Translations under genes and position numbers: made by a program
Origin: a virus
Lineage: Duplodnaviria; Heunggongvirae; Uroviricota; Caudoviricetes
IMG/VR virus record: IMGVR_UViG_2695420809_000014
Span: 1 to 12,227 of that record
DNA length: 12,227 nucleotides
Reading direction: 5' to 3' (one strand)
Part shown: one piece after another, positions 1-12,227 of the stretch
How positions within the stretch are numbered: position 1 is the stretch's first letter
Layout of the letters: each line of letters begins with the position of its first letter
The notes under the pieces: model-generated
What the model was told of the DNA's origin: nothing
Seen by the model: the letters and a program-made list of their open reading frames with translations, nothing else
Database searches by the model: none

Positions 1-558
1 TATCGCGTCCTCAACAATGAATTTTGTGATGCGGCGCCTGGTGCCTCCAGGTGACGTTAACCAGTAAACCATTAACGCCGGATTGTTAGTTGATGTCTGT
101 TACGCAAGTAAAAGACCGCTTGTTTTAACTGTTCCGCGTGCGCTGAGCCGCATTCACCGCATCACAAAATTCACTTTAAAAGGGGCGGGTATCACGGGAA
201 AAACAAAACGAATACCCGCCAAAAGGTAATCAACATGGGTTGTTGTAGCGGAGTTGTCACTCAGGCGTATGGTCAACCTGACAACCCGGTGTCCTCAACG
301 GGGAAGGAATAACCCCGCCATACTTACCGCCGCGCCATTTCGCGGAGTGCCACAACCGGAAGCGCACGGTCGACGAAAATTTAACGACAGGCTATCTATG
401 AACCAGCAACCTCGCCGTGCGCTTTCGCGTTATGCTCTGACTTTTCAGAGAAATATCCTTTCAGTAAACTGTCAGTGCCGGATGTTCACCCGTGTCCGGC
501 GCACGCACTCCACTTCACCCATGGAGAACTCCTTAATTACCAACCCTCAGGAGGGTGA

Positions 559-792
559 ATGTTAAAATCAACTCTTATTGCTAAATGCCTTTATCAAAAT
601 CGCATGGTAAGCAGCATTTCAATAGGCGAGTCTGCAGTTAAAAGTATTTTCGAAGAGTACTTTCCCGGGCATGATTTTAATAAATGGAATACCAAATTAC
701 CGCCAGCAGTTTCAACGCGTATTCTGAAAGCAACTGAAAGAGCAAGTACAATTCGCGTTAACTATTTCATTAAAGATTTGTGGGATCTTTGA
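559..792 (+). CDS. hypothetical protein, 77 aa
   Basis: ATG at 559 preceded by AGGAGG (549-554); third codon positions biased to A/T as expected for real coding sequence in a lower-GC segment; 3' end overlaps the convergent gene 770-1177 by 23 bp. No family recognised. Confidence 0.45.
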   Translation: MLKSTLIAKCLYQNRMVSSISIGESAVKSIFEEYFPGHDFNKWNTKLPPAVSTRILKATERASTIRVNYFIKDLWDL

Positions 793-1177
793 TATCCACA
801 GAGCCTAAAGTATGTGCATATGGATGTGCTATTGTGCGCCCTCGCAGATTTGCATCATTTTCTAAATTCACTGAACGAAACAGGGCATCAACAAGGCTCT
901 GTACAATGCAAAGGCAATCGAAGACTGTCGCCGTTTCTGTTTTGATTGATGAAAGAACATGGCCATTCACGCAAACAGAAATTACCCGTTTATTAACATC
1001 GCTTTCCTGCTTTTGATTATCAGAACCATATAGCCCAGAAAAAGCATTGCGCACATTACGAACCATATTATCGATGGTTTCTTTTTTGGTGTATGCCGGG
1101 TCAATTTTCACCAGACTATCACCGAGAGTCGTTGCAGCAATTGTCTGGATTTCTTTTGGTAAATCTTTAAATTCCAT
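770..1177 (-). CDS. hypothetical protein, 135 aa, distal gene of the leftward early operon
   Basis: ATG at 1177 with GAGG 6 nt upstream; separated by 22 bp from the stop of the upstream minus-strand gene (1200); about 41% GC versus about 50% for the surrounding phage backbone. No family recognised. Confidence 0.6.
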   Translation of the reverse strand: MEFKDLPKEIQTIAATTLGDSLVKIDPAYTKKETIDNMVRNVRNAFSGLYGSDNQKQESDVNKRVISVCVNGHVLSSIKTETATVFDCLCIVQSLVDALFRSVNLENDANLRGRTIAHPYAHTLGSVDIKDPTNL

Positions 1178-1199
1178 TATTAGCCTCGTTGGTTAGCTA

Positions 1200-1418
1200 T
1201 TAACGTGGGTATGTAATCATTCTGGCAATGCTTAATGCCGCTGCTTTTTCCAGATTGGTGATATCCTGCTCCAGAGCGGACAGATTTTCAGCCTGCTTAG
1301 CCCTGGCTTCATTGGCCCATTTCAGGTCCTGCGCAGCCTTAATTTTCTGGTGCATCCACTCATAAAGTTCATCATCGGTATAGTCTGGCGCGATGATGAC
1401 GGGTTCTCGTTTCTGCAT
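1200..1418 (-). CDS. hypothetical early-left protein, 72 aa, predicted helical/coiled-coil
   Basis: ATG at 1418 with GAGGA 6 nt upstream; packed in the same minus-strand operon as its neighbours. Confidence 0.6.
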   Translation of the reverse strand: MQKREPVIIAPDYTDDELYEWMHQKIKAAQDLKWANEARAKQAENLSALEQDITNLEKAAALSIARMITYPR

Positions 1419-1447
1419 ACTGATTCCTCGCGGTGCTGCTTCGCTTA

Positions 1448-1576
1448 TCAGCCGTTAGATTTTGCCGGGCTGGAAAGCGCCTGTTTAAATTCGCTGAAGC
1501 TGAGGGCTTCTTCGCCTTCGGCAAGGCCTTCGAAGTATTCTTCGTAAGCCTTTTCCATGATTGTGTCGAAATCCAT
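1448..1576 (-). CDS. small acidic protein, 42 aa (net charge about -7)
   Basis: ATG at 1576 preceded by AGGTGG with a 5-nt spacer; start lies 1 nt after the TGA of the upstream gene (translational coupling); not in the supplied ORF track because it is under 60 aa. Confidence 0.45.
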   Translation of the reverse strand: MDFDTIMEKAYEEYFEGLAEGEEALSFSEFKQALSSPAKSNG

Positions 1577-1577
1577 A

Positions 1578-1733
1578 TCACCCACCTGAATCTCTTTCCA
1601 GCCAGCGACGCGCTCCAGATTCGGTTTTAAACGTTTTGCTTTTGGTATACGTCATTGCGGTGAACGTGCCGTCCTGGTTTGGAAACACGCCGTACACCAG
1701 AGATTCGTTGTTGCCAAGATCGATAGTATCCAT
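1578..1733 (-). CDS. hypothetical early-left protein, 51 aa (alternative start at 1814 gives 78 aa)
   Basis: In-frame ATG at 1733 with GAGG 5 nt upstream; first gene downstream of the palindromic operator pair at 1919-1957; size and position resemble the small ydaF/ydaG-type genes of Rac-like prophages (recollection, not verified). Confidence 0.5.
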   Translation of the reverse strand: MDTIDLGNNESLVYGVFPNQDGTFTAMTYTKSKTFKTESGARRWLERDSGG

Positions 1734-1918
1734 GCTGACCTCATTCCCCCTTAACGCCGGGGTAGCGGAACAAAAACCTGCTGCATAGTTATTAAAGTTG
1801 AACCCTGCCGTCATGTTCTTACGCCTCGGGCTGGCTACTTAACCCCTGACCACTGCCGGGTAACTCGAAGTATTTCCCTGCGTTCTGTGGGGCGGGGTGG
1901 GTTGGTATGAAAAGAAGG

Positions 1919-1957
1919 ATACCCATGGGTATTTAAAAAGTAAATACCCATGGGTAA
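1919..1957. promoter_or_regulatory. OL-like operator pair: two 14-bp palindromes ATACCCATGGGTAT (1919-1932) and ATACCCATGGGTAA (1944-1957)
   Basis: Perfect and near-perfect palindromes 25 bp centre to centre, just downstream of the repressor gene stop and upstream of the leftward small-gene operon; same WTACC-N4-GGTAW pattern as the three sites in the repressor/cro-like intergenic region. Confidence 0.5.
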
Positions 1958-1998
1958 CTTTTTGCGGTGTCTTAACTGGTGACTAGTTGTTTGGTGAG

Positions 1999-2418
1999 CT
2001 ATGATGCGTTTTGTGCTTTCTTTTTACGGATTTCTTCGTAGATCATATTGTAATACTGTTTTTTCTCTTCAAGAGTTTTTAATAAGTTATCCGCTTCACT
2101 TTCTGGCAGTTCGTCTAAGAGATCTAAAAAAATACGTTGTCGTGGCGTTAGAACCCTTGTTTCATAACTGGAGGCTGTGTTCGTTGATGATGAAACGATA
2201 CCATCCATCCATCCCCGGGGTAACCCAAAGGACTCTTCGATAATCTCCACCATATCATCAGCGATCCGTTTTTTTCCCTTTTTCCCCTCTGGGTACAACA
2301 TTCTTGATACATAAGAAGGCTCGCGCCCGATCTTTCTGGCCACGTTAACCGCTTTACCATCGCATTTCTCATCACGAATTTTGATGAGTTGCTGTCGTCT
2401 AAATTCATATTTGTCCAT
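1999..2418 (-). CDS. phage repressor, short HTH type (RacR-like, 139 aa)
   Basis: N-terminal HTH-like segment (KAVNVARKIGREPSYVSRML); divergent from a Cro-like gene; no SD before the ATG and a TATTAT -10 hexamer 6 nt upstream, consistent with a leaderless maintenance transcript as for lambda cI. Confidence 0.8.
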   Translation of the reverse strand: MDKYEFRRQQLIKIRDEKCDGKAVNVARKIGREPSYVSRMLYPEGKKGKKRIADDMVEIIEESFGLPRGWMDGIVSSSTNTASSYETRVLTPRQRIFLDLLDELPESEADNLLKTLEEKKQYYNMIYEEIRKKKAQNAS

Positions 2419-2437
2419 AGGTAAATAATAGATGCGA

Positions 2438-2493
2438 TTACCGCAAGGTAAACAACCTGTGGGTATTGACTTTTGTTTACCTGTGGGTATTCT
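2438..2493. promoter_or_regulatory. OR-like region: three WTACC-N4-GGTAW sites (2438-2451, 2453-2466, 2477-2490) overlapping divergent promoters
   Basis: TTACCGCAAGGTAA, CAACCTGTGGGTAT and TTACCTGTGGGTAT; rightward promoter candidate TTGACT (2466-2471), 16-bp spacer, TATTCT (2488-2493); leftward -10 TATTAT (complement of 2425-2430). Confidence 0.55.
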
Positions 2494-2518
2494 TTGCTGT
2501 GTTTACTAAGGAGTAGCT

Positions 2519-2800
2519 ATGGAAGAATTAAGAATATTTCTCAATTCTCTTTCGTCAGATGAACAGCGTATGTTTGCATGCGAGTGTGGTACCAGCATCG
2601 GTTATCTAAGAAAGGCATTGAGTAAAGGTCAAGTGTTAGGGGCATCGTTATGTGTCCTTATTGAGCGAGCCAGTAATGGTGAAGTTACACGTCAGCAACT
2701 AAGGCCTTTTGATTGGATGAATATTTGGCCCGAGCTGGAAGATACCAAAACGTTAACACAACCACTTTCTAGGAGCTTGATTCATGAAAATCAAGCATGA
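2519..2800 (+). CDS. Cro-like HTH regulator, YdaS family-like (93 aa)
   Basis: ATG 2519 with AAGGAG and 5-nt spacer; C-terminal IERASNGEVTRQQLRPFDW resembles the YdaS/Cro-type motif; divergent from the repressor. Confidence 0.75.
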   Translation: MEELRIFLNSLSSDEQRMFACECGTSIGYLRKALSKGQVLGASLCVLIERASNGEVTRQQLRPFDWMNIWPELEDTKTLTQPLSRSLIHENQA

Positions 2801-3209
2801 ACACATCCGCATGGCGATGAATGCCTGGGCTCATTCGGACGGTGAAAAAGTTCCGGCAGCTGAAATAACCCAGTCTTATTTTGAGTTGGGTATGACGTTT
2901 CCTGAATTGTACGACGACAGCCATCCGGAAGCCCTGTCTCGTAATACCCAGAAAATTTTCCGCTGGGTAGAAAAAAACACCCCTGATGCGGTTAAAAAAA
3001 TTCAGGCGTTGTTACCGGCGATCGAAAAAGCAATGCCGCCTCCGCTGGTGGCCCGAATGCGCAGCCACAGTTCGGAATATCACCGGGAGCTTGTCGAGCG
3101 ACGGGAGCGCCTGGTGAAAGATATCGATGAGTTTGTTGCGGCAGCGATCGTGTTGTTCGATCAGATGAATCGTGGTGGTCCGGCGGGAAATGCCGTGGTG
3201 GCGCATTGA
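2784..3209 (+). CDS. YdaT-like protein (141 aa), CII-type regulator/toxin family
   Basis: Begins MKIKHEHI, which I recall as the YdaT family N-terminus; AGGAG upstream; overlaps the preceding gene by 17 bp. Confidence 0.7.
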   Translation: MKIKHEHIRMAMNAWAHSDGEKVPAAEITQSYFELGMTFPELYDDSHPEALSRNTQKIFRWVEKNTPDAVKKIQALLPAIEKAMPPPLVARMRSHSSEYHRELVERRERLVKDIDEFVAAAIVLFDQMNRGGPAGNAVVAH

Positions 3210-3229
3210 TAACGTGTTCTGGGGGGGGG

Positions 3230-4195
3230 ATGAAGCTCCTTTTTGCTGAACGTCCGCTGGTTATAAACACGCAGCTGGCGATGAAAATTGGTCTGAACGA
3301 AGCCATCGTGTTGCAGCAGTTGCATTACTGGTTGAGAGATACCGGTTCCGGCATGGAATGTGATGGTGTTCGCTGGATTTATAACACAACAGAACAATGG
3401 CTGGAGCAGTTCCCGTTCTGGTCAGAGTCAACGTTAAAACGCGCATTTGCAAGTCTGAAAACGCTGGGGCTTTTACGTTGCGAAAAGCTCAATAAATCAA
3501 AGCGTGATATGACTAATTTTTACACGATTAATTACGAGAGCGAGCTTTTAGATGGTGGCAAAGTGAGCGAATCCATCAGATCAAAATGCGCTGCTCCATC
3601 AGGTCAAAATGACACGATGGAAGAGGCCAAAATGGCACGTTCCATTGGTTCAAAACGACTCAATGTCATCGGGTCAAAATGGCCTGATGATCTTACAGAG
3701 AATACAACAGAGATTACTACAGAGAATAAAAACACTTCTCGTCCGGAAGCTTCGCAACCGGACCCGCAGACGGTTGAACAGGATTTTTTAACCCGACACC
3801 CTGACGCGGTTGTGTTCAGTGCAAAAAAACGCCAGTGGGGCAACCAGGAGGATTTGGCGTGTGCGCAGTGGATCTGGGGGCGAATCGTGAGTCTTTACGA
3901 GCAGGCCGCCAGCGATGATGGCGAGATTTCGCGACCGAAAGAACCCAACTGGACCGCATGGGCCAACGACGTGCGCACAATGCGGATGCTGGATGGCAGA
4001 ACTCACAGACAAATTTGTGAAATGTTTGGTCGGGTGCAGCGGGATCCATTCTGGGTAAAAAATATCATGAGTCCGTCAAAGCTTCGCGAAAAATGGGATG
4101 AACTGGTTATCCGCCTGGGGCGTTCGTCTGTACAGCGTTGTGTGAATCATATTTCTGAGCCGGATACCGAAATTCCGCCGGGGTTCAGGGGGTAA
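3230..4195 (+). CDS. replication initiation protein, O-like replisome organiser (YdaU position)
   Basis: ATG 3230 directly abuts a G9 tract (3221-3229); N-terminal winged-helix-like region; five about 23-bp-spaced iterons inside the coding sequence; followed by a DnaC-like gene. An in-frame TTG at 3206 is a less likely alternative start. Confidence 0.8.
   Translation: MKLLFAERPLVINTQLAMKIGLNEAIVLQQLHYWLRDTGSGMECDGVRWIYNTTEQWLEQFPFWSESTLKRAFASLKTLGLLRCEKLNKSKRDMTNFYTINYESELLDGGKVSESIRSKCAAPSGQNDTMEEAKMARSIGSKRLNVIGSKWPDDLTENTTEITTENKNTSRPEASQPDPQTVEQDFLTRHPDAVVFSAKKRQWGNQEDLACAQWIWGRIVSLYEQAASDDGEISRPKEPNWTAWANDVRTMRMLDGRTHRQICEMFGRVQRDPFWVKNIMSPSKLREKWDELVIRLGRSSVQRCVNHISEPDTEIPPGFRG
3574..3730. 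repeat. origin-like iteron array (5 copies, core TCAAAATG, about 23-bp period) plus AT-rich tract with three tandem 12-mers beginning ACAGAGA
   Basis: Iteron cores near 3581, 3604, 3628, 3651, 3674; AT-rich 12-mers at 3695-3730; located inside the O-like gene as in ori-lambda. Confidence 0.6.
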
Positions 4196-4201
4196 CGGGC
4201 C

Positions 4202-4948
4202 ATGAAAAATATCGCGACAGGTGGTGTTCTTGAGCGTATCCGTAAGCTGACCCCGCAGCATGTAATCGCGCCGTACCGGACAGTGGACGAGTGGCGCGAG
4301 TGGCAACTGGCAGAAGGGCGAAAACGTAGCGAGGAGATCAACCGCCAGAATCGCCAGTTGCGGGTGGAAAAAATCCTGAATCGTTCGGGCATCCAGCCTC
4401 TGCACAGCAAATGCTCGTTTGCGAATTATCAGGTGCAGAACGACGGGCAAAAACACGCGCTGAGCCAGGCAAAATCCATCGCTGACGAACTGATGACCGG
4501 GTGCACGAATTTTGTGTTCAGCGGTAAGCCGGGTACCGGAAAGAACCACCTTGCAGCCGCCATTGGCAATCATCTTCTGGCGAAAGGTCGCAGCGTGATT
4601 GTGATAACGGTGGCTGATGTGATGCTGGCGTTACACAACAGCTACGACAACAAAAACTCAGGCGAAAAATTTTTACAGGGGTTGTGTGATGTTGACCTGC
4701 TTGTCCTGGATGAAATCGGAATGCAGCGGGATACGCGCAACGAGCAGGTCACACTGAACCAGATAGTCGACCGCAGAACGGCTTCGATGCGTAGTGTCGG
4801 AATGCTGACGAACCTGAACCACGTAGCGATGAGTACGCTTCTTGGCGAGCGTGTGATGGACCGCATGGTCATGAACGGTGGTCGCTGGGTGAATTTTAAC
4901 TGGGAGAGCTGGCGTTCGAATGTCAGACACCTGAGGGTTGTGAAGTAA
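4202..4948 (+). CDS. DnaC-like helicase loader (IstB-type AAA+ ATPase; YdaV position)
   Basis: Walker A GKPGTGKNHLAAA and Walker B DLLVLDEIG; start 7 nt after the stop of the O-like gene. Confidence 0.9.
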   Translation: MKNIATGGVLERIRKLTPQHVIAPYRTVDEWREWQLAEGRKRSEEINRQNRQLRVEKILNRSGIQPLHSKCSFANYQVQNDGQKHALSQAKSIADELMTGCTNFVFSGKPGTGKNHLAAAIGNHLLAKGRSVIVITVADVMLALHNSYDNKNSGEKFLQGLCDVDLLVLDEIGMQRDTRNEQVTLNQIVDRRTASMRSVGMLTNLNHVAMSTLLGERVMDRMVMNGGRWVNFNWESWRSNVRHLRVVK

Positions 4949-4969
4949 TTTTGTCCGGAGGAAATTTTA

Positions 4970-5731
4970 ATGGAAACCGTTTTTGACGCACTGAAAGCAA
5001 TGGGAAAAGCCACATCGGTAGAACTGGCCGCGCGACTTGATATCAGTCGTGAAGAGGTTCTCAACGAGCTGTGGGAACTCAAAAGAAATGGCGTCGTTGA
5101 TAAAACTGGTCACACCTGGTTTCTGGCTGGCGAAAGTGAATCCCTGGTAACCGAAGAGCGGCCAGTAAAATCTGAAGCACAGGATATGCTGACCGGGGAG
5201 GTCGAACAAAAAGTTACCGCAGACATGATGATTGAGTTTATCGGTCAGGATGGGGCTAAAACGTGTGAGGAACTGGCGGGTAAGTTCGGCATCAGTACTC
5301 GCAAGGTTGCTTCCACGCTGGCGGTGGTAACCGCAACGGGGCGGCTGGCACGCGTTAATCAGAGCGGTAAATTTCGTTACTGCATGCCGGGCGGTAATTT
5401 ACCAGCAGAGCCGAAAGCAGCATCGGTAACGGAAAATGATGGTAAGACCTTTCCTCAGCCAGCAGGTGTTGCGTTACCAGTCCGGGAAGCCGCAACACAG
5501 GAAGAAATTAAAACAGAAACTGTAGCGGGCATTGTGCAGTCGCTGCCATCGTTTACTGAAACGCGAGCGGATGACCTGATTTTACCATCGCTGCATATGG
5601 CAAACCTCGAACTGCGTCGGGCGAAAAGTCATGTCCAGAAGTGGGAACGAGTCTGCGCCGCGCTGCGGGAGCTGAACAAGCACCGGGATATTCTTCGGGA
5701 TATTACCGCGACCGGAGAGCTGCAGCGGTGA
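4970..5731 (+). CDS. hypothetical protein with two winged-helix-like repeats (253 aa; YdaW position)
   Basis: GGAGG with 8-nt spacer before ATG 4970; repeated motif ([15 protein letters not shown]... and [15 protein letters not shown]...) suggests tandem wH domains; C-terminal helical segment. Confidence 0.7.
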
Positions 5732-6045
5732 GTGGCTGGAAGAAGTGGTACGAGGCTGAAATCATGATACTCCGTCAGTGTGCGGGAACGATGACGGTCG
5801 AAAGCATTGGGAGGCTGACCGGTCGTACAGGTGATGCTGTCAGAACGAAAGCGCGGGAACTGGGTGTCAGTCTGATGTTACGGGGTGATTATCACCAGTC
5901 AACAAAATATCCACAGAGTGATATTGAACTGGCGCGACAGCTGCATCAGCGTGGCGTACCCAGGAGAGAAATCGCCAGAAAATTTGGAATGCCGTTGCGC
6001 ACAGTGAATAACTACGTTTATTTCGACAGGAGAGTTCAGGAGTGA
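5728..6045 (+). CDS. HTH DNA-binding protein (about 105 aa)
   Basis: GTG 5728 overlaps the upstream stop as GTGA; HTH-like segment [22 protein letters not shown]; alternative start ATG 5764 with GAGG upstream. Confidence 0.6.
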
Positions 6046-6392
6046 GGGTGAGAGTTTATATTGCCGGTCCAATGACCGGGTATAAAAATTTCAACCGTGA
6101 GGCGTTCCACAAGGCGGAAGAGGAACTGAAACGGGAAGGGCATACAGTCTTGAACCCGGCAGTACTTCCGGACGGGCTGACACAGCCGCACTACATGGAT
6201 ATCTGCATGGCAATGATACGTAGCGTGGATGCGATTTATATGCTGAAAGACTGGCAACGGTCAGCAGGCGCTAAAGCGGAACTGGCTCTGGCGGAGAAGC
6301 TAGGGCATGTGGTTGTTTTTCAGAGGGGGGCGATATGCCGATTCTCTGGTTTCAGGAGGTGTGGGAAAAAGAAATGTGGGAAGGTCTTGTGA
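6042..6392 (+). CDS. DUF4406-like (nucleoside 2-deoxyribosyltransferase-like) protein
   Basis: N-terminal VYIAGPMTG motif typical of that fold; GTG 6042 overlaps the upstream stop as GTGA; alternative GTG at 6048. Confidence 0.65.
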   Translation: MRVRVYIAGPMTGYKNFNREAFHKAEEELKREGHTVLNPAVLPDGLTQPHYMDICMAMIRSVDAIYMLKDWQRSAGAKAELALAEKLGHVVVFQRGAICRFSGFRRCGKKKCGKVL

Positions 6393-6460
6393 TTGTGGCC
6401 GAAACAGTTCTTTTATTATGGTCTGTGATTGCGTGTATTTTTATGATTTATTGTGAATGA
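6335..6460 (+). CDS. small hydrophobic peptide, 41 aa (or 28 aa from ATG 6374)
   Basis: ATG 6335 follows GAGGGGGG; translation MPILWFQEVWEKEMWEGLVIVAETVLLLWSVIACIFMIYCE; overlaps the 3' end of the DUF4406-like gene in another frame; not in the ORF track. Confidence 0.3.
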   Translation: MPILWFQEVWEKEMWEGLVIVAETVLLLWSVIACIFMIYCE

Positions 6461-6485
6461 TGTGAATCTCGCGGTGGCCACTGAA

Positions 6486-6530
6486 TTGCAACCATTACCC
6501 CCTGTGATGTAATTGTGGGGTAATGGTTGC
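6486..6530 (+). promoter_or_regulatory. 14-bp perfect inverted repeat (6488-6501 / 6517-6530) with an embedded promoter-like TTGCAA-16 bp-TGTAAT
   Basis: GCAACCATTACCCC ... GGGGTAATGGTTGC; -35 candidate 6486-6491 in the left arm, -10 candidate 6508-6513 in the loop; lies upstream of the gene starting at 6564. Confidence 0.35.
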
Positions 6531-6563
6531 GCAGGCATAGCGACAGGACTGGATGAGAAAAAT

Positions 6564-6986
6564 ATGACGAAATTTACCAGAGAGCAATTGATTGCTCATG
6601 CTAATGAAAGTGTGAAATCCATGAAATTTGCTGCGCGACAGACCGTGTTTAAGACTTCAAGAGTTGCCATTGAAATGGATCTTGCGCTTGCCCGTATTGC
6701 GCTTGCCTCACTTGAAGCAATGCCAGTTGCATGGTCCTGTGCTCACAATATGGTTTTGTTCAATGCTGAATCTGTTGCGGCATACGCAAAACACTCAGCC
6801 ATTGCGCCAAAACCCCTGTACGCTGCGCAACCGGCATCACTTTCACATGAGGAAGAGTTGGCAATGCTGGTTAAACAATTGGTAAGTCAGTTGAAAAAAG
6901 CGAAACCAGATTGCAAATTACCGGATATGGCGATGGGGTATCTGGAGCGGAATGGGCTGATAAGCGCGGAGGATGTTTTACGATGA
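6564..6986 (+). CDS. hypothetical protein, 140 aa
   Basis: First ATG of the frame (the track's 6513 start is a TTG inside the inverted repeat); weak SD; Ala/Leu-rich helical composition. Confidence 0.65.
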   Translation: MTKFTREQLIAHANESVKSMKFAARQTVFKTSRVAIEMDLALARIALASLEAMPVAWSCAHNMVLFNAESVAAYAKHSAIAPKPLYAAQPASLSHEEELAMLVKQLVSQLKKAKPDCKLPDMAMGYLERNGLISAEDVLR

Positions 6987-7066
6987 CCTGGCCGGAGGCA
7001 TTCACAACGACAGGAATTGCAATGGCGGCAGCACTTGTTGTGTATTCGATTTGCAGCTGGGGATAA
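6983..7066 (+). CDS. small hydrophobic peptide, 27 aa
   Basis: ATG overlaps the upstream TGA as ATGA; MTWPEAFTTTGIAMAAALVVYSICSWG has one predicted transmembrane segment; not in the ORF track. Confidence 0.35.
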   Translation: MTWPEAFTTTGIAMAAALVVYSICSWG

Positions 7067-7277
7067 AAACGGTTTGCGGGGAAATCTTAGTTAAGTAGAA
7101 TGACTGCGGGTGCTTGAGGCTATCTGTCTCAGGCATGAACACCAAAAGGCAGATAGAGAAAAGCCCCAGTTAACATTACGCGTCCTGCACGACGCTTAAC
7201 ATTAATCTGAGGCCCAATCTATGTCTCACAAATGTAGGTTAGCCTCTTACGTGCCGAAAGGCAAGGAGAAGCAGGCT

Positions 7278-7433
7278 ATGAAGCAGCAAAAGGCGATGTT
7301 AATCGCCCTGATCGTCATCTGTTTAACCGTCATAGTGACGGCACTGGTAACGAGGAAAGACCTCTGCGAGGTACGAATCCGAACCGGCCAGACGGAGGTC
7401 GCTGTCTTCACAGCTTACGAACCTGAGGAGTAA
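7278..7433 (+). CDS. hokD: Hok/Gef-family type I toxin (51 aa)
   Basis: Translation MKQQKAMLIALIVICLTVIVTALVTRKDLCEVRIRTGQTEVAVFTAYEPEE matches my recollection of E. coli HokD/RelF; AAGGAG upstream; an in-frame ATG at 7221 would give a 70-aa extended form. Paralogue assignment is uncertain because no relBE is upstream. Confidence 0.85.
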   Translation: MKQQKAMLIALIVICLTVIVTALVTRKDLCEVRIRTGQTEVAVFTAYEPEE

Positions 7434-7503
7434 GAGACCCGGCGGGGGAGAAATCCCTCGCCACCGCTGATGTGTCAGGCATCCTCAACGCACCCGCACT
7501 TAA

Positions 7504-7529
7504 CCCGCTTCGGCGGGTTTTGTTTTTTC
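7504..7529 (+). terminator. intrinsic terminator at the hok transcript 3' end
   Basis: CCCGC-TTCG-GCGGG stem-loop followed by TTTTGTTTTTT. Confidence 0.7.
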
Positions 7530-7600
7530 TGGTCGTTCTGGTTTACAATTCGCACGCCAGCCTGAACAACTGGCACCTGCTGCGCCAGCAGAGACAACCG

Positions 7601-7879
7601 ATGGCGCACGATACCAAATTACACAATTCTGATGATTCTGCCGTCTTTGCCAGCAGGCACGGGCGGCGTTCCCGCACTTTCAAATCTGACTGGTTCCAGC
7701 ATCCCCCATGCACTGAAGAACAGGCCGAGTGGCTAATTCAGTGCTACCGCAGACACGGATACGAGATTAAGAAAGCCCTCAGCCTCGATTATCGTCACTG
7801 GATAATCTCCGTCAGGCTTCCTTACTCCGAGCGCCCACCGCGTCCGTCCCGCACATTCCAGCAACGCATCTGGAGGTAA
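7601..7879 (+). CDS. hypothetical protein, 92 aa
   Basis: First ATG downstream of the hok terminator in an ORF that ends 1 nt before the DUF968 gene start; weak SD. Confidence 0.5.
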   Translation: MAHDTKLHNSDDSAVFASRHGRRSRTFKSDWFQHPPCTEEQAEWLIQCYRRHGYEIKKALSLDYRHWIISVRLPYSERPPRPSRTFQQRIWR

Positions 7880-7880
7880 C

Positions 7881-8930
7881 GTGCGGGTATTACTTCGACC
7901 TGTTCTGGTACCGGAACTCGGGCTGGTGATCGTTAAGCCGGGCCGTGAATCCATGCCGGTATTCCACAATACCCGGGTACTGGTGGAGCCGGAACCGAAA
8001 AGCATGCGTAATCTGCCGTCCGGGGTTGTTCCTGCCGTTCACCAGCCGCTAGTGGAAGACAAAACATTGCTGCCGTTTTTCAGTAACGCACGGGTGATTC
8101 GTGCTGCTGGTGGTGCTGGTGCATTGTCTGACTGGCTGTTGCGCCATATTAAATCCTGCCAGTGGCCACACGGCGATTATCATCACAGCGAAACCGTCAT
8201 TCACCGTTATGGTACCGGCGCAATGGTGTTGTGCTGGCACTGCGACAACCAGCTGCGTGACCAGACATCCGAATCACTCGAGCAACTTGCTCATCAAAAC
8301 CTGTCAGCATGGATGATTGACGTCATCGGTCACGCAATAAGCGGTACGCAGGAGCGTGAATTATCTCTGGCTGAATTATCCTGGTGGGCGGTCTGCAATC
8401 AGGTGGCGGACGCGCTTCCGGAGGCAGTATTACGTCGTTCTCTGGGGTTACGTGCGGAAAAAATCCGCCCCTTGTACCGCGAAAGCGACATCGTACCGGG
8501 AGAGCAGACCGCCATCAGCATACTGAAACAGCGCACAAAAAATCTTGCGCCGCTGCCTCACGCCCACCAGCAACAGAACCCACCACAGGAAAAGACGGTG
8601 GTCAGCATTGCCGTTGATCCTGAGCCTCCGGAATCTTTCATGAAACGACCTAAACGTCGCCGCTGGGTTAACGAGAAATACACACGCTGGGTGAAGACAC
8701 AGCCGTGTGCGTGTTGTGGTAAGCCAGCCGACGATCCCCATCACCTGATTGGTCATGGTCAGGGCGGAATGGGGACAAAATCTCACGATATTTTCACGCT
8801 ACCGCTGTGTCGGGAGCATCACAACGAGCTTCATGCGGATCCGCTGGCGTTCGAAGAAAAGCATGGTTCTCAGGTTGATTTAATTTTTCGTTTTCTTGAT
8901 CACGCCTTTGCAACTGGCGTGCTTGGGTAA
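7881..8930 (+). CDS. DUF968-like protein (YdfU-like, 349 aa), C-terminal Cys/His HNH-like motif
   Basis: GTG 7881 with GGAGG upstream; C-terminal CACCG...HHLIGHG...CREHHNELH cluster. Confidence 0.75.
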   Translation: MRVLLRPVLVPELGLVIVKPGRESMPVFHNTRVLVEPEPKSMRNLPSGVVPAVHQPLVEDKTLLPFFSNARVIRAAGGAGALSDWLLRHIKSCQWPHGDYHHSETVIHRYGTGAMVLCWHCDNQLRDQTSESLEQLAHQNLSAWMIDVIGHAISGTQERELSLAELSWWAVCNQVADALPEAVLRRSLGLRAEKIRPLYRESDIVPGEQTAISILKQRTKNLAPLPHAHQQQNPPQEKTVVSIAVDPEPPESFMKRPKRRRWVNEKYTRWVKTQPCACCGKPADDPHHLIGHGQGGMGTKSHDIFTLPLCREHHNELHADPLAFEEKHGSQVDLIFRFLDHAFATGVLG

Positions 8931-8942
8931 AAGAGGTGACTG

Positions 8943-9299
8943 ATGCTCATAGATTTGGTTTTACCTTACCCGCCGACGGTGAACACTTACTGGCGACGCC
9001 GTGGCAGCACATATTTTATCTCGGAGGAGGGAAAGCGTTATCGCCGGGCTGTGGCGTTTATTGTTCGCCAGCAGCGGCTGAAATTAAGCCTGTCCGGAAG
9101 GCTGGCGATAAAGGTGATTGCAGAGCCACCGGATAAGCGTCGTCGCGACCTGGACAACATTCTGAAAGCACCGCTGGATGCGCTGACGCATGCGGGAGTG
9201 TTAATGGACGATGAGCAGTTTGATGAAATCAATATCGTTCGTGGTCAGCCAGTATCTGGTGGACGTCTGGGGGTGAAGATTTACCCCATAATGCATTAA
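8943..9299 (+). CDS. rusA: RusA-family Holliday junction resolvase
   Basis: Conserved PDKRRRDLDN, DALTHAG and GGRL segments; size 118 aa; GAGGTG before ATG 8943. Confidence 0.85.
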   Translation: MLIDLVLPYPPTVNTYWRRRGSTYFISEEGKRYRRAVAFIVRQQRLKLSLSGRLAIKVIAEPPDKRRRDLDNILKAPLDALTHAGVLMDDEQFDEINIVRGQPVSGGRLGVKIYPIMH

Positions 9300-9313
9300 G
9301 AGCAGGTCAAAAA

Positions 9314-10135
9314 ATGAAACTGGAAGATTTACCGAAATACTACTCCCCAAAATCCCCTGGCCTGACCGATGCATCGGCCTCAACGTCAAAAGATGCGCTG
9401 AGTATCACTGATGTGATGGCCGCGCAGGGCATGACACAGAATCGGGCTGAGATGGGTTTTTCTGCGTTCCTGGGGAAAATGGGCATCAGTATGAATGACA
9501 GGGCGCGGGCAACAGAATTACTGGCAGATTATGCACTCAGTCGGTGCGATCGTGTGGCGGCGTTGAGAAAACTTCCGGCAGAAATAAAACCGGTAGTGAT
9601 GCGCATTATGGCTTCGTACGCTTTTGAGGATTATGCCCGCAGCGCAGCGAGTAAAAAGCAGTGCCCTTGTTGCTATGGGGAAAAATTTATTGAAAGCATA
9701 GTTTTTACAAACAAGGTCCAGTATCCGGATGGTAAGCCGCCGGTATGGGCAAAGTGTACGAAAGGTGTGTATCCGTCTTACTGGGAAGAATGGAAAAAAG
9801 TCAGGGAGGTGGTAAAAGTTGCCTGTCCGGAGTGTGGCGGAAAGGGTGAGGTTTCCACCGCCTGTAAGGATTGCCGTGGGCGTGGTGTCGCCATTCATCG
9901 TGAAGAGTCGGTAAAACGTGGTATGCCTGTTATCAGAGACTGCCAGCGTTGTGGTGGTCGTGGCTATGAAAGACTACCATCAACGGAGGCATTTAATGCT
10001 ATATGCGAGGTGACAAACCAGATAACACGCGCGTCATGGGAAAAAACAGTTAAGAAATTTTATGATGCGCTGGTGACCCGGTTTGATATTGAAGAAGCAT
10101 GGGCTGAGCGGCAGTTAAAAAAGGTAACTAGGTAA
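9314..10135 (+). CDS. late-gene antiterminator Q-like protein with four CxxCxGxG zinc-finger repeats
   Basis: Sits immediately upstream of a pR'-like promoter and tR'-like terminator; CPCCYGEKF, CPECGGKGE, CKDCRGRGV, CQRCGGRGY motifs; resembles Qin-type Q homologues from memory. Confidence 0.6.
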   Translation: MKLEDLPKYYSPKSPGLTDASASTSKDALSITDVMAAQGMTQNRAEMGFSAFLGKMGISMNDRARATELLADYALSRCDRVAALRKLPAEIKPVVMRIMASYAFEDYARSAASKKQCPCCYGEKFIESIVFTNKVQYPDGKPPVWAKCTKGVYPSYWEEWKKVREVVKVACPECGGKGEVSTACKDCRGRGVAIHREESVKRGMPVIRDCQRCGGRGYERLPSTEAFNAICEVTNQITRASWEKTVKKFYDALVTRFDIEEAWAERQLKKVTR

Positions 10136-10140
10136 CAAGG

Positions 10141-10168
10141 TTGATTTTTCCGGAATCTGTGGTAAATT
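10141..10168 (+). promoter_or_regulatory. pR'-like late promoter
   Basis: TTGATT (10141-10146), 16-bp spacer, TG-extended TAAATT (10163-10168), 5 nt after the Q-like stop. Confidence 0.5.
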
Positions 10169-10215
10169 CGTCATAACGATGGGCGTTTTATGCCTGACGT
10201 TAGAAGAGTTTCTAC

Positions 10216-10241
10216 AACCCGCCGCTGAGCGGGTTTTTTAT
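10216..10241 (+). terminator. tR'-like intrinsic terminator
   Basis: AACCCGC-CGCTGA-GCGGGTT stem-loop followed by TTTTTT, about 50 nt downstream of the promoter. Confidence 0.65.
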
Positions 10242-10278
10242 TGCGAAATTAATTACGGACCGTTATTATTCTGCTCCC

Positions 10279-10354
10279 GGCCCTTTAGCTCAGTGGTGAG
10301 AGCGAGCGACTCATAATCGCCAGGTCGCTGGTTCAAATCCAGCAAGGGCCACCA
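10279..10354 (+). tRNA. tRNA with CAT anticodon, closest to the lysidine-type tRNA-Ile2 (ileZ/ileX-like); tRNA-Met not excluded
   Basis: 7-bp acceptor stem GGCCCTT/AAGGGCC, D-arm GCTCAGTGGTGAGAGC, anticodon loop CTCATAA, T-arm GGTTCAAATCC, encoded CCA. Confidence 0.8.
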
Positions 10355-10455
10355 TCACAAACCGCCATTAGCTTATCAGGAAGAGCAGACGACACGATAA
10401 CAGGGTTGTTGGTGCGGGGGGCGGGTCCCCGATGGCGGTCCATTATCGGTATTCA

Positions 10456-10532
10456 GCGTTGTTAGCTCAGCCGGACAGAGCAATTGCCTTCTAAGCAATC
10501 GGTCACTGGTTCGAATCCAGTACAGCGCGCCA
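10456..10532 (+). tRNA. tRNA-Arg (TCT anticodon, argU/argN-like)
   Basis: Acceptor stem GCGTTGT/ACAGCGC, anticodon loop CTTCTAA, T-arm GGTTCGAATCC, encoded CCA; close to E. coli argU by eye. Confidence 0.85.
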
Positions 10533-10642
10533 TATTCATTCTTCCAGATTCCTTCCGGCAGAGCCTTATACTGAAATATACCTGGCTCAGGATATTGTTG
10601 AAAATATTATATGTTTGTCAAAAATAAAAGTTCTGTTAAGTA

Positions 10643-10996
10643 TTGATTGAATATTTGTTATACGGTCTAATGGTTTTTTCAGCATTAAATATTTATCATT
10701 CATATGGTGTGGGTAGAGTGAATATTGATGAGGCGTCGGGGTGTTTCATCCTTAGGCAGCGTATTGATATAGTCAATGCAGCACGAGCAAAGGCCTTCAG
10801 CCGTTTGACAGTTTTGTTCTGTACTCCTGATCGTCTTTCGGGAAGAGACGTTATTATTCTGAATAGTGATGCTATACAGAGGGTTTGCGATGAGTTCATG
10901 GTTGCTAATTCAGAATTATTTGCTCTTGTTCAGGAGTACAACAGAATAGCCAGGACCTGTGGTATGGATGAACTTCGGATTACTCATCTGGGGTAG
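10643..10996 (+). CDS. hypothetical protein in the AT-rich cargo segment (117 aa from TTG 10643; 108 aa from ATG 10670), hydrophobic N-terminus
   Basis: Longest ORF in the cargo; frequent ATA, AGA and AGG codons; no convincing SD at either start, so the call is tentative. Confidence 0.4.
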   Translation: MIEYLLYGLMVFSALNIYHSYGVGRVNIDEASGCFILRQRIDIVNAARAKAFSRLTVLFCTPDRLSGRDVIILNSDAIQRVCDEFMVANSELFALVQEYNRIARTCGMDELRITHLG

Positions 10997-11076
10997 ATAC
11001 ATATCTGGATTATCACCTGTTACGGTAAAAAGTGATTGCTTACTGTTTTTGTGAATGGCATTGCAGCAGCCGGATA

Positions 11077-11163
11077 ATGTCAGTGCTGGCTGACGGTGTG
11101 CTGGTGGCGGGTGTGGTGGTTGTTGCTTTCCCGTTGCTGAAAAAGAAAACGCCAGACTGTTAG
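11077..11163 (+). CDS. possible small hydrophobic peptide, 28 aa
   Basis: MSVLADGVLVAGVVVVAFPLLKKKTPDC: hydrophobic core then a KKK tail; weak SD (GGAT); not in the ORF track. Confidence 0.2.
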   Translation: MSVLADGVLVAGVVVVAFPLLKKKTPDC

Positions 11164-11389
11164 CCGGGTATCAGTTAGCGGGAGAAATTTTTAAATACTT
11201 CACAATTCAGGCGGTTGACTGTTGTCTGGTTTGCGGGGAGTTTGTTAAAAGAAACTGGCATGGTGAATCCCCCTGTGCGGAGGGGCAATCAGCGAGTAGG
11301 TATATGGGATAATCGCGGATTCAGGTGCTGGTACTGAATTCACCGGGAGGCACCCGGCACCATGCAATGGCACATAGCGCCACTCTCCA

Positions 11390-11416
11390 GCCCCTCTCCG
11401 GAGGGGCTGTTTATAT
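11390..11416 (+). terminator. candidate intrinsic terminator
   Basis: GCCCCTC-TCCG-GAGGGGC stem-loop followed by a T-rich tract (TGTTTATATTGATTTT). Confidence 0.4.
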
Positions 11417-11443
11417 TGATTTTGTCAGATGTGAGTAAACTCC

Positions 11444-11779
11444 TTATGGATTTTGTTGTTTTAGCCCATAAGGACATATTTGCAGAGTGCAACGGTTATT
11501 AAAGCATTCATTCAATACGTTATCTGTATTTGTAGGGCATTCCTGGCTGTTTTTGATTAAATTCCAGAATGTTTTATTGAATGGTACTATGTTGTAAATG
11601 GTTACAGGTAGCACTTTGTTATTGAGCATGATACCTGTGTGAGTCAGTGTAAATATACTTTCAGGAGGTAAGAAAGCATCCGATTGATACCAGATTATTA
11701 ATTTTATTTTACTCCATATGACTGAAAAAGATATTCCGCATGATGGCTGGATAACTGTATCAATCACAATCCACTTCAT
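11444..11779 (-). CDS. hypothetical protein, 111 aa, in the AT-rich cargo
   Basis: ATG 11779 with AAGGAAA 5 nt upstream; transcribed opposite to the late operon; Trp-rich N-terminal half and Cys-containing C-terminal half; no family recognised. Confidence 0.6.
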
Positions 11780-12038
11780 TTACTTTCCTTGTTTATGCCT
11801 TGCTGGTGATGTTCTGAAAAGTATAAATGATATTTTTGAATTAAACCATAGAGCAGAATTATTTTTCTGATGTTGTTTATTGTTTATTTAAATACAGGGT
11901 GGTTTATATCTCGTCTTGTAGTTTATCCATGCATATCTGCTTGATAATCAGGTTTTTATTTAAGGTATGGTTTTGTGTTTTTTCTGTATTACATGTCAGG
12001 TATTTTAAAGAATTATTTTTCAGATGGTGGAAAGAACC

Positions 12039-12227
12039 ATGGCATTTAAACACTATGATGTTGTCAGGGCGGCGTCGCCATCAGATCTTGCGGAAAAGCT
12101 GACACATAAACTGAAAGAGGGCTGGCAGCCGTTTGGTAGTCCGGTGGCCATAACCCCTTATACTCTGATGCAGGCGATTACAGCAGAAGGTGATGTGGTG
12201 GTCAGTGGTGCAACTGAGCCGGATTGG
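12039..12227 (+). CDS. 5' part of a conserved small phage protein (DUF1737-like by recollection), continues past the window end
   Basis: ATG 12039 preceded by GGTGGA; open frame MAFKHYDVVRAASPSDLAEKLTHKLKEGWQPFGSPVAI... to 12227 with no stop; GC content returns to backbone level. Confidence 0.5.
   Translation, partial: MAFKHYDVVRAASPSDLAEKLTHKLKEGWQPFGSPVAITPYTLMQAITAEGDVVVSGATEPDW

Follow-up and report, generated by a model that had tools for sequence, protein, structure and literature searches.

The window, by which we mean the whole 12,227-nucleotide stretch of DNA analysed here, begins directly beside the start of a gene. An E. coli chromosome was found to be 100% identical to a query covering window positions 1-600, and in its annotation dicB occupies L001 5812-6000(-) with window position 1 corresponding to L001 6001, which places the dicB ATG immediately left of window position 1 on the minus strand. 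Leftward past dicB this chromosome carries a DUF1482 gene, an exonuclease gene, xis, int and then potC; rightward, on the same strand as dicB, come a 135-aa gene, ydfC at 1200-1418(-), two small genes and a LexA-family repressor. Read in the direction of transcription, the operon therefore runs from the repressor through ydfA/B/C-like genes and a two-gene insert to the region 1-558 of the window and on to dicB. The arrangement is that of a Qin-type DicF-dicB spacer, having a ydfC-like gene upstream and dicB directly downstream on one strand, and the likeness extends to the sequence itself: in a minus-strand alignment of about 545 nt (alignment A1), mean column identity with the spacers of K-12 Qin, Tritos and mEp460 was 88%. 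On these grounds we identify positions 1-545, read on the minus strand, as the ortholog of the ydfC-dicF-dicB intergenic region in the Qin prophage carried by E. coli K-12, and the whole of 1-558 as a leftward-transcribed piece of a dicBF-type early operon, which in a lambdoid prophage encodes cell-division inhibitors. The window shares with the Qin operon (ydfABC-dicF-dicB-ydfD) the gene order, the 545-nt orthologous non-coding stretch, both of the long helices described below and an equal spacing, of about 175 nt, from the terminator of DicF to the dicB ATG. Unlike Qin, it carries a two-gene cassette that separates ydfC from the region of the DicF precursor, and P3, at the centre of the spacer domain, has been replaced.

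In the identical genome, 1-558 contains no CDS annotated by RefSeq, in agreement with the sequence-only reading, which had taken this end of the window to be non-coding; the ORF listing contains a mechanical 103-aa ORF with a TTG start on the plus strand at 254-565. No sigma-70-like promoter was found in 1-558 when both strands were scanned. The minus-strand RNA of 1-560 folds much better than its shuffled controls (z=-5.7). Among the roles suggested earlier for this region, that of a regulatory or ncRNA region of the early-left operon was the correct one, as it is the dicF-dicB part of a dicBF-type operon. The features on which the following account relies are these:

8-12, minus strand: Shine-Dalgarno sequence of dicB, GAGGA, from the sequence and from the K-12 alignment, which shows ...GAGGACGCGATA-ATG
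16-36, minus strand: 3' strand of helix P1, holding the inverted-repeat arm 18-34
27-164, minus strand: STnc100-core-like RNA domain with P1 core, P2, variable P3, P4 and P5 (CCUGG-AGGCA-CCAGG), from covariance model R1, covariation and the fold
62-68, minus strand: 3' strand of the pseudoknot, the P4 loop UUUACUG (consensus UUAACUG), here with one U-U mismatch or bulge
124-131, minus strand: 5' strand of the pseudoknot (CAGUUAAA), directly after P2 and complementary to the P4 loop
155-175, minus strand: 5' strand of helix P1, holding the inverted-repeat arm 157-173
177-227, minus strand: divergent DicF-like sRNA, 5' end approximate, from alignment with K-12 dicF and the Tritos annotation
228-356, minus strand: structured body of the DicF precursor, matching the 190-nt species, nearly identical to K-12, from long runs of invariant columns in four aligned sequences and from the fold
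357-427, minus strand: putative upstream RNase III helix with arms 415-427 and 357-369, long, irregular and extended in the predicted fold
435-450, minus strand: small hairpin CUCUGA-AAAG-UCAGAG with a 4-nt loop, from the sequence; just 4 bp in K-12
472-522, minus strand: 16-codon ORF with TAAGGAG upstream; the start is ACG in 18 of 20 homologous copies
545-558, no strand: limit of the homology with K-12 and Tritos, from the alignment; the two-gene insertion (559-1199) lies to the right, flanked by the ydfC stop and the precursor region of DicF

The DicF-like sRNA was recognised from its position and its 3' architecture. DicF is annotated in phage Tritos at a site matching window ~175-227, and the 3' part of the window's version shows the GGCGG...CCGCC terminator hairpin and the U-tract of DicF directly before the spacer helix: the terminator hairpin runs from 220 to 184 (GGCGGGUAU/AUACCCGCC), with a 9-bp stem (184-192/212-220) enclosing a 19-nt loop, and the U-tract occupies 181-178. 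This hairpin, as well as that at 435-450 (CTCTGA/TCAGAG, 4-nt loop), had already been pointed out from the letters, and both are present as described; the minus-strand reading of the features, and with it the identity of the 184-220 hairpin as the DicF terminator, had been missed. The Rfam DicF model (RF00039, gathering score 48 bits) gave no match at E<=10 in window 1-900, whereas the K-12 control scored 76.7 bits, so that we ascribe the miss to the divergence of the DicF moiety in the window. Compared with K-12 DicF, the window's sRNA has no 5' UUUCUGGUGAC segment and differs in both loop and stem. At least ten versions of the DicF loop occur among the loci that we fetched, and the version in the window is present in 149-187 of 5,426 complete E. 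coli genomes, where it is unannotated among the matches listed. With regard to targets, duplex energies calculated from full-length RNAs were uninformative and loop-only energies were used instead. The calculated duplex energy of the window's sRNA loop with the ftsZ ribosome-binding site was -11.7 kcal/mol, which is not better than shuffles (shuffle fraction 0.54), while the K-12 loop gave -12.9 with a shuffle fraction of 0.076. Since its ftsZ pairing is no better than that of shuffled sequences, the targets of the DicF-like sRNA in the window may differ.

In the K-12 dicBF operon DicF undergoes processing by RNase III as well as RNase E, and a 190-nt DicF precursor was reported by Ragunathan et al. 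to be RNase III-dependent (PMC10448788). When 190 nt were counted back from the 3' end of K-12 DicF, the corresponding window position was 362-363, which falls in the 3' strand of the helix at 357-427, upstream of the structured body of the precursor.

On the other side of DicF, between its terminator and dicB, lies the inverted repeat that had drawn attention to this end of the window. As had been claimed, it is perfect over 17 bp: the arms 18-34 and 157-173 are 17 nt long, 100% complementary and separated by 122 nt, and when 1-558 was shuffled 200 times with its dinucleotides preserved, the longest perfect repeat of this kind measured 7-13 nt. When G-U pairs are allowed, the helix of the minus-strand RNA reaches 21 bp, pairing 175-155 with 36-16, and the Shine-Dalgarno sequence of dicB (12-8) comes next after the repeat unit (175-16). 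These G-U pairs are possible only in the minus-sense strand, which argues that selection acts on the RNA. In copies of the unit that, like that of the window, lie in mRNA leaders, the helix (P1) measures 18-23 bp and occurs in at least seven sequence versions that differ by compensatory changes and sometimes contain a one-base bulge; these versions come from E. coli, Citrobacter, Lelliottia, Klebsiella, Buttiauxella, Pseudescherichia and viral contigs. In free-standing copies of the STnc100 sRNA, P1 is 7-10 bp long. We conclude from the sequence comparison that the reported inverted repeat is the closing helix P1 of an STnc100-type domain, lengthened from the 7-10 bp of the free-standing sRNAs to 21 bp.

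The kinship with STnc100 was established with covariance models. The Rfam STnc100 model (RF02076) gave only a sub-threshold match to the spacer, at 23-171(-), with 29.9 bits against a gathering score of 47 bits (E=1.7e-4) and covering only model positions 21-154, so that the spacer domain does not score as a full member of the family; the K-12 spacer scored 34.4 bits with the same model. A full STnc100 copy is present in the same window at 11229-11418(+), with 132 bits. For STnc100 as the PR' leader transcript of Q, a role that we considered, this copy is an unlikely candidate, as more than 1 kb, holding two tRNAs and a 117-aa ORF, separates it from Q (9314-10135) upstream.

Further copies were collected by scanning viral contigs for a shared 3' hairpin motif, which yielded 120 loci, and by a second pattern scan of genomes, which added copies of other enterobacterial genera; as most hits of the genome scan were chance matches in GC-rich genomes, the enterobacterial ones alone were used. 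The copies fall into two classes. Class A consists of free-standing STnc100 sRNA genes, often in tandem arrays, in which a promoter-like site is followed by a P1 of 7-10 bp near +1, the core, a variable tail of 20-40 nt and a terminator. Class B consists of leader copies like that of the window, in which tail and terminator are missing and a Shine-Dalgarno sequence and a start codon come next. We built a covariance model, R1, from 37 class A cores, including no leader copy, and this model matched window 27-164(-) over its full length with 57.3 bits (E=1.5e-12). It scored 58.6 bits with the K-12 spacer and 40-70 bits with 29 other leader copies, every class B locus tested being matched, and it gave no match in lambda or HK022. 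The window domain thus has the P1, P2, P4 and P5 of the STnc100 core fold, and its calculated folding energy of -48.8 kcal/mol is well below that of shuffled sequences (z=-3.98).

Analysis of RNA structure and covariance, which had been proposed as a check on the inverted repeat, bore the fold out. In a model-based alignment of 78 copies, standard pairs filled 94.8% of the cells, against 71.3% in shuffles; the covariation score was 0.569, compared with 0.158 in shuffles (0/500) and 0.05-0.18 when the partners were slid; and 19 of the 24 pairs showed changes on both sides. The invariant nucleotides of both classes are GAAU, the P2 loop CUNNGC, UCA and the P5 loop AGGCA. The spacer therefore shares with STnc100 (RF02076)/PasD the helix P1, GAAU, P2, a pseudoknot, P4, UCA and a P5 with the AGGCA loop. 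It is unlike them in having no promoter, variable tail or terminator of its own, as would mark a free-standing gene, and in being embedded in an mRNA just before a Shine-Dalgarno sequence and ATG, with the DicF terminator upstream. The P2 stem also differs, being GCGGC.../...GCACGC in the spacer and CCCCC.../...GGGG in STnc100, and so does P1 with its 21 bp. We conclude that the spacer is a divergent, pseudoknotted STnc100-type domain that escapes Rfam annotation, and this assignment seems to be new.

The pseudoknot is formed by the segment that follows P2 and the loop of P4. Across the copies, this pairing is present in more than 12 distinct complementary versions, among them CAGUUAA/UUAACUG, ACAGUCA/UGACUGU, AAACUGAC/GUCAGUUU, AAGGUUG/CAACCUU, CCAGUC/GACUGG and CUAGAC/GUCUAG. 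Because MAFFT alignments were out of register in the variable P3/P4 region, the pairing was tested by permutation, and the Watson-Crick runs between cognate strands had a mean of 5.30, compared with 3.17 +/- 0.13 for permuted partners (0/5000). The window copy can form the pseudoknot as well, its CAGU(U)AAA being complementary to UUUACUG except for one bulge or mismatch. Such covariation indicates a pseudoknot, which is absent from the structure line of the Rfam STnc100 alignment that we consulted and appears to be a new, if modest, finding.

What the lengthened helix may do is suggested by the processing of DicF. In K-12 a 72-nt DicF species has, according to two articles that both cite Faubladier et al. 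1990 (PMC5069750, PMC9438474), a 3' end generated by RNase III. Adding 19 nt to the 53-nt K-12 dicF annotation leads to L004 ~2054, which corresponds to window ~164, in the middle of the 5' arm of P1. The end was placed by arithmetic from these secondary sources and is uncertain by a few nucleotides, an error that would keep it inside the helix, given the helix span of 21 nt. With the 72-nt end mapping to the middle of the 5' arm on this reckoning, the most fitting reading of the inverted repeat is that of the downstream RNase III site in the DicF pathway, and the RNase III ends of the 72-nt and 190-nt species, as described for K-12, would both map into helices that are conserved in the window. 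The main text of two RNase III transcriptome studies names no dicB-specific sites. In most leader copies a Shine-Dalgarno sequence and a start codon lie within ~15-35 nt past the helix, even though the encoded proteins are unrelated. Taking these observations together, we propose, with a probability of roughly three in four, that the long helix is an RNase III site that separates DicF from dicB and at the same time closes an STnc100-type leader domain.

RNase III usually cleaves the two strands of a helix with a 2-nt stagger. In the model that we propose, transcription that reads through the DicF terminator would give dicB a leader of ~160 nt containing an STnc100-type multi-helix junction. 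Cleavage of the 5' strand of P1 would then produce the alternative 72-nt 3' end of DicF, which is known in K-12 and is predicted here by homology, and by the stagger rule the 3' strand would be cut between positions 26 and 25. The dicB mRNA would be left with a leader of ~25 nt starting ~13 nt upstream of the Shine-Dalgarno sequence, and a domain of ~138 nt would be released, the remaining P1 of which, with 9-10 bp, would be like that of the free-standing STnc100 copies. Such processing would uncouple the sRNA from the toxic dicB message and would set the 5' end of the dicB mRNA, and hence its stability and translation. DicF and DicB, both encoded by prophages, are classic inhibitors of cell division in the host, and tight limits on their expression are needed. 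For K-12, both the locus and its processing by RNase III have been described before; new, it appears, is the reading of the lengthened P1 as the RNase III site, which would anchor the long-known 72-nt species of DicF in a defined structure, and, as a modest addition, the predicted excision of a ~138-nt RNA.

In its placement the helix may be compared with the RNase III sites of the lambda N leader and of the T7 early intercistronic regions, where likewise a long helix of about two turns stands a short way upstream of an early-operon ribosome-binding site and RNase III cleavage defines mRNA ends. The comparison would be one of function only, as there is no homology of sequence or structure with the lambda N leader (R1 finds nothing in lambda), and as the helix in the window closes a conserved pseudoknotted domain whereas the lambda and T7 sites are irregular hairpins.

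RNase III processing accounts for the extension of the helix but not for the conservation of the interior fold and the pseudoknot, and it gives no reason for the existence of free-standing copies with a short P1. We considered that the conserved domain itself may be the product, a stable RNA of ~138 nt that is excised by RNase III and has a specific partner, the control of dicB being secondary; we regard this as possible, though clearly the less probable course. As may be the case for free-standing STnc100/PasD, the partner might be a protein, RNA polymerase, the ribosome or a small molecule. It speaks for such a product that the junction and loop nucleotides are invariant in both classes, that the fold contains a covarying pseudoknot, and that the predicted cut leaves a P1 equal in length to that of free-standing copies, which themselves stand in tandem arrays with their own promoters and terminators. 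The genes that follow the domain are likewise unrelated to one another, so that it is not tied to DicB. The ORFs after class B modules encode DicB, several proteins of 60-95 aa, small membrane proteins and a 282-aa protein; given the lack of relation among these, the domain is a generic leader and not a device specific for DicB. The excision, however, is a prediction, leader copies lack two parts of the sRNA form, its variable tail and its terminator, and the literature reports no partner or function for STnc100. Our tentative suggestion is that the dicF-dicB spacer could encode an autonomous RNA of the STnc100/PasD class, excised by RNase III, whose pseudoknotted junction binds a specific partner. 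If this were true, STnc100-type folds would be a modular functional RNA domain employed by phages in two ways, as the 5' body of sRNAs and as excisable leaders before small, often toxic early genes. The identification of the spacer helix also predicts a new processed RNA, and the domain provides STnc100/PasD, which are abundant prophage sRNAs, with a genetically tractable relative in E. coli K-12.

The proposal that P1 is an RNase III site also has to be weighed against a simpler function of the helix. Base-paired 5' structures commonly protect mRNAs, and P1 ends a few nucleotides before the Shine-Dalgarno sequence of dicB, so it could be a passive structural stabiliser or a translational barrier that undergoes no RNase III cleavage here. 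We consider this unlikely, given that selection keeps the helix at about two turns and not at an arbitrary length, and that the K-12 ortholog, as far as the secondary sources describe it, has an RNase III-dependent end in this very stretch.

Less probable still is that the domain is a cis-acting co-transcriptional element, either a processive antiterminator resembling put or an anti-pausing RNA. A polymerase that had read through the DicF terminator would then continue along the long early-left operon, whose annotation in the identical genome shows no evident N-like gene; free-standing copies begin near +1 of strong promoter-like sites and have a terminator after them, an arrangement shared with putL (PMC9378689), and in other genera the module lies near the early-left promoter region. 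The put RNA of HK022 is, like the window domain, a cis-encoded structured RNA of an early operon, but it is a two-stem fold of ~70 nt, which the window domain is not, and we found no similarity to putL or putR: the motif is absent from HK022, and R1 finds nothing there or in lambda. Moreover, in the operon studied here the DicF terminator precedes the domain, and free-standing copies accumulate, according to the PasD/STnc100 literature, as terminated sRNAs.

The distribution of the unit bears on the remaining suggestions, which concern the DNA and not an RNA. Of 5,426 complete E. coli genomes, 4,553 (about 84%) carried the inverted-repeat unit, at 10,146 places in all, with a median of 2 and a maximum of 9 per genome, and it was unannotated among the matches listed. 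The upstream flank was found at 8,968 places in 4,316 genomes, about as many as the unit itself, and at every locus examined the position of the unit within the prophage was the same, with a small ORF next downstream of it. A search for further copies had been suggested as a means of recognising a MITE-like element; it gave no sign of dispersal independent of the flanks. Hence, although the perfect 17-bp repeat and its several copies per genome might suggest mobile DNA of the MITE type, a gene that has decayed, or a cruciform or recombination site at the DNA level, we give these almost no weight, since the 1-9 copies per genome match those of the flanks and are syntenic in the loci examined, the arms covary, using G-U pairs, in place of being conserved, the interior matches an RNA family model and has a conserved RNA fold, and 1-558 of the identical genome has no CDS and no conserved 16-aa ORF. 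A decayed gene, in particular, is at odds with a conserved, structured, orthologous non-coding stretch present in ~80% or more of complete E. coli genomes. The sequence-only reading was thus sound in what it observed and, of its interpretations, right about a regulatory or ncRNA role and mistaken about the MITE and the decayed gene.

The 16-aa ORF that it had described at 522-472 on the minus strand does read MGEVECVRRTRVNIRH and is preceded by TAAGGAG with a 6-nt spacer. As a gene it did not hold up, for an ATG start is found only in the window and in an identical twin locus, and the 18 of 20 copies that have ACG include K-12 and Tritos. One of these 18 copies also has an internal stop, and the ORF is best regarded, from this comparison, as a lineage-specific accident and not a conserved gene.

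Besides the STnc100-like domain in the dicB leader (27-164, minus strand), the window carries a full copy of the STnc100 small RNA gene on the plus strand, with the Q antiterminator gene over 1 kb upstream of it and two tRNA genes and a 117-aa ORF in between:

9314-10135, Q antiterminator gene (PF03589)
10279-10354, plus strand, tRNA-Met (CAT) gene, downstream of Q
10456-10532, plus strand, tRNA-Arg (TCT) gene, downstream of Q
11229-11418, plus strand, full STnc100 sRNA copy (Rfam match, 132 bits)

This copy is preceded by a promoter-like TTGACT and possesses a terminator, and we conclude that it and the dicB-leader domain are paralogs residing in one prophage. The placement of the tRNA-Met and tRNA-Arg genes downstream of Q is shared with Stx-type phages. 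On other viral contigs we found STnc100 genes in tandem arrays of three to five:

L026, 342-1038, tandem STnc100 array
L098, 4349-5513, tandem STnc100 array
L013, 2265-3380, tandem STnc100 array
L045, tandem STnc100 array

All four arrays adjoin tRNA genes and isrI-like RNAs, and within them every gene carries a separate terminator and the tail sequence differs from gene to gene; the period is about 253 nt in L026 and L045.

In an E. coli locus (L132) a short-helix module (1444-1569, minus strand) is followed directly by a DicF-like hairpin and terminator (about 1300-1444, minus strand), whereas in the dicBF operon the two stand in reverse order. The L132 arrangement suggests that DicF-like sRNAs and the STnc100 tail-plus-terminator are interchangeable parts. 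The DicF loop itself is hypervariable, with at least 10 versions among the compared loci between conserved GGCGG...CCGCC stems, implying that target specificities have diversified among prophages.

Within the leader domain of the window, the P4 loop carries a substitution (AATGG, as against AATTG in K-12) that has created an ATG at 70-72 on the minus strand, in the dicB frame and 24 codons upstream of the dicB start, whereas in K-12 the open in-frame extension upstream of dicB begins with GTG. The ATG recalls a 1988 report which, by its title, is said to describe an in-phase internal start used for DicB translation. In genera other than E. coli, a recurrent hairpin motif, CCACCGAGCCUGAAGUGGUG-AAAAGACAGGC, lies 20-60 nt upstream of leader-type modules (L092, L150, L183, L227, L231 and other loci) and, in L183, near the start of a divergent gene; it may represent a nut/boxB-like site. 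A search of the window did not find this motif.

Relative to K-12 and to phage Tritos, positions 559-1199 form a two-gene insertion, flanked by the ydfC stop on one side and the DicF precursor region on the other. The cassette and two further features of the window are as follows:

within 559-1199, plus strand, 77-aa ORF (phrog_10348), antisense to the operon
within 559-1199, minus strand, 135-aa ORF (phrog_1363)
1920-1956, perfect 16-bp palindrome TACCCATGGGTATTTA(N5)TAAATACCCATGGGTA, followed on the minus strand by a T-run
7108-7283, plus strand, sok antitoxin RNA (Rfam match, 120 bits)

The palindrome, positioned directly after the repressor gene, looks like a terminator or an operator. The sok match implies a hok/sok-type toxin-antitoxin locus, and a 70-aa ORF (7221-7433) overlaps it.

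Follow-up and report, generated by a model that had tools for sequence, protein, structure and literature searches.

The sieB/esc/sas system of P22, lambda and Rac comprises a rightward gene set inside the early-left operon in antisense orientation and convergent on the gene(s) that PL transcribes first. The sieB gene is expressed by the prophage and aborts other phages, and the owner phage escapes its action by means of Esc, an in-frame internal product of sieB, and of the PL-derived antisense RNA sas. In lambda sieB (plus strand) abuts N (minus strand), head to head, and in Rac it overlaps by 4 bp the minus-strand gene ydaF, a homologue of YdfA. Convergent partners with overlapping 3′ ends are also present in prophage-borne type I toxin-antitoxin (TA) systems such as txpA/RatA and bsrG/SR4, in which mutual silencing takes place. 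In the BstA/aba system of Salmonella phage BTP1 a lysogen-expressed accessory gene is located beside the immunity region and the owner carries an escape determinant. The bstA locus is mentioned in PMC7067206.

The dicBF operon of the Escherichia coli K-12 prophage Qin (ydfA-ydfB-ydfC-dicF-dicB-ydfD) encodes two toxic and tightly repressed products, DicF and DicB (PMC5069750). The small RNA DicF is cut by RNase E from the transcript of the ydfC–dicF spacer and ends at an intrinsic terminator (PMC5069750); its processing has been attributed to RNase E/III, and no inducing signal is known for the operon (PMC5069750).

The analysis presented here concerns a window of 12,227 nt (the whole stretch of DNA that was studied, IMG/VR record IMGVR_UViG_2695420809_000014), which represents the immunity and early region of a lambdoid E. 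coli prophage and in the genome of JNE25-003 is integrated beside yccA. In alignment its backbone is approximately 95% identical to K-12 Qin. The window shares with the dicBF operon of Qin this backbone, the repressor-controlled promoter region, ydfABC and a long spacer, and it carries ydfA (DUF1391), ydfB, ydfC and a terminator sRNA on one strand, with dicB on that strand just beyond the window, as expected of an operon of the dicBF type. In leftward order the operators are followed by ydfA, ydfB, ydfC and a gene encoding a protein of 135 amino acids, to the left of which approximately 590 nt contain no minus-strand ORF (Table 1). Two differences from Qin are apparent: the K-12 prophage is empty at the site at which the window carries a cassette of two genes, and the body of the window sRNA is different.

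Table 1. Features of the early-left region (window coordinates).
Feature	Position	Strand	Description and basis
DicF-position sRNA variant	178..235	-	hairpin GGCGGGTAT/ATACCCGCC (184-192/212-220) followed by T-run
Candidate sigma-70-like promoter	442..470	+	TTTTCA-17-TAAACT, weak; the only candidate upstream of A in E. coli
Low-GC cassette	548..1181		634 bp without K-12 Qin counterpart (alignment to K-12 Qin); ydfC–dicF untranslated spacer
Shine-Dalgarno (SD) sequence of A	549..554	+	AGGAGG, 4 nt before ATG; at the left junction of the cassette
Gene A	559..792	+	phrog_10348; WP_000920491.1; 77 aa, ATG start (ORF and annotation)
Dual-coding 3′ overlap	770..792	both	23 bp; final 7 codons and stop of A and of the 135-aa gene
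135-aa gene	770..1177	-	phrog_1363; WP_000394520.1; ATG start; fusion of N-module and B domain
B domain	773..994	-	aa ~62-135, predicted beta-hairpin and helices (family alignment; stand-alone forms)
N-module	1004..1177	-	aa 1-58, predicted helical hairpin, MEFKDLPKEIQ...NAFSGLY (sequence comparison, AF2)
ydfC	1200-1418	-	upstream gene of the same operon
ydfB	1448-1576	-	upstream gene of the same operon
ydfA/DUF1391	1578-1733	-	upstream gene of the same operon; ydfA-ydfB-ydfC block, 1200..1814
Left operators and probable early-left promoter	1920..1956		2 x TACCCATGGGTA; drives ydfABC and the 135-aa gene
Repressor gene	1999-2418		
Site related to the left operators	2478-2489		between the repressor gene and the cro-like gene

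A sequence-only reading of the window had drawn attention to a 77-aa plus-strand ORF with a strong AGGAGG site, converging on a 135-aa minus-strand ORF and overlapping it by 23 bp, and all these features were confirmed at the positions listed in Table 1. The low GC content was likewise confirmed, the pair being an insertion into a lambdoid early-left operon (39.0% for the cassette against 49-51% in the flanks); the values of 41-43% given for the two genes are corrected here to 35.9% for A and 40.0% for the 135-aa gene. What did not hold was the location of the pair at the distal end of the leftward operon. Since dicB begins directly to the left of position 1 on the same strand, and has a ydfD-like gene and exonuclease, xis and int genes behind it, the operon continues past the 135-aa gene, and the pair lies in its middle, in the ydfC–dicF spacer, with dicB downstream. 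The cassette comprises exactly the two ORFs, its limits being set by the start codon of one and the SD of the other, and was found in 646 of the 5426 complete E. coli genomes, with O157:H7, O26, O111 and O145 EHEC among the carriers.

The sRNA at the dicF position aligns to K-12 dicF, with hairpin architecture and flanks conserved. The Rfam DicF model (RF00039) did not match positions 1-1300 of the window even at E ≤ 10, no Rfam family matched the region of the pair, and Rfam searches of eight other loci gave no DicF match, the DicF-type hairpins of other loci being recognised by direct inspection only. A short early-left transcript would terminate at the DicF-position sRNA, downstream of the pair.

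Both ORFs are genuine genes. They are called as CDS by PGAP in the JNE25-003 genome (100% identical to the window), and their products match over the full length phrog_10348 (A, E=1e-47) and phrog_1363 (the 135-aa protein, E=4e-47), two PHROG families with no assigned function. Homologues of A have a constant length of 77-78 aa, are 55-72% identical and occur in at least 10 genera, among others Klebsiella, Serratia, Dickeya, Xenorhabdus, Photorhabdus, Proteus, Morganella, Yersinia and Salmonella. In comparisons between genera dS was saturated and dN/dS amounted to approximately 0.13-0.34, indicative of purifying selection; inside E. coli the polymorphism of A is too sparse for showing selection. 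An exhaustive HMM search yielded an A family of 157 clusters at 50% identity, nearly all of them stand-alone proteins of 74-80 aa. The constant length, the dN/dS values and the breadth of the family imply that the plus-strand ORF did not arise by chance. The alternative that it is no gene, only an antisense artefact in the 3′ untranslated region of the early-left transcript, might draw on the lack of a recognisable promoter upstream of the E. coli copy; against it stand, besides the length and frame kept across genera, the dN/dS values and the clusters, the strong SD and an AF2 model of pLDDT 97 obtained from 22 sequences only. As a general statement it is already refuted and we give it practically no credence.

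The proposal that the two genes have no assignable function is supported. Searches of Pfam, NCBIfam, PADLOC and PDB sequences produced no meaningful match to A or to the 135-aa protein, 71 diverse members of the A family scanned against Pfam likewise gave none, no family of the PADLOC-DB v2 models matched A or the 135-aa protein at E ≤ 1, and TA or defence models matched neither A nor B. The 135-aa protein showed no homologue of known function, in recombination, housekeeping or otherwise. A literature search with the accessions of both proteins retrieved no papers. The name "dGTP triphosphohydrolase", under which A appears in one source, was rejected because no family search supports it and 77 aa is implausibly small for such an enzyme. 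Structure prediction (AF2) provided models of both proteins, for neither of which a credible relative was found by comparison to PDB and BFVD; Foldseek with the A model against BFVD returned only A's own family. The A protein is predicted to be soluble, basic (pI 9.5) and all-helical, and was modelled as a five-helix bundle (pLDDT 97.3) showing no helix-turn-helix (HTH) or other DNA-binding fold. A thus appears, as far as the model goes, to have a confidently predicted helical fold with no match in PDB or BFVD.

By sequence comparison the 135-aa protein is a fusion of an N-module to a B domain of approximately 75 aa. Its AF2 model (pLDDT 76.7) displays a helical hairpin, a disordered linker (residues 53-62) and a domain composed of a beta-hairpin plus helices. 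The N-module is also found on proteins with unrelated C-termini, and the B domain alone constitutes proteins of 77-87 aa in other genera. The B-domain family has 125 members and the conserved motif VNG..T..AVAADY...LE.EAN.sGKTI.H; in some members the domain is fused to a YdfC-like domain or to a ClpX-type zinc finger, and one fusion (P0137) carries Pfam PF06689. Two E. coli alleles of B, 84% identical, are both paired with almost identical A, so that tight co-evolution of A and B is not evident.

An A/B pair is here defined as a 74-80-aa protein of the phrog_10348 type with a convergent, 3′-overlapping gene for a B domain (phrog_23433 or the C-terminal half of phrog_1363), and the window pair is of this kind. 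HMM scans of 112 fetched loci detected A in 102 and B in 105. At every locus examined A and B are convergent and overlapping, and so are, at their 3′ ends, all 36 unique pairs (36/36). The loci come from Klebsiella, Serratia, Proteus, Photorhabdus, Xenorhabdus, Yersinia-like bacteria, Citrobacter, Erwinia, Enterobacter and Leclercia. The overlap extends over 23 bp, over 26 bp where A has 78 aa, over 51 bp in Citrobacter and over 119 bp in a metagenomic phage, in which the pair is convergent with A only approximately 30% identical. Scans of viral contigs for the loci of distant A relatives gave no match. Occurrence is asymmetric. The sole A that lacks B among the 112 loci sits at a contig end; B is found without A in the 201-aa variant described below and beside a disrupted A (pseudogene) in a Photorhabdus locus (L017) and two E. 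coli loci (L094 and L096), in all three of which B is intact. A and B are therefore linked across Enterobacterales, down to approximately 30% identity, and the conserved module is the A/B pair itself, extending far beyond E. coli.

It might be argued that A and B are two unrelated neighbouring morons whose overlap is a recombination scar with no functional link. The exchange breakpoint shared with the 201-aa variant falls exactly at the stop codon of A, and net-charge complementarity, used as a proxy for A–B binding, gave no signal over the 36 pairs (r = -0.02), both of which would suit such a reading. Chance adjacency, however, would not outlast the divergence and mosaicism across which co-occurrence, orientation and overlap have been held, in 36 unique pairs, many genera and down to approximately 30% identity of A, and this explanation is already strongly disfavoured and very improbable.

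The setting of B points to early expression under repressor control. In a Klebsiella locus (L012) CI operators (ACAGnTAAAACTGT) and a good PL promoter with 10 of 12 matches lie directly upstream of B, with the cI terminator placed before them, which makes B the first early-left gene there. In most genera, E. coli apart, B likewise directly follows PL/OL as the leading gene. Upstream of A, a conserved element of approximately 65 nt is present in the other genera. In the alignment of A upstream regions the positions that never vary coincide exactly with an extended -10 promoter, TG-n-TA-nnn-T, and the element is free of repressor operators. The most conserved bases also include spacer positions, CCAC-n-TCAGGC, for which a simple promoter does not account. 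The element carries two conserved inverted repeats: RNAalifold recovered only the invariant CCAC/GTGG helix, and the second repeat, which overlaps the -10, folds in 16 of 18 sequences and shows compensatory variants. On the leftward strand, DicF-type terminator hairpins (TTGGCGG...CCGCCCTTTTT) follow directly after the element in several genera. A terminator of the DicF type downstream of the pair is in keeping with the structure published for the dicBF operon (PMC5069750). Upstream of A in E. coli no TGnTAnnnT motif was found, the -10 of the element being deleted, and the one weak candidate promoter (Table 1) sits in backbone common to K-12. Owing to this deletion A may be weakly expressed or silent in the window.

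Neither a terminator nor a stable RNA structure was detected in the overlap region (z-scores -0.1 and -0.4). With no terminator between the genes, the early-left transcript would cover A and its promoter completely in antisense, and the A transcript would do the same to B. The suggestion of the sequence-only reading that the convergent overlap may lead to antisense interference is thus a sensible one: the overlap is a conserved design feature, and on that ground we reasonably infer transcriptional interference between the two units.

The position occupied by the pair is subject to cassette exchange. The 201-aa variant of E. coli equals the window as far as B-protein residue 128, and again from the SD of A outward; in the intervening segment an unrelated 63-aa ORF (A′, phrog_2605) that uses the same SD stands in place of A, and the B protein runs into an unrelated 70-aa tail (B′, phrog_15476). 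The break lies exactly at A's stop codon, and for this reason the last 7 codons of the 135-aa protein vary with the inserted cassette. The A′/B′ pair alone is located directly behind cI in two isolated phages, EPP-1, where the overlap is 33 bp, and Shigella phage SfII, where B′ is an unannotated 68-aa ORF; in both A′ is preceded by the same promoter element as A elsewhere, and no B domain is present. A further N-module protein faces an abutting convergent ORF of phrog_4274 (phrog_4274 paired with phrog_2151), and a 179-aa N-module protein faces a convergent ORF of phrog_10133 with a 20-bp overlap. At least three other, unrelated convergent pairs thus occupy the same slot. Cassette hypervariability of this sort is typical of conflict loci.

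Which partners occur together depends on the proteins, A going with B and A′ with B′, and not on the shared promoter element. Matched protein pairs are thereby favoured, a role of B as the DNA-binding regulator of the element is disfavoured, and antagonism between the two products becomes the most likely relation. A reading of B as repressor of the A promoter was rejected as the main model, since SfII and EPP-1 lack a B domain and nevertheless retain the element intact.

The reading which we tentatively prefer, while granting that it may well be wrong, is that A and B are matched antagonists whose expression is mutually exclusive, A being made in lysogeny and B first upon induction; A would most likely be a factor for exclusion or abortive infection and B its self-immunity protein. 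The module would be passed on as a cassette among lambdoid prophages of the Enterobacterales. B would be an early-lytic gene under direct repressor control, in the E. coli window the fourth gene, fused to the N-module, of the ydfABC operon repressed by a DicA-type protein. A would be read in the opposite direction, in most genera from its own extended -10 promoter; as this promoter carries no repressor operators, A should be made in the lysogen. The immediate-early leftward RNA would consist of the B mRNA and a tail antisense to A and its promoter, ending in a DicF-type sRNA, and the A transcript would run through B into PL/OL. With the two transcripts reciprocally antisense, A would be expressed in lysogeny and B on induction or infection. 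The A protein would then act as the lysogen-expressed exclusion or abortive factor and B as the phage's own immediate-early antidote, in analogy to SieB, which is countered by Esc and the antisense RNA sas.

The polarity of such a pair might be the reverse. B would then be an early host-takeover or toxic protein, Kil- or DicB-like, and A together with the antisense RNA would serve as the safety catch of the lysogen, neutralising leaky B; this would amount to a hybrid of type I and type II TA logic. The architectural evidence applies equally, the A transcript would pair with B over its entire length, and A was never found without B, as would suit an antidote, which has no use where its poison is missing. 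The neighbouring products of the operon, DicF and DicB, are themselves toxic and tightly repressed (PMC5069750), and the conserved polar residues of B (D, Y, E, N, H, T) would, to judge from the alignment, suit an active or binding site. Nevertheless, A is a pseudogene beside intact B in the three loci named above (L017, L094 and L096), none of the E. coli copies retains its promoter, and A′ substitutes for it beside a B domain that is nearly whole. A can thus be dispensed with while B persists intact, which implies that B is not strongly harmful on its own, and no similarity to any toxin family was seen. We consider the reversed polarity unlikely. The asymmetry of occurrence described above fits it as well as it fits the preferred polarity.

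A purely regulatory device has also been considered, in which the rightward promoter and convergent transcription would insulate or switch the early-left flow to the DicF-type sRNA, dicB, recombination and excision, the small proteins being regulators of the lysis-lysogeny decision instead of effector and antidote. The element is conserved at the nucleotide level whichever gene it drives, A or A′, there are compensatory variants in the second of its two conserved inverted repeats, and on the leftward transcript DicF-type sRNAs come directly 3′ of it, DicF being processed by RNase E/III; B, moreover, is fused to modules of the oligomerisation type (the ClpX-type zinc finger, the YdfC-like coiled coil and the helical hairpin). 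But interference alone needs no protein-coding partners under purifying selection and does not predict matched, exchangeable protein pairs, the A model contains no HTH or other DNA-binding fold, and recognition of the element cannot be the task of B, since the element is intact in the B-less SfII and EPP-1. The E. coli copies, furthermore, retain both ORFs although the -10 has been lost. Taken as the whole explanation, such a device seems to us rather unlikely.

An extension of the antagonist-pair reading, which we regard as a doubtful possibility, would see in the slot behind the prophage repressor an unrecognised class of exchangeable effector/immunity cassettes with at least four unrelated families of convergent pairs, a lysogen-expressed effector of novel fold being set against an immediate-early antidote. 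One portable promoter/leader element, coupled to a DicF-type sRNA, would serve the pairs outside E. coli; the rightward gene would encode an anti-phage or host-modifying effector expressed in the lysogen, and the leftward immediate-early gene its matched antidote. The 201-aa B+B′ fusions would represent immunities stacked among the lambdoid prophages that are co-resident in EHEC genomes. Some observations weigh against an antagonist pair as such: PADLOC offers no defence match, no known fold is recognised and the charge-complementarity test was negative. In the same direction point the absence of A's canonical promoter from the window and the conserved spacer positions of the element.

Compared with the described systems, A occupies the slot of sieB, since sieB in lambda and Rac likewise faces the first PL genes. 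SieB, however, is a hydrophobic protein of 160-190 aa and A a 77-aa protein predicted to be soluble and helical: the maximum 19-residue Kyte-Doolittle mean is 0.59 for A and 1.73-2.19 for SieB, and hydrophobic segments of the SieB type are absent from A, in keeping with the soluble AF2 bundle. Whereas Esc is made from within sieB itself, the candidate antidote B is a separate conserved domain encoded on the opposite strand. Comparison of A and B by blastp with SieB of lambda and Rac gave only E ≥ 1.9, Pfam and NCBIfam gave no match, and neither sequence nor physico-chemical resemblance to SieB or N was seen. The likeness to sieB/esc/sas thus appears to be an analogy of design and not a matter of family membership. 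With txpA/RatA and bsrG/SR4 the A/B pair shares two genes, convergent transcription, overlapping 3′ ends and prophage location; those systems, however, combine a non-coding RNA with a small hydrophobic toxin, whereas A and B are two conserved and, by prediction, soluble proteins of approximately 75 aa each. Neither a hydrophobic toxin peptide nor a non-coding antisense RNA of the type I kind was recognised (no Rfam match), and the co-directional operon, known superfamilies and DNA-binding antitoxin that characterise type II TA systems are not found in A/B. BstA/aba resembles A/B in the proposed logic, with an accessory gene beside the immunity region and the owner's self-escape; BstA, in contrast, is large and co-transcribed with the repressor, its immunity is a DNA site inside the gene, and it has no homology to A/B, which are arranged in another way. 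By analogy, then, the A/B architecture seems to resemble sieB/esc/sas and the convergent TA systems and to be built from new protein families.

The module is widespread: about 12% of complete E. coli genomes carry it, as do prophages of, among others, Klebsiella, Serratia, Yersinia-like bacteria, Proteus and Erwinia. Despite being common its families are missing from Pfam, NCBIfam, PADLOC and PDB. If a regulatory switch should prove to be its true nature, the pair would bear on the gating of the toxic division inhibitors DicF and DicB, a question that persists because the dicBF operon has no known inducing signal (PMC5069750). If exclusion and self-immunity should prove to be its role, new protein families, one of them with a confidently predicted and unmatched fold, would join the defence repertoire of prophages and would help to account for the interference among lambdoid and Stx prophages in EHEC genomes.

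Outside E. coli, the 77-aa plus-strand gene A and the gene A', which is unrelated to it, are both preceded by a conserved promoter/leader element of ~65 nt with the consensus TGTGCCTGTCTTTTCACCAC-n-TCAGGC-n-GGTGGTATCTTGG...CCAAGAAG. The element carries an extended -10 motif and an invariant CCAC/GTGG repeat that has the conserved centre TCAGGC and is sited in the promoter spacer. Another inverted repeat, for which compensatory variants exist, overlaps the -10. Neither of these inverted repeats is accounted for by a simple promoter.

In Klebsiella, Enterobacter, Erwinia, Yersinia-like and Edwardsiella phages the early-left transcript carries candidate DicF-type sRNAs (GCTGTGTGTAGTCTTGGCGG...CCGCCCTTTTT) directly following the element; their 5' regions are unlike the one in E. 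coli DicF. At the dicF position of the window a hairpin and T-run stand between conserved flanks, but the sRNA body is unlike that of DicF in K-12, and a search with the DicF model of Rfam gave no match even at E <= 10; this hairpin may represent a variant of the DicF-locus sRNA in which both the seed and the targets are different. Between it and dicB there is a sub-threshold STnc100-like element. STnc100-type copies, which have the hairpin CACCGGGAGGCACCCGGCACC in common, are present in two different operons, the full copy being found beyond the Q region and the tRNA genes, on their downstream side.

Coordinates of the features in the window and in the comparison loci (L-numbers; L012, Klebsiella prophage; L105, Shigella phage SfII)
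Feature	Location	Strand	Remarks
STnc100-like element	window 23-171	-	29.9 bits vs gathering score 47
Hairpin (184-192/212-220) and T-run	window 178-235	-	dicF position
hok/sok-type type I toxin-antitoxin locus	window 7108-7283 and 7221-7433	+	Rfam sok, 120 bits; hokD annotated in identical genome
Two tRNA genes	window 10279-10351 and 10456-10529	+	downstream of Q-like gene
Full STnc100 copy	window 11229-11418	+	132 bits
111-aa ORF	window 11444-11779	-	inside low-GC stretch
~65-nt element	L012 4930-5000; L105 2427-2500; L106 2430-2500; 15 other loci
DicF-type sRNA candidates	L012 4874-4922; also L103, L101/L102, L095, L106	- (L012)
STnc100-like copy	L105 2197-2412	-	39.5 bits; early-left position equivalent to that in the window
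68-aa ORF (MTARRPREEKVG...SLSKLFIE)	L105 ~2690-2900	-	unannotated
69-aa ORF, phrog_4274	L112 3140-3349	-	small, convergent; same E. coli slot (ydfC-dicF spacer)
80-aa ORF, phrog_10133	L113 3021-3263	-	small, convergent; same E. coli slot
PaaA2/ParE toxin-antitoxin pair	L005 and L007, 2694-3172
B-domain fusion proteins	L093/L095; L087; P0137		193-203 aa (L093/L095); 156 aa (L087)

The SfII 68-aa ORF is flanked by SfII_36 and the cI terminator, and it is homologous to CFHODIGL_00034 of EPP-1 and to the tail of the 201-aa E. coli B-domain protein. The phrog_4274 and phrog_10133 ORFs share an MPNKP N-terminus and a C-terminal ...GR(R/S)GP... motif, and the CxxC...CPEH motif of the latter suggests a zinc ribbon. 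In some prophages with the 201-aa variant the repressor gene is separated from ydfA by an insertion, the PaaA2/ParE pair.

Transfer RNA genes following a Q-like gene are typical for Stx-type and lambdoid late regions. At the right end of the window the GC content is very low (30-38% between 11400 and 12150), and the minus-strand ORF located there is a candidate for another moron.

In one public source the exact A protein (window 559-792) bears the name "dGTP triphosphohydrolase", which was supported by no family search and is probably an annotation error. The B domain, the C-terminal part of the facing 135-aa protein, is also known in fusions with a zinc finger of the ClpX type (Pfam PF06689) and with a YdfC-like N-terminal domain; the latter fusion is a hint that the uncharacterised YdfC works together with B.

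Follow-up and report, generated by a model that had tools for sequence, protein, structure and literature searches.

Why does the same short palindrome stand on both sides of a phage repressor gene, and which protein would read it? The question was addressed in a 12,227-bp stretch of DNA from an E. coli prophage, the whole of which is called the window here. A repressor gene of 139 aa (1999-2418, minus strand) and a cro-like gene of 93 aa (2519-2800, plus strand, Shine-Dalgarno AAGGAG at 2508-2513) run divergently from a 100-bp gap, and three sites lie in this gap over candidates for the promoters PR and PRM. Two more sites (1919-1957) overlap a candidate for the leftward promoter PL. This is the layout of an immunity switch, and the five sites are very probably the operators of a lambdoid switch that keeps a lambda-like E. 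coli prophage silent.

The five palindromes were read directly in the sequence, and all are present where the original prediction had placed them. OL1 (1919-1932, ATACCCATGGGTAT) is a perfect palindrome and overlaps the -10 of the PL candidate. OL2 (1944-1957, ATACCCATGGGTAA) lies 25 bp from OL1 and adjoins the PL -35. OR3 (2438-2451, TTACCGCAAGGTAA) covers the PRM -35 and spacer, with its centre at -26.5 from the predicted start. OR2 (2453-2466, CAACCTGTGGGTAT) adjoins the PRM -35, is centred at -41.5, and shares its final base with the first T of the PR -35. OR1 (2477-2490, TTACCTGTGGGTAT) covers the PR spacer and -10, and its centre is 24 bp from that of OR2. OL1, OL2, OR3, and OR1 match the degenerate pattern WTACCNNNNGGTAW (WTACC-N4-GGTAW) exactly. 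One 14-bp pattern had been proposed for all five sites; this held for these four, while 2453-2466 proved to be a conserved weak variant. OR2 begins with CAACC and departs from the 14-mer at two positions, so that it was missed even when one mismatch was allowed, because CA stands where the pattern has WT. Within the 12-bp core TACC-N4-GGTA, OR2 has one mismatch.

The motif search for further copies, suggested as a check along with the original prediction, was run on the 12.2-kb window and returned exactly 4 exact matches, namely the four sites above, against 0.04 expected. None of 200 shuffles reached 4. The exact matches are confined to two spots, two of them 3' of the repressor gene and two in the repressor/cro-like intergenic region. 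A position-weight scan of the window gave no additional strong operator site. A weak half-site, AGGTAAA (2419-2425), was considered and rejected, as its position-weight score was below the shuffle median.

The sites were then compared with the promoter candidates. The PR candidate (2466-2493, plus strand) consists of a -35 TTGACT (2466-2471), a 16-bp spacer, and a -10 TATTCT (2488-2493), with a scan score of 9/12 and a start predicted near 2500; it is the rightward promoter that had been expected to overlap two right-hand sites. TTGA(C/T) and a -10 overlapping the outer half of OR1 are conserved at PR in the relatives. The PRM candidate (2425-2452, minus strand) consists of a -35 TTTACC (2452-2447), a 16-bp spacer, and a -10 TATTAT (2430-2425), also with 9/12, and transcription from it is predicted to begin with the A of the repressor ATG (2418). 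The PL candidate (1916-1944, minus strand) has a -35 TTTACT (1944-1939), a 17-bp spacer, and a -10 TATCCT (1921-1916), and transcription is predicted to begin near 1908, on the A of a CAT. This promoter, which the original prediction had not named, would control the early-left operon DUF1391(ydfA)-ydfB-ydfC. PL was not listed by the promoter scan because it agrees with the consensus at only 8/12 positions. The PR region 2455-2494 recurs in inverted orientation at 1915-1955, and the overlap between site and hexamer is the same at PR and PL. The PL layout in the relatives reads GGTA, TTGAC or TAGAC, GGTA followed by tnnT with an invariant final T, 6 nt, and CAT.

The hexamer TATTAT is separated from the repressor ATG by exactly 6 nt (TTACCT), without a purine-rich Shine-Dalgarno, as had been noted. 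A -10-like hexamer ending 6-7 nt before the repressor ATG was found in 24/26 loci, and the length of this gap is conserved while its sequence is not. This geometry supports a leaderless repressor mRNA, which the original prediction had proposed. The precedent is PaaR2 of CP-933P, which was found to be leaderless by 5' RACE and N-terminal sequencing (PMC8630535).

A second transcript of the repressor should be considered as well. The gene for the YdaS-type helix-turn-helix protein is followed by a ydaT-like gene (2784-3209; Pfam YdaT_toxin 37.9 bits against a cut-off of 21), and PHROG 163 was also matched in this module. Where the cro-like gene meets the ydaT-like gene, a box (2777-2794, TTGATTCATGAAAATCAA) fits TTGATT-N6-AATCAA with zero mismatches. 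This string is the consensus determined for CP-933P YdaT (PMC9986795). The box is likely the binding site for a CII analogue at a PRE-type establishment promoter. It suggests that a second, long-leadered establishment transcript exists too, as in lambda. A long leader alone would thus not contradict a leaderless maintenance transcript.

Conservation was assessed in 26 loci from about 15 genera, including phage mEp043. These loci are related by descent, so the locus counts are not independent trials. About 22 genome loci and mEp043 have the repressor N-terminal DNA-binding domain in common and carry TACC-N4-GGTA at fixed offsets from the ATG. OR1 is found at -71 to -73 from the repressor ATG (-75 in one locus) in 24/26 loci, OR3 at -32/-33 in 25/26, and OR2 at -47/-48 in 20/26. 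The OR2 defect (GGTT on the repressor-sense strand) recurs in the 20 loci with a site there. An OL pair 3' of the repressor gene, with a spacing of 25-26 bp and OL1 as the promoter-proximal member, is present in 22/26. In mEp043, three copies of TACC-N4-GGTA separate cI from cro, and two more, 25 bp apart, are found upstream of N. Over the 26 loci, the information content is 2.0 bits at each position of TACC and GGTA, and 0-1 bit in the centre. Both of these half-sites are thus invariant, whereas the site centres and flanks drift, and the intervening sequence has diverged. The training scan gave 82 exact core sites inside the OR/OL search ranges, and the full listing held only one exact core outside them. 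No exact site was present in the two loci whose DNA-binding domain is only 30-38% identical.

The same picture is seen within E. coli. Five E. coli copies differ by substitutions in site centres and spacers, never in TACC or GGTA. The sole variation of OL1 among the aligned copies is in its centre, where CATG becomes CATA in the O157 copy. In E. coli variants of OR2, the centre changes from TGTG to CAAG, and ACC and GGTA are kept.

The OL pair at 1919-1957 could primarily or additionally be an intrinsic terminator of the leftward repressor transcript, which would stop PRM transcription ahead of the early-left operon of the ydfA-dicB type. We regard this as possible though rather unlikely, and it is compatible with an operator role. 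OL2 and OL1 together form a hairpin (1920-1956, minus strand) with a perfect 16-bp stem, a 5-nt loop, and the tail UCCUUCUUUU. The scan returned it as a terminator-like site on both strands, and it has the features of a Rho-independent terminator, a stable stem-loop with a U-tract directly behind it on the transcribed strand. An A-tract stands before the stem and a T-rich tract after it. For the 105-nt segment 1895-1999, the folding energy is -26.4 kcal/mol (z = -5.5), a stability that none of 200 shuffles attained. Between 1999, where the repressor gene stops, and OL2, the window holds no other terminator; in most relatives, a distinct GC-rich one stands 60-100 nt upstream of OL2. The OL hairpins of the relatives are also far weaker, at -6 to -18 kcal/mol against -24.5 kcal/mol for the OL pair of the window alone. 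However, a hairpin arises automatically from any two adjacent copies of one palindrome. Its stem is AU-rich at the base and its tail is interrupted, and the T-rich stretch is also the region between the PL -10 and the start, and this region is conserved even where a relative possesses a terminator of its own. The CATG to CATA change in the O157 copy breaks the stem. A terminator alone would account neither for the motif at OR nor for its conservation with variable centres.

Which protein would recognize these operators? The 139-aa repressor has a predicted helix-turn-helix domain at its N-terminus (residues 1-72), followed by a disordered linker and then, from about residue 89 to 138, by a helical C-terminus like that of DicA. 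It matches PHROG 5736, 'transcriptional regulator', at E = 4e-70, and its N-terminal DNA-binding domain is 65% identical to that of mEp043 cI. Pfam gave no family for it, and no helix-turn-helix match at E <= 0.01. The RefSeq annotation of the protein is only 'hypothetical protein'. The structure model has a pLDDT of 86.5 and gives XRE-type fold matches to SPC32H Rep, C.Esp1396I, HigA, and lambda cI (1lli); these matches are modest, with only one at E <= 0.001 and whole-query TM of about 0.4-0.5. A sequence search of the PDB returned only weak matches to ADAR Z-alpha (E about 0.08), which were taken as chance. The recognition-helix segment EPSYVSRML is almost invariant across the repressor family wherever the motif occurs.

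The C-terminus of the repressor is a DicA-like helical hairpin, and the Peptidase_S24 autocleavage domain (PF00717), carried by 79 among the 120 relatives listed, was not found in the 139-aa protein. Residues 84-129 of DicA are 33% identical to this C-terminus over 46 aa (BLASTP). The DicA subfamily model NF007257 of NCBIfam scored 23.9 bits against a cut-off of 101, with only residues 86-136 aligned (DicA 81-131). Since the repressor is without a LexA/S24 autocleavage domain, induction cannot follow lambda. A LexA box and an antirepressor gene were looked for in the window and across 18.9 kb of the O157 copy, and neither turned up; ten further ORFs contained no antirepressor-like domain.

The cro-like protein could also be the main reader of the motif, with the 139-aa protein recognizing some other sequence. 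This protein matches PHROG 35 (E = 5e-23), and Pfam YdaS_toxin at E = 9e-6 with 25.8 bits, below the cut-off of 30. YdaS-type Cro homologues divergent from the repressor co-occur with the motif in 19/25 comparison loci, the two proteins travel together in most, and in CP-933P the YdaS footprint covers the same region as that of the repressor. Klebsiella loci with the same repressor domain and without a YdaS-type Cro ORF nevertheless retain OR1, OR3, and the OL pair, which indicates that the motif tracks the repressor domain. The 100-bp intergenic region contains no second repeated motif, and EPSYVSRML stays almost invariant wherever the motif occurs. We therefore consider Cro as the main reader very improbable. 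A further possibility, that the palindromes arose by chance or are repeats without a regulatory role, such as scars left by recombination at the junctions of a mosaic immunity cassette whose borders do fall near the OL pair (the left border with Tritos-like phages at about 1910, the border with Qin at about 1775), is hardly credible given 4 matches against 0.04 expected and a position relative to the ATG and the promoter hexamers that is conserved over about 15 genera with freely varying centres.

The sites with their statistics and conservation, and the promoter geometry, are observed directly. From them we infer binding, cooperativity, activation, and transcription start sites, and the operator switch is proposed to work as follows. 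Dimers of the repressor would recognize TTACC and GGTAA as half-sites spaced by one helical turn, and the 4-bp centre would be non-contacted. OR1 and OR2, 24 bp apart, would be filled cooperatively, and PR would be blocked. The OL1 and OL2 pair, 25 bp apart and of the same design, would block PL, so that both early operons would be silenced. OR2, at -41.5 from the PRM start, is placed for a stimulation of PRM, and OR3 over the PRM -35 would shut PRM off at high repressor levels. The OR2-OR3 spacing is 15 bp centre-to-centre, about 1.4 turns, so the alternate pairwise cooperativity of lambda cannot simply be assumed. The repressor mRNA from PRM would be leaderless, beginning with its AUG or no more than one base away from it. 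Presumably, the switch is flipped when the YdaS-type Cro binds to these operators as well. In this compact version, OL1 and OL2 may also fold as a terminator in the repressor transcript.

The immunity region was found in 824 of the 5,426 complete E. coli genomes (15%), including O157:H7, O145, O111:H8, and O25:H4 strains. A DNA search of the phage collection matched the flanks alone (1500-1910 and about 2800-3200), and no sequenced phage in this collection was near-identical to the immunity cassette. Rfam gave no DicF in the window. Full-text literature on the operator strings and RefSeq accessions yielded nothing relevant, and the mEp043 papers do not treat its operators. The sequence of the operator site appears to be undescribed; the type of switch itself is ordinary.

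A tentative but plausible reading is that a fixed cassette, consisting of the DNA-binding domain, the TACC-N4-GGTA operators, and the YdaS-type Cro, circulates with two interchangeable C-terminal modules. With similar reserve, we suggest that most carriers have the SOS-cleavable S24 module, while this E. coli prophage and its counterparts in Yersinia, Serratia, and Arsenophonus have the short DicA-like module. If this is true, prophages with the short module would confer SOS-proof immunity against mEp043-type phages, and their repressors would act as dominant non-inducible repressors for any co-resident phage of the same immunity type. In the compact form, the OL pair would then also serve to terminate the repressor transcript. 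The combination of a single DNA-binding domain and operator set with a C-terminus that is cleavable in some cases and not in others is relevant to differences in prophage inducibility and cross-immunity, and the general picture of how a lambdoid switch functions is unchanged. The analysis provides a testable operator map of five sites, three promoters, and predicted starts. Conservation of the TACC-N4-GGTA core and of the layout extends from Enterobacterales to Aeromonas and to some Betaproteobacteria, so one experiment would annotate many prophages.

The proposed switch can be compared with known systems. In lambda, cI and cro are divergent, the operators OR1-3 and OL1-3 are 17 bp long, OR1 and OR2 are 24 bp apart, and OR2 and OR3 23 bp. 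The centre of lambda OR2 falls about 42 bp before the PRM start, OR3 lies over PRM, cI is leaderless, a CII-type site lies where cro meets the next gene, and the repressor has an S24 autocleavage domain. The window is like lambda in its divergent repressor and cro-like genes across about 100 bp with three operators, its OR1-OR2 distance of 24 bp, an OR2 about 42 bp upstream of the predicted PRM start, and an OR3 over PRM. It is also like lambda in having a second operator cluster over a leftward promoter 3' of the repressor gene, a repressor start codon at the predicted PRM start, and a CII-type box at the corresponding gene junction. Unlike lambda, the window has operators of 14-16 bp (TTACC-N4-GGTAA), two OL sites, an OR2-OR3 distance of 15 bp, a repressor of 139 aa with a DicA-like helical C-terminus and without S24, and YdaT as the CII analogue. 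Its left arm is without an N gene, and PL would lead to ydfA-ydfB-ydfC, with dicB added in the O157 copy. The close parallel to the OL/OR and PRM logic of lambda that had been drawn at first was thus borne out in layout and conserved offsets, and fell short in the two OL sites, the missing autocleavage domain, and the 15-bp OR2-OR3 distance.

Among solved structures, Rep of the Salmonella phage SPC32H (PDB 5d50 and 5d4z, Rep-Ant complex) is the best match of the repressor model (Foldseek E = 9e-4), with 22% identity and a TM of about 0.47; SPC32H Rep was solved in complex with an antirepressor. Qin of K-12, with DicA and DicC, has the gene order of the window, namely cro-like gene, repressor, and ydfA(DUF1391)-ydfB-ydfC (the O157 copy adds dicB), and its DNA is nearly identical to the window from about 40 nt upstream of ydfA leftwards. 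In contrast, its N-terminal DNA-binding domain and its operator/promoter DNA are unrelated to those of the window. The repressors of mEp043 and other Enterobacterales with S24 have DNA-binding domains 65-82% identical to that of the window, with EPSYVSRML identical in mEp043, and share the TACC-N4-GGTA operators, the offsets, the OL pair spacing, and the YdaS-type Cro. They are 220-242 aa long and presumably SOS-cleavable because the Peptidase_S24 domain (PF00717) is present, whereas the window protein has a helical module of about 50 aa instead. Unlike the window, mEp043 possesses an N gene beyond OL as well as a separate terminator.

The closest characterized system is CP-933P (Sp12) of E. 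coli O157:H7, in which PaaR2 is the CI analogue, YdaS is Cro, and YdaT is CII (PMC8630535, PMC9986795); PaaR2 is compared here by its published description. Its OR sites have been footprinted, PL is repressed by PaaR2 and YdaS, and the OL sites are predicted (PMC8630535). The footprints of its repressor and Cro overlap PR and PRM. In both systems the repressor is short and has no peptidase domain, ydaS and ydaT are divergent from it, PL has an OL cluster, and a YdaT box is present. The paaA2-parE2 toxin-antitoxin genes follow PaaR2 in CP-933P and are absent in the window. The CP-933P operators are 18-bp inverted repeats with the half-site consensus GTTTAGTAA, unlike those of the window, and this difference in operator sequence indicates that the two switches differ in immunity specificity.

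Reading of the window confirmed the positions of the five predicted operators, namely OL1 (1919-1932, ATACCCATGGGTAT), OL2 (1944-1957, ATACCCATGGGTAA), OR3 (2438-2451, TTACCGCAAGGTAA), OR2 (2453-2466, CAACCTGTGGGTAT), and OR1 (2477-2490, TTACCTGTGGGTAT). Within the 12,227 bp of the window, the degenerate pattern WTACCNNNNGGTAW is matched exactly by four of these five sites and nowhere else. The expectation from shuffled sequences was 0.04 on average, and four matches were never reached. OR2 deviates at two positions (CA versus WT) and was missed even when one mismatch was allowed; the original prediction of five sites with one pattern was thus slightly generous, with four sites matching exactly. 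The exact matches, and the offsets conserved in related loci, indicate that the operator family is real and was correctly interpreted, with repressor binding predicted at the sequence level. A weak half-site, AGGTAAA, was also observed between the -10 of PRM, the candidate repressor maintenance promoter, and the repressor ATG (window 2411-2425), as a repeat of 2446-2452. As an extra site, it had a matrix score below the shuffle median and is unconserved in relatives, and it is probably due to chance.

The offsets were determined in 26 loci, the result of a conserved-peptide scan with one genome per species; the counts take in the window and mEp043, a phage whose cI has a DNA-binding domain like that of the window repressor. 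The motif keeps fixed distances to the repressor ATG in all loci except the two most distant (30-38% identity). OR1 was found at -71 to -73 (-75 in one locus) in 24 of the 26 loci, OR2 at -47/-48 (-49 and -50 in two loci) in 20, and OR3 at -32/-33 (-35 in one locus) in 25. An OL pair, 24-26 bp apart, is located 460 to 2,500 nt downstream in 22. The phage mEp043 has three copies of TACC-N4-GGTA in the cI-cro interval and, upstream of N, a further two spaced 25 bp apart. Information content is 2.0 bits at every TACC and GGTA column; it falls to 0-1 bit at the four centre positions, which show a Y...R bias, and is close to zero in the flanks. In the training scan, 82 exact cores fell within the OR and OL search ranges, and the sole exact core outside them was in locus L026. 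In the relatives, OR2 reads CAATACC-N4-GGTTATT; the "defect" of the window OR2 is conserved. Its CAA is the TTG of the -35 of PR, the candidate rightward early promoter, read on the opposite strand, and the T in place of A would weaken OR2 in most relatives.

When five E. coli copies are compared, changes lie in site centres (OL1 CATG to CATA, OR2 TGTG to CAAG, OR1 TGTG to TGTA) and in spacers, and TACC/GGTA was never altered. In the Klebsiella loci L006, L008, and L010-L012, OR1, OR3, and the OL pair are present alongside an S24-type repressor with the same DNA-binding domain. No OR2 and no YdaS-type Cro ORF were found in these five loci, and TTTGCTATATTTT is present at the OR2 position. Since the sites are kept without a YdaS-type Cro, the motif follows the repressor domain. 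A third element, with half-sites one helical turn wider (TTACC-N14-GGTAA, e.g. TTACCTGAAAATTCAAGCAGGTAA), was observed at 3553-3576 of locus L002 and at equivalent places in L003, L013, L015, L019, and L022, around 35 nt upstream of OL2. This element, absent from the window, may be an OL3 of different spacing.

By sequence comparison, the 139-aa repressor (1999-2418, - strand), named "hypothetical protein" in RefSeq, is a two-module protein with a DNA-binding N-domain common to S24-type repressors and a DicA-like C-terminus. Residues 1-72 share 65-82% identity with the N-termini of many Enterobacterales LexA/S24-type repressors (220-242 aa), including mEp043 cI, and the recognition-helix segment EPSYVSRML is almost invariant across the family. 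Residues 89-134 share 33% identity with the C-terminus of DicA from the K-12 prophage Qin, and no peptidase domain was found by Pfam. In the AlphaFold model (pLDDT 86.5), the N-domain is helical, residues 77-87 form a disordered linker, and the C-terminus folds as a helical hairpin. Foldseek matched the model, with modest scores, to Rep of Salmonella phage SPC32H and to the XRE-type helix-turn-helix proteins C.Esp1396I, HigA, and lambda cI. Some E. coli database proteins of 135-136 aa (P0012-P0018) start with MNLDDSNSSKF... in an alternative frame (window equivalent 2148-2408, - strand) and enter the repressor frame only past the helix-turn-helix. These are frameshifted copies with the DNA-binding domain destroyed.

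The promoter candidate noted at the right-hand operators reads TTGACT-16-TATTCT on the + strand, as stated; this PR candidate overlaps the two right-hand sites. On the - strand, the PRM candidate is TTTACC-16-TATTAT, and its -35 is the left half of OR3. Between TATTAT and the repressor ATG (2418) are 6 nt, TTACCT, without a Shine-Dalgarno sequence, as originally noted; the cro-like gene (2519) has one, AAGGAG. A -10-like hexamer ends 6-7 nt ahead of the repressor ATG in 24 of the 26 loci. The gap is too short for a ribosome-binding site, and its sequence varies by locus (TTACCT, TAAATC, TAATAA, GTAAAC, and others). A gap constant in length and not in sequence is what a start-codon-at-+1, or leaderless, arrangement would predict. 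This arrangement was demonstrated for PaaR2, the CI analogue of the O157:H7 prophage CP-933P, by 5' RACE and N-terminal sequencing (PMC8630535).

A leftward early promoter candidate, PL, was not part of the original prediction. It is composed of TTTACT (1944-1939), a 17-bp spacer, and TATCCT (1921-1916) on the - strand, with a predicted start near 1908. At 8/12 versus consensus, it is under the promoter-scan threshold and was unlisted by the scan. The segment 1915-1955 is an inverted copy of 2455-2494, and PR and PL have a common design. One operator ends at the -35 (GGTA, then TTGAC, TAGAC, or TTTAC), and the next supplies the first two -10 bases (GGTA+tnnT, final T invariant), followed by 6 nt and CAT. 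In the O157:H7 copy (L001 9593, strain Z1813; window 2470), the PR -35 is TTGGCT versus TTGACT, and the OL1 centre is CATA versus CATG. The TTGGCT may be a PR down-mutation in a cryptic prophage.

In this compact version, the OL pair (1919-1957) might serve both as an operator and as a terminator, a plausible reading but less likely than not. On the repressor-sense strand, the two palindromes pair perfectly over 16 bp, and a U-rich tail follows the stem, although any two neighbouring copies of one palindrome give a hairpin automatically, and the T-rich tail is also the -10-to-start segment of PL. The 105-nt segment holding the pair (1895-1999) folds at -26.4 kcal/mol (z = -5.5). The hairpin of the window OL pair (-24.5 kcal/mol) is much stronger than those of most relatives (-6 to -18), which have their own GC-rich terminator, placed 60-100 nt upstream of OL2; no other terminator was found after the repressor gene in the window. 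A repressor-sense run of four to six A lies directly upstream of OL2 in the window (1958-1964) and most related loci, and might act as an UP-like element for PL or as the A-tract of a terminator working in both directions.

As operators, the five sites would form a switch in which the repressor acts as a dimer that recognises TTACC and GGTAA, spaced by one helical turn. Cooperative filling of OR1 and OR2 (24 bp apart) and of OL1 and OL2 (25 bp apart) would close PR and PL. Repressor at OR2 may stimulate PRM, and high repressor concentration would shut PRM through OR3. If transcription begins at 2418 as predicted, the centre of OR2 lies at -41.5 and that of OR3 at -26.5; lambda OR2 is centred near -42 of PRM. 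The YdaS-type Cro would compete with the repressor for the same operators. A YdaT box with no mismatch to the recognition consensus TTGATT-N6-AATCAA of PMC9986795 (TTGATTCATGAAAATCAA, 2777-2794) covers the ydaT-like start codon, within the 3'-terminal part of the cro-like gene. The box is probably bound by the CII analogue at a PRE-type establishment promoter. As in lambda, such a promoter would add a second repressor transcript, one with a long leader, so a long leader alone would not disprove leaderless maintenance transcription.

The window covers the early region of a lambdoid E. coli prophage. The ydfC-like and DUF1391 (ydfA-like) genes (1200-1814) are on the - strand. On the + strand are the genes for the YdaS-type Cro (2519-2800) and the YdaT-type CII analogue (2784-3209), replication genes including a DnaC/IstB-like ATPase (3206-4948), and the genes for a DUF968 protein (7881-8930), RusA (8943-9299), and the Q antiterminator (9314-10135). 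A + strand hok/sok locus (7108-7433; Hok/Gef-family ORF 7221-7433; sok RNA, Rfam RF01794, 120 bits) lies past the replication genes and ahead of the DUF968/RusA/Q block. Directly downstream of Q are tRNA-Met(CAT) and tRNA-Arg(TCT) (10279-10532, + strand), followed by an STnc100 sRNA match (11229-11418, 132 bits).

Of 5,426 complete E. coli genomes, 824 contain the segment 1880-2800, with identity of at least 99% in most of them; O157:H7, O145, O111:H8, and O25:H4 strains are among these 824. The DNA search of sequenced phages found none with the immunity cassette; Tritos-like phages match the flanks only, left to ~1910 and right from ~2800. Qin homology begins ~40 nt upstream of ydfA, with a mosaic border near 1775. 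These limits indicate an exchangeable immunity cassette of roughly 1911-2800, whose left edge lies at the predicted PL start. From these borders, OL, repressor, OR, and cro appear to be swapped together as a single unit.

In the literature searched, no description was found of the TACC-N4-GGTA operator specificity, of its conservation across about 15 genera, or of a single DNA-binding domain, with its operators and Cro cassette, occurring with an S24 C-terminus in some repressors and a DicA-like one in others; these features are apparently undescribed. Neither the window nor 18.9 kb of the O157 copy yielded a LexA box or an antirepressor-like gene. Switches of this kind are textbook knowledge. 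Unlike lambda, the window has two OL sites instead of three, OR2 and OR3 15 bp apart and so on different helix faces, operators of 14-16 bp, no N gene, and a repressor without an autocleavage domain. The closest characterised relative is PaaR2/YdaS/YdaT of CP-933P, which has the same logic with other operators.

Follow-up and report, generated by a model that had tools for sequence, protein, structure and literature searches.

GTGA-linked, exchangeable accessory genes in an Escherichia coli Rac-type lambdoid prophage

Chained genes and their setting

The DNA from position 4970 to 6460 carries ordinary small, swappable accessory genes of an E. coli Rac-type lambdoid prophage. It belongs to IMG/VR record IMGVR_UViG_2695420809_000014, of which positions 1 to 12,227 were analyzed; this whole 12,227-nt stretch is called the window. 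RefSeq holds a 99.9%-identical sequence annotated in E. coli chromosomes. Dozens of E. coli genomes already carry annotation for the DNA of the chained genes, whose proteins belong to catalogued families of unknown function. The features used below are listed here by window position.

4202-4948, upstream of ydaW: DnaC-like gene (PF01695)
4970-5731, plus strand: ydaW-type gene, DUF1627, 253 aa (Pfam PF07789, phrog_630, RefSeq DUF1627)
5714-5719, plus strand: Shine-Dalgarno-like GGAGAG, 8 to 10 nt 5' of GTG 5728, within the ydaW coding sequence
5728-5731, plus strand: GTGA junction 1, in which TGA 5729-5731 ends ydaW and GTG 5728-5730 begins the HTH gene
5728-6045, plus strand: gene for a double-HTH protein, 105 aa (Pfam, phrog_323, homologue alignment)
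6028-6032, plus strand: Shine-Dalgarno-like AGGAG, 9 nt 5' of GTG 6042
6042-6045, plus strand: GTGA junction 2, in which TGA 6043-6045 ends the HTH gene and GTG 6042-6044 begins the DUF4406 gene
6042-6392, plus strand: DUF4406 gene, 116 aa (PF14359), with a core of residues 1-95 (6042-6326) and then a 20-residue tail
6325-6330, plus strand: poly-G run of 6 G, immediately after the DUF4406 core, which sets the reading frame of the tail
6335-6460, plus strand: 41-aa hydrophobic ORF containing a single hydrophobic helix; the purine-rich G run lies 5' of it
6488-6530, plus strand: perfect 14-bp inverted repeat with a loop of 15 nt, situated between the chained genes and the next gene
9314-10135, downstream, same strand as the chained genes: Q antiterminator (PF03589)

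Upstream of the chained genes lie genes for a cI-like repressor, a cro-like gene, YdaT, an O-like protein, and a DnaC-like protein, and downstream lie hok/sok, DUF968, RusA, and Q. The gene spacings of the operon are, in order, -17, +20, +6, +21, -4, and -4, followed by +1, +12, and +14. No promoter-like or terminator-like site was found on the plus strand between 4700 and 7300. Since there is no consensus promoter or terminator inside the stretch, the chained genes would all be carried on the rightward early transcript. The inverted repeat at 6488-6530 (GCAACCATTACCCC ... GGGGTAATGGTTGC) marks the 3' end of the tightly chained block. The RNA fold of 6455-6565 around it has an energy of -36.6 kcal/mol (z = -3.0), and the repeat was not scored as an intrinsic terminator, since it has no T-run. 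Minus-strand ORFs at 4967-5209, 5899-6072, and 6036-6257 were considered as antisense genes and rejected; they are unannotated, and promoter-like matches were no more frequent than expected by chance.

The gene order resembles that of the Rac prophage of E. coli K-12 and of Rac-SA53, namely, ydaS/T-like genes, ydaU (O-like), ydaV (DnaC-like), ydaW, a small gene, and DUF4406. Their ydaW genes are ~88 to 90% identical to that of the window at the nucleotide level. In Rac-SA53, where the series is ydaW-lygF-rac19, the start of rac19, the DUF4406 gene, lies at this same GTGAGGGT junction, whereas the middle gene, lygF, cannot be aligned with the HTH gene. In many prophages of E. coli and Salmonella, the middle position is filled by a DUF977-family gene of comparable length.

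The segment is also similar to the lambda nin region (ninR). Both are flanked by the replication genes (O, P or DnaC-like) and by Q, both belong to the rightward early transcript, and both consist of small ORFs with overlapping or abutting stop and start codons and exchangeable content. However, none of ninB to ninI is present in this stretch, with RusA and DUF968 placed further downstream, and the overlaps here use GTG (GTGA), whereas those of lambda nin are ATGA. The nin region of lambda is dispensable, and Kroger and Hobom (Gene, 1982), as relayed by PMC7166090 and PMC10695390, described it as "a chain of interlinked genes."

Stop/start overlaps and start codons

Both overlaps claimed in an earlier note on this DNA are real, in the sequence as well as in the ORF list. 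Junction 1 reads ...CAGCG-GTGA-GTGG and junction 2 reads ...CAGGA-GTGA-GGGT, and the listed ORFs (4970-5731, 5641/5728-6045, and 6042-6392) end and start exactly at the two GTGA motifs. Junction 1 is kept in most of 72 distinct related loci, together with two different ydaW C-terminal variants, and a few relatives have TAA or TAG 2 to 6 nt upstream instead. Because the overlaps are conserved at ~80 to 86% nucleotide identity and with different upstream genes, they are not the product of chance.

The overlaps could still be artefacts of ORF calling if the real starts were ATG 5764 and GTG 6048, which would leave gaps of 32 and 2 nt and give each gene its own Shine-Dalgarno site. PGAP, the source of the RefSeq annotation, does use ATG 5764 in the 99.9%-identical sequence, yielding a protein of 93 aa, which is also the length of many database entries of the family, and GAGG lies 8 nt before this ATG. 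However, W7 and E11 of the HTH protein are invariant and A10 and I12 are nearly so among 24 homologues from several genera, and all four residues are encoded upstream of ATG 5764 and would be lost. GTG 5728 is in frame with the HTH gene and is preceded by GGAG at 5714-5717, and the PHROG alignment of the protein begins at residue 4. Strain FY26 has CTG in place of ATG 5764, and its HTH gene is annotated from the overlap; the annotated start of phage D6 orf90 likewise lies at an overlap. More distant homologues begin M-S-K-W, two residues before the invariant tryptophan. The RefSeq start at ATG 5764 is probably wrong, hiding the overlap and dropping two invariant residues.

At junction 2 there is a 6-nt tandem repeat, GTGAGG-GTGAGA, whose first copy holds GTGA 6042-6045, and GTG 6048 is therefore a formal alternative start. 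A second AGGAG (6038-6042) could serve this GTG, 5 nt away, and initiation there gives M-R-V-Y-I, the usual N-terminal length of the DUF4406 family. Against this, the second GTG is replaced by GTA or GTT in Rac-SA53 and one further locus (L141), and relatives and alleles without the 6-nt repeat retain only the GTGA start of DUF4406. The relatives support GTG 5728 and GTG 6042 as the true starts. A start at GTG 6048 in this particular allele is possible, and an artefactual origin of both overlaps is most unlikely.

Translational coupling at the GTGA junctions, which the earlier note had proposed, is plausible by analogy and a reasonable reading of them. Four-nucleotide overlaps are the classic termination-reinitiation arrangement, and strict coupling was seen in 13 of the 14 pairs tested (PMC6728339). 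The junctions share with the -4 overlaps of Huber et al. (2019, 2023) the NTGA geometry and a Shine-Dalgarno-like motif inside the upstream gene, but those were ATGA and TGATG pairs of cellular genes, whereas these are GTGA pairs in a prophage. A ribosome ending at the TGA would sit on the GTG of the next ORF and reinitiate, as at known -4 overlaps. In this way, short genes whose GTG starts are weak could be expressed with no gap between them. The overlap would serve compact, polar expression and would not be a sign of a three-protein complex.

Predicted proteins and the 3' end of the block

YdaW matches PF07789 with an E value of 2.4e-96 (320 bits against a cut-off of 28.1; residues 91-245 cover model positions 1-155 of 155) and phrog_630 with an E value of 7e-135. 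Its layout comprises two HTH/winged-helix-like units (residues ~4-39 and 84-132), a long linker, and a long C-terminal helix (206-252). Segments 2-50 and 84-137 each gave several sub-threshold HTH/winged-helix-type matches, those to Pfam families falling on residues 2-50 and 87-135. The AlphaFold model, which is of low confidence (mean pLDDT 51), was built on a shallow alignment of 85 to 92% identical sequences and used for secondary structure only; it places helices at 4-11, 16-23, and 27-39 and at 84-94, 99-106, and 110-123, forming two three-helix units with no confident beta wings. The tandem winged-helix architecture first suggested is supported in part, by the two HTH-like units.

The second unit also resembles the Ren-like family phrog_142, but weakly (residues 84-137 to profile positions 14-68 of 116, E = 3.6e-6, with no single stretch passing), and lambda ren occupies the same position as ydaW, directly after the helicase-loader gene. 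A PADLOC search with YdaW returned weak CARF/Csa3-type HTH matches only. In an overexpression screen, ydaW was a blocker of the retron-Sen2 toxin (bioRxiv 10.1101/2020.06.22.160242), and a review notes that NDT-like effectors occur in retron systems; a link between these two observations was rejected as unsupported.

The middle protein had been called an HTH protein, and two such units were found by Pfam and among its profile relatives: an N-terminal Myb/GcrA-like unit (~4-50) and a C-terminal HTH_23 or sigma-70 region-4-like unit (~58-100). Residues 60-98 match Pfam HTH_23, Sigma70_r4_2, and HTH_7, all below threshold, and the protein matches phrog_323 from residue 4 with an E value of 4.5e-28. 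The N-terminal half alone had no Pfam match. A profile search with the HTH protein retrieved 1194 cluster representatives, many with 2 to 14 repeated stretches, and among six relatives scanned against Pfam the multi-repeat ones carry Myb, GcrA, or HTH_23 domains; the Myb/GcrA-like label is given because these distant repeat-containing relatives have such domains. PADLOC gave no defence-family match for the HTH or DUF4406 protein, and NCBIfam has no family for either of them, for the 41-aa ORF, or for the downstream orf140. YdaW and the double-HTH protein are predicted to be early DNA-binding accessory proteins.

For the third protein, the Pfam profile bears out the proposed DUF4406 assignment (PF14359, E = 3.5e-37, 127.1 bits against a cut-off of 22; residues 4-93 cover model positions 2-91 of 91). 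In an alignment of 30 sequences there are 21 invariant columns, all of which are present in the window protein and which include Y6, D53, S74, G76, and E80. The conserved motifs YIAGPM-G, NR, LNP, YMD, and S-x-G-A-x-x-E are likewise present. Homologues are typically 95 to 101 aa long, and the AlphaFold model has a pLDDT of 76 overall, 83 to 90 over most of residues 1-95, and <50 for 96-116.

A nucleoside 2-deoxyribosyltransferase (NDT)-like fold had also been put forward, and the model agrees with it. In a Foldseek search of the PDB, the top 19 matches are NDTs or MilB, with DNPH1 and BcmB lower down (E = 9e-6 to 1e-2; query TM-score 0.6 to 0.69, with NDTs, MilB, and DNPH1 at ~0.65 to 0.69; target-normalised ~0.5). 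As modelled, the DUF4406 core is a minimal NDT/DNPH1-like alpha/beta fold, shared with DNPH1/Rcl, the NDTs, and the CMP N-glycosidases MilB and BcmB. There is no significant sequence similarity to any of these enzymes, and the link is at the level of fold only. The match to PF05014 is below membership (15 bits against a cut-off of 28.8, E = 0.029), a PDB sequence search and an alignment-profile search returned nothing meaningful, and BLASTP of the core against human DNPH1 gave no match (E = 2.9). The core has 95 aa and the matched enzyme chains have 119 to 163, and a C-terminal part is therefore missing. In NDTs, this C-terminal part completes the active site.

A trimmed DUF4406 profile aligned to DNPH1 by hhalign over the full length, non-significantly (E = 0.17), and served as a consistency check only. 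In this alignment, Y-x-x-G near the N terminus and S-x-G-x-x-x-E line up, pairing Y6 with Y24, S74 with S98, G76 with G100, and E80 with E104 of DNPH1, the last of which is the DNPH1 nucleophile; D53 falls 2 positions off D80, beside a gap. The DNPH1 sequence was checked against PDB entry 8qhr. A further hhalign run, with the untrimmed alignment against a Lactobacillus NDT sequence, gave a meaningless alignment and was discarded. The DUF4406 protein is predicted to act on a deoxynucleotide or nucleoside as an N-glycosidase or transferase; DNPH1 would be its nearest counterpart, and Glu80 would serve as nucleophile. This prediction also draws on phage relatives of DUF4406 that carry a fused dATP/dGTP diphosphohydrolase domain, as judged from BFVD structure matches, or match MazG-like families. 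In the literature searched, no activity was shown for any DUF4406 protein, and the family is mentioned only in passing. DUF4406, with its minimal NDT/DNPH1 fold, is very widespread in temperate phages and could be assayed at little cost.

The tail of the DUF4406 protein (residues 96-116) is unconserved, predicted to be disordered, and aberrant in comparison with rac19 of Rac-SA53. The length of the preceding poly-G run varies among near-identical relatives; in an alignment of nine loci, two (L021 and L025) have one G fewer and two (L024 and L027) have insertions. Alternative tails occur among the relatives, giving proteins of 116 aa (P0001) or 134 to 138 aa (P0002 and P0003). The small hydrophobic ORF noticed at the 3' end is present, and it overlaps only this unconserved tail. 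It travels with the downstream 140-aa ORF and not with DUF4406, it has an in-frame 15-nt deletion in L024, and the GC content drops to 0.41 to 0.44 from ~6300. The 41-aa ORF is probably a separate small gene of the next, lower-GC module. It is absent from the RefSeq annotation, it matched nothing in the family libraries, and tblastn against 50,697 phage records returned no match.

Exchange of the genes and competing explanations

The distribution of the three genes was compared across prophages. IMG/VR yielded 65 distinct DUF4406 loci: the trio is found at 20 of them, ydaW but no HTH gene at 11, and neither partner at the remaining 34; among 54 distinct HTH-gene loci, the trio is the commonest context, found in 40. 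In 5426 complete E. coli genomes, the HTH gene occurs in 770, DUF4406 in 1172, and the ydaW 3' end in 2042. The ydaW-HTH junction is present in 616 and the HTH-DUF4406 junction in 549, and in the HTH-bearing genomes a ydaW-family gene adjoins the HTH gene in ~80% and DUF4406 does so in ~71%. Pooling the loci anchored on DUF4406 with those anchored on the HTH gene gave 94 distinct ones; directly upstream of DUF4406, they carry the HTH gene in 47 cases, a DUF977 gene in 46, and a hybrid in 1, always with a -4 overlap.

Other elements vary further. The arrangement in Salmonella is DUF977-ATGA-DUF4406, behind three different replication modules; a Mu-like phage has an unrelated 71-aa gene-GTGA-DUF4406; and in a Klebsiella phage-plasmid a gene for a 204-aa protein precedes DUF4406 with a 2-nt gap. 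DUF4406 is accompanied by neither ydaW nor the HTH gene in these Salmonella, Klebsiella, and Mu-like elements. The HTH gene in turn has no ydaW or DUF4406 relative within 4 kb at six loci of other Enterobacterales genera (L164-L169). A one-genome-per-species scan with the HTH alignment gave 8 loci, one of them marginal, which show no conserved neighbours and are too few for statistics.

Homology with DUF977-DUF4406 prophages breaks at window position 6039-6042, and another breakpoint lies at ~5691-5697. At the level of sequence, these comparisons demonstrate that the GTGA junctions are boundaries of cassette exchange between prophages. Because the same junctions are the exchange boundaries, the overlap moves along with the cassette that follows it, irrespective of the gene before it. 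This movement, which coincides with recombination breakpoints, illustrates how modules of mosaic phages can be swapped while their boundaries stay functional.

We consider it likely, with a probability of about 0.78, that the region is the start of a nin-like accessory segment made of three exchangeable cassettes, probably with a fourth, that are coupled for compact expression and do not form a three-protein complex. The cassettes would be ydaW/DUF1627, the 105-aa double-HTH protein, and the minimal DUF4406 protein, with the 41-aa membrane ORF probably as the fourth, and the segment from the replication genes to Q of a Rac-type lambdoid prophage would begin with them as independent units. The frequent adjacency of the HTH gene to ydaW and DUF4406 in E. 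coli, together with the reversed order of the HTH and DUF4406 genes in phage D6, could nevertheless reflect a functional link and not shared descent alone. Little changes for biology at large, since the stretch is a textbook-style mosaic accessory region. The 4-nt overlaps in such regions are a warning against reading them as evidence of complexes.

The earlier note had read the overlaps as a sign of fixed stoichiometry, and a corresponding explanation is a fixed-ratio trio in which the two DNA-binding proteins would guide the NDT-like enzyme to DNA of the phage or host, there to serve base modification or anti-defence. Its attractions are the two consecutive -4 overlaps, the prevalence of the trio among HTH-gene loci (40/54) and of both junctions among HTH-bearing genomes (616/770 and 549/770), and the effect of ydaW on the retron-Sen2 toxin. 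Closely spaced gene pairs of E. coli are 4.5-fold enriched for complex subunits, but only 30% of such pairs encode them and ~70% do not (PMC10666635). The genes also occur independently, an observation that the earlier note had named as refuting its reading: 45 of the 65 distinct DUF4406 loci are without the HTH gene and 34 of these also without ydaW, DUF977 replaces the HTH gene, and the HTH gene is partnerless in other genera. The overlap persists when the partner changes, and co-occurrence with adjacency across lineages, as seen for operon-encoded complex subunits, was not found. With the PADLOC results adding no defence family for two of the proteins and weak CARF/Csa3-type matches for YdaW, the trio is very unlikely, and the claim of fixed stoichiometry was given up in favor of independent cassettes.

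A narrower alternative leaves ydaW aside as unrelated and joins DUF4406 to a coupled small nucleic-acid-binding protein, double-HTH or DUF977, as a DNA-targeted N-glycosidase or base-exchange enzyme. One or the other of these two genes precedes DUF4406 with a 4-nt overlap at 93 of 94 E. coli-type loci, the DUF977-DUF4406 pair is kept in Salmonella behind the three replication modules, and the HTH and DUF4406 genes adjoin in both orders, forward in Rac-like prophages and reversed in phage D6, as DUF4406 (203 aa)-GTGA-HTH. However, the sampled loci are closely related prophages, and the adjacency of DUF4406 to the HTH or DUF977 gene may therefore be inheritance. DNA binding by DUF977 is conjectural, its only other Pfam match being a weak one to DUF3489; the genes upstream of DUF4406 in the Mu-like phage and the Klebsiella phage-plasmid are of other kinds; and the HTH gene is often found without DUF4406. 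We regard this pair as unlikely. A more specific form, which is highly improbable, makes DUF4406 a minimal DNPH1-like N-glycosidase that is active or targeted only with its interchangeable coupled partner (double-HTH here, DUF977 elsewhere) and that excises or exchanges a DNA base or destroys a nucleotide immune signal early in infection. If true, phages would have in this partner-dependent pair a new two-part module for counter-defence or DNA modification. Against a DNA-targeted pair, the fusions of phage DUF4406 relatives to dNTP pyrophosphatase-type domains point to free nucleotides and not to DNA.

Prophage setting of the gene chain

According to an ORF map and family searches, the window is the rightward early operon of a lambdoid prophage. 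The features are listed below.

Features of the window
1999-2418, minus strand: cI-like repressor (ORF map and family searches)
2519-2800: cro-like gene (ORF map and family searches)
2784-3209: YdaT-family gene (ORF map and family searches)
3230-4195: O-like gene (ORF map and family searches)
4202-4948: DnaC/IstB-like helicase loader, directly before ydaW, the HTH gene and the DUF4406 gene
4970-5731: ydaW (DUF1627)
5728-6045: middle gene of the chain, HTH protein
6042-6392: DUF4406 gene
6335-6460: 41-aa hydrophobic ORF, overlapping solely the unconserved DUF4406 tail
6488-6530: perfect 14-bp inverted repeat, 15-nt loop, in the gap between the 41-aa ORF and the next gene
6564-6986: 140-aa ORF, 3' of the three-gene chain
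7108-7433: hok/sok type I toxin-antitoxin locus (sok at 7108-7283 by Rfam), followed by DUF968 and RusA, in that order, before Q
9314-10135: Q antiterminator, then two tRNA genes
10279-10354: tRNA-Met (CAT), just 3' of Q
10456-10532: tRNA-Arg (TCT), just 3' of Q
11229-11418: sRNA family STnc100 (strong Rfam match, 132 bits), 3' of Q and the tRNA genes

The first gene of the chain is ydaW (DUF1627) of the Rac prophage, and the chain has the same layout as the lambdoid nin region, between the replication genes and Q. Passages of PMC7166090 and PMC10695390 describe that region as dispensable and as having been called "a chain of interlinked genes" in 1982. The feature is an ordinary, already annotated example of a known region type. 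The 1.6 kb around the chain is 99.3-99.9% identical to about two dozen complete E. coli chromosomes, where the matching copies sit within integrated prophage, and parts of it are ~88-90% identical to Rac-SA53 and other Rac-like phages. The closest complete genome, AST240 (locus L002), matches the window through DUF968; beyond this it has another antiterminator gene and lacks RusA (window 8943-10135 versus L002 13042-13794), making the window itself mosaic relative to its nearest neighbors. The Hok-like ORF ends at 7433, and its counterpart in a matching genome is annotated hokD. Genes for DUF1627, RusA and TerB are typical neighbors of prophage Pas sRNAs (2026 preprint).

Family assignments of the three proteins

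The family assignments made in the earlier note were confirmed or refined. YdaW (253 aa) matches DUF1627 (E = 2.4e-96). The tandem winged-helix architecture proposed for it is plausible, since residues 2-50 and 87-135 each draw many HTH/winged-helix matches and its AlphaFold model has two three-helix units, with long linkers and a 47-residue C-terminal helix. It is not demonstrated: every one of those matches is sub-threshold, and the shallow alignment behind the model gave a low-quality prediction (mean pLDDT, 51). Residues 84-137 also weakly match a "Ren-like exclusion protein" PHROG. YdaW is on a list of uncharacterized prophage transcription factors (PMC9308461), and ydaW was among the blockers of the retron-Sen2 toxin in one overexpression screen (bioRxiv 10.1101/2020.06.22.160242).

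The middle protein (105 aa) is an HTH protein, as claimed, and consists of two tandem HTH units. The HTH in its C-terminal half is similar to HTH_23, sigma-70 region 4 and resolvase HTH domains; the N-terminal half, searched alone against Pfam, gave no match. A profile search with the family returned 1194 cluster representatives, many with 2-14 copies of either half. In a Pfam scan of six of the listed relatives, the ones with several repeats had Myb-like, GcrA-like and HTH_23 domains at corresponding positions, which supports the two-unit description. Among the distant relatives, database entries P0366, P0371 and others are 400-1600 aa long, with up to 14 tandem ~45-residue Myb/GcrA/HTH_23-like units.

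The third protein is a clear DUF4406 member (E = 3.5e-37), so the profile search supports this assignment. At 116 aa it compares with 95-101 aa for typical members, and Tyr6, Asp53, Ser74, Gly76 and Glu80 are invariant in the alignment. In its AlphaFold model, residues 1-95 are confident and 96-116 disordered. The best PDB matches of the model are nucleoside 2-deoxyribosyltransferases, the CMP N-glycosidases MilB and BcmB, and DNPH1, bearing out the proposed deoxyribosyltransferase-like fold; no significant sequence similarity to these enzymes was found. In a full-length but non-significant hhalign alignment, Y6, S74, G76 and E80 pair with DNPH1 Y24, S98, G100 and E104, the last of which is the DNPH1 nucleophile. 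The DNPH1 sequence had been confirmed beforehand against PDB 8qhr. Some viral structural relatives carry a dATP/dGTP diphosphohydrolase domain in the same polypeptide, and the protein also has matches among MazG-like PHROGs; together these point to free deoxynucleotides as the predicted substrates. The literature searched reports no function for DUF4406.

Stop/start overlaps and exchange of partners

GTGA occurs at 5728-5731 and 6042-6045, its TGA closing one ORF and its GTG in frame with the next. These overlaps, claimed from the sequence, are present and conserved; because relatives keep the same starts, chance in the ORF calls does not account for them. For the middle gene of a 99.9%-identical sequence, RefSeq/PGAP instead takes ATG 5764 as the start (WP_001509842.1, 93 aa). 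GTG 5728 is favored over this start on several grounds. An alignment of 24 homologues (Escherichia, Salmonella, Enterobacter, Pantoea and others) shows no variation at Trp7 and Glu11 and almost none at Ala10 and Ile12, and the codons for all four lie 5' of ATG 5764; the match to PHROG 323 already starts at residue 4; strain FY26 has CTG in place of ATG 5764, and its gene is annotated from the overlap; and the annotation of orf90 in the P1-like phage D6 also begins at an overlap. GGAG at 5714-5717 is suitably spaced as a ribosome-binding site for GTG 5728. A start at ATG 5764 would remove the invariant Trp7 and Glu11 (window 5728-5766). Many database entries of the family are only 93 or 84 aa because their start was likewise called too late. 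At the DUF4406 start, a 6-nt tandem duplication (GTGAGG GTGAGA, 6042-6053) makes GTG 6048 a possible alternative. In Rac-SA53 and locus L141 the second GTG is replaced by GTA or GTT, and single-copy alleles retain only the GTGA start.

On the plus strand between 4700 and 7300, no promoter-like or terminator-like site was found, so that a single early transcript is the simplest reading; it would carry all three genes. Termination-reinitiation would couple translation at both GTGA junctions. Since 13 of 14 tested pairs with 4-nt overlaps showed strict termination-reinitiation (PMC6728339), coupling may fairly be inferred for this chain. Coupling alone does not imply a protein complex: subunits of one complex make up 30.4% of closely spaced E. 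coli gene pairs, and the remaining 69.6% are otherwise (PMC10666635). The prior is lower still here because partners are swapped.

This exchange was seen in genome counts and at individual loci. Among 5426 complete E. coli genomes, the HTH gene was counted in 770, the window's DUF4406 subfamily in 1172 and the ydaW 3' end in 2042; probes spanning the ydaW-HTH and HTH-DUF4406 junctions were counted in 616 and 549, respectively. Distinct IMG/VR loci anchored on DUF4406 contained the trio in 20/65 cases, ydaW with another gene in 11/65 and neither partner in 34/65. Those anchored on the HTH gene held the trio (40/54), ydaW-HTH only (11/54) or the HTH gene alone (3/54). With both sets combined into 94 distinct loci, the gene 5' of DUF4406 was the HTH gene (47/94), a 131-aa DUF977 gene (46/94) or a hybrid (1/94), and a 4-nt overlap joined it to DUF4406 in all 94. 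Where the neighbor differs, homology breaks either right at the GTGA (6039-6042) or at ~5691-5697. The overlap is therefore part of the downstream cassette's 5' end and outlasts a change of partner.

Other hosts extend this pattern. Salmonella prophages carry DUF977-ATGA-DUF4406 after three different replication modules, Mu-like elements join an unrelated 71-aa gene to DUF4406 through GTGA, and a Klebsiella phage-plasmid has a further, different gene there. Phage D6 and relatives reverse the window order, with a 203-aa DUF4406, bearing an additional C-terminal domain, followed through GTGA by an HTH homologue 76% identical (L177 [phage D6], 1887-2812; L171-L176, 3001-3926). The same pair, at enterobacterial identity levels, lies on a 3.2-kb contig labeled "MAG: Actinomycetes bacterium" (L163), which is probably mis-binned or a contaminant. 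In the Erwinia, Citrobacter, Pantoea, Pluralibacter and Superficieibacter loci, the HTH gene has no relative of ydaW or DUF4406 nearer than 4 kb. In L165, L167 and L169 the HTH gene directly follows replication genes, and more distant homologues in Serratia and Vibrio phages sit amid unrelated small ORFs.

The partner changes indicate that the three genes are separate cassettes. The functional reading of the trio, as a fixed-stoichiometry unit for DNA modification or anti-defense, is not supported. A narrower proposal, that DUF4406 forms a two-part enzyme with the small protein encoded upstream, would account for the two orders in which the HTH and DUF4406 genes adjoin and for the near-constant presence of one of two small proteins before DUF4406. 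The HTH gene in E. coli is mostly beside a ydaW-family gene (47 to 100% identical to that of the window). Descent, with few cassettes available at this position, may alone give all these patterns. We regard the two-part enzyme as quite unlikely.

The 3' end of the chain

Homology with ordinary DUF4406 genes ends at ~6309-6323, and a six-G run (6325-6330) lies directly 3' of the last conserved codon. Its length varies across otherwise near-identical prophage loci, shifting the frame of the tail, which explains why the unconserved tails differ (a protein of 116 aa in the window versus 134-138 aa in other database entries). Either phase variation or sequencing noise could underlie the differences in run length.

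The small hydrophobic ORF noted at the 3' end does overlap DUF4406, within the unconserved tail. It co-occurs with the 140-aa ORF that follows it rather than with DUF4406, and lies where GC falls from ~0.52 to ~0.42; its frame is kept in one relative despite a 15-nt deletion. It had no match in the databases searched and no RefSeq annotation, and is probably a putative small gene of the next module. The inverted repeat at 6488-6530 forms a stable predicted RNA fold (z = -3.0) without a T-run; it could act in processing or stability, or as a site for protein binding.

Follow-up and report, generated by a model that had tools for sequence, protein, structure and literature searches.

A predicted full hok/mok/sok type I toxin–antitoxin module of the hokD/hokW subfamily in a lambdoid Escherichia coli prophage

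The hok-type locus described here raises the question of whether it is a regulated toxin–antitoxin module or a silenced copy, which was left open by an initial annotation made from the letters of the DNA. To answer it, the locus was analyzed within the whole stretch of DNA in which it lies, which is 12,227 nt long and is referred to below as the window. The data suggest that positions 7074-7529 of the window very probably constitute a full hok/mok/sok type I toxin–antitoxin module of the hokD/hokW subfamily, which is located in a lambdoid E. coli prophage. The toxin gene and its ribosome binding site were found at the following positions:

7278-7433, plus strand: hok toxin gene (HokD), 51 aa, with Pfam, PHROG and PGAP matches
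7264-7269, plus strand: hok Shine–Dalgarno (SD) sequence AAGGAG, 8 nt 5′ of the hok ATG, conserved in the alignment

The full-length Hok ORF with its AAGGAG site was thus recovered as the initial annotation had described it. The 51-aa ORF was matched by the Pfam family HOK_GEF (PF01848) with an E-value of 1.2e-23 and a score of 82.9 bits versus a cutoff of 22, and by PHROG 251, named "MokW-like host killing", with an E-value of 2.8e-33. The coding sequence is the same as that of E. coli K-12 hokD, without any differences, while the identity of the protein to HokW, HokC and the Hok of plasmid R1 is 92%, 82% and 39%, respectively. The Hok proteins encoded in the 80 best viral-contig loci were all 100% identical to that of the window, and the entropy of the coding sequence among distinct loci with identical Hok was at most 0.06 bit. 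Judged by its sequence, the product appears to be a small hydrophobic toxin of about 50 aa of the Hok/Gef type, as in the hok/sok family.

The neighboring genes, all on the plus strand, comprise YdaS-like, YdaT-like, O-like and DnaC-like genes, nin-region ORFs, hok, DUF968, RusA and Q, and two tRNAs and the sRNA STnc100 also belong to this plus-strand set. The surroundings are the early rightward operon of a lambdoid prophage, and hok is co-oriented with the operon. The locus sits in the nin region, with the replication genes on one side and the Q antiterminator on the other. Both this position and the protein type appear to be those of the hokD/hokW prophage subfamily, which bears out the earlier proposal of a hok-type locus inside a prophage. 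The 451-nt region of the locus is 100% identical in at least 11 RefSeq E. coli chromosomes, in which PGAP annotates the coding sequence alone, as hokD. At least 80% of this region was found in 3,928 of 5,426 complete E. coli genomes, and 74 phage records reach the same coverage of the query, with the product named there Hok, HokD, gef or MokW. One record (L001), which is 100% identical over the locus, was considered as a stand-in for the whole window, and it was rejected because the two differ downstream of DUF968, where the window has RusA and another Q. The value for annotation lies in what the pipelines miss when they mark the 51-aa hokD coding sequence alone, namely mok, the Sok RNA, both promoters and the switch elements, the coordinates of which are given below.

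The sense transcript was delimited by the following features:

7074-7101, plus strand: putative hok/mok promoter, -35 TTGCGG at 7074-7079, 16-nt spacer, -10 TAGAAT at 7096-7101
7108-7529, plus strand: predicted full-length hok/mok mRNA, about 422 nt, with the start taken from Rfam and the end from the terminator
7441-7462, plus strand: GC-rich 3′ stem–loop, 9 bp, dG -18.8 kcal/mol, z=-2.9
7502-7529, plus strand: Rho-independent hok mRNA terminator, stem 7502-7519 (7 bp, 5 G-C pairs) followed by a T-run to 7529

Rfam family RF01794 matched positions 7108-7283 on the hok strand over the full model (1-157), with a score of 120.1 bits versus a gathering score of 59 and an E-value of 1.6e-27; the Rfam family called "sok" in fact marks the sense-strand leader. 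The start of the transcript was predicted from the sequence at about G7108. In 68 of 100 related loci TAGAAT is located at positions -12 to -7 from the conserved GGGTGC 5′ end, and most of the related loci that lack it have another TAnnnT hexamer there. The structured leader that had been proposed therefore appears to be present, as is expected of the hok/sok family, although it begins at about 7108 and not at about 7090, the region 7074-7101 being the putative promoter. The leader hairpin 7168-7208 could be taken for an insertion that sets the locus apart from the Rfam model; this was rejected, as the hairpin is common to Sp5 hokW and most hokD-type loci. The minimum free energy (MFE) of the 422-nt transcript was -167.4 kcal/mol, which corresponds to z=-6.85 versus dinucleotide shuffles. 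These matches and folds lie well outside what chance would give. Both 3′ structures of the initial annotation were found again with small corrections, as the hairpin ends at 7462 and the stem of the intrinsic terminator starts at 7502. The hairpin is the stable 3′ stem–loop characteristic of the hok/sok family, and processing is expected to leave it at the 3′ end of the translatable mRNA, where it would block 3′ exonucleases; in R1 the truncated mRNA needs the equivalent stem in order to be stable (Le Rhun et al. 2022, PMC9841398). The terminator (dG -13.3, z=-4.4) was the sole terminator-like site within 6900-7700.

Upstream of hok, the leader contains an overlapping reading frame:

7209-7212, plus strand: mok Shine–Dalgarno sequence GAGG, 8 nt 5′ of the ATG at 7221, invariant in the alignment
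7221-7433, plus strand: mok reading frame, 70 codons, in the hok frame, with the hok stop codon common to both

This arrangement, with an SD of its own leading into the hok start, appears to be the upstream overlapping mok frame that is typical of the family. The initial annotation had noted an in-frame ATG at 7221 preceded by GAGG, which would give a 70-aa product, and had set it apart from R1, in which mok is out of frame with hok. Both the start and the difference from R1 stand, while the arrangement is not special to the window copy, because mok is in the hok frame, with its ATG 57 nt upstream, in 82 of 102 distinct subfamily loci. In 11 of these 102 loci mok has 19 codons and its TGA overlaps the hok ATG (ATGA), and in eight it is in the +1 frame. 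A mok-like ATG with an SD was present in 101 of the 102; the one locus in which it was not found, L132, is a truncated entry. K-12 mokC and hokC are also annotated as ending in frame at the same stop codon, ORF-33c of Stx2 phage I is the same 213-nt in-frame mok ORF, and the phage records name the in-frame product MokW. Hence, the in-frame mok appears to be the norm for the HokC/D/W subfamily and no peculiarity of the window.

The shared frame could also mean that the main toxic product is the 70-aa Mok-Hok fusion rather than the 51-aa Hok, with a single ORF under direct Sok control and no translational coupling. This would agree with the common stop codon, with the fact that the 70-aa product also scores as HOK_GEF in Pfam, and with the in-frame arrangement being that of the subfamily majority. 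However, relatives with identical Hok use the other two mok frames (11 and 8 loci), which means that the fusion cannot be essential, and the strong hok SD AAGGAG and the hok ATG are conserved. Furthermore, toxicity is seen when hokW is cloned by itself, starting at its own ATG (Takada et al. 2021, PMC8621323). In R1 the GAGG motif of the mok SD is needed for function, and what matters is the translation of mok as far as the hok start and not the Mok product (Le Rhun et al. 2022, PMC9841398); the use of all three mok frames by loci with identical Hok fits this. We consider the fusion as main toxin to be very improbable.

The antisense gene could not be placed by eye in the initial annotation, which had proposed an alignment with hok/sok loci for this purpose. 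For this comparison the Sp5-type hokW-sokW locus of Stx2 phage I (L002) was used in place of Sp5; all 14 published primers match L002 exactly. The -10 element of Sok was located by transferring the Sp5 mutagenic primer pair YO-421/422 onto the window, which gave the following features:

7264-7236, minus strand: Sok promoter, -35 TTGCCT at 7264 to 7259, 17-nt spacer, -10 TAACCT at 7241 to 7236
7229 to about 7157, minus strand: predicted Sok antisense RNA, about 71-75 nt, with ends inferred

The antisense promoter placed by the alignment is the same as the sokW promoter validated by mutagenesis, since positions 7233-7285 of the window, with the Sok promoter included, are identical to the Sp5-type locus. 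In Sp5, the toxic HokW is neutralized by sokW under the control of its own promoter, and the YO-421/422 mutation of the sokW -10 abolishes the antitoxin activity; over 71 nt, sokW is reported to be complementary to the 5′ UTR of hokW (Takada et al. 2021, PMC8621323). The 30-nt probe YO-597 of the same study matches window positions 7237-7266 exactly; it is given there as an oligo-probe, and its assignment to the hokW mRNA was made here from its sequence. Across 100 related loci, the -35 of the Sok promoter reads TTGCCT or TTGACC and the spacer has a constant length of 17 nt, and 82 of these loci have TAACCT or TAATCT as the -10. The -35 end of this promoter is overlapped on the opposite strand by the hok SD. 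A sigma-70 consensus scan of both strands from 6900 to 7700 returned no promoter, and both promoters proposed here were below its 9-of-12 threshold, in the case of hok/mok because the -35 is weak; hence, the two were placed through their conservation and the homology to the validated sokW promoter rather than by the consensus scan.

The predicted start of Sok at 7229 is 7 nt past the -10. The annotated 5′ end of K-12 sokC, which corresponds to mok nucleotide 9, also falls on window position 7229, and this is independent of the -10 rule. The predicted RNA consists of a 14-nt single-stranded 5′ tail (7229 to 7216) and a long terminator hairpin (7215 to 7161), followed by UUUUCUCU as the U-tract, and its fold has a free energy of about -31 kcal/mol, with z=-5.0. 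The locus appears to contain a cis-encoded Sok gene, with a promoter and a terminator, that is complementary to the mok initiation region.

The elements of the mRNA switch were defined following Le Rhun et al. (2022, PMC9841398), and they were located as follows:

7108-7119, plus strand: tac, GGGUGCUUGAGG, with three mutually exclusive partners, which are fbi, ucb and the metastable partner
7126-7138, plus strand: metastable-hairpin partner of tac, directly 3′ of tac, RNAduplex -16.6 kcal/mol with tac
7161-7167, plus strand: ucb (anti-SD), AAGCCCC, predicted partner of the mok SD in the closed form and of tac in the open form
7216-7240, plus strand: Sok-target (sokT) hairpin, stem 7216-7224/7232-7240, loop 7225-7231, holding the mok start codon
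7242-7246, plus strand: dcb, GCCUC, predicted partner of the mok SD region 7209-7213 in the open form, -9.3 kcal/mol
7483-7495, plus strand: fbi, CCUCAA-C-GCACCC, partner of tac in the full-length MFE structure

In the MFE structure of the full-length transcript, tac at 7108-7119 is paired with fbi at 7483-7495 by 12 bp with one bulge, and ucb is paired with the mok SD (RNAduplex -8.2). In isolation, the leader folds into an MFE structure that is exactly the Rfam consensus, with tac/ucb, SD-mok/dcb and the Sok-target hairpin. The RNA truncated at its 3′ end (7108-7467) adopts the metastable 5′ hairpin of tac with 7126-7138, while ucb and the SD are kept paired. Hence, the MFE structure of the 3′-truncated mRNA did not change spontaneously to the open tac/ucb form, which was obtained from the isolated leader only, and the switch is deduced from the encoded alternatives and is not predicted by the MFE. 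The folding suggests that all three mutually exclusive partners of tac are encoded, and the region 7126-7138 probably acts as the partner in the metastable structure. The predicted closed and open pairings, the metastable 5′ hairpin and the long-range 5′-3′ pairing of tac with fbi are all as expected for a hok mRNA. The RNAduplex comparison of tac against the 3′ UTR discriminated weakly, with 47 of 2000 shuffles equally good, and it preferred a second register at 7468-7485; this register was dropped for 7483-7495, which is present in the full-length MFE structure and is backed by covariation.

The related loci in which covariation was assessed came from two sources, the 80 best viral-contig loci and 54 loci in genomes of Escherichia, Shigella, Kluyvera, Pseudocitrobacter, Pantoea, Photorhabdus and Erwinia; the profile search of genome contigs used a HokC/D/W alignment. 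The resulting alignment (A4) contained 100 distinct full-length loci. On this alignment 92.0% of the full-length structure was paired, compared to 37-42% when the partners were slid by 1-3 columns, although the structure put to the test came from the window sequence, so that the percentage is inflated relative to the slid controls. The covariation score was 0.114 versus at most 0.039 for the slid controls. In the tac/fbi helix 97.7% of cells were paired in the 100 loci, with compensation of U-A to C-G in four sequences and changes on both sides in two pairs. The helix of the 3′ stem–loop was 98-99% paired in the 100 loci, and 27 sequences have a compensatory replacement of G-C by A-U, and the terminator helix was 87.5% paired, with changes on both sides in six of its seven pairs. 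The tac/ucb stem was paired in 94-95 of 95 sequences and the SD-mok/dcb stem in 99-100% of the 100 loci; because both are invariant, covariation is uninformative for them. The identity, presence and conservation of each sequence element were directly observed.

The closest characterized system is hokW-sokW of Sp5 (Takada et al. 2021, PMC8621323), a member of the same subfamily that is found at the corresponding place of a lambdoid prophage. Earlier work has already described the in-frame mok and the location in prophages as well as the family and subfamily, and experiments have been done on a locus with about 93% DNA identity over 417 nt. The Sok promoter, the hok SD, tac and fbi are identical in the two loci, and in both of them mok is in frame with 70 codons and the hairpin formed by the leader and by the Sok terminator is extended by about 16 nt compared to the Rfam model and hokC-type loci. 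They differ in the Sok-target segment at mok codons 2-5 (7216-7235), in the last Hok residues (TAYEPEE versus VDYESEK), and in a few positions of the 3′ stem–loop, the stem of which can be formed in both. The window also has a canonical terminator directly after fbi, while the Sp5-type copy does not. K-12 hokC/mokC/sokC (gef) has the same tac, ucb and dcb as the window, while it is located in the chromosomal backbone and not in a prophage, has IS186 directly downstream, and its leader lacks the hairpin extension, which in this comparison amounts to roughly 18 nt. The more distant hok/mok/sok (parB) of R1 belongs to the same Rfam and Pfam families and is like the window in having a weak hok promoter, the tac/fbi fold-back, the ucb/dcb switch, the GAGG mok SD, the protective 3′ stem–loop and an antisense Sok directed against the mok start; it differs in being plasmid-borne, with post-segregational killing demonstrated.

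The identity of the coding sequence to K-12 hokD (relF), from the cryptic lambdoid prophage Qin, could suggest that the window copy is also a decayed and silent chromosomal remnant, and many chromosomal hok copies are indeed of the decayed type. The homology of hokD to the window begins only at 7265, directly downstream of relBE. It shares with the window the coding sequence, the 3′ stem–loop region and fbi, which is identical in Sp5-type hokW as well, and it retains about 13 nt 5′ of the ATG, while relBE takes the place of the mok start, the Sok promoter, sokT, ucb, tac and its own promoter. In hokA, hokC and hokE the locus is adjoined by IS150 or IS186. On the other hand, the window locus contains no IS element, frameshift or truncation. 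Its leader is entire, the two promoters and the mok start are retained, and so are tac, ucb, dcb, fbi and the terminator, so that the loss of the antisense promoter and of the activating elements, which according to the initial annotation would mark an inactive copy, was not seen. Between the promoter and fbi it is collinear throughout with the functional locus of the Sp5 type, and the differences from the latter are confined to loops, compensated stem positions and the variable Sok-target segment. The reading as a decayed remnant is refuted at the level of sequence, and we assign it a negligible probability; the window copy appears to be the complete form, and K-12 hokD a 5′-truncated remnant.

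How the complete module could work was drawn from its element-for-element correspondence with hok/sok of R1 and hokW-sokW of Sp5, from which we infer the transcript ends, the processing, the toxicity and the trigger. The weak promoter at 7074-7101 would produce a stable mRNA of about 422 nt, in which tac would be kept in the metastable hairpin while the transcript is being made. In the finished transcript tac would pair with fbi at the 3′ end and ucb would cover the mok SD, blocking both ribosomes and Sok. Slow 3′ trimming to the stem–loop at 7441-7462, as established for the mRNA of R1 hok, would remove fbi, and the pairing of tac with ucb would then free the mok SD and expose the Sok-target hairpin. 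Translation from the mok ATG at 7221 would open the hok initiation region, and with mok in frame it could also continue through to the 70-aa product. The short, unstable Sok RNA, transcribed from its own promoter on the minus strand from 7229 to about 7157, would pair with the mok initiation region, leading to its block and to cleavage of the duplex. When the supply of Sok ends, Hok would be made and the inner membrane would be damaged. All control elements appear to be intact in the window copy, and as far as the sequence can tell the question of a regulated versus a silenced locus is answered in favor of the former, with no feature that would speak for inactivation.

The likely role of the module would be faster killing or lysis of the host on prophage induction, stabilization of the prophage, or both. 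In Sp5, Sok vanishes on RecA-dependent induction by mitomycin C, and HokW appears about 1 h before endolysin; when hokW-sokW is deleted, growth arrest comes about 40 min later and only half as much phage is released (Takada et al. 2021, PMC8621323). The modest size of this deletion effect, with a delay of about 40 min and a twofold change in phage yield, could point to an intact locus which is physiologically inert, that is transcribed without Hok ever being derepressed naturally, as a selfish or neutral passenger of the prophage. This is at odds with the strong purifying conservation of Hok and all regulatory elements across hundreds of prophages, and with the HokW protein being made on Sp5 induction (Takada et al. 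2021, PMC8621323), and we regard an inert passenger as unlikely. An inert passenger would agree, however, with a report cited in a preprint (bioRxiv 10.1101/2025.08.07.668861), according to which the intact-looking chromosomal hokA, hokB and hokC show no post-segregational killing or rifampicin activation. If it is expressed, the active module proposed here could change when the host strain lyses, how much phage it yields or how stable its prophage is.

The most variable part of the locus is the Sok-target segment at 7216-7235, which had an entropy of 0.91 bit per site and 18 variants among 68 distinct loci with identical Hok. This segment covers the mok start codon and the loop and arms of sokT, with 14-20 nt, and would be bound by the single-stranded 5′ tail of Sok. 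The avoidance of the same variant within one genome was not strict, as the window variant occurs at 752 places in 706 genomes, with up to three per genome; a strict exclusion of identical Sok-target variants from a genome, which had also been considered, is unsupported by these up to three copies. The Sok promoter is oriented against the early operon, and the cause of the loss of sokW on Sp5 induction has been left unexplained in the literature. We mention, as a possibility that we hold to be less likely than not, that the segment is under diversifying selection among hokD/hokW modules, giving each prophage a private Sok/hok specificity, and that pR-type transcription running head-on into the Sok promoter activates hok on induction. 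If this were true, the Sok of one prophage would leave the hok of a co-resident prophage unsilenced.

The comparison of 68 distinct loci with identical Hok, within an alignment of 100 distinct full-length related hok loci, showed that the segment complementary to the 5′ tail of the predicted antisense RNA Sok (window 7216-7235) is hypervariable. The entropy was 0.91 bit per site at 7216-7227 versus at most 0.06 in the coding sequence, and the segment complementary to the Sok tail occurred in 18 variants among these 68 loci. This hypervariability of the Sok target may reflect diversification of antitoxin specificity. The variant present in the window was found in 706 of 5,426 E. coli genomes, and strict exclusion of the same Sok-target variant within a genome was not observed in this set, as up to three copies per genome were present.

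Inside this one subfamily, mok uses all three frames relative to hok, as seen in the alignment at L004, L010, L100-L102, L106 and L120. Two places carry the indels of 1-2 nt that shift the frame: the GCC-GAAA-GGC / GACC-GAAA-GGUC hairpin, and the loop of sokT, the Sok-target hairpin. In the window, the -1 frame is also open across hok, up to the TGA at 7424-7426. The following features lie in or next to this locus:

6983-7066, + strand: 27-codon ORF encoding the hydrophobic peptide MTWPEAFTTTGIAMAAALVVYSICSWG
7108-7283, + strand (hok-sense): match to Rfam model RF01794
7416-7418: hok Tyr47 codon TAC, within a motif at 7415-7421

RF01794 carries the Rfam name "sok antitoxin (CssrC)". Because its match is on the hok-sense strand and the end of the model coincides with the hok AUG, it models the hok mRNA leader, and not the antisense Sok RNA; hence, the strand of the antitoxin gene comes out wrong if it is read from this match.

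The octamer TCAGGCAT occurs twice in the window, at 7128-7135 in the 5′ hairpin and at 7474-7481 directly upstream of fbi, and this repeat provides a second possible 3′ pairing register for tac, at 7468-7485, with an energy of -22.2 kcal/mol (RNAduplex). An intrinsic terminator after fbi is present in the window (compared stretch 7496-7533) and in most hokD-type loci, while it is absent from the experimentally studied hokW copy of Sp5/Stx2 phage I (L002, 1900-1960), the hok mRNA of which must end elsewhere.

At the Tyr47 codon, the motif (U/C)UACGAA was unchanged in all 100 loci. It is a motif resembling the tRNA-Arg anticodon loop, the motif for A-to-I editing by TadA. Editing of this kind is reported to change a Tyr codon to Cys in hokB, with similar recoding in hokC, hokD and hokE (bioRxiv 10.1101/2025.08.07.668861). 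The candidate edited base in the window would be A7417. Folding gave no support for a local hairpin at this motif (z=0.08).

The 27-codon ORF begins within an overlap with the stop codon of the gene before it and ends 8 nt before the hok -35 element. It had no match in PHROG, and portions of it were also seen upstream of hok in other prophages.

Further features were located elsewhere in the prophage:

2519-3209, + strand: YdaS-like and YdaT-like ORFs, the YdaS-like match being below the Pfam cutoff
10279-10354 and 10456-10532, + strand: two tRNA genes, anticodons CAT and TCT, downstream of the Q antiterminator gene
11229-11418, + strand: STnc100 sRNA (132 bits), downstream of the Q antiterminator gene

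An sRNA and tRNAs downstream of Q are a typical arrangement in the late-promoter regions of lambdoid and Stx-type prophages. In the related locus L001, which is itself divergent from the window here, PGAP annotated tRNA-Ile and tRNA-Arg downstream of Q. The YdaS-like and YdaT-like ORFs occupy the expected place of cro and cII, immediately upstream of the replication genes. The Pfam names of both families include "toxin".

Three hokD-type loci (L099, L109 and L115) on short contigs were identical or near-identical to E. coli prophage sequence, while the assembly labels of this group were Veillonella parvula MAG, Acinetobacter idrijaensis and Xanthomonas pisi. Their presence in non-E. coli assemblies is most likely due to contamination or mis-binning.

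Follow-up and report, generated by a model that had tools for sequence, protein, structure and literature searches.

The question raised by this locus is what occupies the AT-rich segment at positions 10533-12038 of a viral DNA stretch of 12,227 nucleotides, hereafter the window. The original prediction was an undescribed accessory module, with a toxin, exclusion or defence function, lying where Stx phages carry stx. Our preferred reading, to which we give a probability of about 85%, is that the segment lies in the late-operon moron slot of a lambdoid prophage of the same type as phi-potB in CFT073. On this reading it is no single new system but a mosaic whose four modules assort independently.

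The composition of the segment agrees with the predicted sharp fall in GC content after the second tRNA and its recovery at about 12.04 kb. GC content is 0.390 over 10533-12038, whereas the whole window has 0.483 and positions 1-10532 have 0.496, and among all stretches of 1506 bp (median 0.497) the lowest value, 0.388, starts at 10561. The fall begins straight after tRNA-Arg(TCT) at 10456-10532, and GC content is back up at 12039, the start of the DUF1737 ORF (GC 0.519). The segment is made of four blocks and is not a single island: GC content is 0.38 at 10533-11030, 0.48 at 11031-11228, 0.55 at 11229-11418 and 0.32 at 11419-12038. The elements that had been noticed in it all exist, namely an ORF at 10643-10996 on the plus strand, a 43-aa hydrophobic ORF at 11032-11163 with a hairpin-rich stretch, and a 111-aa ORF at 11444-11779 on the minus strand. 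Their context had also been read correctly, since a Q-like gene, tR' and two tRNAs are recovered by a PF03589 match, a terminator scan and tRNA calls, while pR' is seen by eye only. The statement that no element belongs to a recognisable family was wrong for three of the four, which have matches in Rfam, Pfam, NCBIfam and PHROGs. The features are as follows.

9314-10135: Q-family antiterminator gene (PF03589, E 6e-55)
10141-10168: putative pR', TTGATT-16-TAAATT, by eye only and below the scan threshold
10216..10242, plus strand: tR'-like intrinsic terminator, a 7-bp stem (10216-10235) with 5 G-C pairs, then a T run (terminator scan)
10279..10354, plus strand: tRNA with anticodon CAT, called Met by ARAGORN and tRNA-Ile (ileZ type, decoding AUA) by RefSeq on the identical gene
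10362..10442, plus strand: degenerate remnant of the middle tRNA-Arg (argN type), from alignment with CFT073 and Stx2_EH2246
10456..10532, plus strand: tRNA-Arg (TCT, decoding AGA), argO type (ARAGORN, Rfam)
10718..10996, plus strand: conserved protein gene, phrog_2873, probably 92 aa from the GTG at 10718
11032..11163, plus strand: 43-aa DUF3927 (TciB-like) small membrane protein variant (PF13064, E 2e-27; phrog_1470, "TciB-like")
11229..11418, plus strand: STnc100-family sRNA gene (Rfam RF02076)
11444..11779, minus strand: iraL, RssB anti-adaptor of the IraM family (NCBIfam NF007393)
11780..12038, minus strand: iraL 5' UTR and promoter region, AT-rich (GC 0.29), from its match to published 5'-RACE
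12039..12227, plus strand: start of a DUF1737/NanS-p-type sialate esterase gene (PF08410, E 2e-17), which runs off the window; right boundary

The terminator at 10216..10242 follows the Q gene and the putative pR' and marks the left boundary of the late-operon cargo slot. In the tRNA block that follows it, the middle tRNA-Arg is intact in CFT073 and in Stx2 phages; aligned with CFT073 and Stx2_EH2246, the window copy retains the acceptor and T-arm flanks and has scrambled D and anticodon arms, and neither ARAGORN nor Rfam calls a tRNA at 10362..10442. On the right, the full esterase in an identical genome is a 617-aa SASA-family protein (1851-nt CDS).

The 111-aa minus-strand gene is, on the strength of its sequence matches, IraL. 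It scores 161.8 bits against the NF007393 cutoff of 121 in NCBIfam, with residues 1-110 covered; 109 of its 111 residues match CFT073 IraL (c1429), and a gap-free alignment pairs residues 1-78 with the solved IraM chain 8TWD_A (E 7e-32). IraL has been characterised as an anti-adaptor of RssB that keeps RpoS stable during log phase, and both RssB binding and a longer RpoS half-life have been shown for the CFT073 and Shigella sonnei alleles (PMC4045071). The published iraL transcription start maps to 11812, with a -10 element TATACT at 11825-11820 and a Shine-Dalgarno sequence AAGGA at 11787-11791; read as its reverse complement, 11812-11784 reproduces the 5'-RACE sequence ACATCACCAGCAAGGCATAAACAAGGAAACCA (PMC4045071) over its first 29 nt, out of 32 published. 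The 5' UTR and promoter region is 98% identical to that of CFT073 and carries a 1-nt deletion in the probable -35 element, given which expression of the window allele could differ. The PhoP-box pattern (T/G)GTTTA-N5-(T/G)GTTTA is absent from both strands of 11780-12038, which fits IraL rather than IraM. Both a fur mutation and a temperature of 37 C raise iraL expression (PMC7157518, PMC12890032); the best Fur-box match upstream of the window gene is 11/19, no better than in shuffled sequences. IraM of E. coli K-12, the Mg2+-starvation anti-adaptor (8TWD, PMC10844676), belongs to the same family and has the same target, RssB, according to the literature, with a published IraL-IraM identity of about 59%; K-12 iraM lies on e14 (PMC4045071), a genomic context unlike that of the window iraL. 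A literature search under the old CFT073 locus tags c1426-c1429 returned only unrelated papers.

The hairpin-rich stretch holds the sRNA gene. It matches RF02076 over its full length (model positions 1-206) at E 1e-29, scoring 132.4 bits where the gathering score is 47; it is 100% identical to the CFT073 copy, and its folding energy is -74.6 kcal/mol (z -2.3). An intrinsic terminator at 11388-11409, found by the terminator scan, consists of a 9-bp stem followed by the T run TTTATATTGA. Copies of STnc100, one to three in each, occur in the window and in six related loci, and none of the related loci examined is without one. In EDL933 eleven copies are present, at least 10 are transcribed in uninduced cells and one has been confirmed by Northern blot (PMC5331693), and the Hfq-bound sRNA EcOnc27 partly overlaps an STnc100 copy downstream of stx2B (PMC12711010, PMC7873438, PMC4104026). 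No RF02702 or RF02703 match, which would mark the anti-sRNAs AsxR and AgvB, came up on either strand when the whole window was searched at E<=1 and 11150-11520 at E<=10. PGAP places a pseudo-CDS on the opposite strand inside the sRNA region, which is probably spurious. The PasD sRNAs of EPEC prophages, which adjoin Q and sialate-esterase genes in lambdoid prophages, are a reported structural relative of STnc100 (Zhu, Shabalina and Storz, bioRxiv 2026); the window copy is STnc100 by Rfam.

The small hydrophobic ORF reaches 95.6 bits for PF13064, against a gathering score of 25. It shares with the 54-aa TciB of phage JLK-2012 an identical core of 28 residues (residues 12-39); the first hydrophobic segment of that protein (RLAVVALLLFLVVMVDF in JLK-2012) is missing, with another N-terminus in its place, and one codon ahead of the GTG start there is a stop codon. 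A TerB (TciA) gene is present upstream of DUF3927 in JLK-2012 and in locus L016, and the preceding gene in the window gives no TerB match in Pfam. Having lost its first hydrophobic segment, the DUF3927 peptide may be a remnant.

The remaining gene matches phrog_2873 (E 4e-70, PHROGs) and gives no match in Pfam or NCBIfam. It was first listed as a 117-aa ORF from TTG 10643, and ATG 10670 (108 aa) is also an open start; the 117-aa reading was dropped in favour of 92 aa as most distant homologues start within a few residues of the GTG. These homologues, of 91-106 aa, begin at or near that point, bar one that is N-terminally truncated and one that is extended, and the stretch upstream of GTG 10718 is open in the window and in the lineage of a 61%-identical homologue (locus L011), poorly conserved, and hydrophobic in the window lineage only. 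A 92-aa protein starting at GTG 10718 is thus the probable product. Compared with the L011 homologue, dN/dS is 0.26, differences at the three codon positions number 24/22/43, there are no indels, and the frame is the only one open in both lineages. This pattern of substitution argues that the 92-aa gene is a real gene under purifying selection. AlphaFold2 predicts a two-helix hairpin (pLDDT 85), a generic fold. A profile search of 1.84 billion representatives returned only 20 proteins, none of them named. A locus search with a narrower alignment yielded just two loci, one in E. coli and one on a 2.7-kb contig that bears a Bacillota MAG label, a label that we guess to reflect mis-binning. Although 1187 of 5426 complete E. 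coli genomes (about 22%) carry the gene, none of 40 sampled RefSeq genomes has an annotated feature under it, which leaves an annotation gap over a conserved and selected gene. A 38%-identical homologue in an unrelated viral contig occupies the same pre-lysis slot, two genes upstream of DUF3927 with a TerB gene between, and phrog_2873 recurs in the stx-equivalent slot beside DUF3927/TerB genes or directly after YdeO/GadX-like prophage regulators. One may tentatively regard its protein as a functional, host-directed accessory factor, perhaps a small protein-binding modulator like anti-adaptors and anti-activators, but we consider this a possibility rather than a probability.

How much of this had already been described is clear from the phi-potB prophage of CFT073 (Hryckowian et al. 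2014, PMC4045071), to which 10237-12223 is 97.6% identical over 1989 aligned columns. The order there is the same (Q, tRNAs, an unannotated ORF, DUF3927, STnc100, iraL and DUF1737), as are the iraL 5' UTR and -10 element. CFT073 differs in having IS200C between Q and the tRNAs, a middle tRNA-Arg that is intact and a DUF1737 gene that is truncated; the window has instead the degenerate tRNA, an esterase gene that is full-length in the identical genome, the 1-nt deletion in the probable -35 element, and two substitutions adjoining the iraL start codon. The segment is accessory cargo, as predicted, and varies among related phages, but it is not undescribed, since the homologous CFT073 region carries the characterised iraL, and STnc100 and DUF3927 are catalogued in Rfam and Pfam. 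Its main contents (iraL, a catalogued sRNA and a truncated small membrane protein) are already known, and the 92-aa gene is the exception. There is accordingly little new in the island, which amounts in essence to the iraL locus as published, together with a catalogued sRNA.

The comparison of the Q-to-lysis junction across related phages shows that the cargo is variable, with stx2AB, tciA-tciB, TolA-like or other small ORFs in the slot. Stx2a phages carry, in order, tRNAs, stx2AB, STnc100/EcOnc27 with a convergent AsxR, an iraM-like gene and nanS-p, and are homologous to the window on both sides of the toxin genes (the tRNA block, and the block of STnc100, iraM-like gene and DUF1737). In phage Stx2_EH2246 the tRNA block (window 10239-10540) is 88% identical and 11200-12227 is 71% identical, the iraM-like protein of Stx2a phages being 72% identical to the window IraL. 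Between these homologous flanks, stx2AB (1368 bp; L003 1801-3168) exactly replaces window 10541-11199, the 659 bp with the 92-aa gene and DUF3927. The iraL/STnc100 and stx2AB blocks therefore share flanks, which implies a single exchangeable slot as the vehicle of both Shiga toxin and RpoS stabilisers of the iraL type. In JLK-2012 and related phages the same slot holds tciA-tciB (TerB plus DUF3927), and in JLK-2012 the stretch matching 11064-11374, comprising the C-terminal part of DUF3927 and the 5' part of STnc100, is 93% identical at the DNA level; the window has neither a TerB gene nor TciB's first hydrophobic segment, whereas JLK-2012 lacks iraL and the 92-aa gene.

The positions at which these relatives part are informative. 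Phage mEp460 keeps 99.3% identity as far as 11366 and is divergent beyond it, and the JLK-2012 match that ends at 11374 resumes at 12046. In the alignment the conserved core of STnc100 ends at ...CACCATGC (core end also given as ...CACCGGGAGGCACCCGGCACCATGC), and the breakpoints fall there. Three breakpoints in a handful of loci thus suggest that the core supplies the common homology through which cargo modules are swapped. Were a pangenome-scale comparison to confirm it, such a linker would help to explain the movement of converting genes between lambdoid phages. Prevalence also differs between the modules, which are found in 1187 (the 92-aa gene), 2450, 2860 and 1446 of the 5426 genomes, with the whole region in 863. 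A promoter and terminator scan of the plus-strand cargo gave 7 promoter-like matches, against 5.0 +/- 2.2 by chance, together with the STnc100 terminator; at chance level, these promoter-like matches do not amount to evidence for separate promoters of the 92-aa gene, DUF3927 and STnc100.

Three other explanations bear on the same evidence. The part of the original prediction that concerned function finds no support: toxin families, AB5 or other, have no match in Pfam, NCBIfam or PHROGs, and PADLOC defence models have zero matches at E<=1 for all three proteins. A narrower version, in which the 92-aa gene and DUF3927 together form an undescribed lysogenic-conversion or superinfection-exclusion module, draws on the exact stx2AB position of the pair, on the selection on the 92-aa gene and its wide distribution, on the distant homologue in the same slot near TerB and DUF3927, and on a protein that matches no family of known function; we hold it to be unlikely, though worth keeping in mind.

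Much less credible is a type I toxin-antitoxin pair formed by DUF3927 and the adjacent structured RNA. The 43-aa hydrophobic peptide does lie 66 nt upstream of a highly structured RNA, and the same prophage has a genuine hok/sok system elsewhere, but STnc100 lies downstream of the peptide on that same strand instead of antisense to its mRNA, STnc100 copies also follow unrelated cargo (stx2AB, TolA-like) without DUF3927, and the usual partner of DUF3927 is TerB/TciA. That the whole segment is decaying, non-functional prophage debris is equally improbable. The degenerate middle tRNA, the truncated DUF3927 and the PGAP pseudo-CDS in the sRNA region would fit decay; against it, both iraL and the 92-aa gene are intact, the former 98% identical to a functional allele and the latter with its low dN/dS, STnc100 is unchanged from the CFT073 copy, and hundreds of genomes retain the block at 95-100% identity.

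Under the preferred reading, a mosaic of four modules, iraL would be transcribed in the lysogen against the late operon from its own sigma-70 promoter. IraL would bind the adaptor RssB, RpoS would not be passed to ClpXP, and RpoS would rise in growing cells, an action shown for the 98%-identical CFT073 protein and extended here to the window allele. The second module would be the structured STnc100-family sRNA with its own terminator, members of this family being transcribed in uninduced EHEC lysogens (PMC5331693); the third, the TciB-like DUF3927 membrane peptide, possibly a remnant; and the fourth, the 92-aa helical-hairpin protein under purifying selection. The last two jointly fill the exact position that stx2AB has in Stx2 phages. 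The net effect on the host would be a rewiring of RpoS and sRNA stress networks, and not toxin production or phage defence.

A minor observation concerns codon usage. AUA is enriched in iraL, and AUA and AGA are enriched in the 92-aa gene, these being the codons decoded by the adjacent tRNAs; rare codons number 9.8 per 100 in the 92-aa gene and 6.3 in iraL, against 1-4 in backbone genes, a link based on small genes.

The AT-rich island at 10533-12038 of this E. coli lambdoid prophage is already known: its closest known relative is the iraL locus of uropathogenic E. coli CFT073 (97.6% identity), and the residual item is an unannotated gene of 92 aa. Several EPEC/STEC-type chromosomes are 100% identical to the window over 10100-12227. 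As originally predicted, the island is of unusual composition, with a GC content of 0.390 against 0.483 for the whole window, and is the lowest-GC 1.5-kb stretch present (minimum 0.388 from 10561, median 0.497 over all such stretches). GC falls directly 3' of tRNA-Arg(TCT) (10456-10532) and rises again at 12039, where the DUF1737 ORF starts. Within the island four blocks differ, with GC of 0.38 (10533-11030), 0.48 (11031-11228), 0.55 (11229-11418) and 0.32 (11419-12038). The expected upstream context of antiterminator, terminator and two tRNAs was also found, the promoter being recognised by eye only.

Features of the island and its upstream context
9314-10135, Q-family antiterminator (PF03589, E 6e-55)
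10141-10168, putative pR' promoter (TTGATT-16-TAAATT, below scan threshold)
10216-10235, terminator
10718-10996, plus strand, probable 92-aa gene
11032-11163, plus strand, DUF3927 ORF (Pfam E 2e-27; phrog_1470 'TciB-like')
11229-11418, STnc100 sRNA (Rfam RF02076 full-length, 132.4 bits against a gathering score of 47, E 1e-29)
11388-11409, intrinsic terminator closing STnc100
11444-11779, minus strand, iraL (NCBIfam anti-adapter protein IraM model, 161.8 bits against a cutoff of 121)
11787-11791, minus strand, iraL SD
11825-11820, minus strand, iraL -10 (TATACT)

The original prediction saw no recognisable family in the content and took it as a candidate accessory module with a toxin, exclusion or defence function. 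NCBIfam, Rfam and Pfam identified iraL, STnc100 and DUF3927, and a toxin or defence module is not supported; the main contents are the IraL anti-adaptor, the STnc100 sRNA and a truncated DUF3927. Judged by its sequence, the 111-aa minus-strand gene is iraL. Its product aligns to 8TWD_A, a solved IraM chain (E 7e-32), and shares 109 of 111 residues with CFT073 WP_000871291.1, which is encoded in the phi-potB prophage, where the genes run in the same order as in the window. IraL is a characterised RssB anti-adaptor: for CFT073 iraL (locus tag c1429; PMC12890032), RssB binding and a higher log-phase RpoS level and half-life have been demonstrated by experiment (PMC4045071). The published 5'-RACE sequence of iraL mRNA (PMC4045071) was found on the minus strand from 11812. 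Compared with CFT073, the probable -35 in the window has lost 1 nt (TTTACA to TTTA-AT, giving TTTAAT; site 11826-11848), and there are two changes immediately 5' of the start codon; given the promoter changes, expression may depart from that of the characterised allele. The base preceding the transcription start is G in CFT073 and A in the window. Searches upstream of iraL gave no PhoP-box pattern, and Fur-box matches there did not exceed chance, consistent with a gene of the IraL type and not of the IraM type. In the window strain, iraL would be expressed from its own promoter, opposing late transcription, and IraL would raise RpoS in growing cells.

The hairpin-rich stretch matches the sRNA STnc100, copies of which are expressed by lysogens. 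EDL933 has eleven copies, of which at least 10 are transcribed in uninduced cells and one has Northern blot confirmation (PMC5331693), and in Stx2 phages a copy directly 3' of stx2B partly overlaps the Hfq-bound EcOnc27/sRNA103 (PMC12711010, PMC7873438, PMC4104026). The PasD sRNAs are structural relatives of STnc100 according to a recent preprint (Zhu, Shabalina and Storz, bioRxiv 2026). The convergent anti-sRNA partner AsxR/AgvB, known from EHEC, was not detected here. RefSeq/PGAP places an incomplete 'pseudo hypothetical protein' inside STnc100 on the opposite strand (11248-11373, minus), probably a spurious annotation artefact. At its far left end, within the early region and not in the usual slot between Q and lysis genes, the window has a further STnc100-like match (23-171, minus), which is weak and partial and at 29.9 bits does not reach the gathering score.

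The tiny hydrophobic ORF is a truncated DUF3927. Residues 12-39 form a 28-residue core shared unchanged with TciB of phage JLK-2012, but the first hydrophobic segment of that 54-aa protein is missing, a stop codon stands one codon 5' of the GTG start, and JLK-2012 DNA homology begins only at 11064, within the ORF; the copy is thus a variant that has been recombined or truncated. No TerB (TciA) partner accompanies it.

The plus-strand "117-aa ORF" is a real gene. It matches phrog_2873 (E 4e-70), and comparison with a 61%-identical homologue in another prophage (L011) gave a dN/dS of 0.26, differences by codon position of 24/22/43 and no indels; this frame alone is open in both lineages. Among the more distant homologues (91-95 aa, 32-63% identical), most begin at the position of GTG 10718 or a few residues from it, so the gene is probably 92 aa long (10718-10996) and the 117-aa length is disfavoured. 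Exceptions are one N-terminally truncated homologue and one longer one (106 aa, 21% identical). The protein matches no Pfam, NCBIfam or PADLOC model. AlphaFold2 confidently (pLDDT 85) predicts two helices in a hairpin that has a short beta tip, for which fold searches returned generic helical hairpins only. The family is small, with 20 representatives among 1.84 billion proteins. The DNA of the gene occurs in 1187 of 5426 complete E. coli genomes, and none of 40 RefSeq records sampled across the ranking of these genomes has an annotated feature over it, probably an annotation gap. A 38%-identical homologue in an IMG/VR contig lies 3' of tRNAs and 5' of TerB, DUF3927, holin, endolysin and terminase genes, and in EHEC-like prophages a 57-61% homologue lies downstream of a YdeO/GadX-like AraC regulator; from these differing neighbourhoods, the gene recurs in the slot in varied company. 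Divergent homologues directly 3' of such a regulator are seen at L011 3969-5062 and in a further compared locus (L007 2933-5360), and some contigs carry an IS3-family insertion between the two. A 62%-identical homologue lies at 1039-1314 of a 2.7-kb contig labelled Bacillota MAG (L015), which we guess to be a mis-binned enterobacterial prophage fragment.

The island is exchangeable late-operon cargo, as the placement in an stx-equivalent slot had implied, and pairwise maps against related phages are mosaic. The Stx2a phage Stx2_EH2246 has in common with the window the tRNA block (10239-10540, 88%) and 11200-12227 (71%), the latter containing STnc100, DUF1737 and an iraM-like gene whose product is 72% identical to the window IraL, and carries stx2AB exactly in place of 10541-11199. 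Phage mEp460_ev081 is 99.3% identical until 11366 and thereafter has TolA-like cargo; JLK-2012 matches 11064-11374 and picks up again at 12046, without iraL; and vB_EcoS-640R1 shares Q to 10497 as well as 11200-12226, between which it has different small ORFs and additional STnc100 copies. Module prevalence is likewise unequal.

Prevalence among the same 5426 complete E. coli genomes
92-aa gene segment, 1187 genomes
DUF3927 segment, 2450 genomes
STnc100, 2860 genomes (up to 12 places per genome)
iraL segment, 1446 genomes
Whole region, 10100-12227 (80% coverage or more), 863 genomes

Every related locus examined has one to three STnc100 copies, mostly 3' of a cargo unit. The conserved core ends ...CACCATGC, and two breakpoints fall there, where the most conserved block ends (mEp460_ev081, 11366; JLK-2012, 11374). 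The 28 nt at 11339-11366 are 100% identical in a locus that is divergent elsewhere (11339-11374 compared with loci L005, L006 and L007). Breakpoints and identity suggest a role for the sRNA core as a recombination linker, which would provide shared homology for swapping modules. Plus-strand cargo transcription would run towards the STnc100 terminator, where transcripts may end unless RNA polymerase is Q-modified.

The adjoining tRNAs decode AUA and AGA, codons for which the 92-aa gene and iraL are enriched. Rare codons per 100 number 9.8 in the 92-aa gene, 6.3 in iraL (ATA in 7 of 14 Ile codons) and 1-4 in backbone genes, a match that is suggestive only, the genes being small. Between the tRNAs, 10362-10442 is a degenerate middle tRNA-Arg (argN type) with scrambled D and anticodon arms and retained flanks; in CFT073 and Stx2 phages this tRNA is intact. 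By position, the short pR'-to-tR' transcript (10141-10242) would be the counterpart of StxS, an sRNA of Stx phages; the sole Rfam match there was to Trp-leader, below threshold (26.5 bits), presumably owing to the terminator hairpin. DnaJ-type zinc-finger repeats of the form CXXCXGXG occur in the Q antiterminator (PF00684, E 2e-06), and the 'chaperone' label on an STnc100 neighbour in Salmonella Fels-1 may derive from them.

Elsewhere, a hok/sok type I toxin-antitoxin locus occupies 7108-7433 (Rfam sok, 120 bits over 7108-7283; Hok/Gef ORF, 7221-7433), and just 3' of hok the Salmonella prophage sRNA IsrK is matched below threshold (7442-7523, 27 bits; gathering score 50). The early region (2519-6392) carries YdaS- and YdaT-like genes, a DnaC/IstB-like ATPase, DUF1627 and DUF4406, unlike that of L001, a genome 100% identical over 10100-12227, where SMODS nucleotidyltransferase and SLATT genes flank IS1203.

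Follow-up and report, generated by a model that had tools for sequence, protein, structure and literature searches.

A probable 92-amino-acid accessory gene downstream of a portable tRNA-Ile2/tRNA-Arg module in an Escherichia coli lambdoid prophage

Introduction

Lambdoid prophages carry accessory genes, known as morons and exemplified by stxAB and tciA/tciB, between the late antiterminator gene Q and the lysis genes. In Stx phages, the control region that precedes this slot consists of the late promoter pR′ followed by the terminator tR′ (PMC7547250), and in the Stx2a phage of strain Sakai (Sp5) a transcriptional start site (TSS) has been mapped between tR′ and the tRNAs (Sy et al., PMC7547250). 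The tRNAs form the ileZ-argN-argO cluster of EHEC lambdoid prophages, those of Stx phages included. It is an established principle that phages use tRNAs of their own to compensate for codons seldom used by the host (Bailly-Bechet et al. 2007, as cited in PMC7946995). The ileZ/argO-type module, the cargo slot and the protein family PHROG 2873 are known already, and the gene described below is an uncharacterised accessory gene of the late region. As for ileZ/argN/argO and the family identifiers, our literature search found nothing specific, only general phage-tRNA and StxS papers being usable.

The stretch of DNA analysed here, referred to as the window, comprises 12,227 nt of the IMG/VR record IMGVR_UViG_2695420809_000014 and covers part of an E. 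coli lambdoid (Qin-like) prophage, from its early to its late region. A preliminary description made from the sequence had singled out in it an ORF of 117 amino acids as cargo whose rare codons are matched by two upstream tRNAs, and had questioned both its start and its translation. We have compared this ORF, its surroundings and its codon content with homologous loci and with the rest of the prophage.

Results

The genes of the window follow the order ydfA/B/C-like genes, repressor-region genes, O- and P-like replication genes, hokD with the sok RNA, DUF968 and RusA (8943-9299). Next comes a Q-type late antiterminator gene of 273 aa (9314-10135, plus strand), which matches the Pfam family Antiterm (PF03589, E=6e-55) and is annotated by PGAP as ‘antitermination protein’. 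Between Q and the first terminator we read by eye a candidate late promoter (10141-10168, plus strand), composed of TTGATT at 10141-10146, a 16-nt spacer and an extended −10 element, TGgTAAATT, ending at 10168; since its score of 8/12 falls under the cut-off of the promoter scanner, it is from its position between Q and the terminator that we infer it to be pR′. The terminator itself (10216-10243, plus strand) is a strong tR′-like intrinsic terminator found by terminator scan, with a 7-bp GC-rich stem and a T-run, and the arrangement of promoter and terminator matches the pR′/tR′ architecture of Stx phages (PMC7547250). A promoter scan placed a further promoter-like site at 10241-10269 on the plus strand (TTGCGA, 17-nt spacer, TATTAT), separated from the first tRNA by 9 nt. 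This site is kept in Sakai Sp10, in the Stx-type phage phi296 and in the STEC prophage RM10042.

ARAGORN located both tRNAs that the preliminary description had reported, with anticodons CAT and TCT. The first (10279-10354, plus strand; Rfam tRNA, 72.5 bits) is annotated as tRNA-Ile by PGAP and is of the ileZ type in the Sakai annotation, that is, a tRNA-Ile2 reading AUA after lysidine modification; its acceptor stem contains C4-G69 and C5-G68, which we take to be the TilS determinants of tRNA-Ile2. The second (10456-10532, plus strand; Rfam, 68 bits) is a tRNA-Arg of the argO type, corresponding to Sakai argO4, and reads AGA as well as AGG by wobble. The pair spans 254 nt and shows 97% identity to ileZ4-argO4 of Sakai Sp10 and 84-92% identity to the cluster of Stx2 phages. 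An Ile2-type tRNA(CAT) accompanied by tRNA-Arg(TCT), the position after tR′ and the high identity to the EHEC genes identify it as an ileZ/argO-type module.

Downstream of the tRNAs, the ORF occupies the slot between the Q/pR′/tR′ control region and the lysis genes in late-operon orientation, so that its description as cargo was well founded. It is followed by a small membrane-type accessory gene, DUF3927/TciB-like (11032-11163, plus strand; Pfam PF13064, E=1.7e-27; PHROG 1470; annotated by PGAP), which belongs to the same cargo block, and beyond it lie the STnc100 sRNA and then iraM on the minus strand. The ORF has a GC content of 44% compared with 48% for the window, and prophages that are otherwise alike differ in whether they have it, the junctions coinciding with the ends of the tRNAs. 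Indeed, the match of related prophages to the window stops at position 10354 or 10532, beyond which they have other cargo. The tRNA pair was found at 7,597 places in 3,061 E. coli genomes and the ORF family at 1,486 places; at most of its sites the pair stands before cargo other than the ORF, such as tciA in Sakai Sp10. The tRNA module is a generic portable unit, the ends of which are recombination junctions for cargo exchange.

We then considered whether the ORF is a gene. The open frame exists as described, running on the plus strand from TTG at 10643 to TAG at 10996 (117 aa), and 1,183 of 5,426 complete E. coli genomes (∼22%) contain a copy with at least 95% identity. PGAP/RefSeq calls no gene at near-identical copies, in 36 of 36 rows among the matches listed. 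Two diverged clades exist within E. coli, with 56-63% amino acid identity, represented by the loci L003 (STEC RM10042) and L004 (ETEC4079); L003 is also left uncalled by PGAP, which means that RefSeq lacks the annotation in two of the three E. coli clades. More distant relatives, with 33-43% identity and 91-95 aa, are found in Citrobacter, Salmonella and E. coli plasmids. At the protein level, residues 10-117 match positions 1-108 of the 108-position PHROG 2873 profile (E=3.8e-70). This PHROG and the NCBI ‘hypothetical protein’ clusters constitute the direct sequence family, which is devoid of a characterised member. The family is very small, with 19 representatives among 1.84 billion clustered proteins, and among 50,697 deposited phage genomes a single one, mEp460_ev081, has the gene, although it is widespread in E. 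coli chromosomes. A scan of contigs for relatives returned two loci, one of them on a probably mis-binned contig with the label ‘Bacillota MAG’.

The DNA of the three E. coli clades aligns gaplessly from a GTG at 10718 to the shared stop codon, delimiting a coding sequence of 92 codons (10718-10996, plus strand). In the pairwise comparisons between clades, differences at codon positions 1/2/3 amounted to 24/23/43, 19/19/39 and 24/18/40, and dN/dS in the sense frame was 0.25-0.26 across the three clades. The preliminary description had allowed that the ORF might not be translated. Frameshifts or stops in homologues would have spoken for that reading, but the homologues keep the frame, and because of the purifying selection that acts on it we judge absence of translation unlikely. 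One could also argue that the conserved element is not this frame at all but an antisense gene, for which a 67-aa ORF is available at 10696-10899, or an RNA such as an sRNA. A low dN/dS (0.23-0.39) was obtained as well for the antisense frame with shared wobble positions, and L004 contains an open antisense ORF of 95 aa; however, the antisense frame is interrupted by two stops in both the window and L003, that is, in two of the three clades, and constraint on the sense frame is by itself expected to lower the antisense dN/dS. With respect to an RNA, no Rfam family was detected in 10533-11031 even at E<=1. A terminator-like hairpin predicted at 10832-10850 lacks conservation among homologues and falls inside the most conserved coding segment, and we treated it as a coincidence. 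Both forms of this explanation appear extremely improbable to us, and the sense frame is retained as the coding one.

Homologues also bear on the position of the start codon, which the preliminary description had suspected to be mis-called after noting that neither of two candidates is preceded by a convincing Shine-Dalgarno (SD) sequence. Both points were borne out. The duplex energy with the 16S 3′ end is −0.9 kcal/mol for TTG 10643 and −2.4 kcal/mol for ATG 10670, and the best of three values, −4.5 kcal/mol, belongs to a third candidate, GTG 10718, which has a weak SD remnant, GGGT (10711-10714, plus strand), 3 nt before it. At the same position, homologues have AGGAG or GGGAG (−6.9 and −7.4 kcal/mol). 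The ORFs of L003 and L004 are exactly 92 aa long and begin at the GTG homologous to GTG 10718, and proteins of both diverged clades have been deposited as 92 aa in GenBank/RefSeq. The L004 protein, annotated by PGAP as WP_001017777.1, is 63% identical to that of the window, of equal length and with the same start and stop positions. Upstream of the GTG, L004 shows no homology to the window, and the alignment with L003 contains indels of 2 nt and 3 nt, a stop codon being present in L003 six codons before the start. The region between tRNA-Arg and the gene (10533-10717, plus strand) is best described as an AT-rich leader, which includes the 25 codons (10643-10717) of the non-conserved ‘N-terminal extension’ of the 117-aa call.

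A longer form might nevertheless be made in the clade of the window, either of 117 aa from TTG 10643 or of 108 aa from ATG 10670, the latter being the start used in PHROG 2873 and in many GenBank entries. The frame is open from 10643, the full PHROG profile extends into the region in question, hundreds of database entries have 108-118 aa, and some L003-like variants (P0014/P0015) contain an open extension as well. On the other hand, apart from the poor SD energies and the upstream divergence of the two other clades, four of five substitutions in the extension among 76 copies are non-synonymous, one allele (L020) carries a 1-nt deletion at 10678 in the leader, and the distant relatives are without exception 91-95 aa in length. 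The profile itself uses the 108-aa start as opposed to the conserved 92 aa, and the 108-, 117- and 118-aa versions in databases follow from longest-ORF gene calling, so that their lengths reflect nothing but this rule. We therefore regard a longer form as unlikely. The conserved coding unit would be 10718-10996, encoding 92 aa, with GTG 10718 as the most likely start to judge from the alignments.

Variation inside the clade of the window was analysed in 76 near-identical IMG/VR copies, in which no indel or stop was present in the 279-nt coding sequence. Variable sites numbered 10 in these 279 nt and 19 in the 185 nt of the leader (Fisher p=0.005), that is, 3.6 versus 10.3 per 100 nt, the diversity of the coding sequence being about one third of that of the leader; six of 11 changes in the coding sequence were synonymous (p=0.022 against a neutral expectation of 23%), all these statistics resting on few events as the loci within the clade are nearly clonal. 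These figures are relevant to a further explanation, namely that the gene is a silent or decaying relic in this clade, conserved only since the module is young and untranslated because of a degraded SD and a GTG start. The weakness of the SD compared with the AGGAG of relatives and the absence of a PGAP call would agree with it, sequence identity of the module reaches 95% or more in nearly every genome, which leaves little time for decay, and rare disrupted alleles do exist (P0009 and P0013). Yet a relic accounts poorly for the low diversity of the coding sequence next to its leader and for the bias towards synonymous changes. Moreover, intact alleles dominate, forming clusters of 146-370 members versus 1-2 for the disrupted ones, and the L003 clade, likewise uncalled, keeps the 92-aa frame at 67% nucleotide identity. 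A relic is consequently very unlikely in our estimation. Taken together, the comparative data argue that the ORF is a real protein-coding gene and not a chance ORF.

The 92-aa protein contains no signal peptide and no hydrophobic span. The AF2 model (pLDDT 84.7, pTM 0.71) consists of two long helices (residues 3-35 and 50-81) and, between them, a short β-hairpin that corresponds to the best-conserved segment, FSRLTVxFxTPDRxSG. On the basis of this model the product may tentatively be seen as a soluble antiparallel two-helix coiled-coil hairpin with the invariant loop at its tip; with similarly low confidence, such a protein would most plausibly bind another protein and act as a small modulator rather than as an enzyme. 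Searches of Pfam (even at E<=10), NCBIfam, PADLOC and PDB sequences, the latter with both the single query and a profile, gave no meaningful match. A RHIM match at E=0.09 was considered noise, and in PADLOC the window protein had no match while one distant family member reached E=0.009 to HEC-06. A resemblance by eye to the H-NS central domain (xQxYxxhxxxxxGhD) led us to consider an H-NS/H-NST-like oligomerisation domain, which was discarded given an hhalign probability of 0.1% and no H-NS chain in the PDB profile search. Membership in a TraM- or prefoldin-like family was rejected too, as Pfam gave no match at E<=10 and structural scores were generic for coiled coils: prefoldin subunits and the TraM anti-activator share 3-11% identity with the protein at Foldseek E-values of 0.3 or worse, and thousands of coiled coils score alike, so that the likeness is one of shape only.

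The genomic contexts of the relatives are diverse. In a Citrobacter-type prophage the gene lies in the Q-to-lysis slot, upstream of TerB-like, DUF3927 and holin genes; in E. coli plasmids it lies, in divergent orientation, 1.2 kb upstream of a chaperone-usher fimbrial operon regulated by PapB; one relative is found beside a GerE-type regulator gene and another after a type IV pilus gene set, and in L003 the gene directly follows an AraC-like HTH gene. The contexts of the distant relatives at most hint at a regulatory theme. Extending this, we could picture an unrecognised, Enterobacteriaceae-restricted family of mobile small regulators or anti-activators that travel with AT-rich acquired loci, whose translation, in the lineage of the window, may also be tuned by the co-transcribed tRNAs; we consider this picture distinctly improbable.

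Finally, we examined the correspondence between the codons of the ORF and the tRNAs. Tabulation of the 117-aa ORF yielded 11 Arg codons (3 CGT, 1 CGA, 1 CGG, 3 AGA and 3 AGG), where about 10 had been claimed, and 11 Ile codons (7 ATT, 1 ATC and 3 ATA), in agreement with the three AGA, three AGG and three ATA reported before. The 92-codon coding sequence contains 2 AGA, 3 AGG and 3 ATA; the remaining AGA, codon 25 of the 117-aa form (10715), lies upstream of the likely start. AGA, AGG and ATA thus make up 8 of its 92 codons (8.7%) versus 77 of the 2,958 codons (2.6%) of the other 21 genes in the window (Fisher p=0.0036, uncorrected). Two early genes match or exceed this share, and the difference from the rest of the window fails correction for GC content and multiple tests. 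Comparable shares are found in the gene at 5764-6045 (8.6%), DUF4406 (6.0%), IraM (6.3%, with ATA as 7 of its 14 Ile codons) and YlcI of a sister prophage (9.5%). When conditioned on the Arg and Ile content of the ORF and on the codon usage of the backbone, the probability of at least eight such codons was 0.025. In a GC-corrected model the ORF ranked 3rd of 46 genes with P=0.015, an uncorrected value whose significance was lost after correction for 46 tests, and the two genes ranked above it are early-operon genes located 4-5 kb before the tRNAs. In L001, a sister prophage which has the same sequence as the window over the tRNA-ORF region, rare codons account for 2.2% downstream of the tRNAs versus 3.3% in early genes.

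Could the codons of the ORF nonetheless be specifically co-adapted to the tRNAs, AGA, AGG and AUA being kept since the co-transcribed tRNA-Arg(UCU) and tRNA-Ile2 supply them, with expression of the tRNA module gating translation? The codons are ones that these anticodons read, the distance from tRNA-Arg(TCT) to the ORF is 186 nt in about 73 of 78 close loci of the clade, and three of the rare codons fall within codons 76-79. In addition, rare codons are more frequent in the clade of the window, which is the one next to the tRNAs, than in the other members of the family (8.7% versus 1.1-5.4%); co-adaptation predicts this, but it is effectively a single observation. Besides the loss of significance upon correction and the lower share downstream of the tRNAs, several findings disagree with this explanation. 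The positions of the rare codons are not conserved between homologues. The relatives L004 and L013 have 5.4% rare codons and no tRNA nearby; those preceded by tRNA-Thr, such as L007 and L008, have 1.1-3.2%; and in L003 the tRNAs are 2.2 kb upstream and the Arg tRNA has the anticodon TCG. The module is far more widespread than the ORF family, and the cargos that follow the same pair elsewhere have rare-codon shares of 0-5.8% that track GC. The tight linkage between ORF and tRNAs is confined to one near-clonal module and for this reason reflects descent. We found, in sum, neither enrichment beyond composition nor association across independent lineages, and co-adaptation specific to this ORF seems unlikely. 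What stands of the proposed match is that the anticodons decode AGA (and AGG) and, after lysidine modification, AUA; what does not is a pairing particular to this ORF. Its rare codons look like the ordinary AT-rich composition of a ‘foreign gene’ and not like special tRNA pairing. In the prophage as a whole, ∼2.6-2.7% of codons are AGA, AGG or ATA, well above typical E. coli core genes, and it is to the prophage as a whole, and not to the ORF in particular, that the codon-compensation principle applies.

Discussion

Our analysis indicates that positions 10718-10996 of the plus strand are probably a genuine accessory gene, encoding a soluble 92-aa protein from a GTG start, in a variable cargo slot after a portable tRNA module, with rare codons that derive from AT-rich acquired composition. 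A conserved small gene in roughly 22% of complete E. coli genomes is missing from RefSeq, which offers a concrete annotation fix and a candidate for small-protein studies, and where other pipelines do call the gene its start codon is probably wrong. A match between cargo codons and the neighbouring tRNAs is not special to this ORF.

As to expression, the terminator scan detected no terminator in 10533-10717, and because nothing of the kind separates tRNA-Arg from the gene we infer that the gene is co-transcribed with the tRNAs. During lysogeny, its mRNA would be a 3′ extension of the tRNA transcript that starts at the conserved promoter just upstream of tRNA-Ile, and upon induction it would be produced from Q-antiterminated pR′ transcripts at a much higher level. 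Processing of the tRNAs would then free the message, and translation would begin at GTG 10718; owing to the weak SD, expression would probably be modest. The tRNAs would aid translation of the ORF as they would that of any phage or host gene containing AGR or AUA codons, without the two being a co-adapted pair. For a private sigma-70 promoter in the leader, the best candidate was TTGATT(10643)-17 nt-TCTAAT, which was dismissed since its −10 element lacks the essential A at position 2.

Compared with the ileZ-argN-argO cluster of Stx and other EHEC lambdoid prophages, the pair in the window has in common the upstream promoter-like site but comprises two tRNAs only, without argN (TCG), and the cargo downstream is a small ORF instead of stx or tciA. 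The ORF shares with the accessory genes of the Q-to-lysis region, stxAB and tciA/tciB among them, the same slot, the same orientation, a place preceded by tRNAs and an atypical composition. A classical moron would be expected to have its own promoter and terminator; for the ORF, the scans found neither a private promoter with A at −11 nor a flanking terminator, and read-through from the conserved tRNA promoter may serve instead. Its product is unrelated to Stx, TerB/TciA and DUF3927. Given that the gene occupies the same tRNA-preceded slot as the Shiga toxin genes, the logic of its expression, a tRNA promoter combined with Q-dependent read-through, would parallel that of stx.

Rare codons and apparent exchange at the tRNA module

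According to the preliminary description, the rare codons (AGA, AGG and ATA) of the ORF at 10643-10996 are matched by the two tRNAs encoded upstream. The codon match to tRNA-Ile2 was found to be stronger in the iraM (anti-adaptor) homologue (11444-11779, minus strand, 34% GC) than in this ORF, though iraM lies on the opposite strand: ATA accounts for 7 of the 14 Ile codons of iraM, and AGA and AGG are not used at all. The top GC-corrected AGA/AGG/ATA excess in the data set, above that of the ORF, corresponded to two genes of the early operon (5764-6392): a hypothetical gene at 5764-6045, in which these codons make up 8 of 93 (P = 0.0015), and a DUF4406 gene at 6042-6392, in which they make up 7 of 116.

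The edges of the tRNA module are the places where matches of other prophages to the window begin or end. On the left, these matches end at 10239/10240, directly 3′ of the intrinsic terminator tR′, and on the right they end at 10354, 10532 or 10547, which correspond to tRNA 3′ ends. Across the matching prophages, the Q genes located upstream of the tRNA block differ, and so does the downstream cargo. As judged from these sequence comparisons, the conserved tRNA block appears to be a recombination anchor for cargo swapping.

Accessory genes of the sister prophage and spread of the ORF family

The sister prophage in AUSMDU00014361 is identical to the window over 10100-11400 and 99.6% identical over 7089-12227. 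Its early region (3866-6619 of the sister locus, outside the window) contains a SMODS nucleotidyltransferase gene together with a SLATT-domain gene interrupted by an inserted IS1203 element. These genes are a CBASS-like defence pair within the prophage.

Family members of the ORF were also found on Rep3/SopB-type plasmids (E. coli contigs L099-L102 and L097), where a protein of 91 aa (P0092/P0029) shows 34% identity. The plasmid gene (8001-8276 in L099-L102) is oriented divergently from, and located 1.2 kb upstream of, a gene encoding a PapB-like regulator, which is followed by an operon for a K88-like fimbrial subunit, an usher, a chaperone and DsbA. Thus, the ORF family occurs beyond prophages. 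Another member, encoded in a 2.7-kb contig tagged 'MAG: Bacillota bacterium' (JAEWMQ010000075.1), is identical in protein sequence to the member of one diverged E. coli clade (the L004 type), and the 30 nt upstream of the start are also identical; this contig is almost certainly a mis-binned enterobacterial one.

Non-coding RNAs and transcription signals

A full-length STnc100 sRNA was identified at 11229-11418 on the plus strand (Rfam, 132 bits, E = 1e-29), between a DUF3927 gene and iraM, with its 3′ end formed by a strong terminator (11388-11409). The PGAP annotation places a 'partial hypothetical protein' pseudogene over this sRNA on the opposite strand, a call that is probably spurious. 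A second STnc100 copy, weak and partial (29.9 bits), lies at 23-171 on the minus strand, close to the left edge of the window. The hokD toxin gene (7278-7433) is accompanied by its sok antisense RNA (7108-7283; Rfam, 120 bits) and is followed by a sub-threshold isrK-like match (7442-7523; 27 bits).

A promoter-like site (TTGCGA-17-TATTAT, 10241-10269) is located 9 nt upstream of tRNA-Ile and is kept in Sakai Sp10, phage phi296 and the STEC strain RM10042. Its position corresponds to that of the TSS mapped upstream of the tRNAs in the Sakai Stx2a phage, Sp5 (Sy et al. 2020, PMC7547250). This conservation and position suggest that the tRNAs, and possibly also the ORF at 10643-10996, may be transcribed independently of Q in lysogens.

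Since the predicted late promoter pR′ is only ∼70 nt away from tR′ (10141-10243), a short constitutive leader RNA would be expected. The sole Rfam match in this region was Trp_leader-like and sub-threshold (26.5 bits). The origin of the expected leader would be analogous to that of lambda 6S RNA or of the StxS sRNA of Stx phages.

Follow-up and report, generated by a model that had tools for sequence, protein, structure and literature searches.

In the window analysed here, a stretch of 12,227 nt that forms part of a Qin-like lambdoid prophage of E. coli, positions 10997-11443 quite probably hold two unrelated things: a complete gene for a small RNA of the STnc100 family, and a pseudogene-like remnant of a DUF3927/TciB-like gene. 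A preliminary description had singled out this segment as rich in hairpins and free of long open reading frames (ORFs). Indeed, there is no ORF of 60 aa or more within 10997-11443, and the longest ORF overlapping the segment (50 aa) is on the minus strand. The finding is real, correctly located and already known, being a member of a described family together with a gene remnant, and our analysis did not reveal a new kind of element. For 10997-11443, the result is an annotation fix: the full STnc100 copy is absent from RefSeq, whose records over this stretch consist of a “DUF3927 family protein” and a minus-strand pseudo-ORF, without an RNA gene. STnc100 is among the most abundant annotated small RNA families of enterobacteria, and its members are found directly behind Shiga toxin genes.

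The segment lies in the cargo (“moron”) slot of the prophage, which is located between the Q antiterminator and tRNA genes on one side and the esterase and lysis genes on the other. This slot lies downstream of the late promoter, at the place where Stx phages carry stx. The 701 bases around 10997-11443 are 100% identical to several E. coli chromosomes, and similar sequence was found in 2859 of the 5426 complete genomes, at a median of two and a maximum of 12 places per genome. The gene order of the window is as follows:

Upstream of 7108: replication and nin-type genes (DnaC-like ATPase, DUF1627, DUF4406)
7108-7433: hok/sok, a genuine pair in the same prophage
7881-8930: DUF968
8943-9299: RusA
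9314-10135: Q antiterminator, 273 aa (Pfam Antiterm, 184 bits)
10279-10354: tRNA-Ile (CAT)
10456-10532: tRNA-Arg (TCT)
10643-10996: unannotated ORF of 117 aa (phrog_2873)
11012-11163, plus strand: decayed DUF3927 (TciB-like) gene (Pfam PF13064, phrog_1470, alignments with intact loci)
11444-11779, minus strand: convergent IraM-like anti-adapter gene, 111 aa (RefSeq; phrog_4407, 241 bits)

The end of the IraM-like gene is located 20 nt past the U-tract of the STnc100 RNA, and in a matching genome the genes for a SASA esterase, a holin and a lysozyme come next. The combination of the small RNA with an IraM-like gene is also present after stx2c in phage 1717.

Family membership and folded core of the RNA

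For this segment, the preliminary description had named a small RNA, a type I toxin-like peptide and a repeated element as options of equal standing. The first of these options was the right one. A scan of all Rfam families resulted in a full-length match to STnc100 (RF02076), a canonical member of which is present here, with a score of 132.4 bits versus a gathering score of 47 and an E-value of 1.3e-29. The match was unchanged in E-value mode, and no other Rfam family matched in the region, even when E values up to 1 were accepted. This covariance search, which had been proposed as a check in the preliminary description, places both hairpins in one gene. The significance of the region rests on homology, that is, on the Rfam match to STnc100 and on the Pfam match to DUF3927 described below. 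The features of the small RNA gene are the following:

11189-11204, plus strand: CRP-like site, TTTTAAATACTTCACA, with 8 of 10 matches to TGTGA-N6-TCACA and its centre at -61.5 from the predicted start
11222-11250, plus strand: putative sigma-70-like promoter of STnc100 (hexamer conservation, 5' end of PasD2)
11229-11418, plus strand: Rfam STnc100 (RF02076) match, model positions 1-206 of 206
11258-11365, plus strand: structured core, a four-helix junction
11258-11265 with 11358-11365: helix P1; a GC/AU swap (16:10) at one pair, none broken, and seven double changes at the next pair
11268-11273 with 11279-11285: helix P2, the first hairpin of the preliminary description; sequence-invariant
11317-11324 with 11334-11341: helix P3; changes on both sides at 7 of the 8 pairs
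11343-11347 with 11353-11357: helix P4, CCGGG-AGGCA-CCCGG, with AGGCA as loop; sequence-invariant
11366-11387, plus strand: variable linker, AATGGCACATAGCGCCACTCTC, 22 nt from core to terminator; candidate seed region
11388-11424, plus strand: Rho-independent terminator, the second hairpin of the preliminary description; 9-bp stem CAGCCCCTC/GAGGGGCTG, loop TCCG, then TTTATATTGATTTTG

The hallmark helices of STnc100 are all present at 11258-11365, namely the closing helix P1, CCCCC..GGGG, CCGGG-AGGCA-CCCGG and a variable hairpin. The position of the RNA in a cargo slot downstream of a Q antiterminator is also that of a family member. We compared the core with relatives from Stx1, Stx2a and Stx2c phages, phage 640R1 and mEp460, from E. 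coli prophages with intact DUF3927 genes, and from species-representative genomes that were scanned for the 20-nt core block CCGGGAGGCACCCGGCACCA, which yielded at least 120 stretches. The core-block matches listed include Escherichia, Shigella, Enterobacter, Klebsiella, Raoultella, Kosakonia, Citrobacter, Superficieibacter, Trabulsiella, Buttiauxella, Pantoea, Erwinia and others, and Rfam confirmed STnc100 in all 18 core-block loci tested.

Helices P1 and P3 are supported by covariation. In 27 sequences from about ten genera, 92% of the cells pair, versus 43-49% when the partners are slid by one to three columns; no shuffle reaches the observed covariation score. P2 (UCCCCCU..GCGG.GGGG), P4 and the junction bases are invariant over about ten genera; drift is seen in P3, in the flanks, and in the linker and terminator. 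Because P2 and P4 are invariant in sequence, they give no covariation evidence; what supports them is this invariance, together with the thermodynamic fold of the core (MFE fold of -43.1 kcal/mol, z -2.0).

The first hairpin, CCCCT-GTGCGG-AGGGG, is present at 11270-11285 as described. The T11274-A11281 pair drawn for it did not hold, as position 11281 varies freely (A, C or T), and a bulged stem of 6 bp (11268-11273 with 11279-11280 and 11282-11285) is a better fit to the comparative data. Taken alone, this hairpin folds with -8.8 kcal/mol (z -0.9), which is no better than shuffled sequence; its significance lies in its conservation and not in its folding energy.

The second hairpin, GCCCCTC-TCCG-GAGGGGC, is likewise present, at 11390-11407, and extends to the 9-bp stem at 11388-11409 that precedes the U-tract. 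Its folding energy of -20.3 kcal/mol (z -5.4) was equalled by none of 200 shuffles, and the terminator was also called by a terminator scan. Other family members have a terminator at the equivalent place, with a sequence that differs by lineage. A bidirectional terminator that would also serve iraM was considered and is not supported: the minus strand folds with -19 kcal/mol, but there it is not followed by a U-tract. The Stx2a and Stx1 phage copies that were examined have exactly the same linker and terminator as this one. Among the 59 family copies having a strict terminator, the linker measures 20-39 nt in 47. A recombination joint is present in the stretch exactly at the 3' end of P1.

The idea of a repeated element stood in part. 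STnc100-type sequence is present at a median of 2 and at most 12 places in each E. coli genome that carries it, and tandem arrays of it are seen in other loci, but the two hairpins are not copies of a repeat: the first is invariant throughout the family, and the second differs in sequence in other genera. Because the terminator sequence differs by lineage and the first hairpin is invariant, the likeness between the two CCCCT...AGGGG hairpins is confined to Escherichia/Shigella-type copies.

The small ORF and the toxin-antitoxin interpretation

The small ORF reported at 11077-11163 does encode a hydrophobic peptide of 28 aa with a KKK tail (MSVLADGVLVAGVVVVAFPLLKKKTPDC). The RefSeq CDS has 43 aa and begins at the GTG at 11032 (11032-11163), and the 28-aa ATG form uses an inner start in the same frame. 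In its 43-aa reading, the ORF matches PF13064 with 95.6 bits versus a gathering score of 25, and PHROG 1470 carries the label “TciB-like”. Relatives in the databases come as forms of 28, 43 and 52-57 aa. According to a protein alignment with the 52-57-aa members, the long forms have two hydrophobic helices, of which this copy keeps only the second; its C-terminal 29 residues (LAD motif, second helix and KKK tail) are 93-100% identical to those of DUF3927 members. A literature search on TciA/TciB and DUF3927 gave one incidental mention and otherwise unrelated Trypanosoma papers.

DNA alignment with intact loci shows how the 5' part was lost. The ancestral start codon GTG has become GTT (11021-11023) and the ribosome-binding site GGAG has become GGAT. 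Through three deletions (11, 4 and 14 nt), the first helix has been removed or frameshifted, and in its place MIAYCFCEWHC is encoded. The DUF3927 gene of 54-57 aa overlaps a 143-aa TerB-domain gene by 4 nt in all nine loci that were read, and STnc100 is located about 65 nt after the DUF3927 gene in all six of these nine TerB-DUF3927 loci that were scanned. Homology to the TerB-DUF3927 module starts at about 11012, just after the stop codon at 10996 of an unrelated ORF; whereas the intact 54-57-aa DUF3927 genes that were read have a TerB partner, here the unrelated ORF at 10643-10996 (phrog_2873) takes the place of that partner. Because the start codon, the ribosome-binding site and the first helix are lost, the ORF is, judged from its sequence, what is left of a DUF3927/TciB-like membrane-protein gene, in a decayed and pseudogene-like state. 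More than 1000 contigs carry the 28-aa and 43-aa ORFs in intact form, and these may still be translated to a residual degree; their many single-residue variants, which include an L-to-P change in the helix, form a pattern that would fit hitch-hiking with the prophage.

It is highly improbable that the segment encodes a type I toxin-antitoxin system, with the hydrophobic peptide as membrane toxin and the hairpin-rich RNA as its antitoxin. The hydrophobicity of the peptide and its KKK tail would be in line with such a pair, STnc100 or PasD is often found 40-65 nt after a DUF3927 gene in E. coli prophages, and the same prophage carries the genuine hok/sok pair at 7108-7433. The RNA, however, is encoded on the same strand as the ORF and would start about 95 nt after the ORF stop codon, so that there is no antisense overlap; nor does it show excess complementarity to the ORF mRNA (duplex z -0.6, equalled by 9 of 40 shuffles, in a crude unrestricted duplex method). 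The two are not inherited together either. DUF3927-like sequence is present in only about 6 of 125 loci (120 of them among the listed exact matches to the 20-nt core), several times with stops or frameshifts; among the matches listed, nearly all loci of other genera have the RNA but lack the ORF, and in Stx phages the RNA follows directly after stx2B, stx2cB or stx1B, with no peptide. In phage 640R1 (L004) and in E. albertii L063 and L110 the ORF is disrupted, and the region and the small RNA persist, which is the outcome that the preliminary description had itself named as speaking against the peptide. Moreover, intact genes encode a two-helix protein of 52-57 aa and, where copies of 54-57 aa were examined, overlap the TerB gene; this 5'-decayed copy has lost the start, the ribosome-binding site and the first helix. 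Strand and position, complementarity, co-inheritance and ORF decay thus largely refute the type I toxin-antitoxin interpretation. Genuine hok/sok likewise combines a small hydrophobic ORF with a structured small RNA in a prophage, but it is distinguished by antisense overlap, complementarity and co-inheritance, none of which applies here. The simplest reading of the linkage between DUF3927 and STnc100 is that the small RNA unit supplies a terminator at the end of the cargo slot.

Proposed promoter, independence and function

The small RNA gene would have its own promoter at 11222-11250, with a -35 hexamer TTGTCT (11222-11227), a 17-nt spacer and a -10 hexamer that is either TTAAAA (11245-11250) or TAAAAG (11246-11251). 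Upstream of P1, conservation among genera is limited to promoter-like hexamers. Five diverged E. coli copies agree at most bases of TTGnCT and TTAAAA and differ in the 17-nt spacer. An A/T-rich -10 signal is located 9-15 nt upstream of GGTG in a set of 71 non-redundant family members, many of which have a textbook TTGACN-17-NATAAT in that register. A consensus scanner made no promoter call at 11222-11250, where the -10 hexamer is without the usual final T. The 5' end of PasD2 as estimated by RNA-seq (NC_011601, position 741157; PMC8550237, table S6) coincides in the alignment with G11258 exactly, the base with which P1 begins, and on homology alone the STnc100 RNA is predicted to start near this position.

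Upstream of the putative promoter, the CRP-like site at 11189-11204 is a candidate regulatory site, which we consider as a lead only. The motif is present at -60.5 to -62.5 in four E. coli/Stx-phage representatives and at -57.5 in an Stx1 phage, and it is absent from the copies in other genera that were compared. Homology with the Stx-phage copies starts at 11191-11200, upstream of the -35 hexamer, and the homologous block contains the CRP-like site. In Salmonella, ChIP-exo has revealed RpoD and RpoN binding patterns for STnc100 copies (PMC10794520); when this stretch was checked by eye, a sigma-54 element (GG-N10-GC) in register was not found.

The EDL933 copy STnc100_10, which shares “tatgggata” with the present one, has high ribosome coverage, and this prompted a check for a hidden ORF inside the small RNA. 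Only unconvincing frames of 37-46 aa that run through the terminator were found, and a hidden ORF was rejected.

The RNA might also not be an independent gene at all, in which case it would be the structured 3' UTR and terminator of the cargo transcript and any short species would be processing products without a function of their own. We regard this as unlikely. It would agree with the position of STnc100, which always comes immediately behind a cargo CDS, for example stxB or DUF3927, and with the weak -10 hexamer of this copy that the scanner missed. EcOnc27 also overlaps the Rfam annotation only in part (PMC12711010), and PasA, an unrelated small RNA of 84 nt encoded in these prophage regions, has been proposed to arise by cleavage of a longer transcript (bioRxiv 10.64898/2026.05.13.724894). 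Against it speak the promoter-like hexamers at a fixed distance in many genera, textbook sites included, and the exact coincidence of the PasD 5' end with the first base of P1. Furthermore, tandem arrays repeat the whole STnc100 unit with its upstream region, and the core is conserved far beyond what a terminator needs.

STnc100 would accordingly be expected here as an independently transcribed RNA of about 160-167 nt, running from 11258 to the terminator, in which a conserved and structured 5' domain is followed by a variable single-stranded linker beside an Hfq-type terminator. The most likely role, in our analysis, is that of a trans-acting, Hfq-associated RNA that acts by base pairing, with the target specificity located in the variable linker; the basis for Hfq binding and for targets is provided by relatives (the core of PasD, the context of EcOnc27) that differ from this copy. 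A seed in the linker would be consistent with the predicted PasD seed UGUGAG, which is located at the equivalent place (PMC8550237, fig. S5). The terminator, in turn, would end the cargo and small RNA transcripts in the lysogen before the lysis genes, and Q-modified polymerase would read through it. By the same crude unrestricted duplex method as above, pairing with the 5' ends of iraM (z +1.1) and of the esterase gene (z +0.8) was unconvincing, as was pairing with the start of the 117-aa ORF (z -1.9, 1 of 40 shuffles as good).

For a small RNA that acts purely by base pairing, it is unusual that P2 and P4 do not vary at all from Erwinia to Escherichia. This strict invariance is not explained by the base-pairing model, which leaves room for an additional binding partner; it hints at a further interaction. 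Taken further, the core could serve as a platform to bind a partner, whether a protein or not (for example ProQ, some factor of the phage or the host, or a ligand), with pairing by the linker secondary or absent. That reading, which we hold to be quite unlikely, draws on the contrast between the invariant P2, P4 and junction bases and the drifting remainder of the RNA, and on EcOnc27, for which no direct target has been validated (PMC7873438). The STnc100 core has no known partner, however, relatives have been recovered on Hfq and in RIL-seq chimeras via their 3' parts (PMC4104026, PMC8550237), and PasD retains signals associated with function despite its diverged P4 block. A combined scheme can be offered tentatively, although we would not bet on it: STnc100 may be modular, with the invariant core as a platform for a candidate partner and with prophages swapping the linker and terminator, and in the E. 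coli/Stx subgroup it may be under a CRP class I switch (-61.5). For experiments, the family offers handles in its predicted own promoter, invariant core, variable linker and swappable terminators.

Comparison with PasD and with the STnc100 copies of Stx phages

Several relatives of this RNA have been described. EcOnc27 (sRNA103), which is located just after stx2B in EHEC, overlaps the STnc100 annotation (PMC12711010, PMC7873438) and was demonstrated by Hfq-CRAC and Northern probing (PMC4104026, PMC7873438). Strain EDL933 has 11 STnc100 copies, all of which were detected by RNA-seq and one on a Northern blot (PMC5331693). STEC vesicles were found to contain STnc100, which is located there 75 nt downstream of stx2 (PMC12370729), and variants in an Stx-adjacent STnc100 copy have been statistically linked to clinical outcome (PMC12711010). 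For PasD1 and PasD2 of EPEC, Northern blots revealed a stability that depends on Hfq, and RIL-seq yielded targets (PMC8550237); Zhu, Shabalina and Storz related PasD to STnc100 (bioRxiv 10.64898/2026.05.13.724894).

PasD1 and PasD2 of EPEC E2348/69 occupy the same slot as the RNA described here, with a DUF3927 gene 41 nt upstream and esterase or holin genes after them, and PasD shares with this STnc100 the helices P1 and P2 as well as promoter-like hexamers of the same type and spacing. PasD differs in that it scores only 41 and 38 bits versus the STnc100 threshold of 47, and in having a diverged block of P4 and the 3' strand of P1, another linker and another terminator. The 3' half of the PasD type, with the seed UGUGAG just upstream of the terminator GGCTGCGC..GCGCAGCC, is not present in this copy; in the stretch analysed, TGTGAG occurs only at 11430-11435, past the terminator. 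The possibility that the RNA is PasD itself was rejected on the canonical STnc100 block ACCGGGAGGCACCCGGCACCA that is found here and on the different linker and terminator.

The closest parallel is formed by the copies of Stx phages, in which STnc100 follows stx2B or stx1B at a distance of 46-75 nt and precedes the esterase gene. A search of 10100-12227 for the anti-sRNAs AsxR and AgvB (51-60 nt, opposite strand) gave no RF02702 or RF02703 match with E up to 1. Compared with EcOnc27-type copies, a convergent IraM-like gene follows the RNA here, with no AsxR/AgvB-type small RNA detectable, and the middle of the core (P2 to P3) is shorter in this copy than in the Stx-phage copies. The preceding cargo also differs, being stx in the EcOnc27-type copies and the DUF3927 remnant plus an unknown ORF in this prophage. 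What this RNA has in common with the STnc100/EcOnc27 RNAs of Stx2 phages is the four-helix core and the slot, with a cargo CDS on its upstream side and the esterase and lysis genes on its downstream side.

The 3' end of helix P1 in STnc100

Comparison of window 10997-11366 with the corresponding region of phage mEp460_ev081 (positions 2501-2870 of the collected locus L137) revealed 99.7% identity, and the two sequences diverge beyond 11366. The recombination joint between them coincides exactly with the 3' end of helix P1 in the core of the STnc100 small RNA, and position 11366 is also the end point of many Stx-phage matches. Because the matches to mEp460_ev081 and to many Stx phages break off at this position, the linker and terminator of STnc100 appear, judging from these alignments, to have been swapped as one unit.

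The upstream CRP-like site and tandem copies of STnc100

The following feature is located upstream of the sRNA:
11189-11204, CRP-like site with 8 of the 10 consensus bases, its midpoint at -61.5 relative to the inferred sRNA start

The CRP-like site of Stx2a and Stx2c phages contains 9 of the 10 consensus bases (TGTAATCTGTGTCACA). No such site was found upstream of STnc100 copies from other genera.

STnc100 is also present in tandem arrays of 2-4 units each, spaced by ~220-470 nt, in Superficieibacter, Enterobacter, E. albertii and phage 640R1. The units vary in helix P3 and in their flanks, and most come with promoter-like hexamers and a terminator of their own. In the Enterobacter loci, isrI is located near the arrays.

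STnc100 tandem arrays in the collected loci
L035, 6323-7018
L046, 2787-3238
L072, 1903-2346
L063, 4825-5482
L004, 2665-3322
Arrays also in L055 and L024

Apparent coding signals across the sRNA

RefSeq contains an incomplete "hypothetical protein" pseudogene at window 11248-11373 (-), antisense to the sRNA core, and a comparable antisense ORF is annotated across PasD1, a diverged STnc100 relative in E2348/69. These ORFs look like artefacts of ORF calling across an unannotated RNA gene. For the EDL933 copy STnc100_10, a "Shine-Dalgarno" and high ribosome coverage have been noted (PMC5331693). The motif of this signal, TATGGGATA, is present at window 11303-11311, and no credible ORF was found after it in the window.

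Genes upstream of the sRNA

7108-7433, hok/sok locus of the type I toxin-antitoxin class (120 bits to Rfam sok; hokD in the annotation of relatives)
10136-10242, leader-like short stretch directly 3' of the Q gene, with a strong intrinsic terminator at its end
within 10241-10532, tRNA-Ile (anticodon CAT) and tRNA-Arg (TCT), as a pair preceded by a promoter-like TTGCGA-17-TATTAT
10643-10996 (+), 117-aa ORF, 38% GC, phrog_2873 match

An IS421 element is located just 3' of hokD in NZ_CP027355, the matching genome; the coordinate offset of ~1.35 kb relative to this genome indicates that the element is missing from the window. The 117-aa ORF is located where the TerB-DUF3927 module has its TerB-domain gene. 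It matches the whole phrog_2873 profile (unknown function) with 234 bits, and is not annotated on the identical RefSeq chromosome, where the locus tags show a gap.

ARAGORN called the CAT-anticodon tRNA as Met, which we read as tRNA-Ile; the tRNA-Ile/tRNA-Arg couple is the rare-codon pair typical upstream of stx in Stx phages. The stretch following Q, which gives a weak Trp-leader-like match (26.5 bits) and is closed by the terminator AACCCGC-CGCTGA-GCGGGTT plus a T-run (10216-10235), is probably the PR'/tR' unit and would thus be the counterpart of lambda 6S RNA or StxS.
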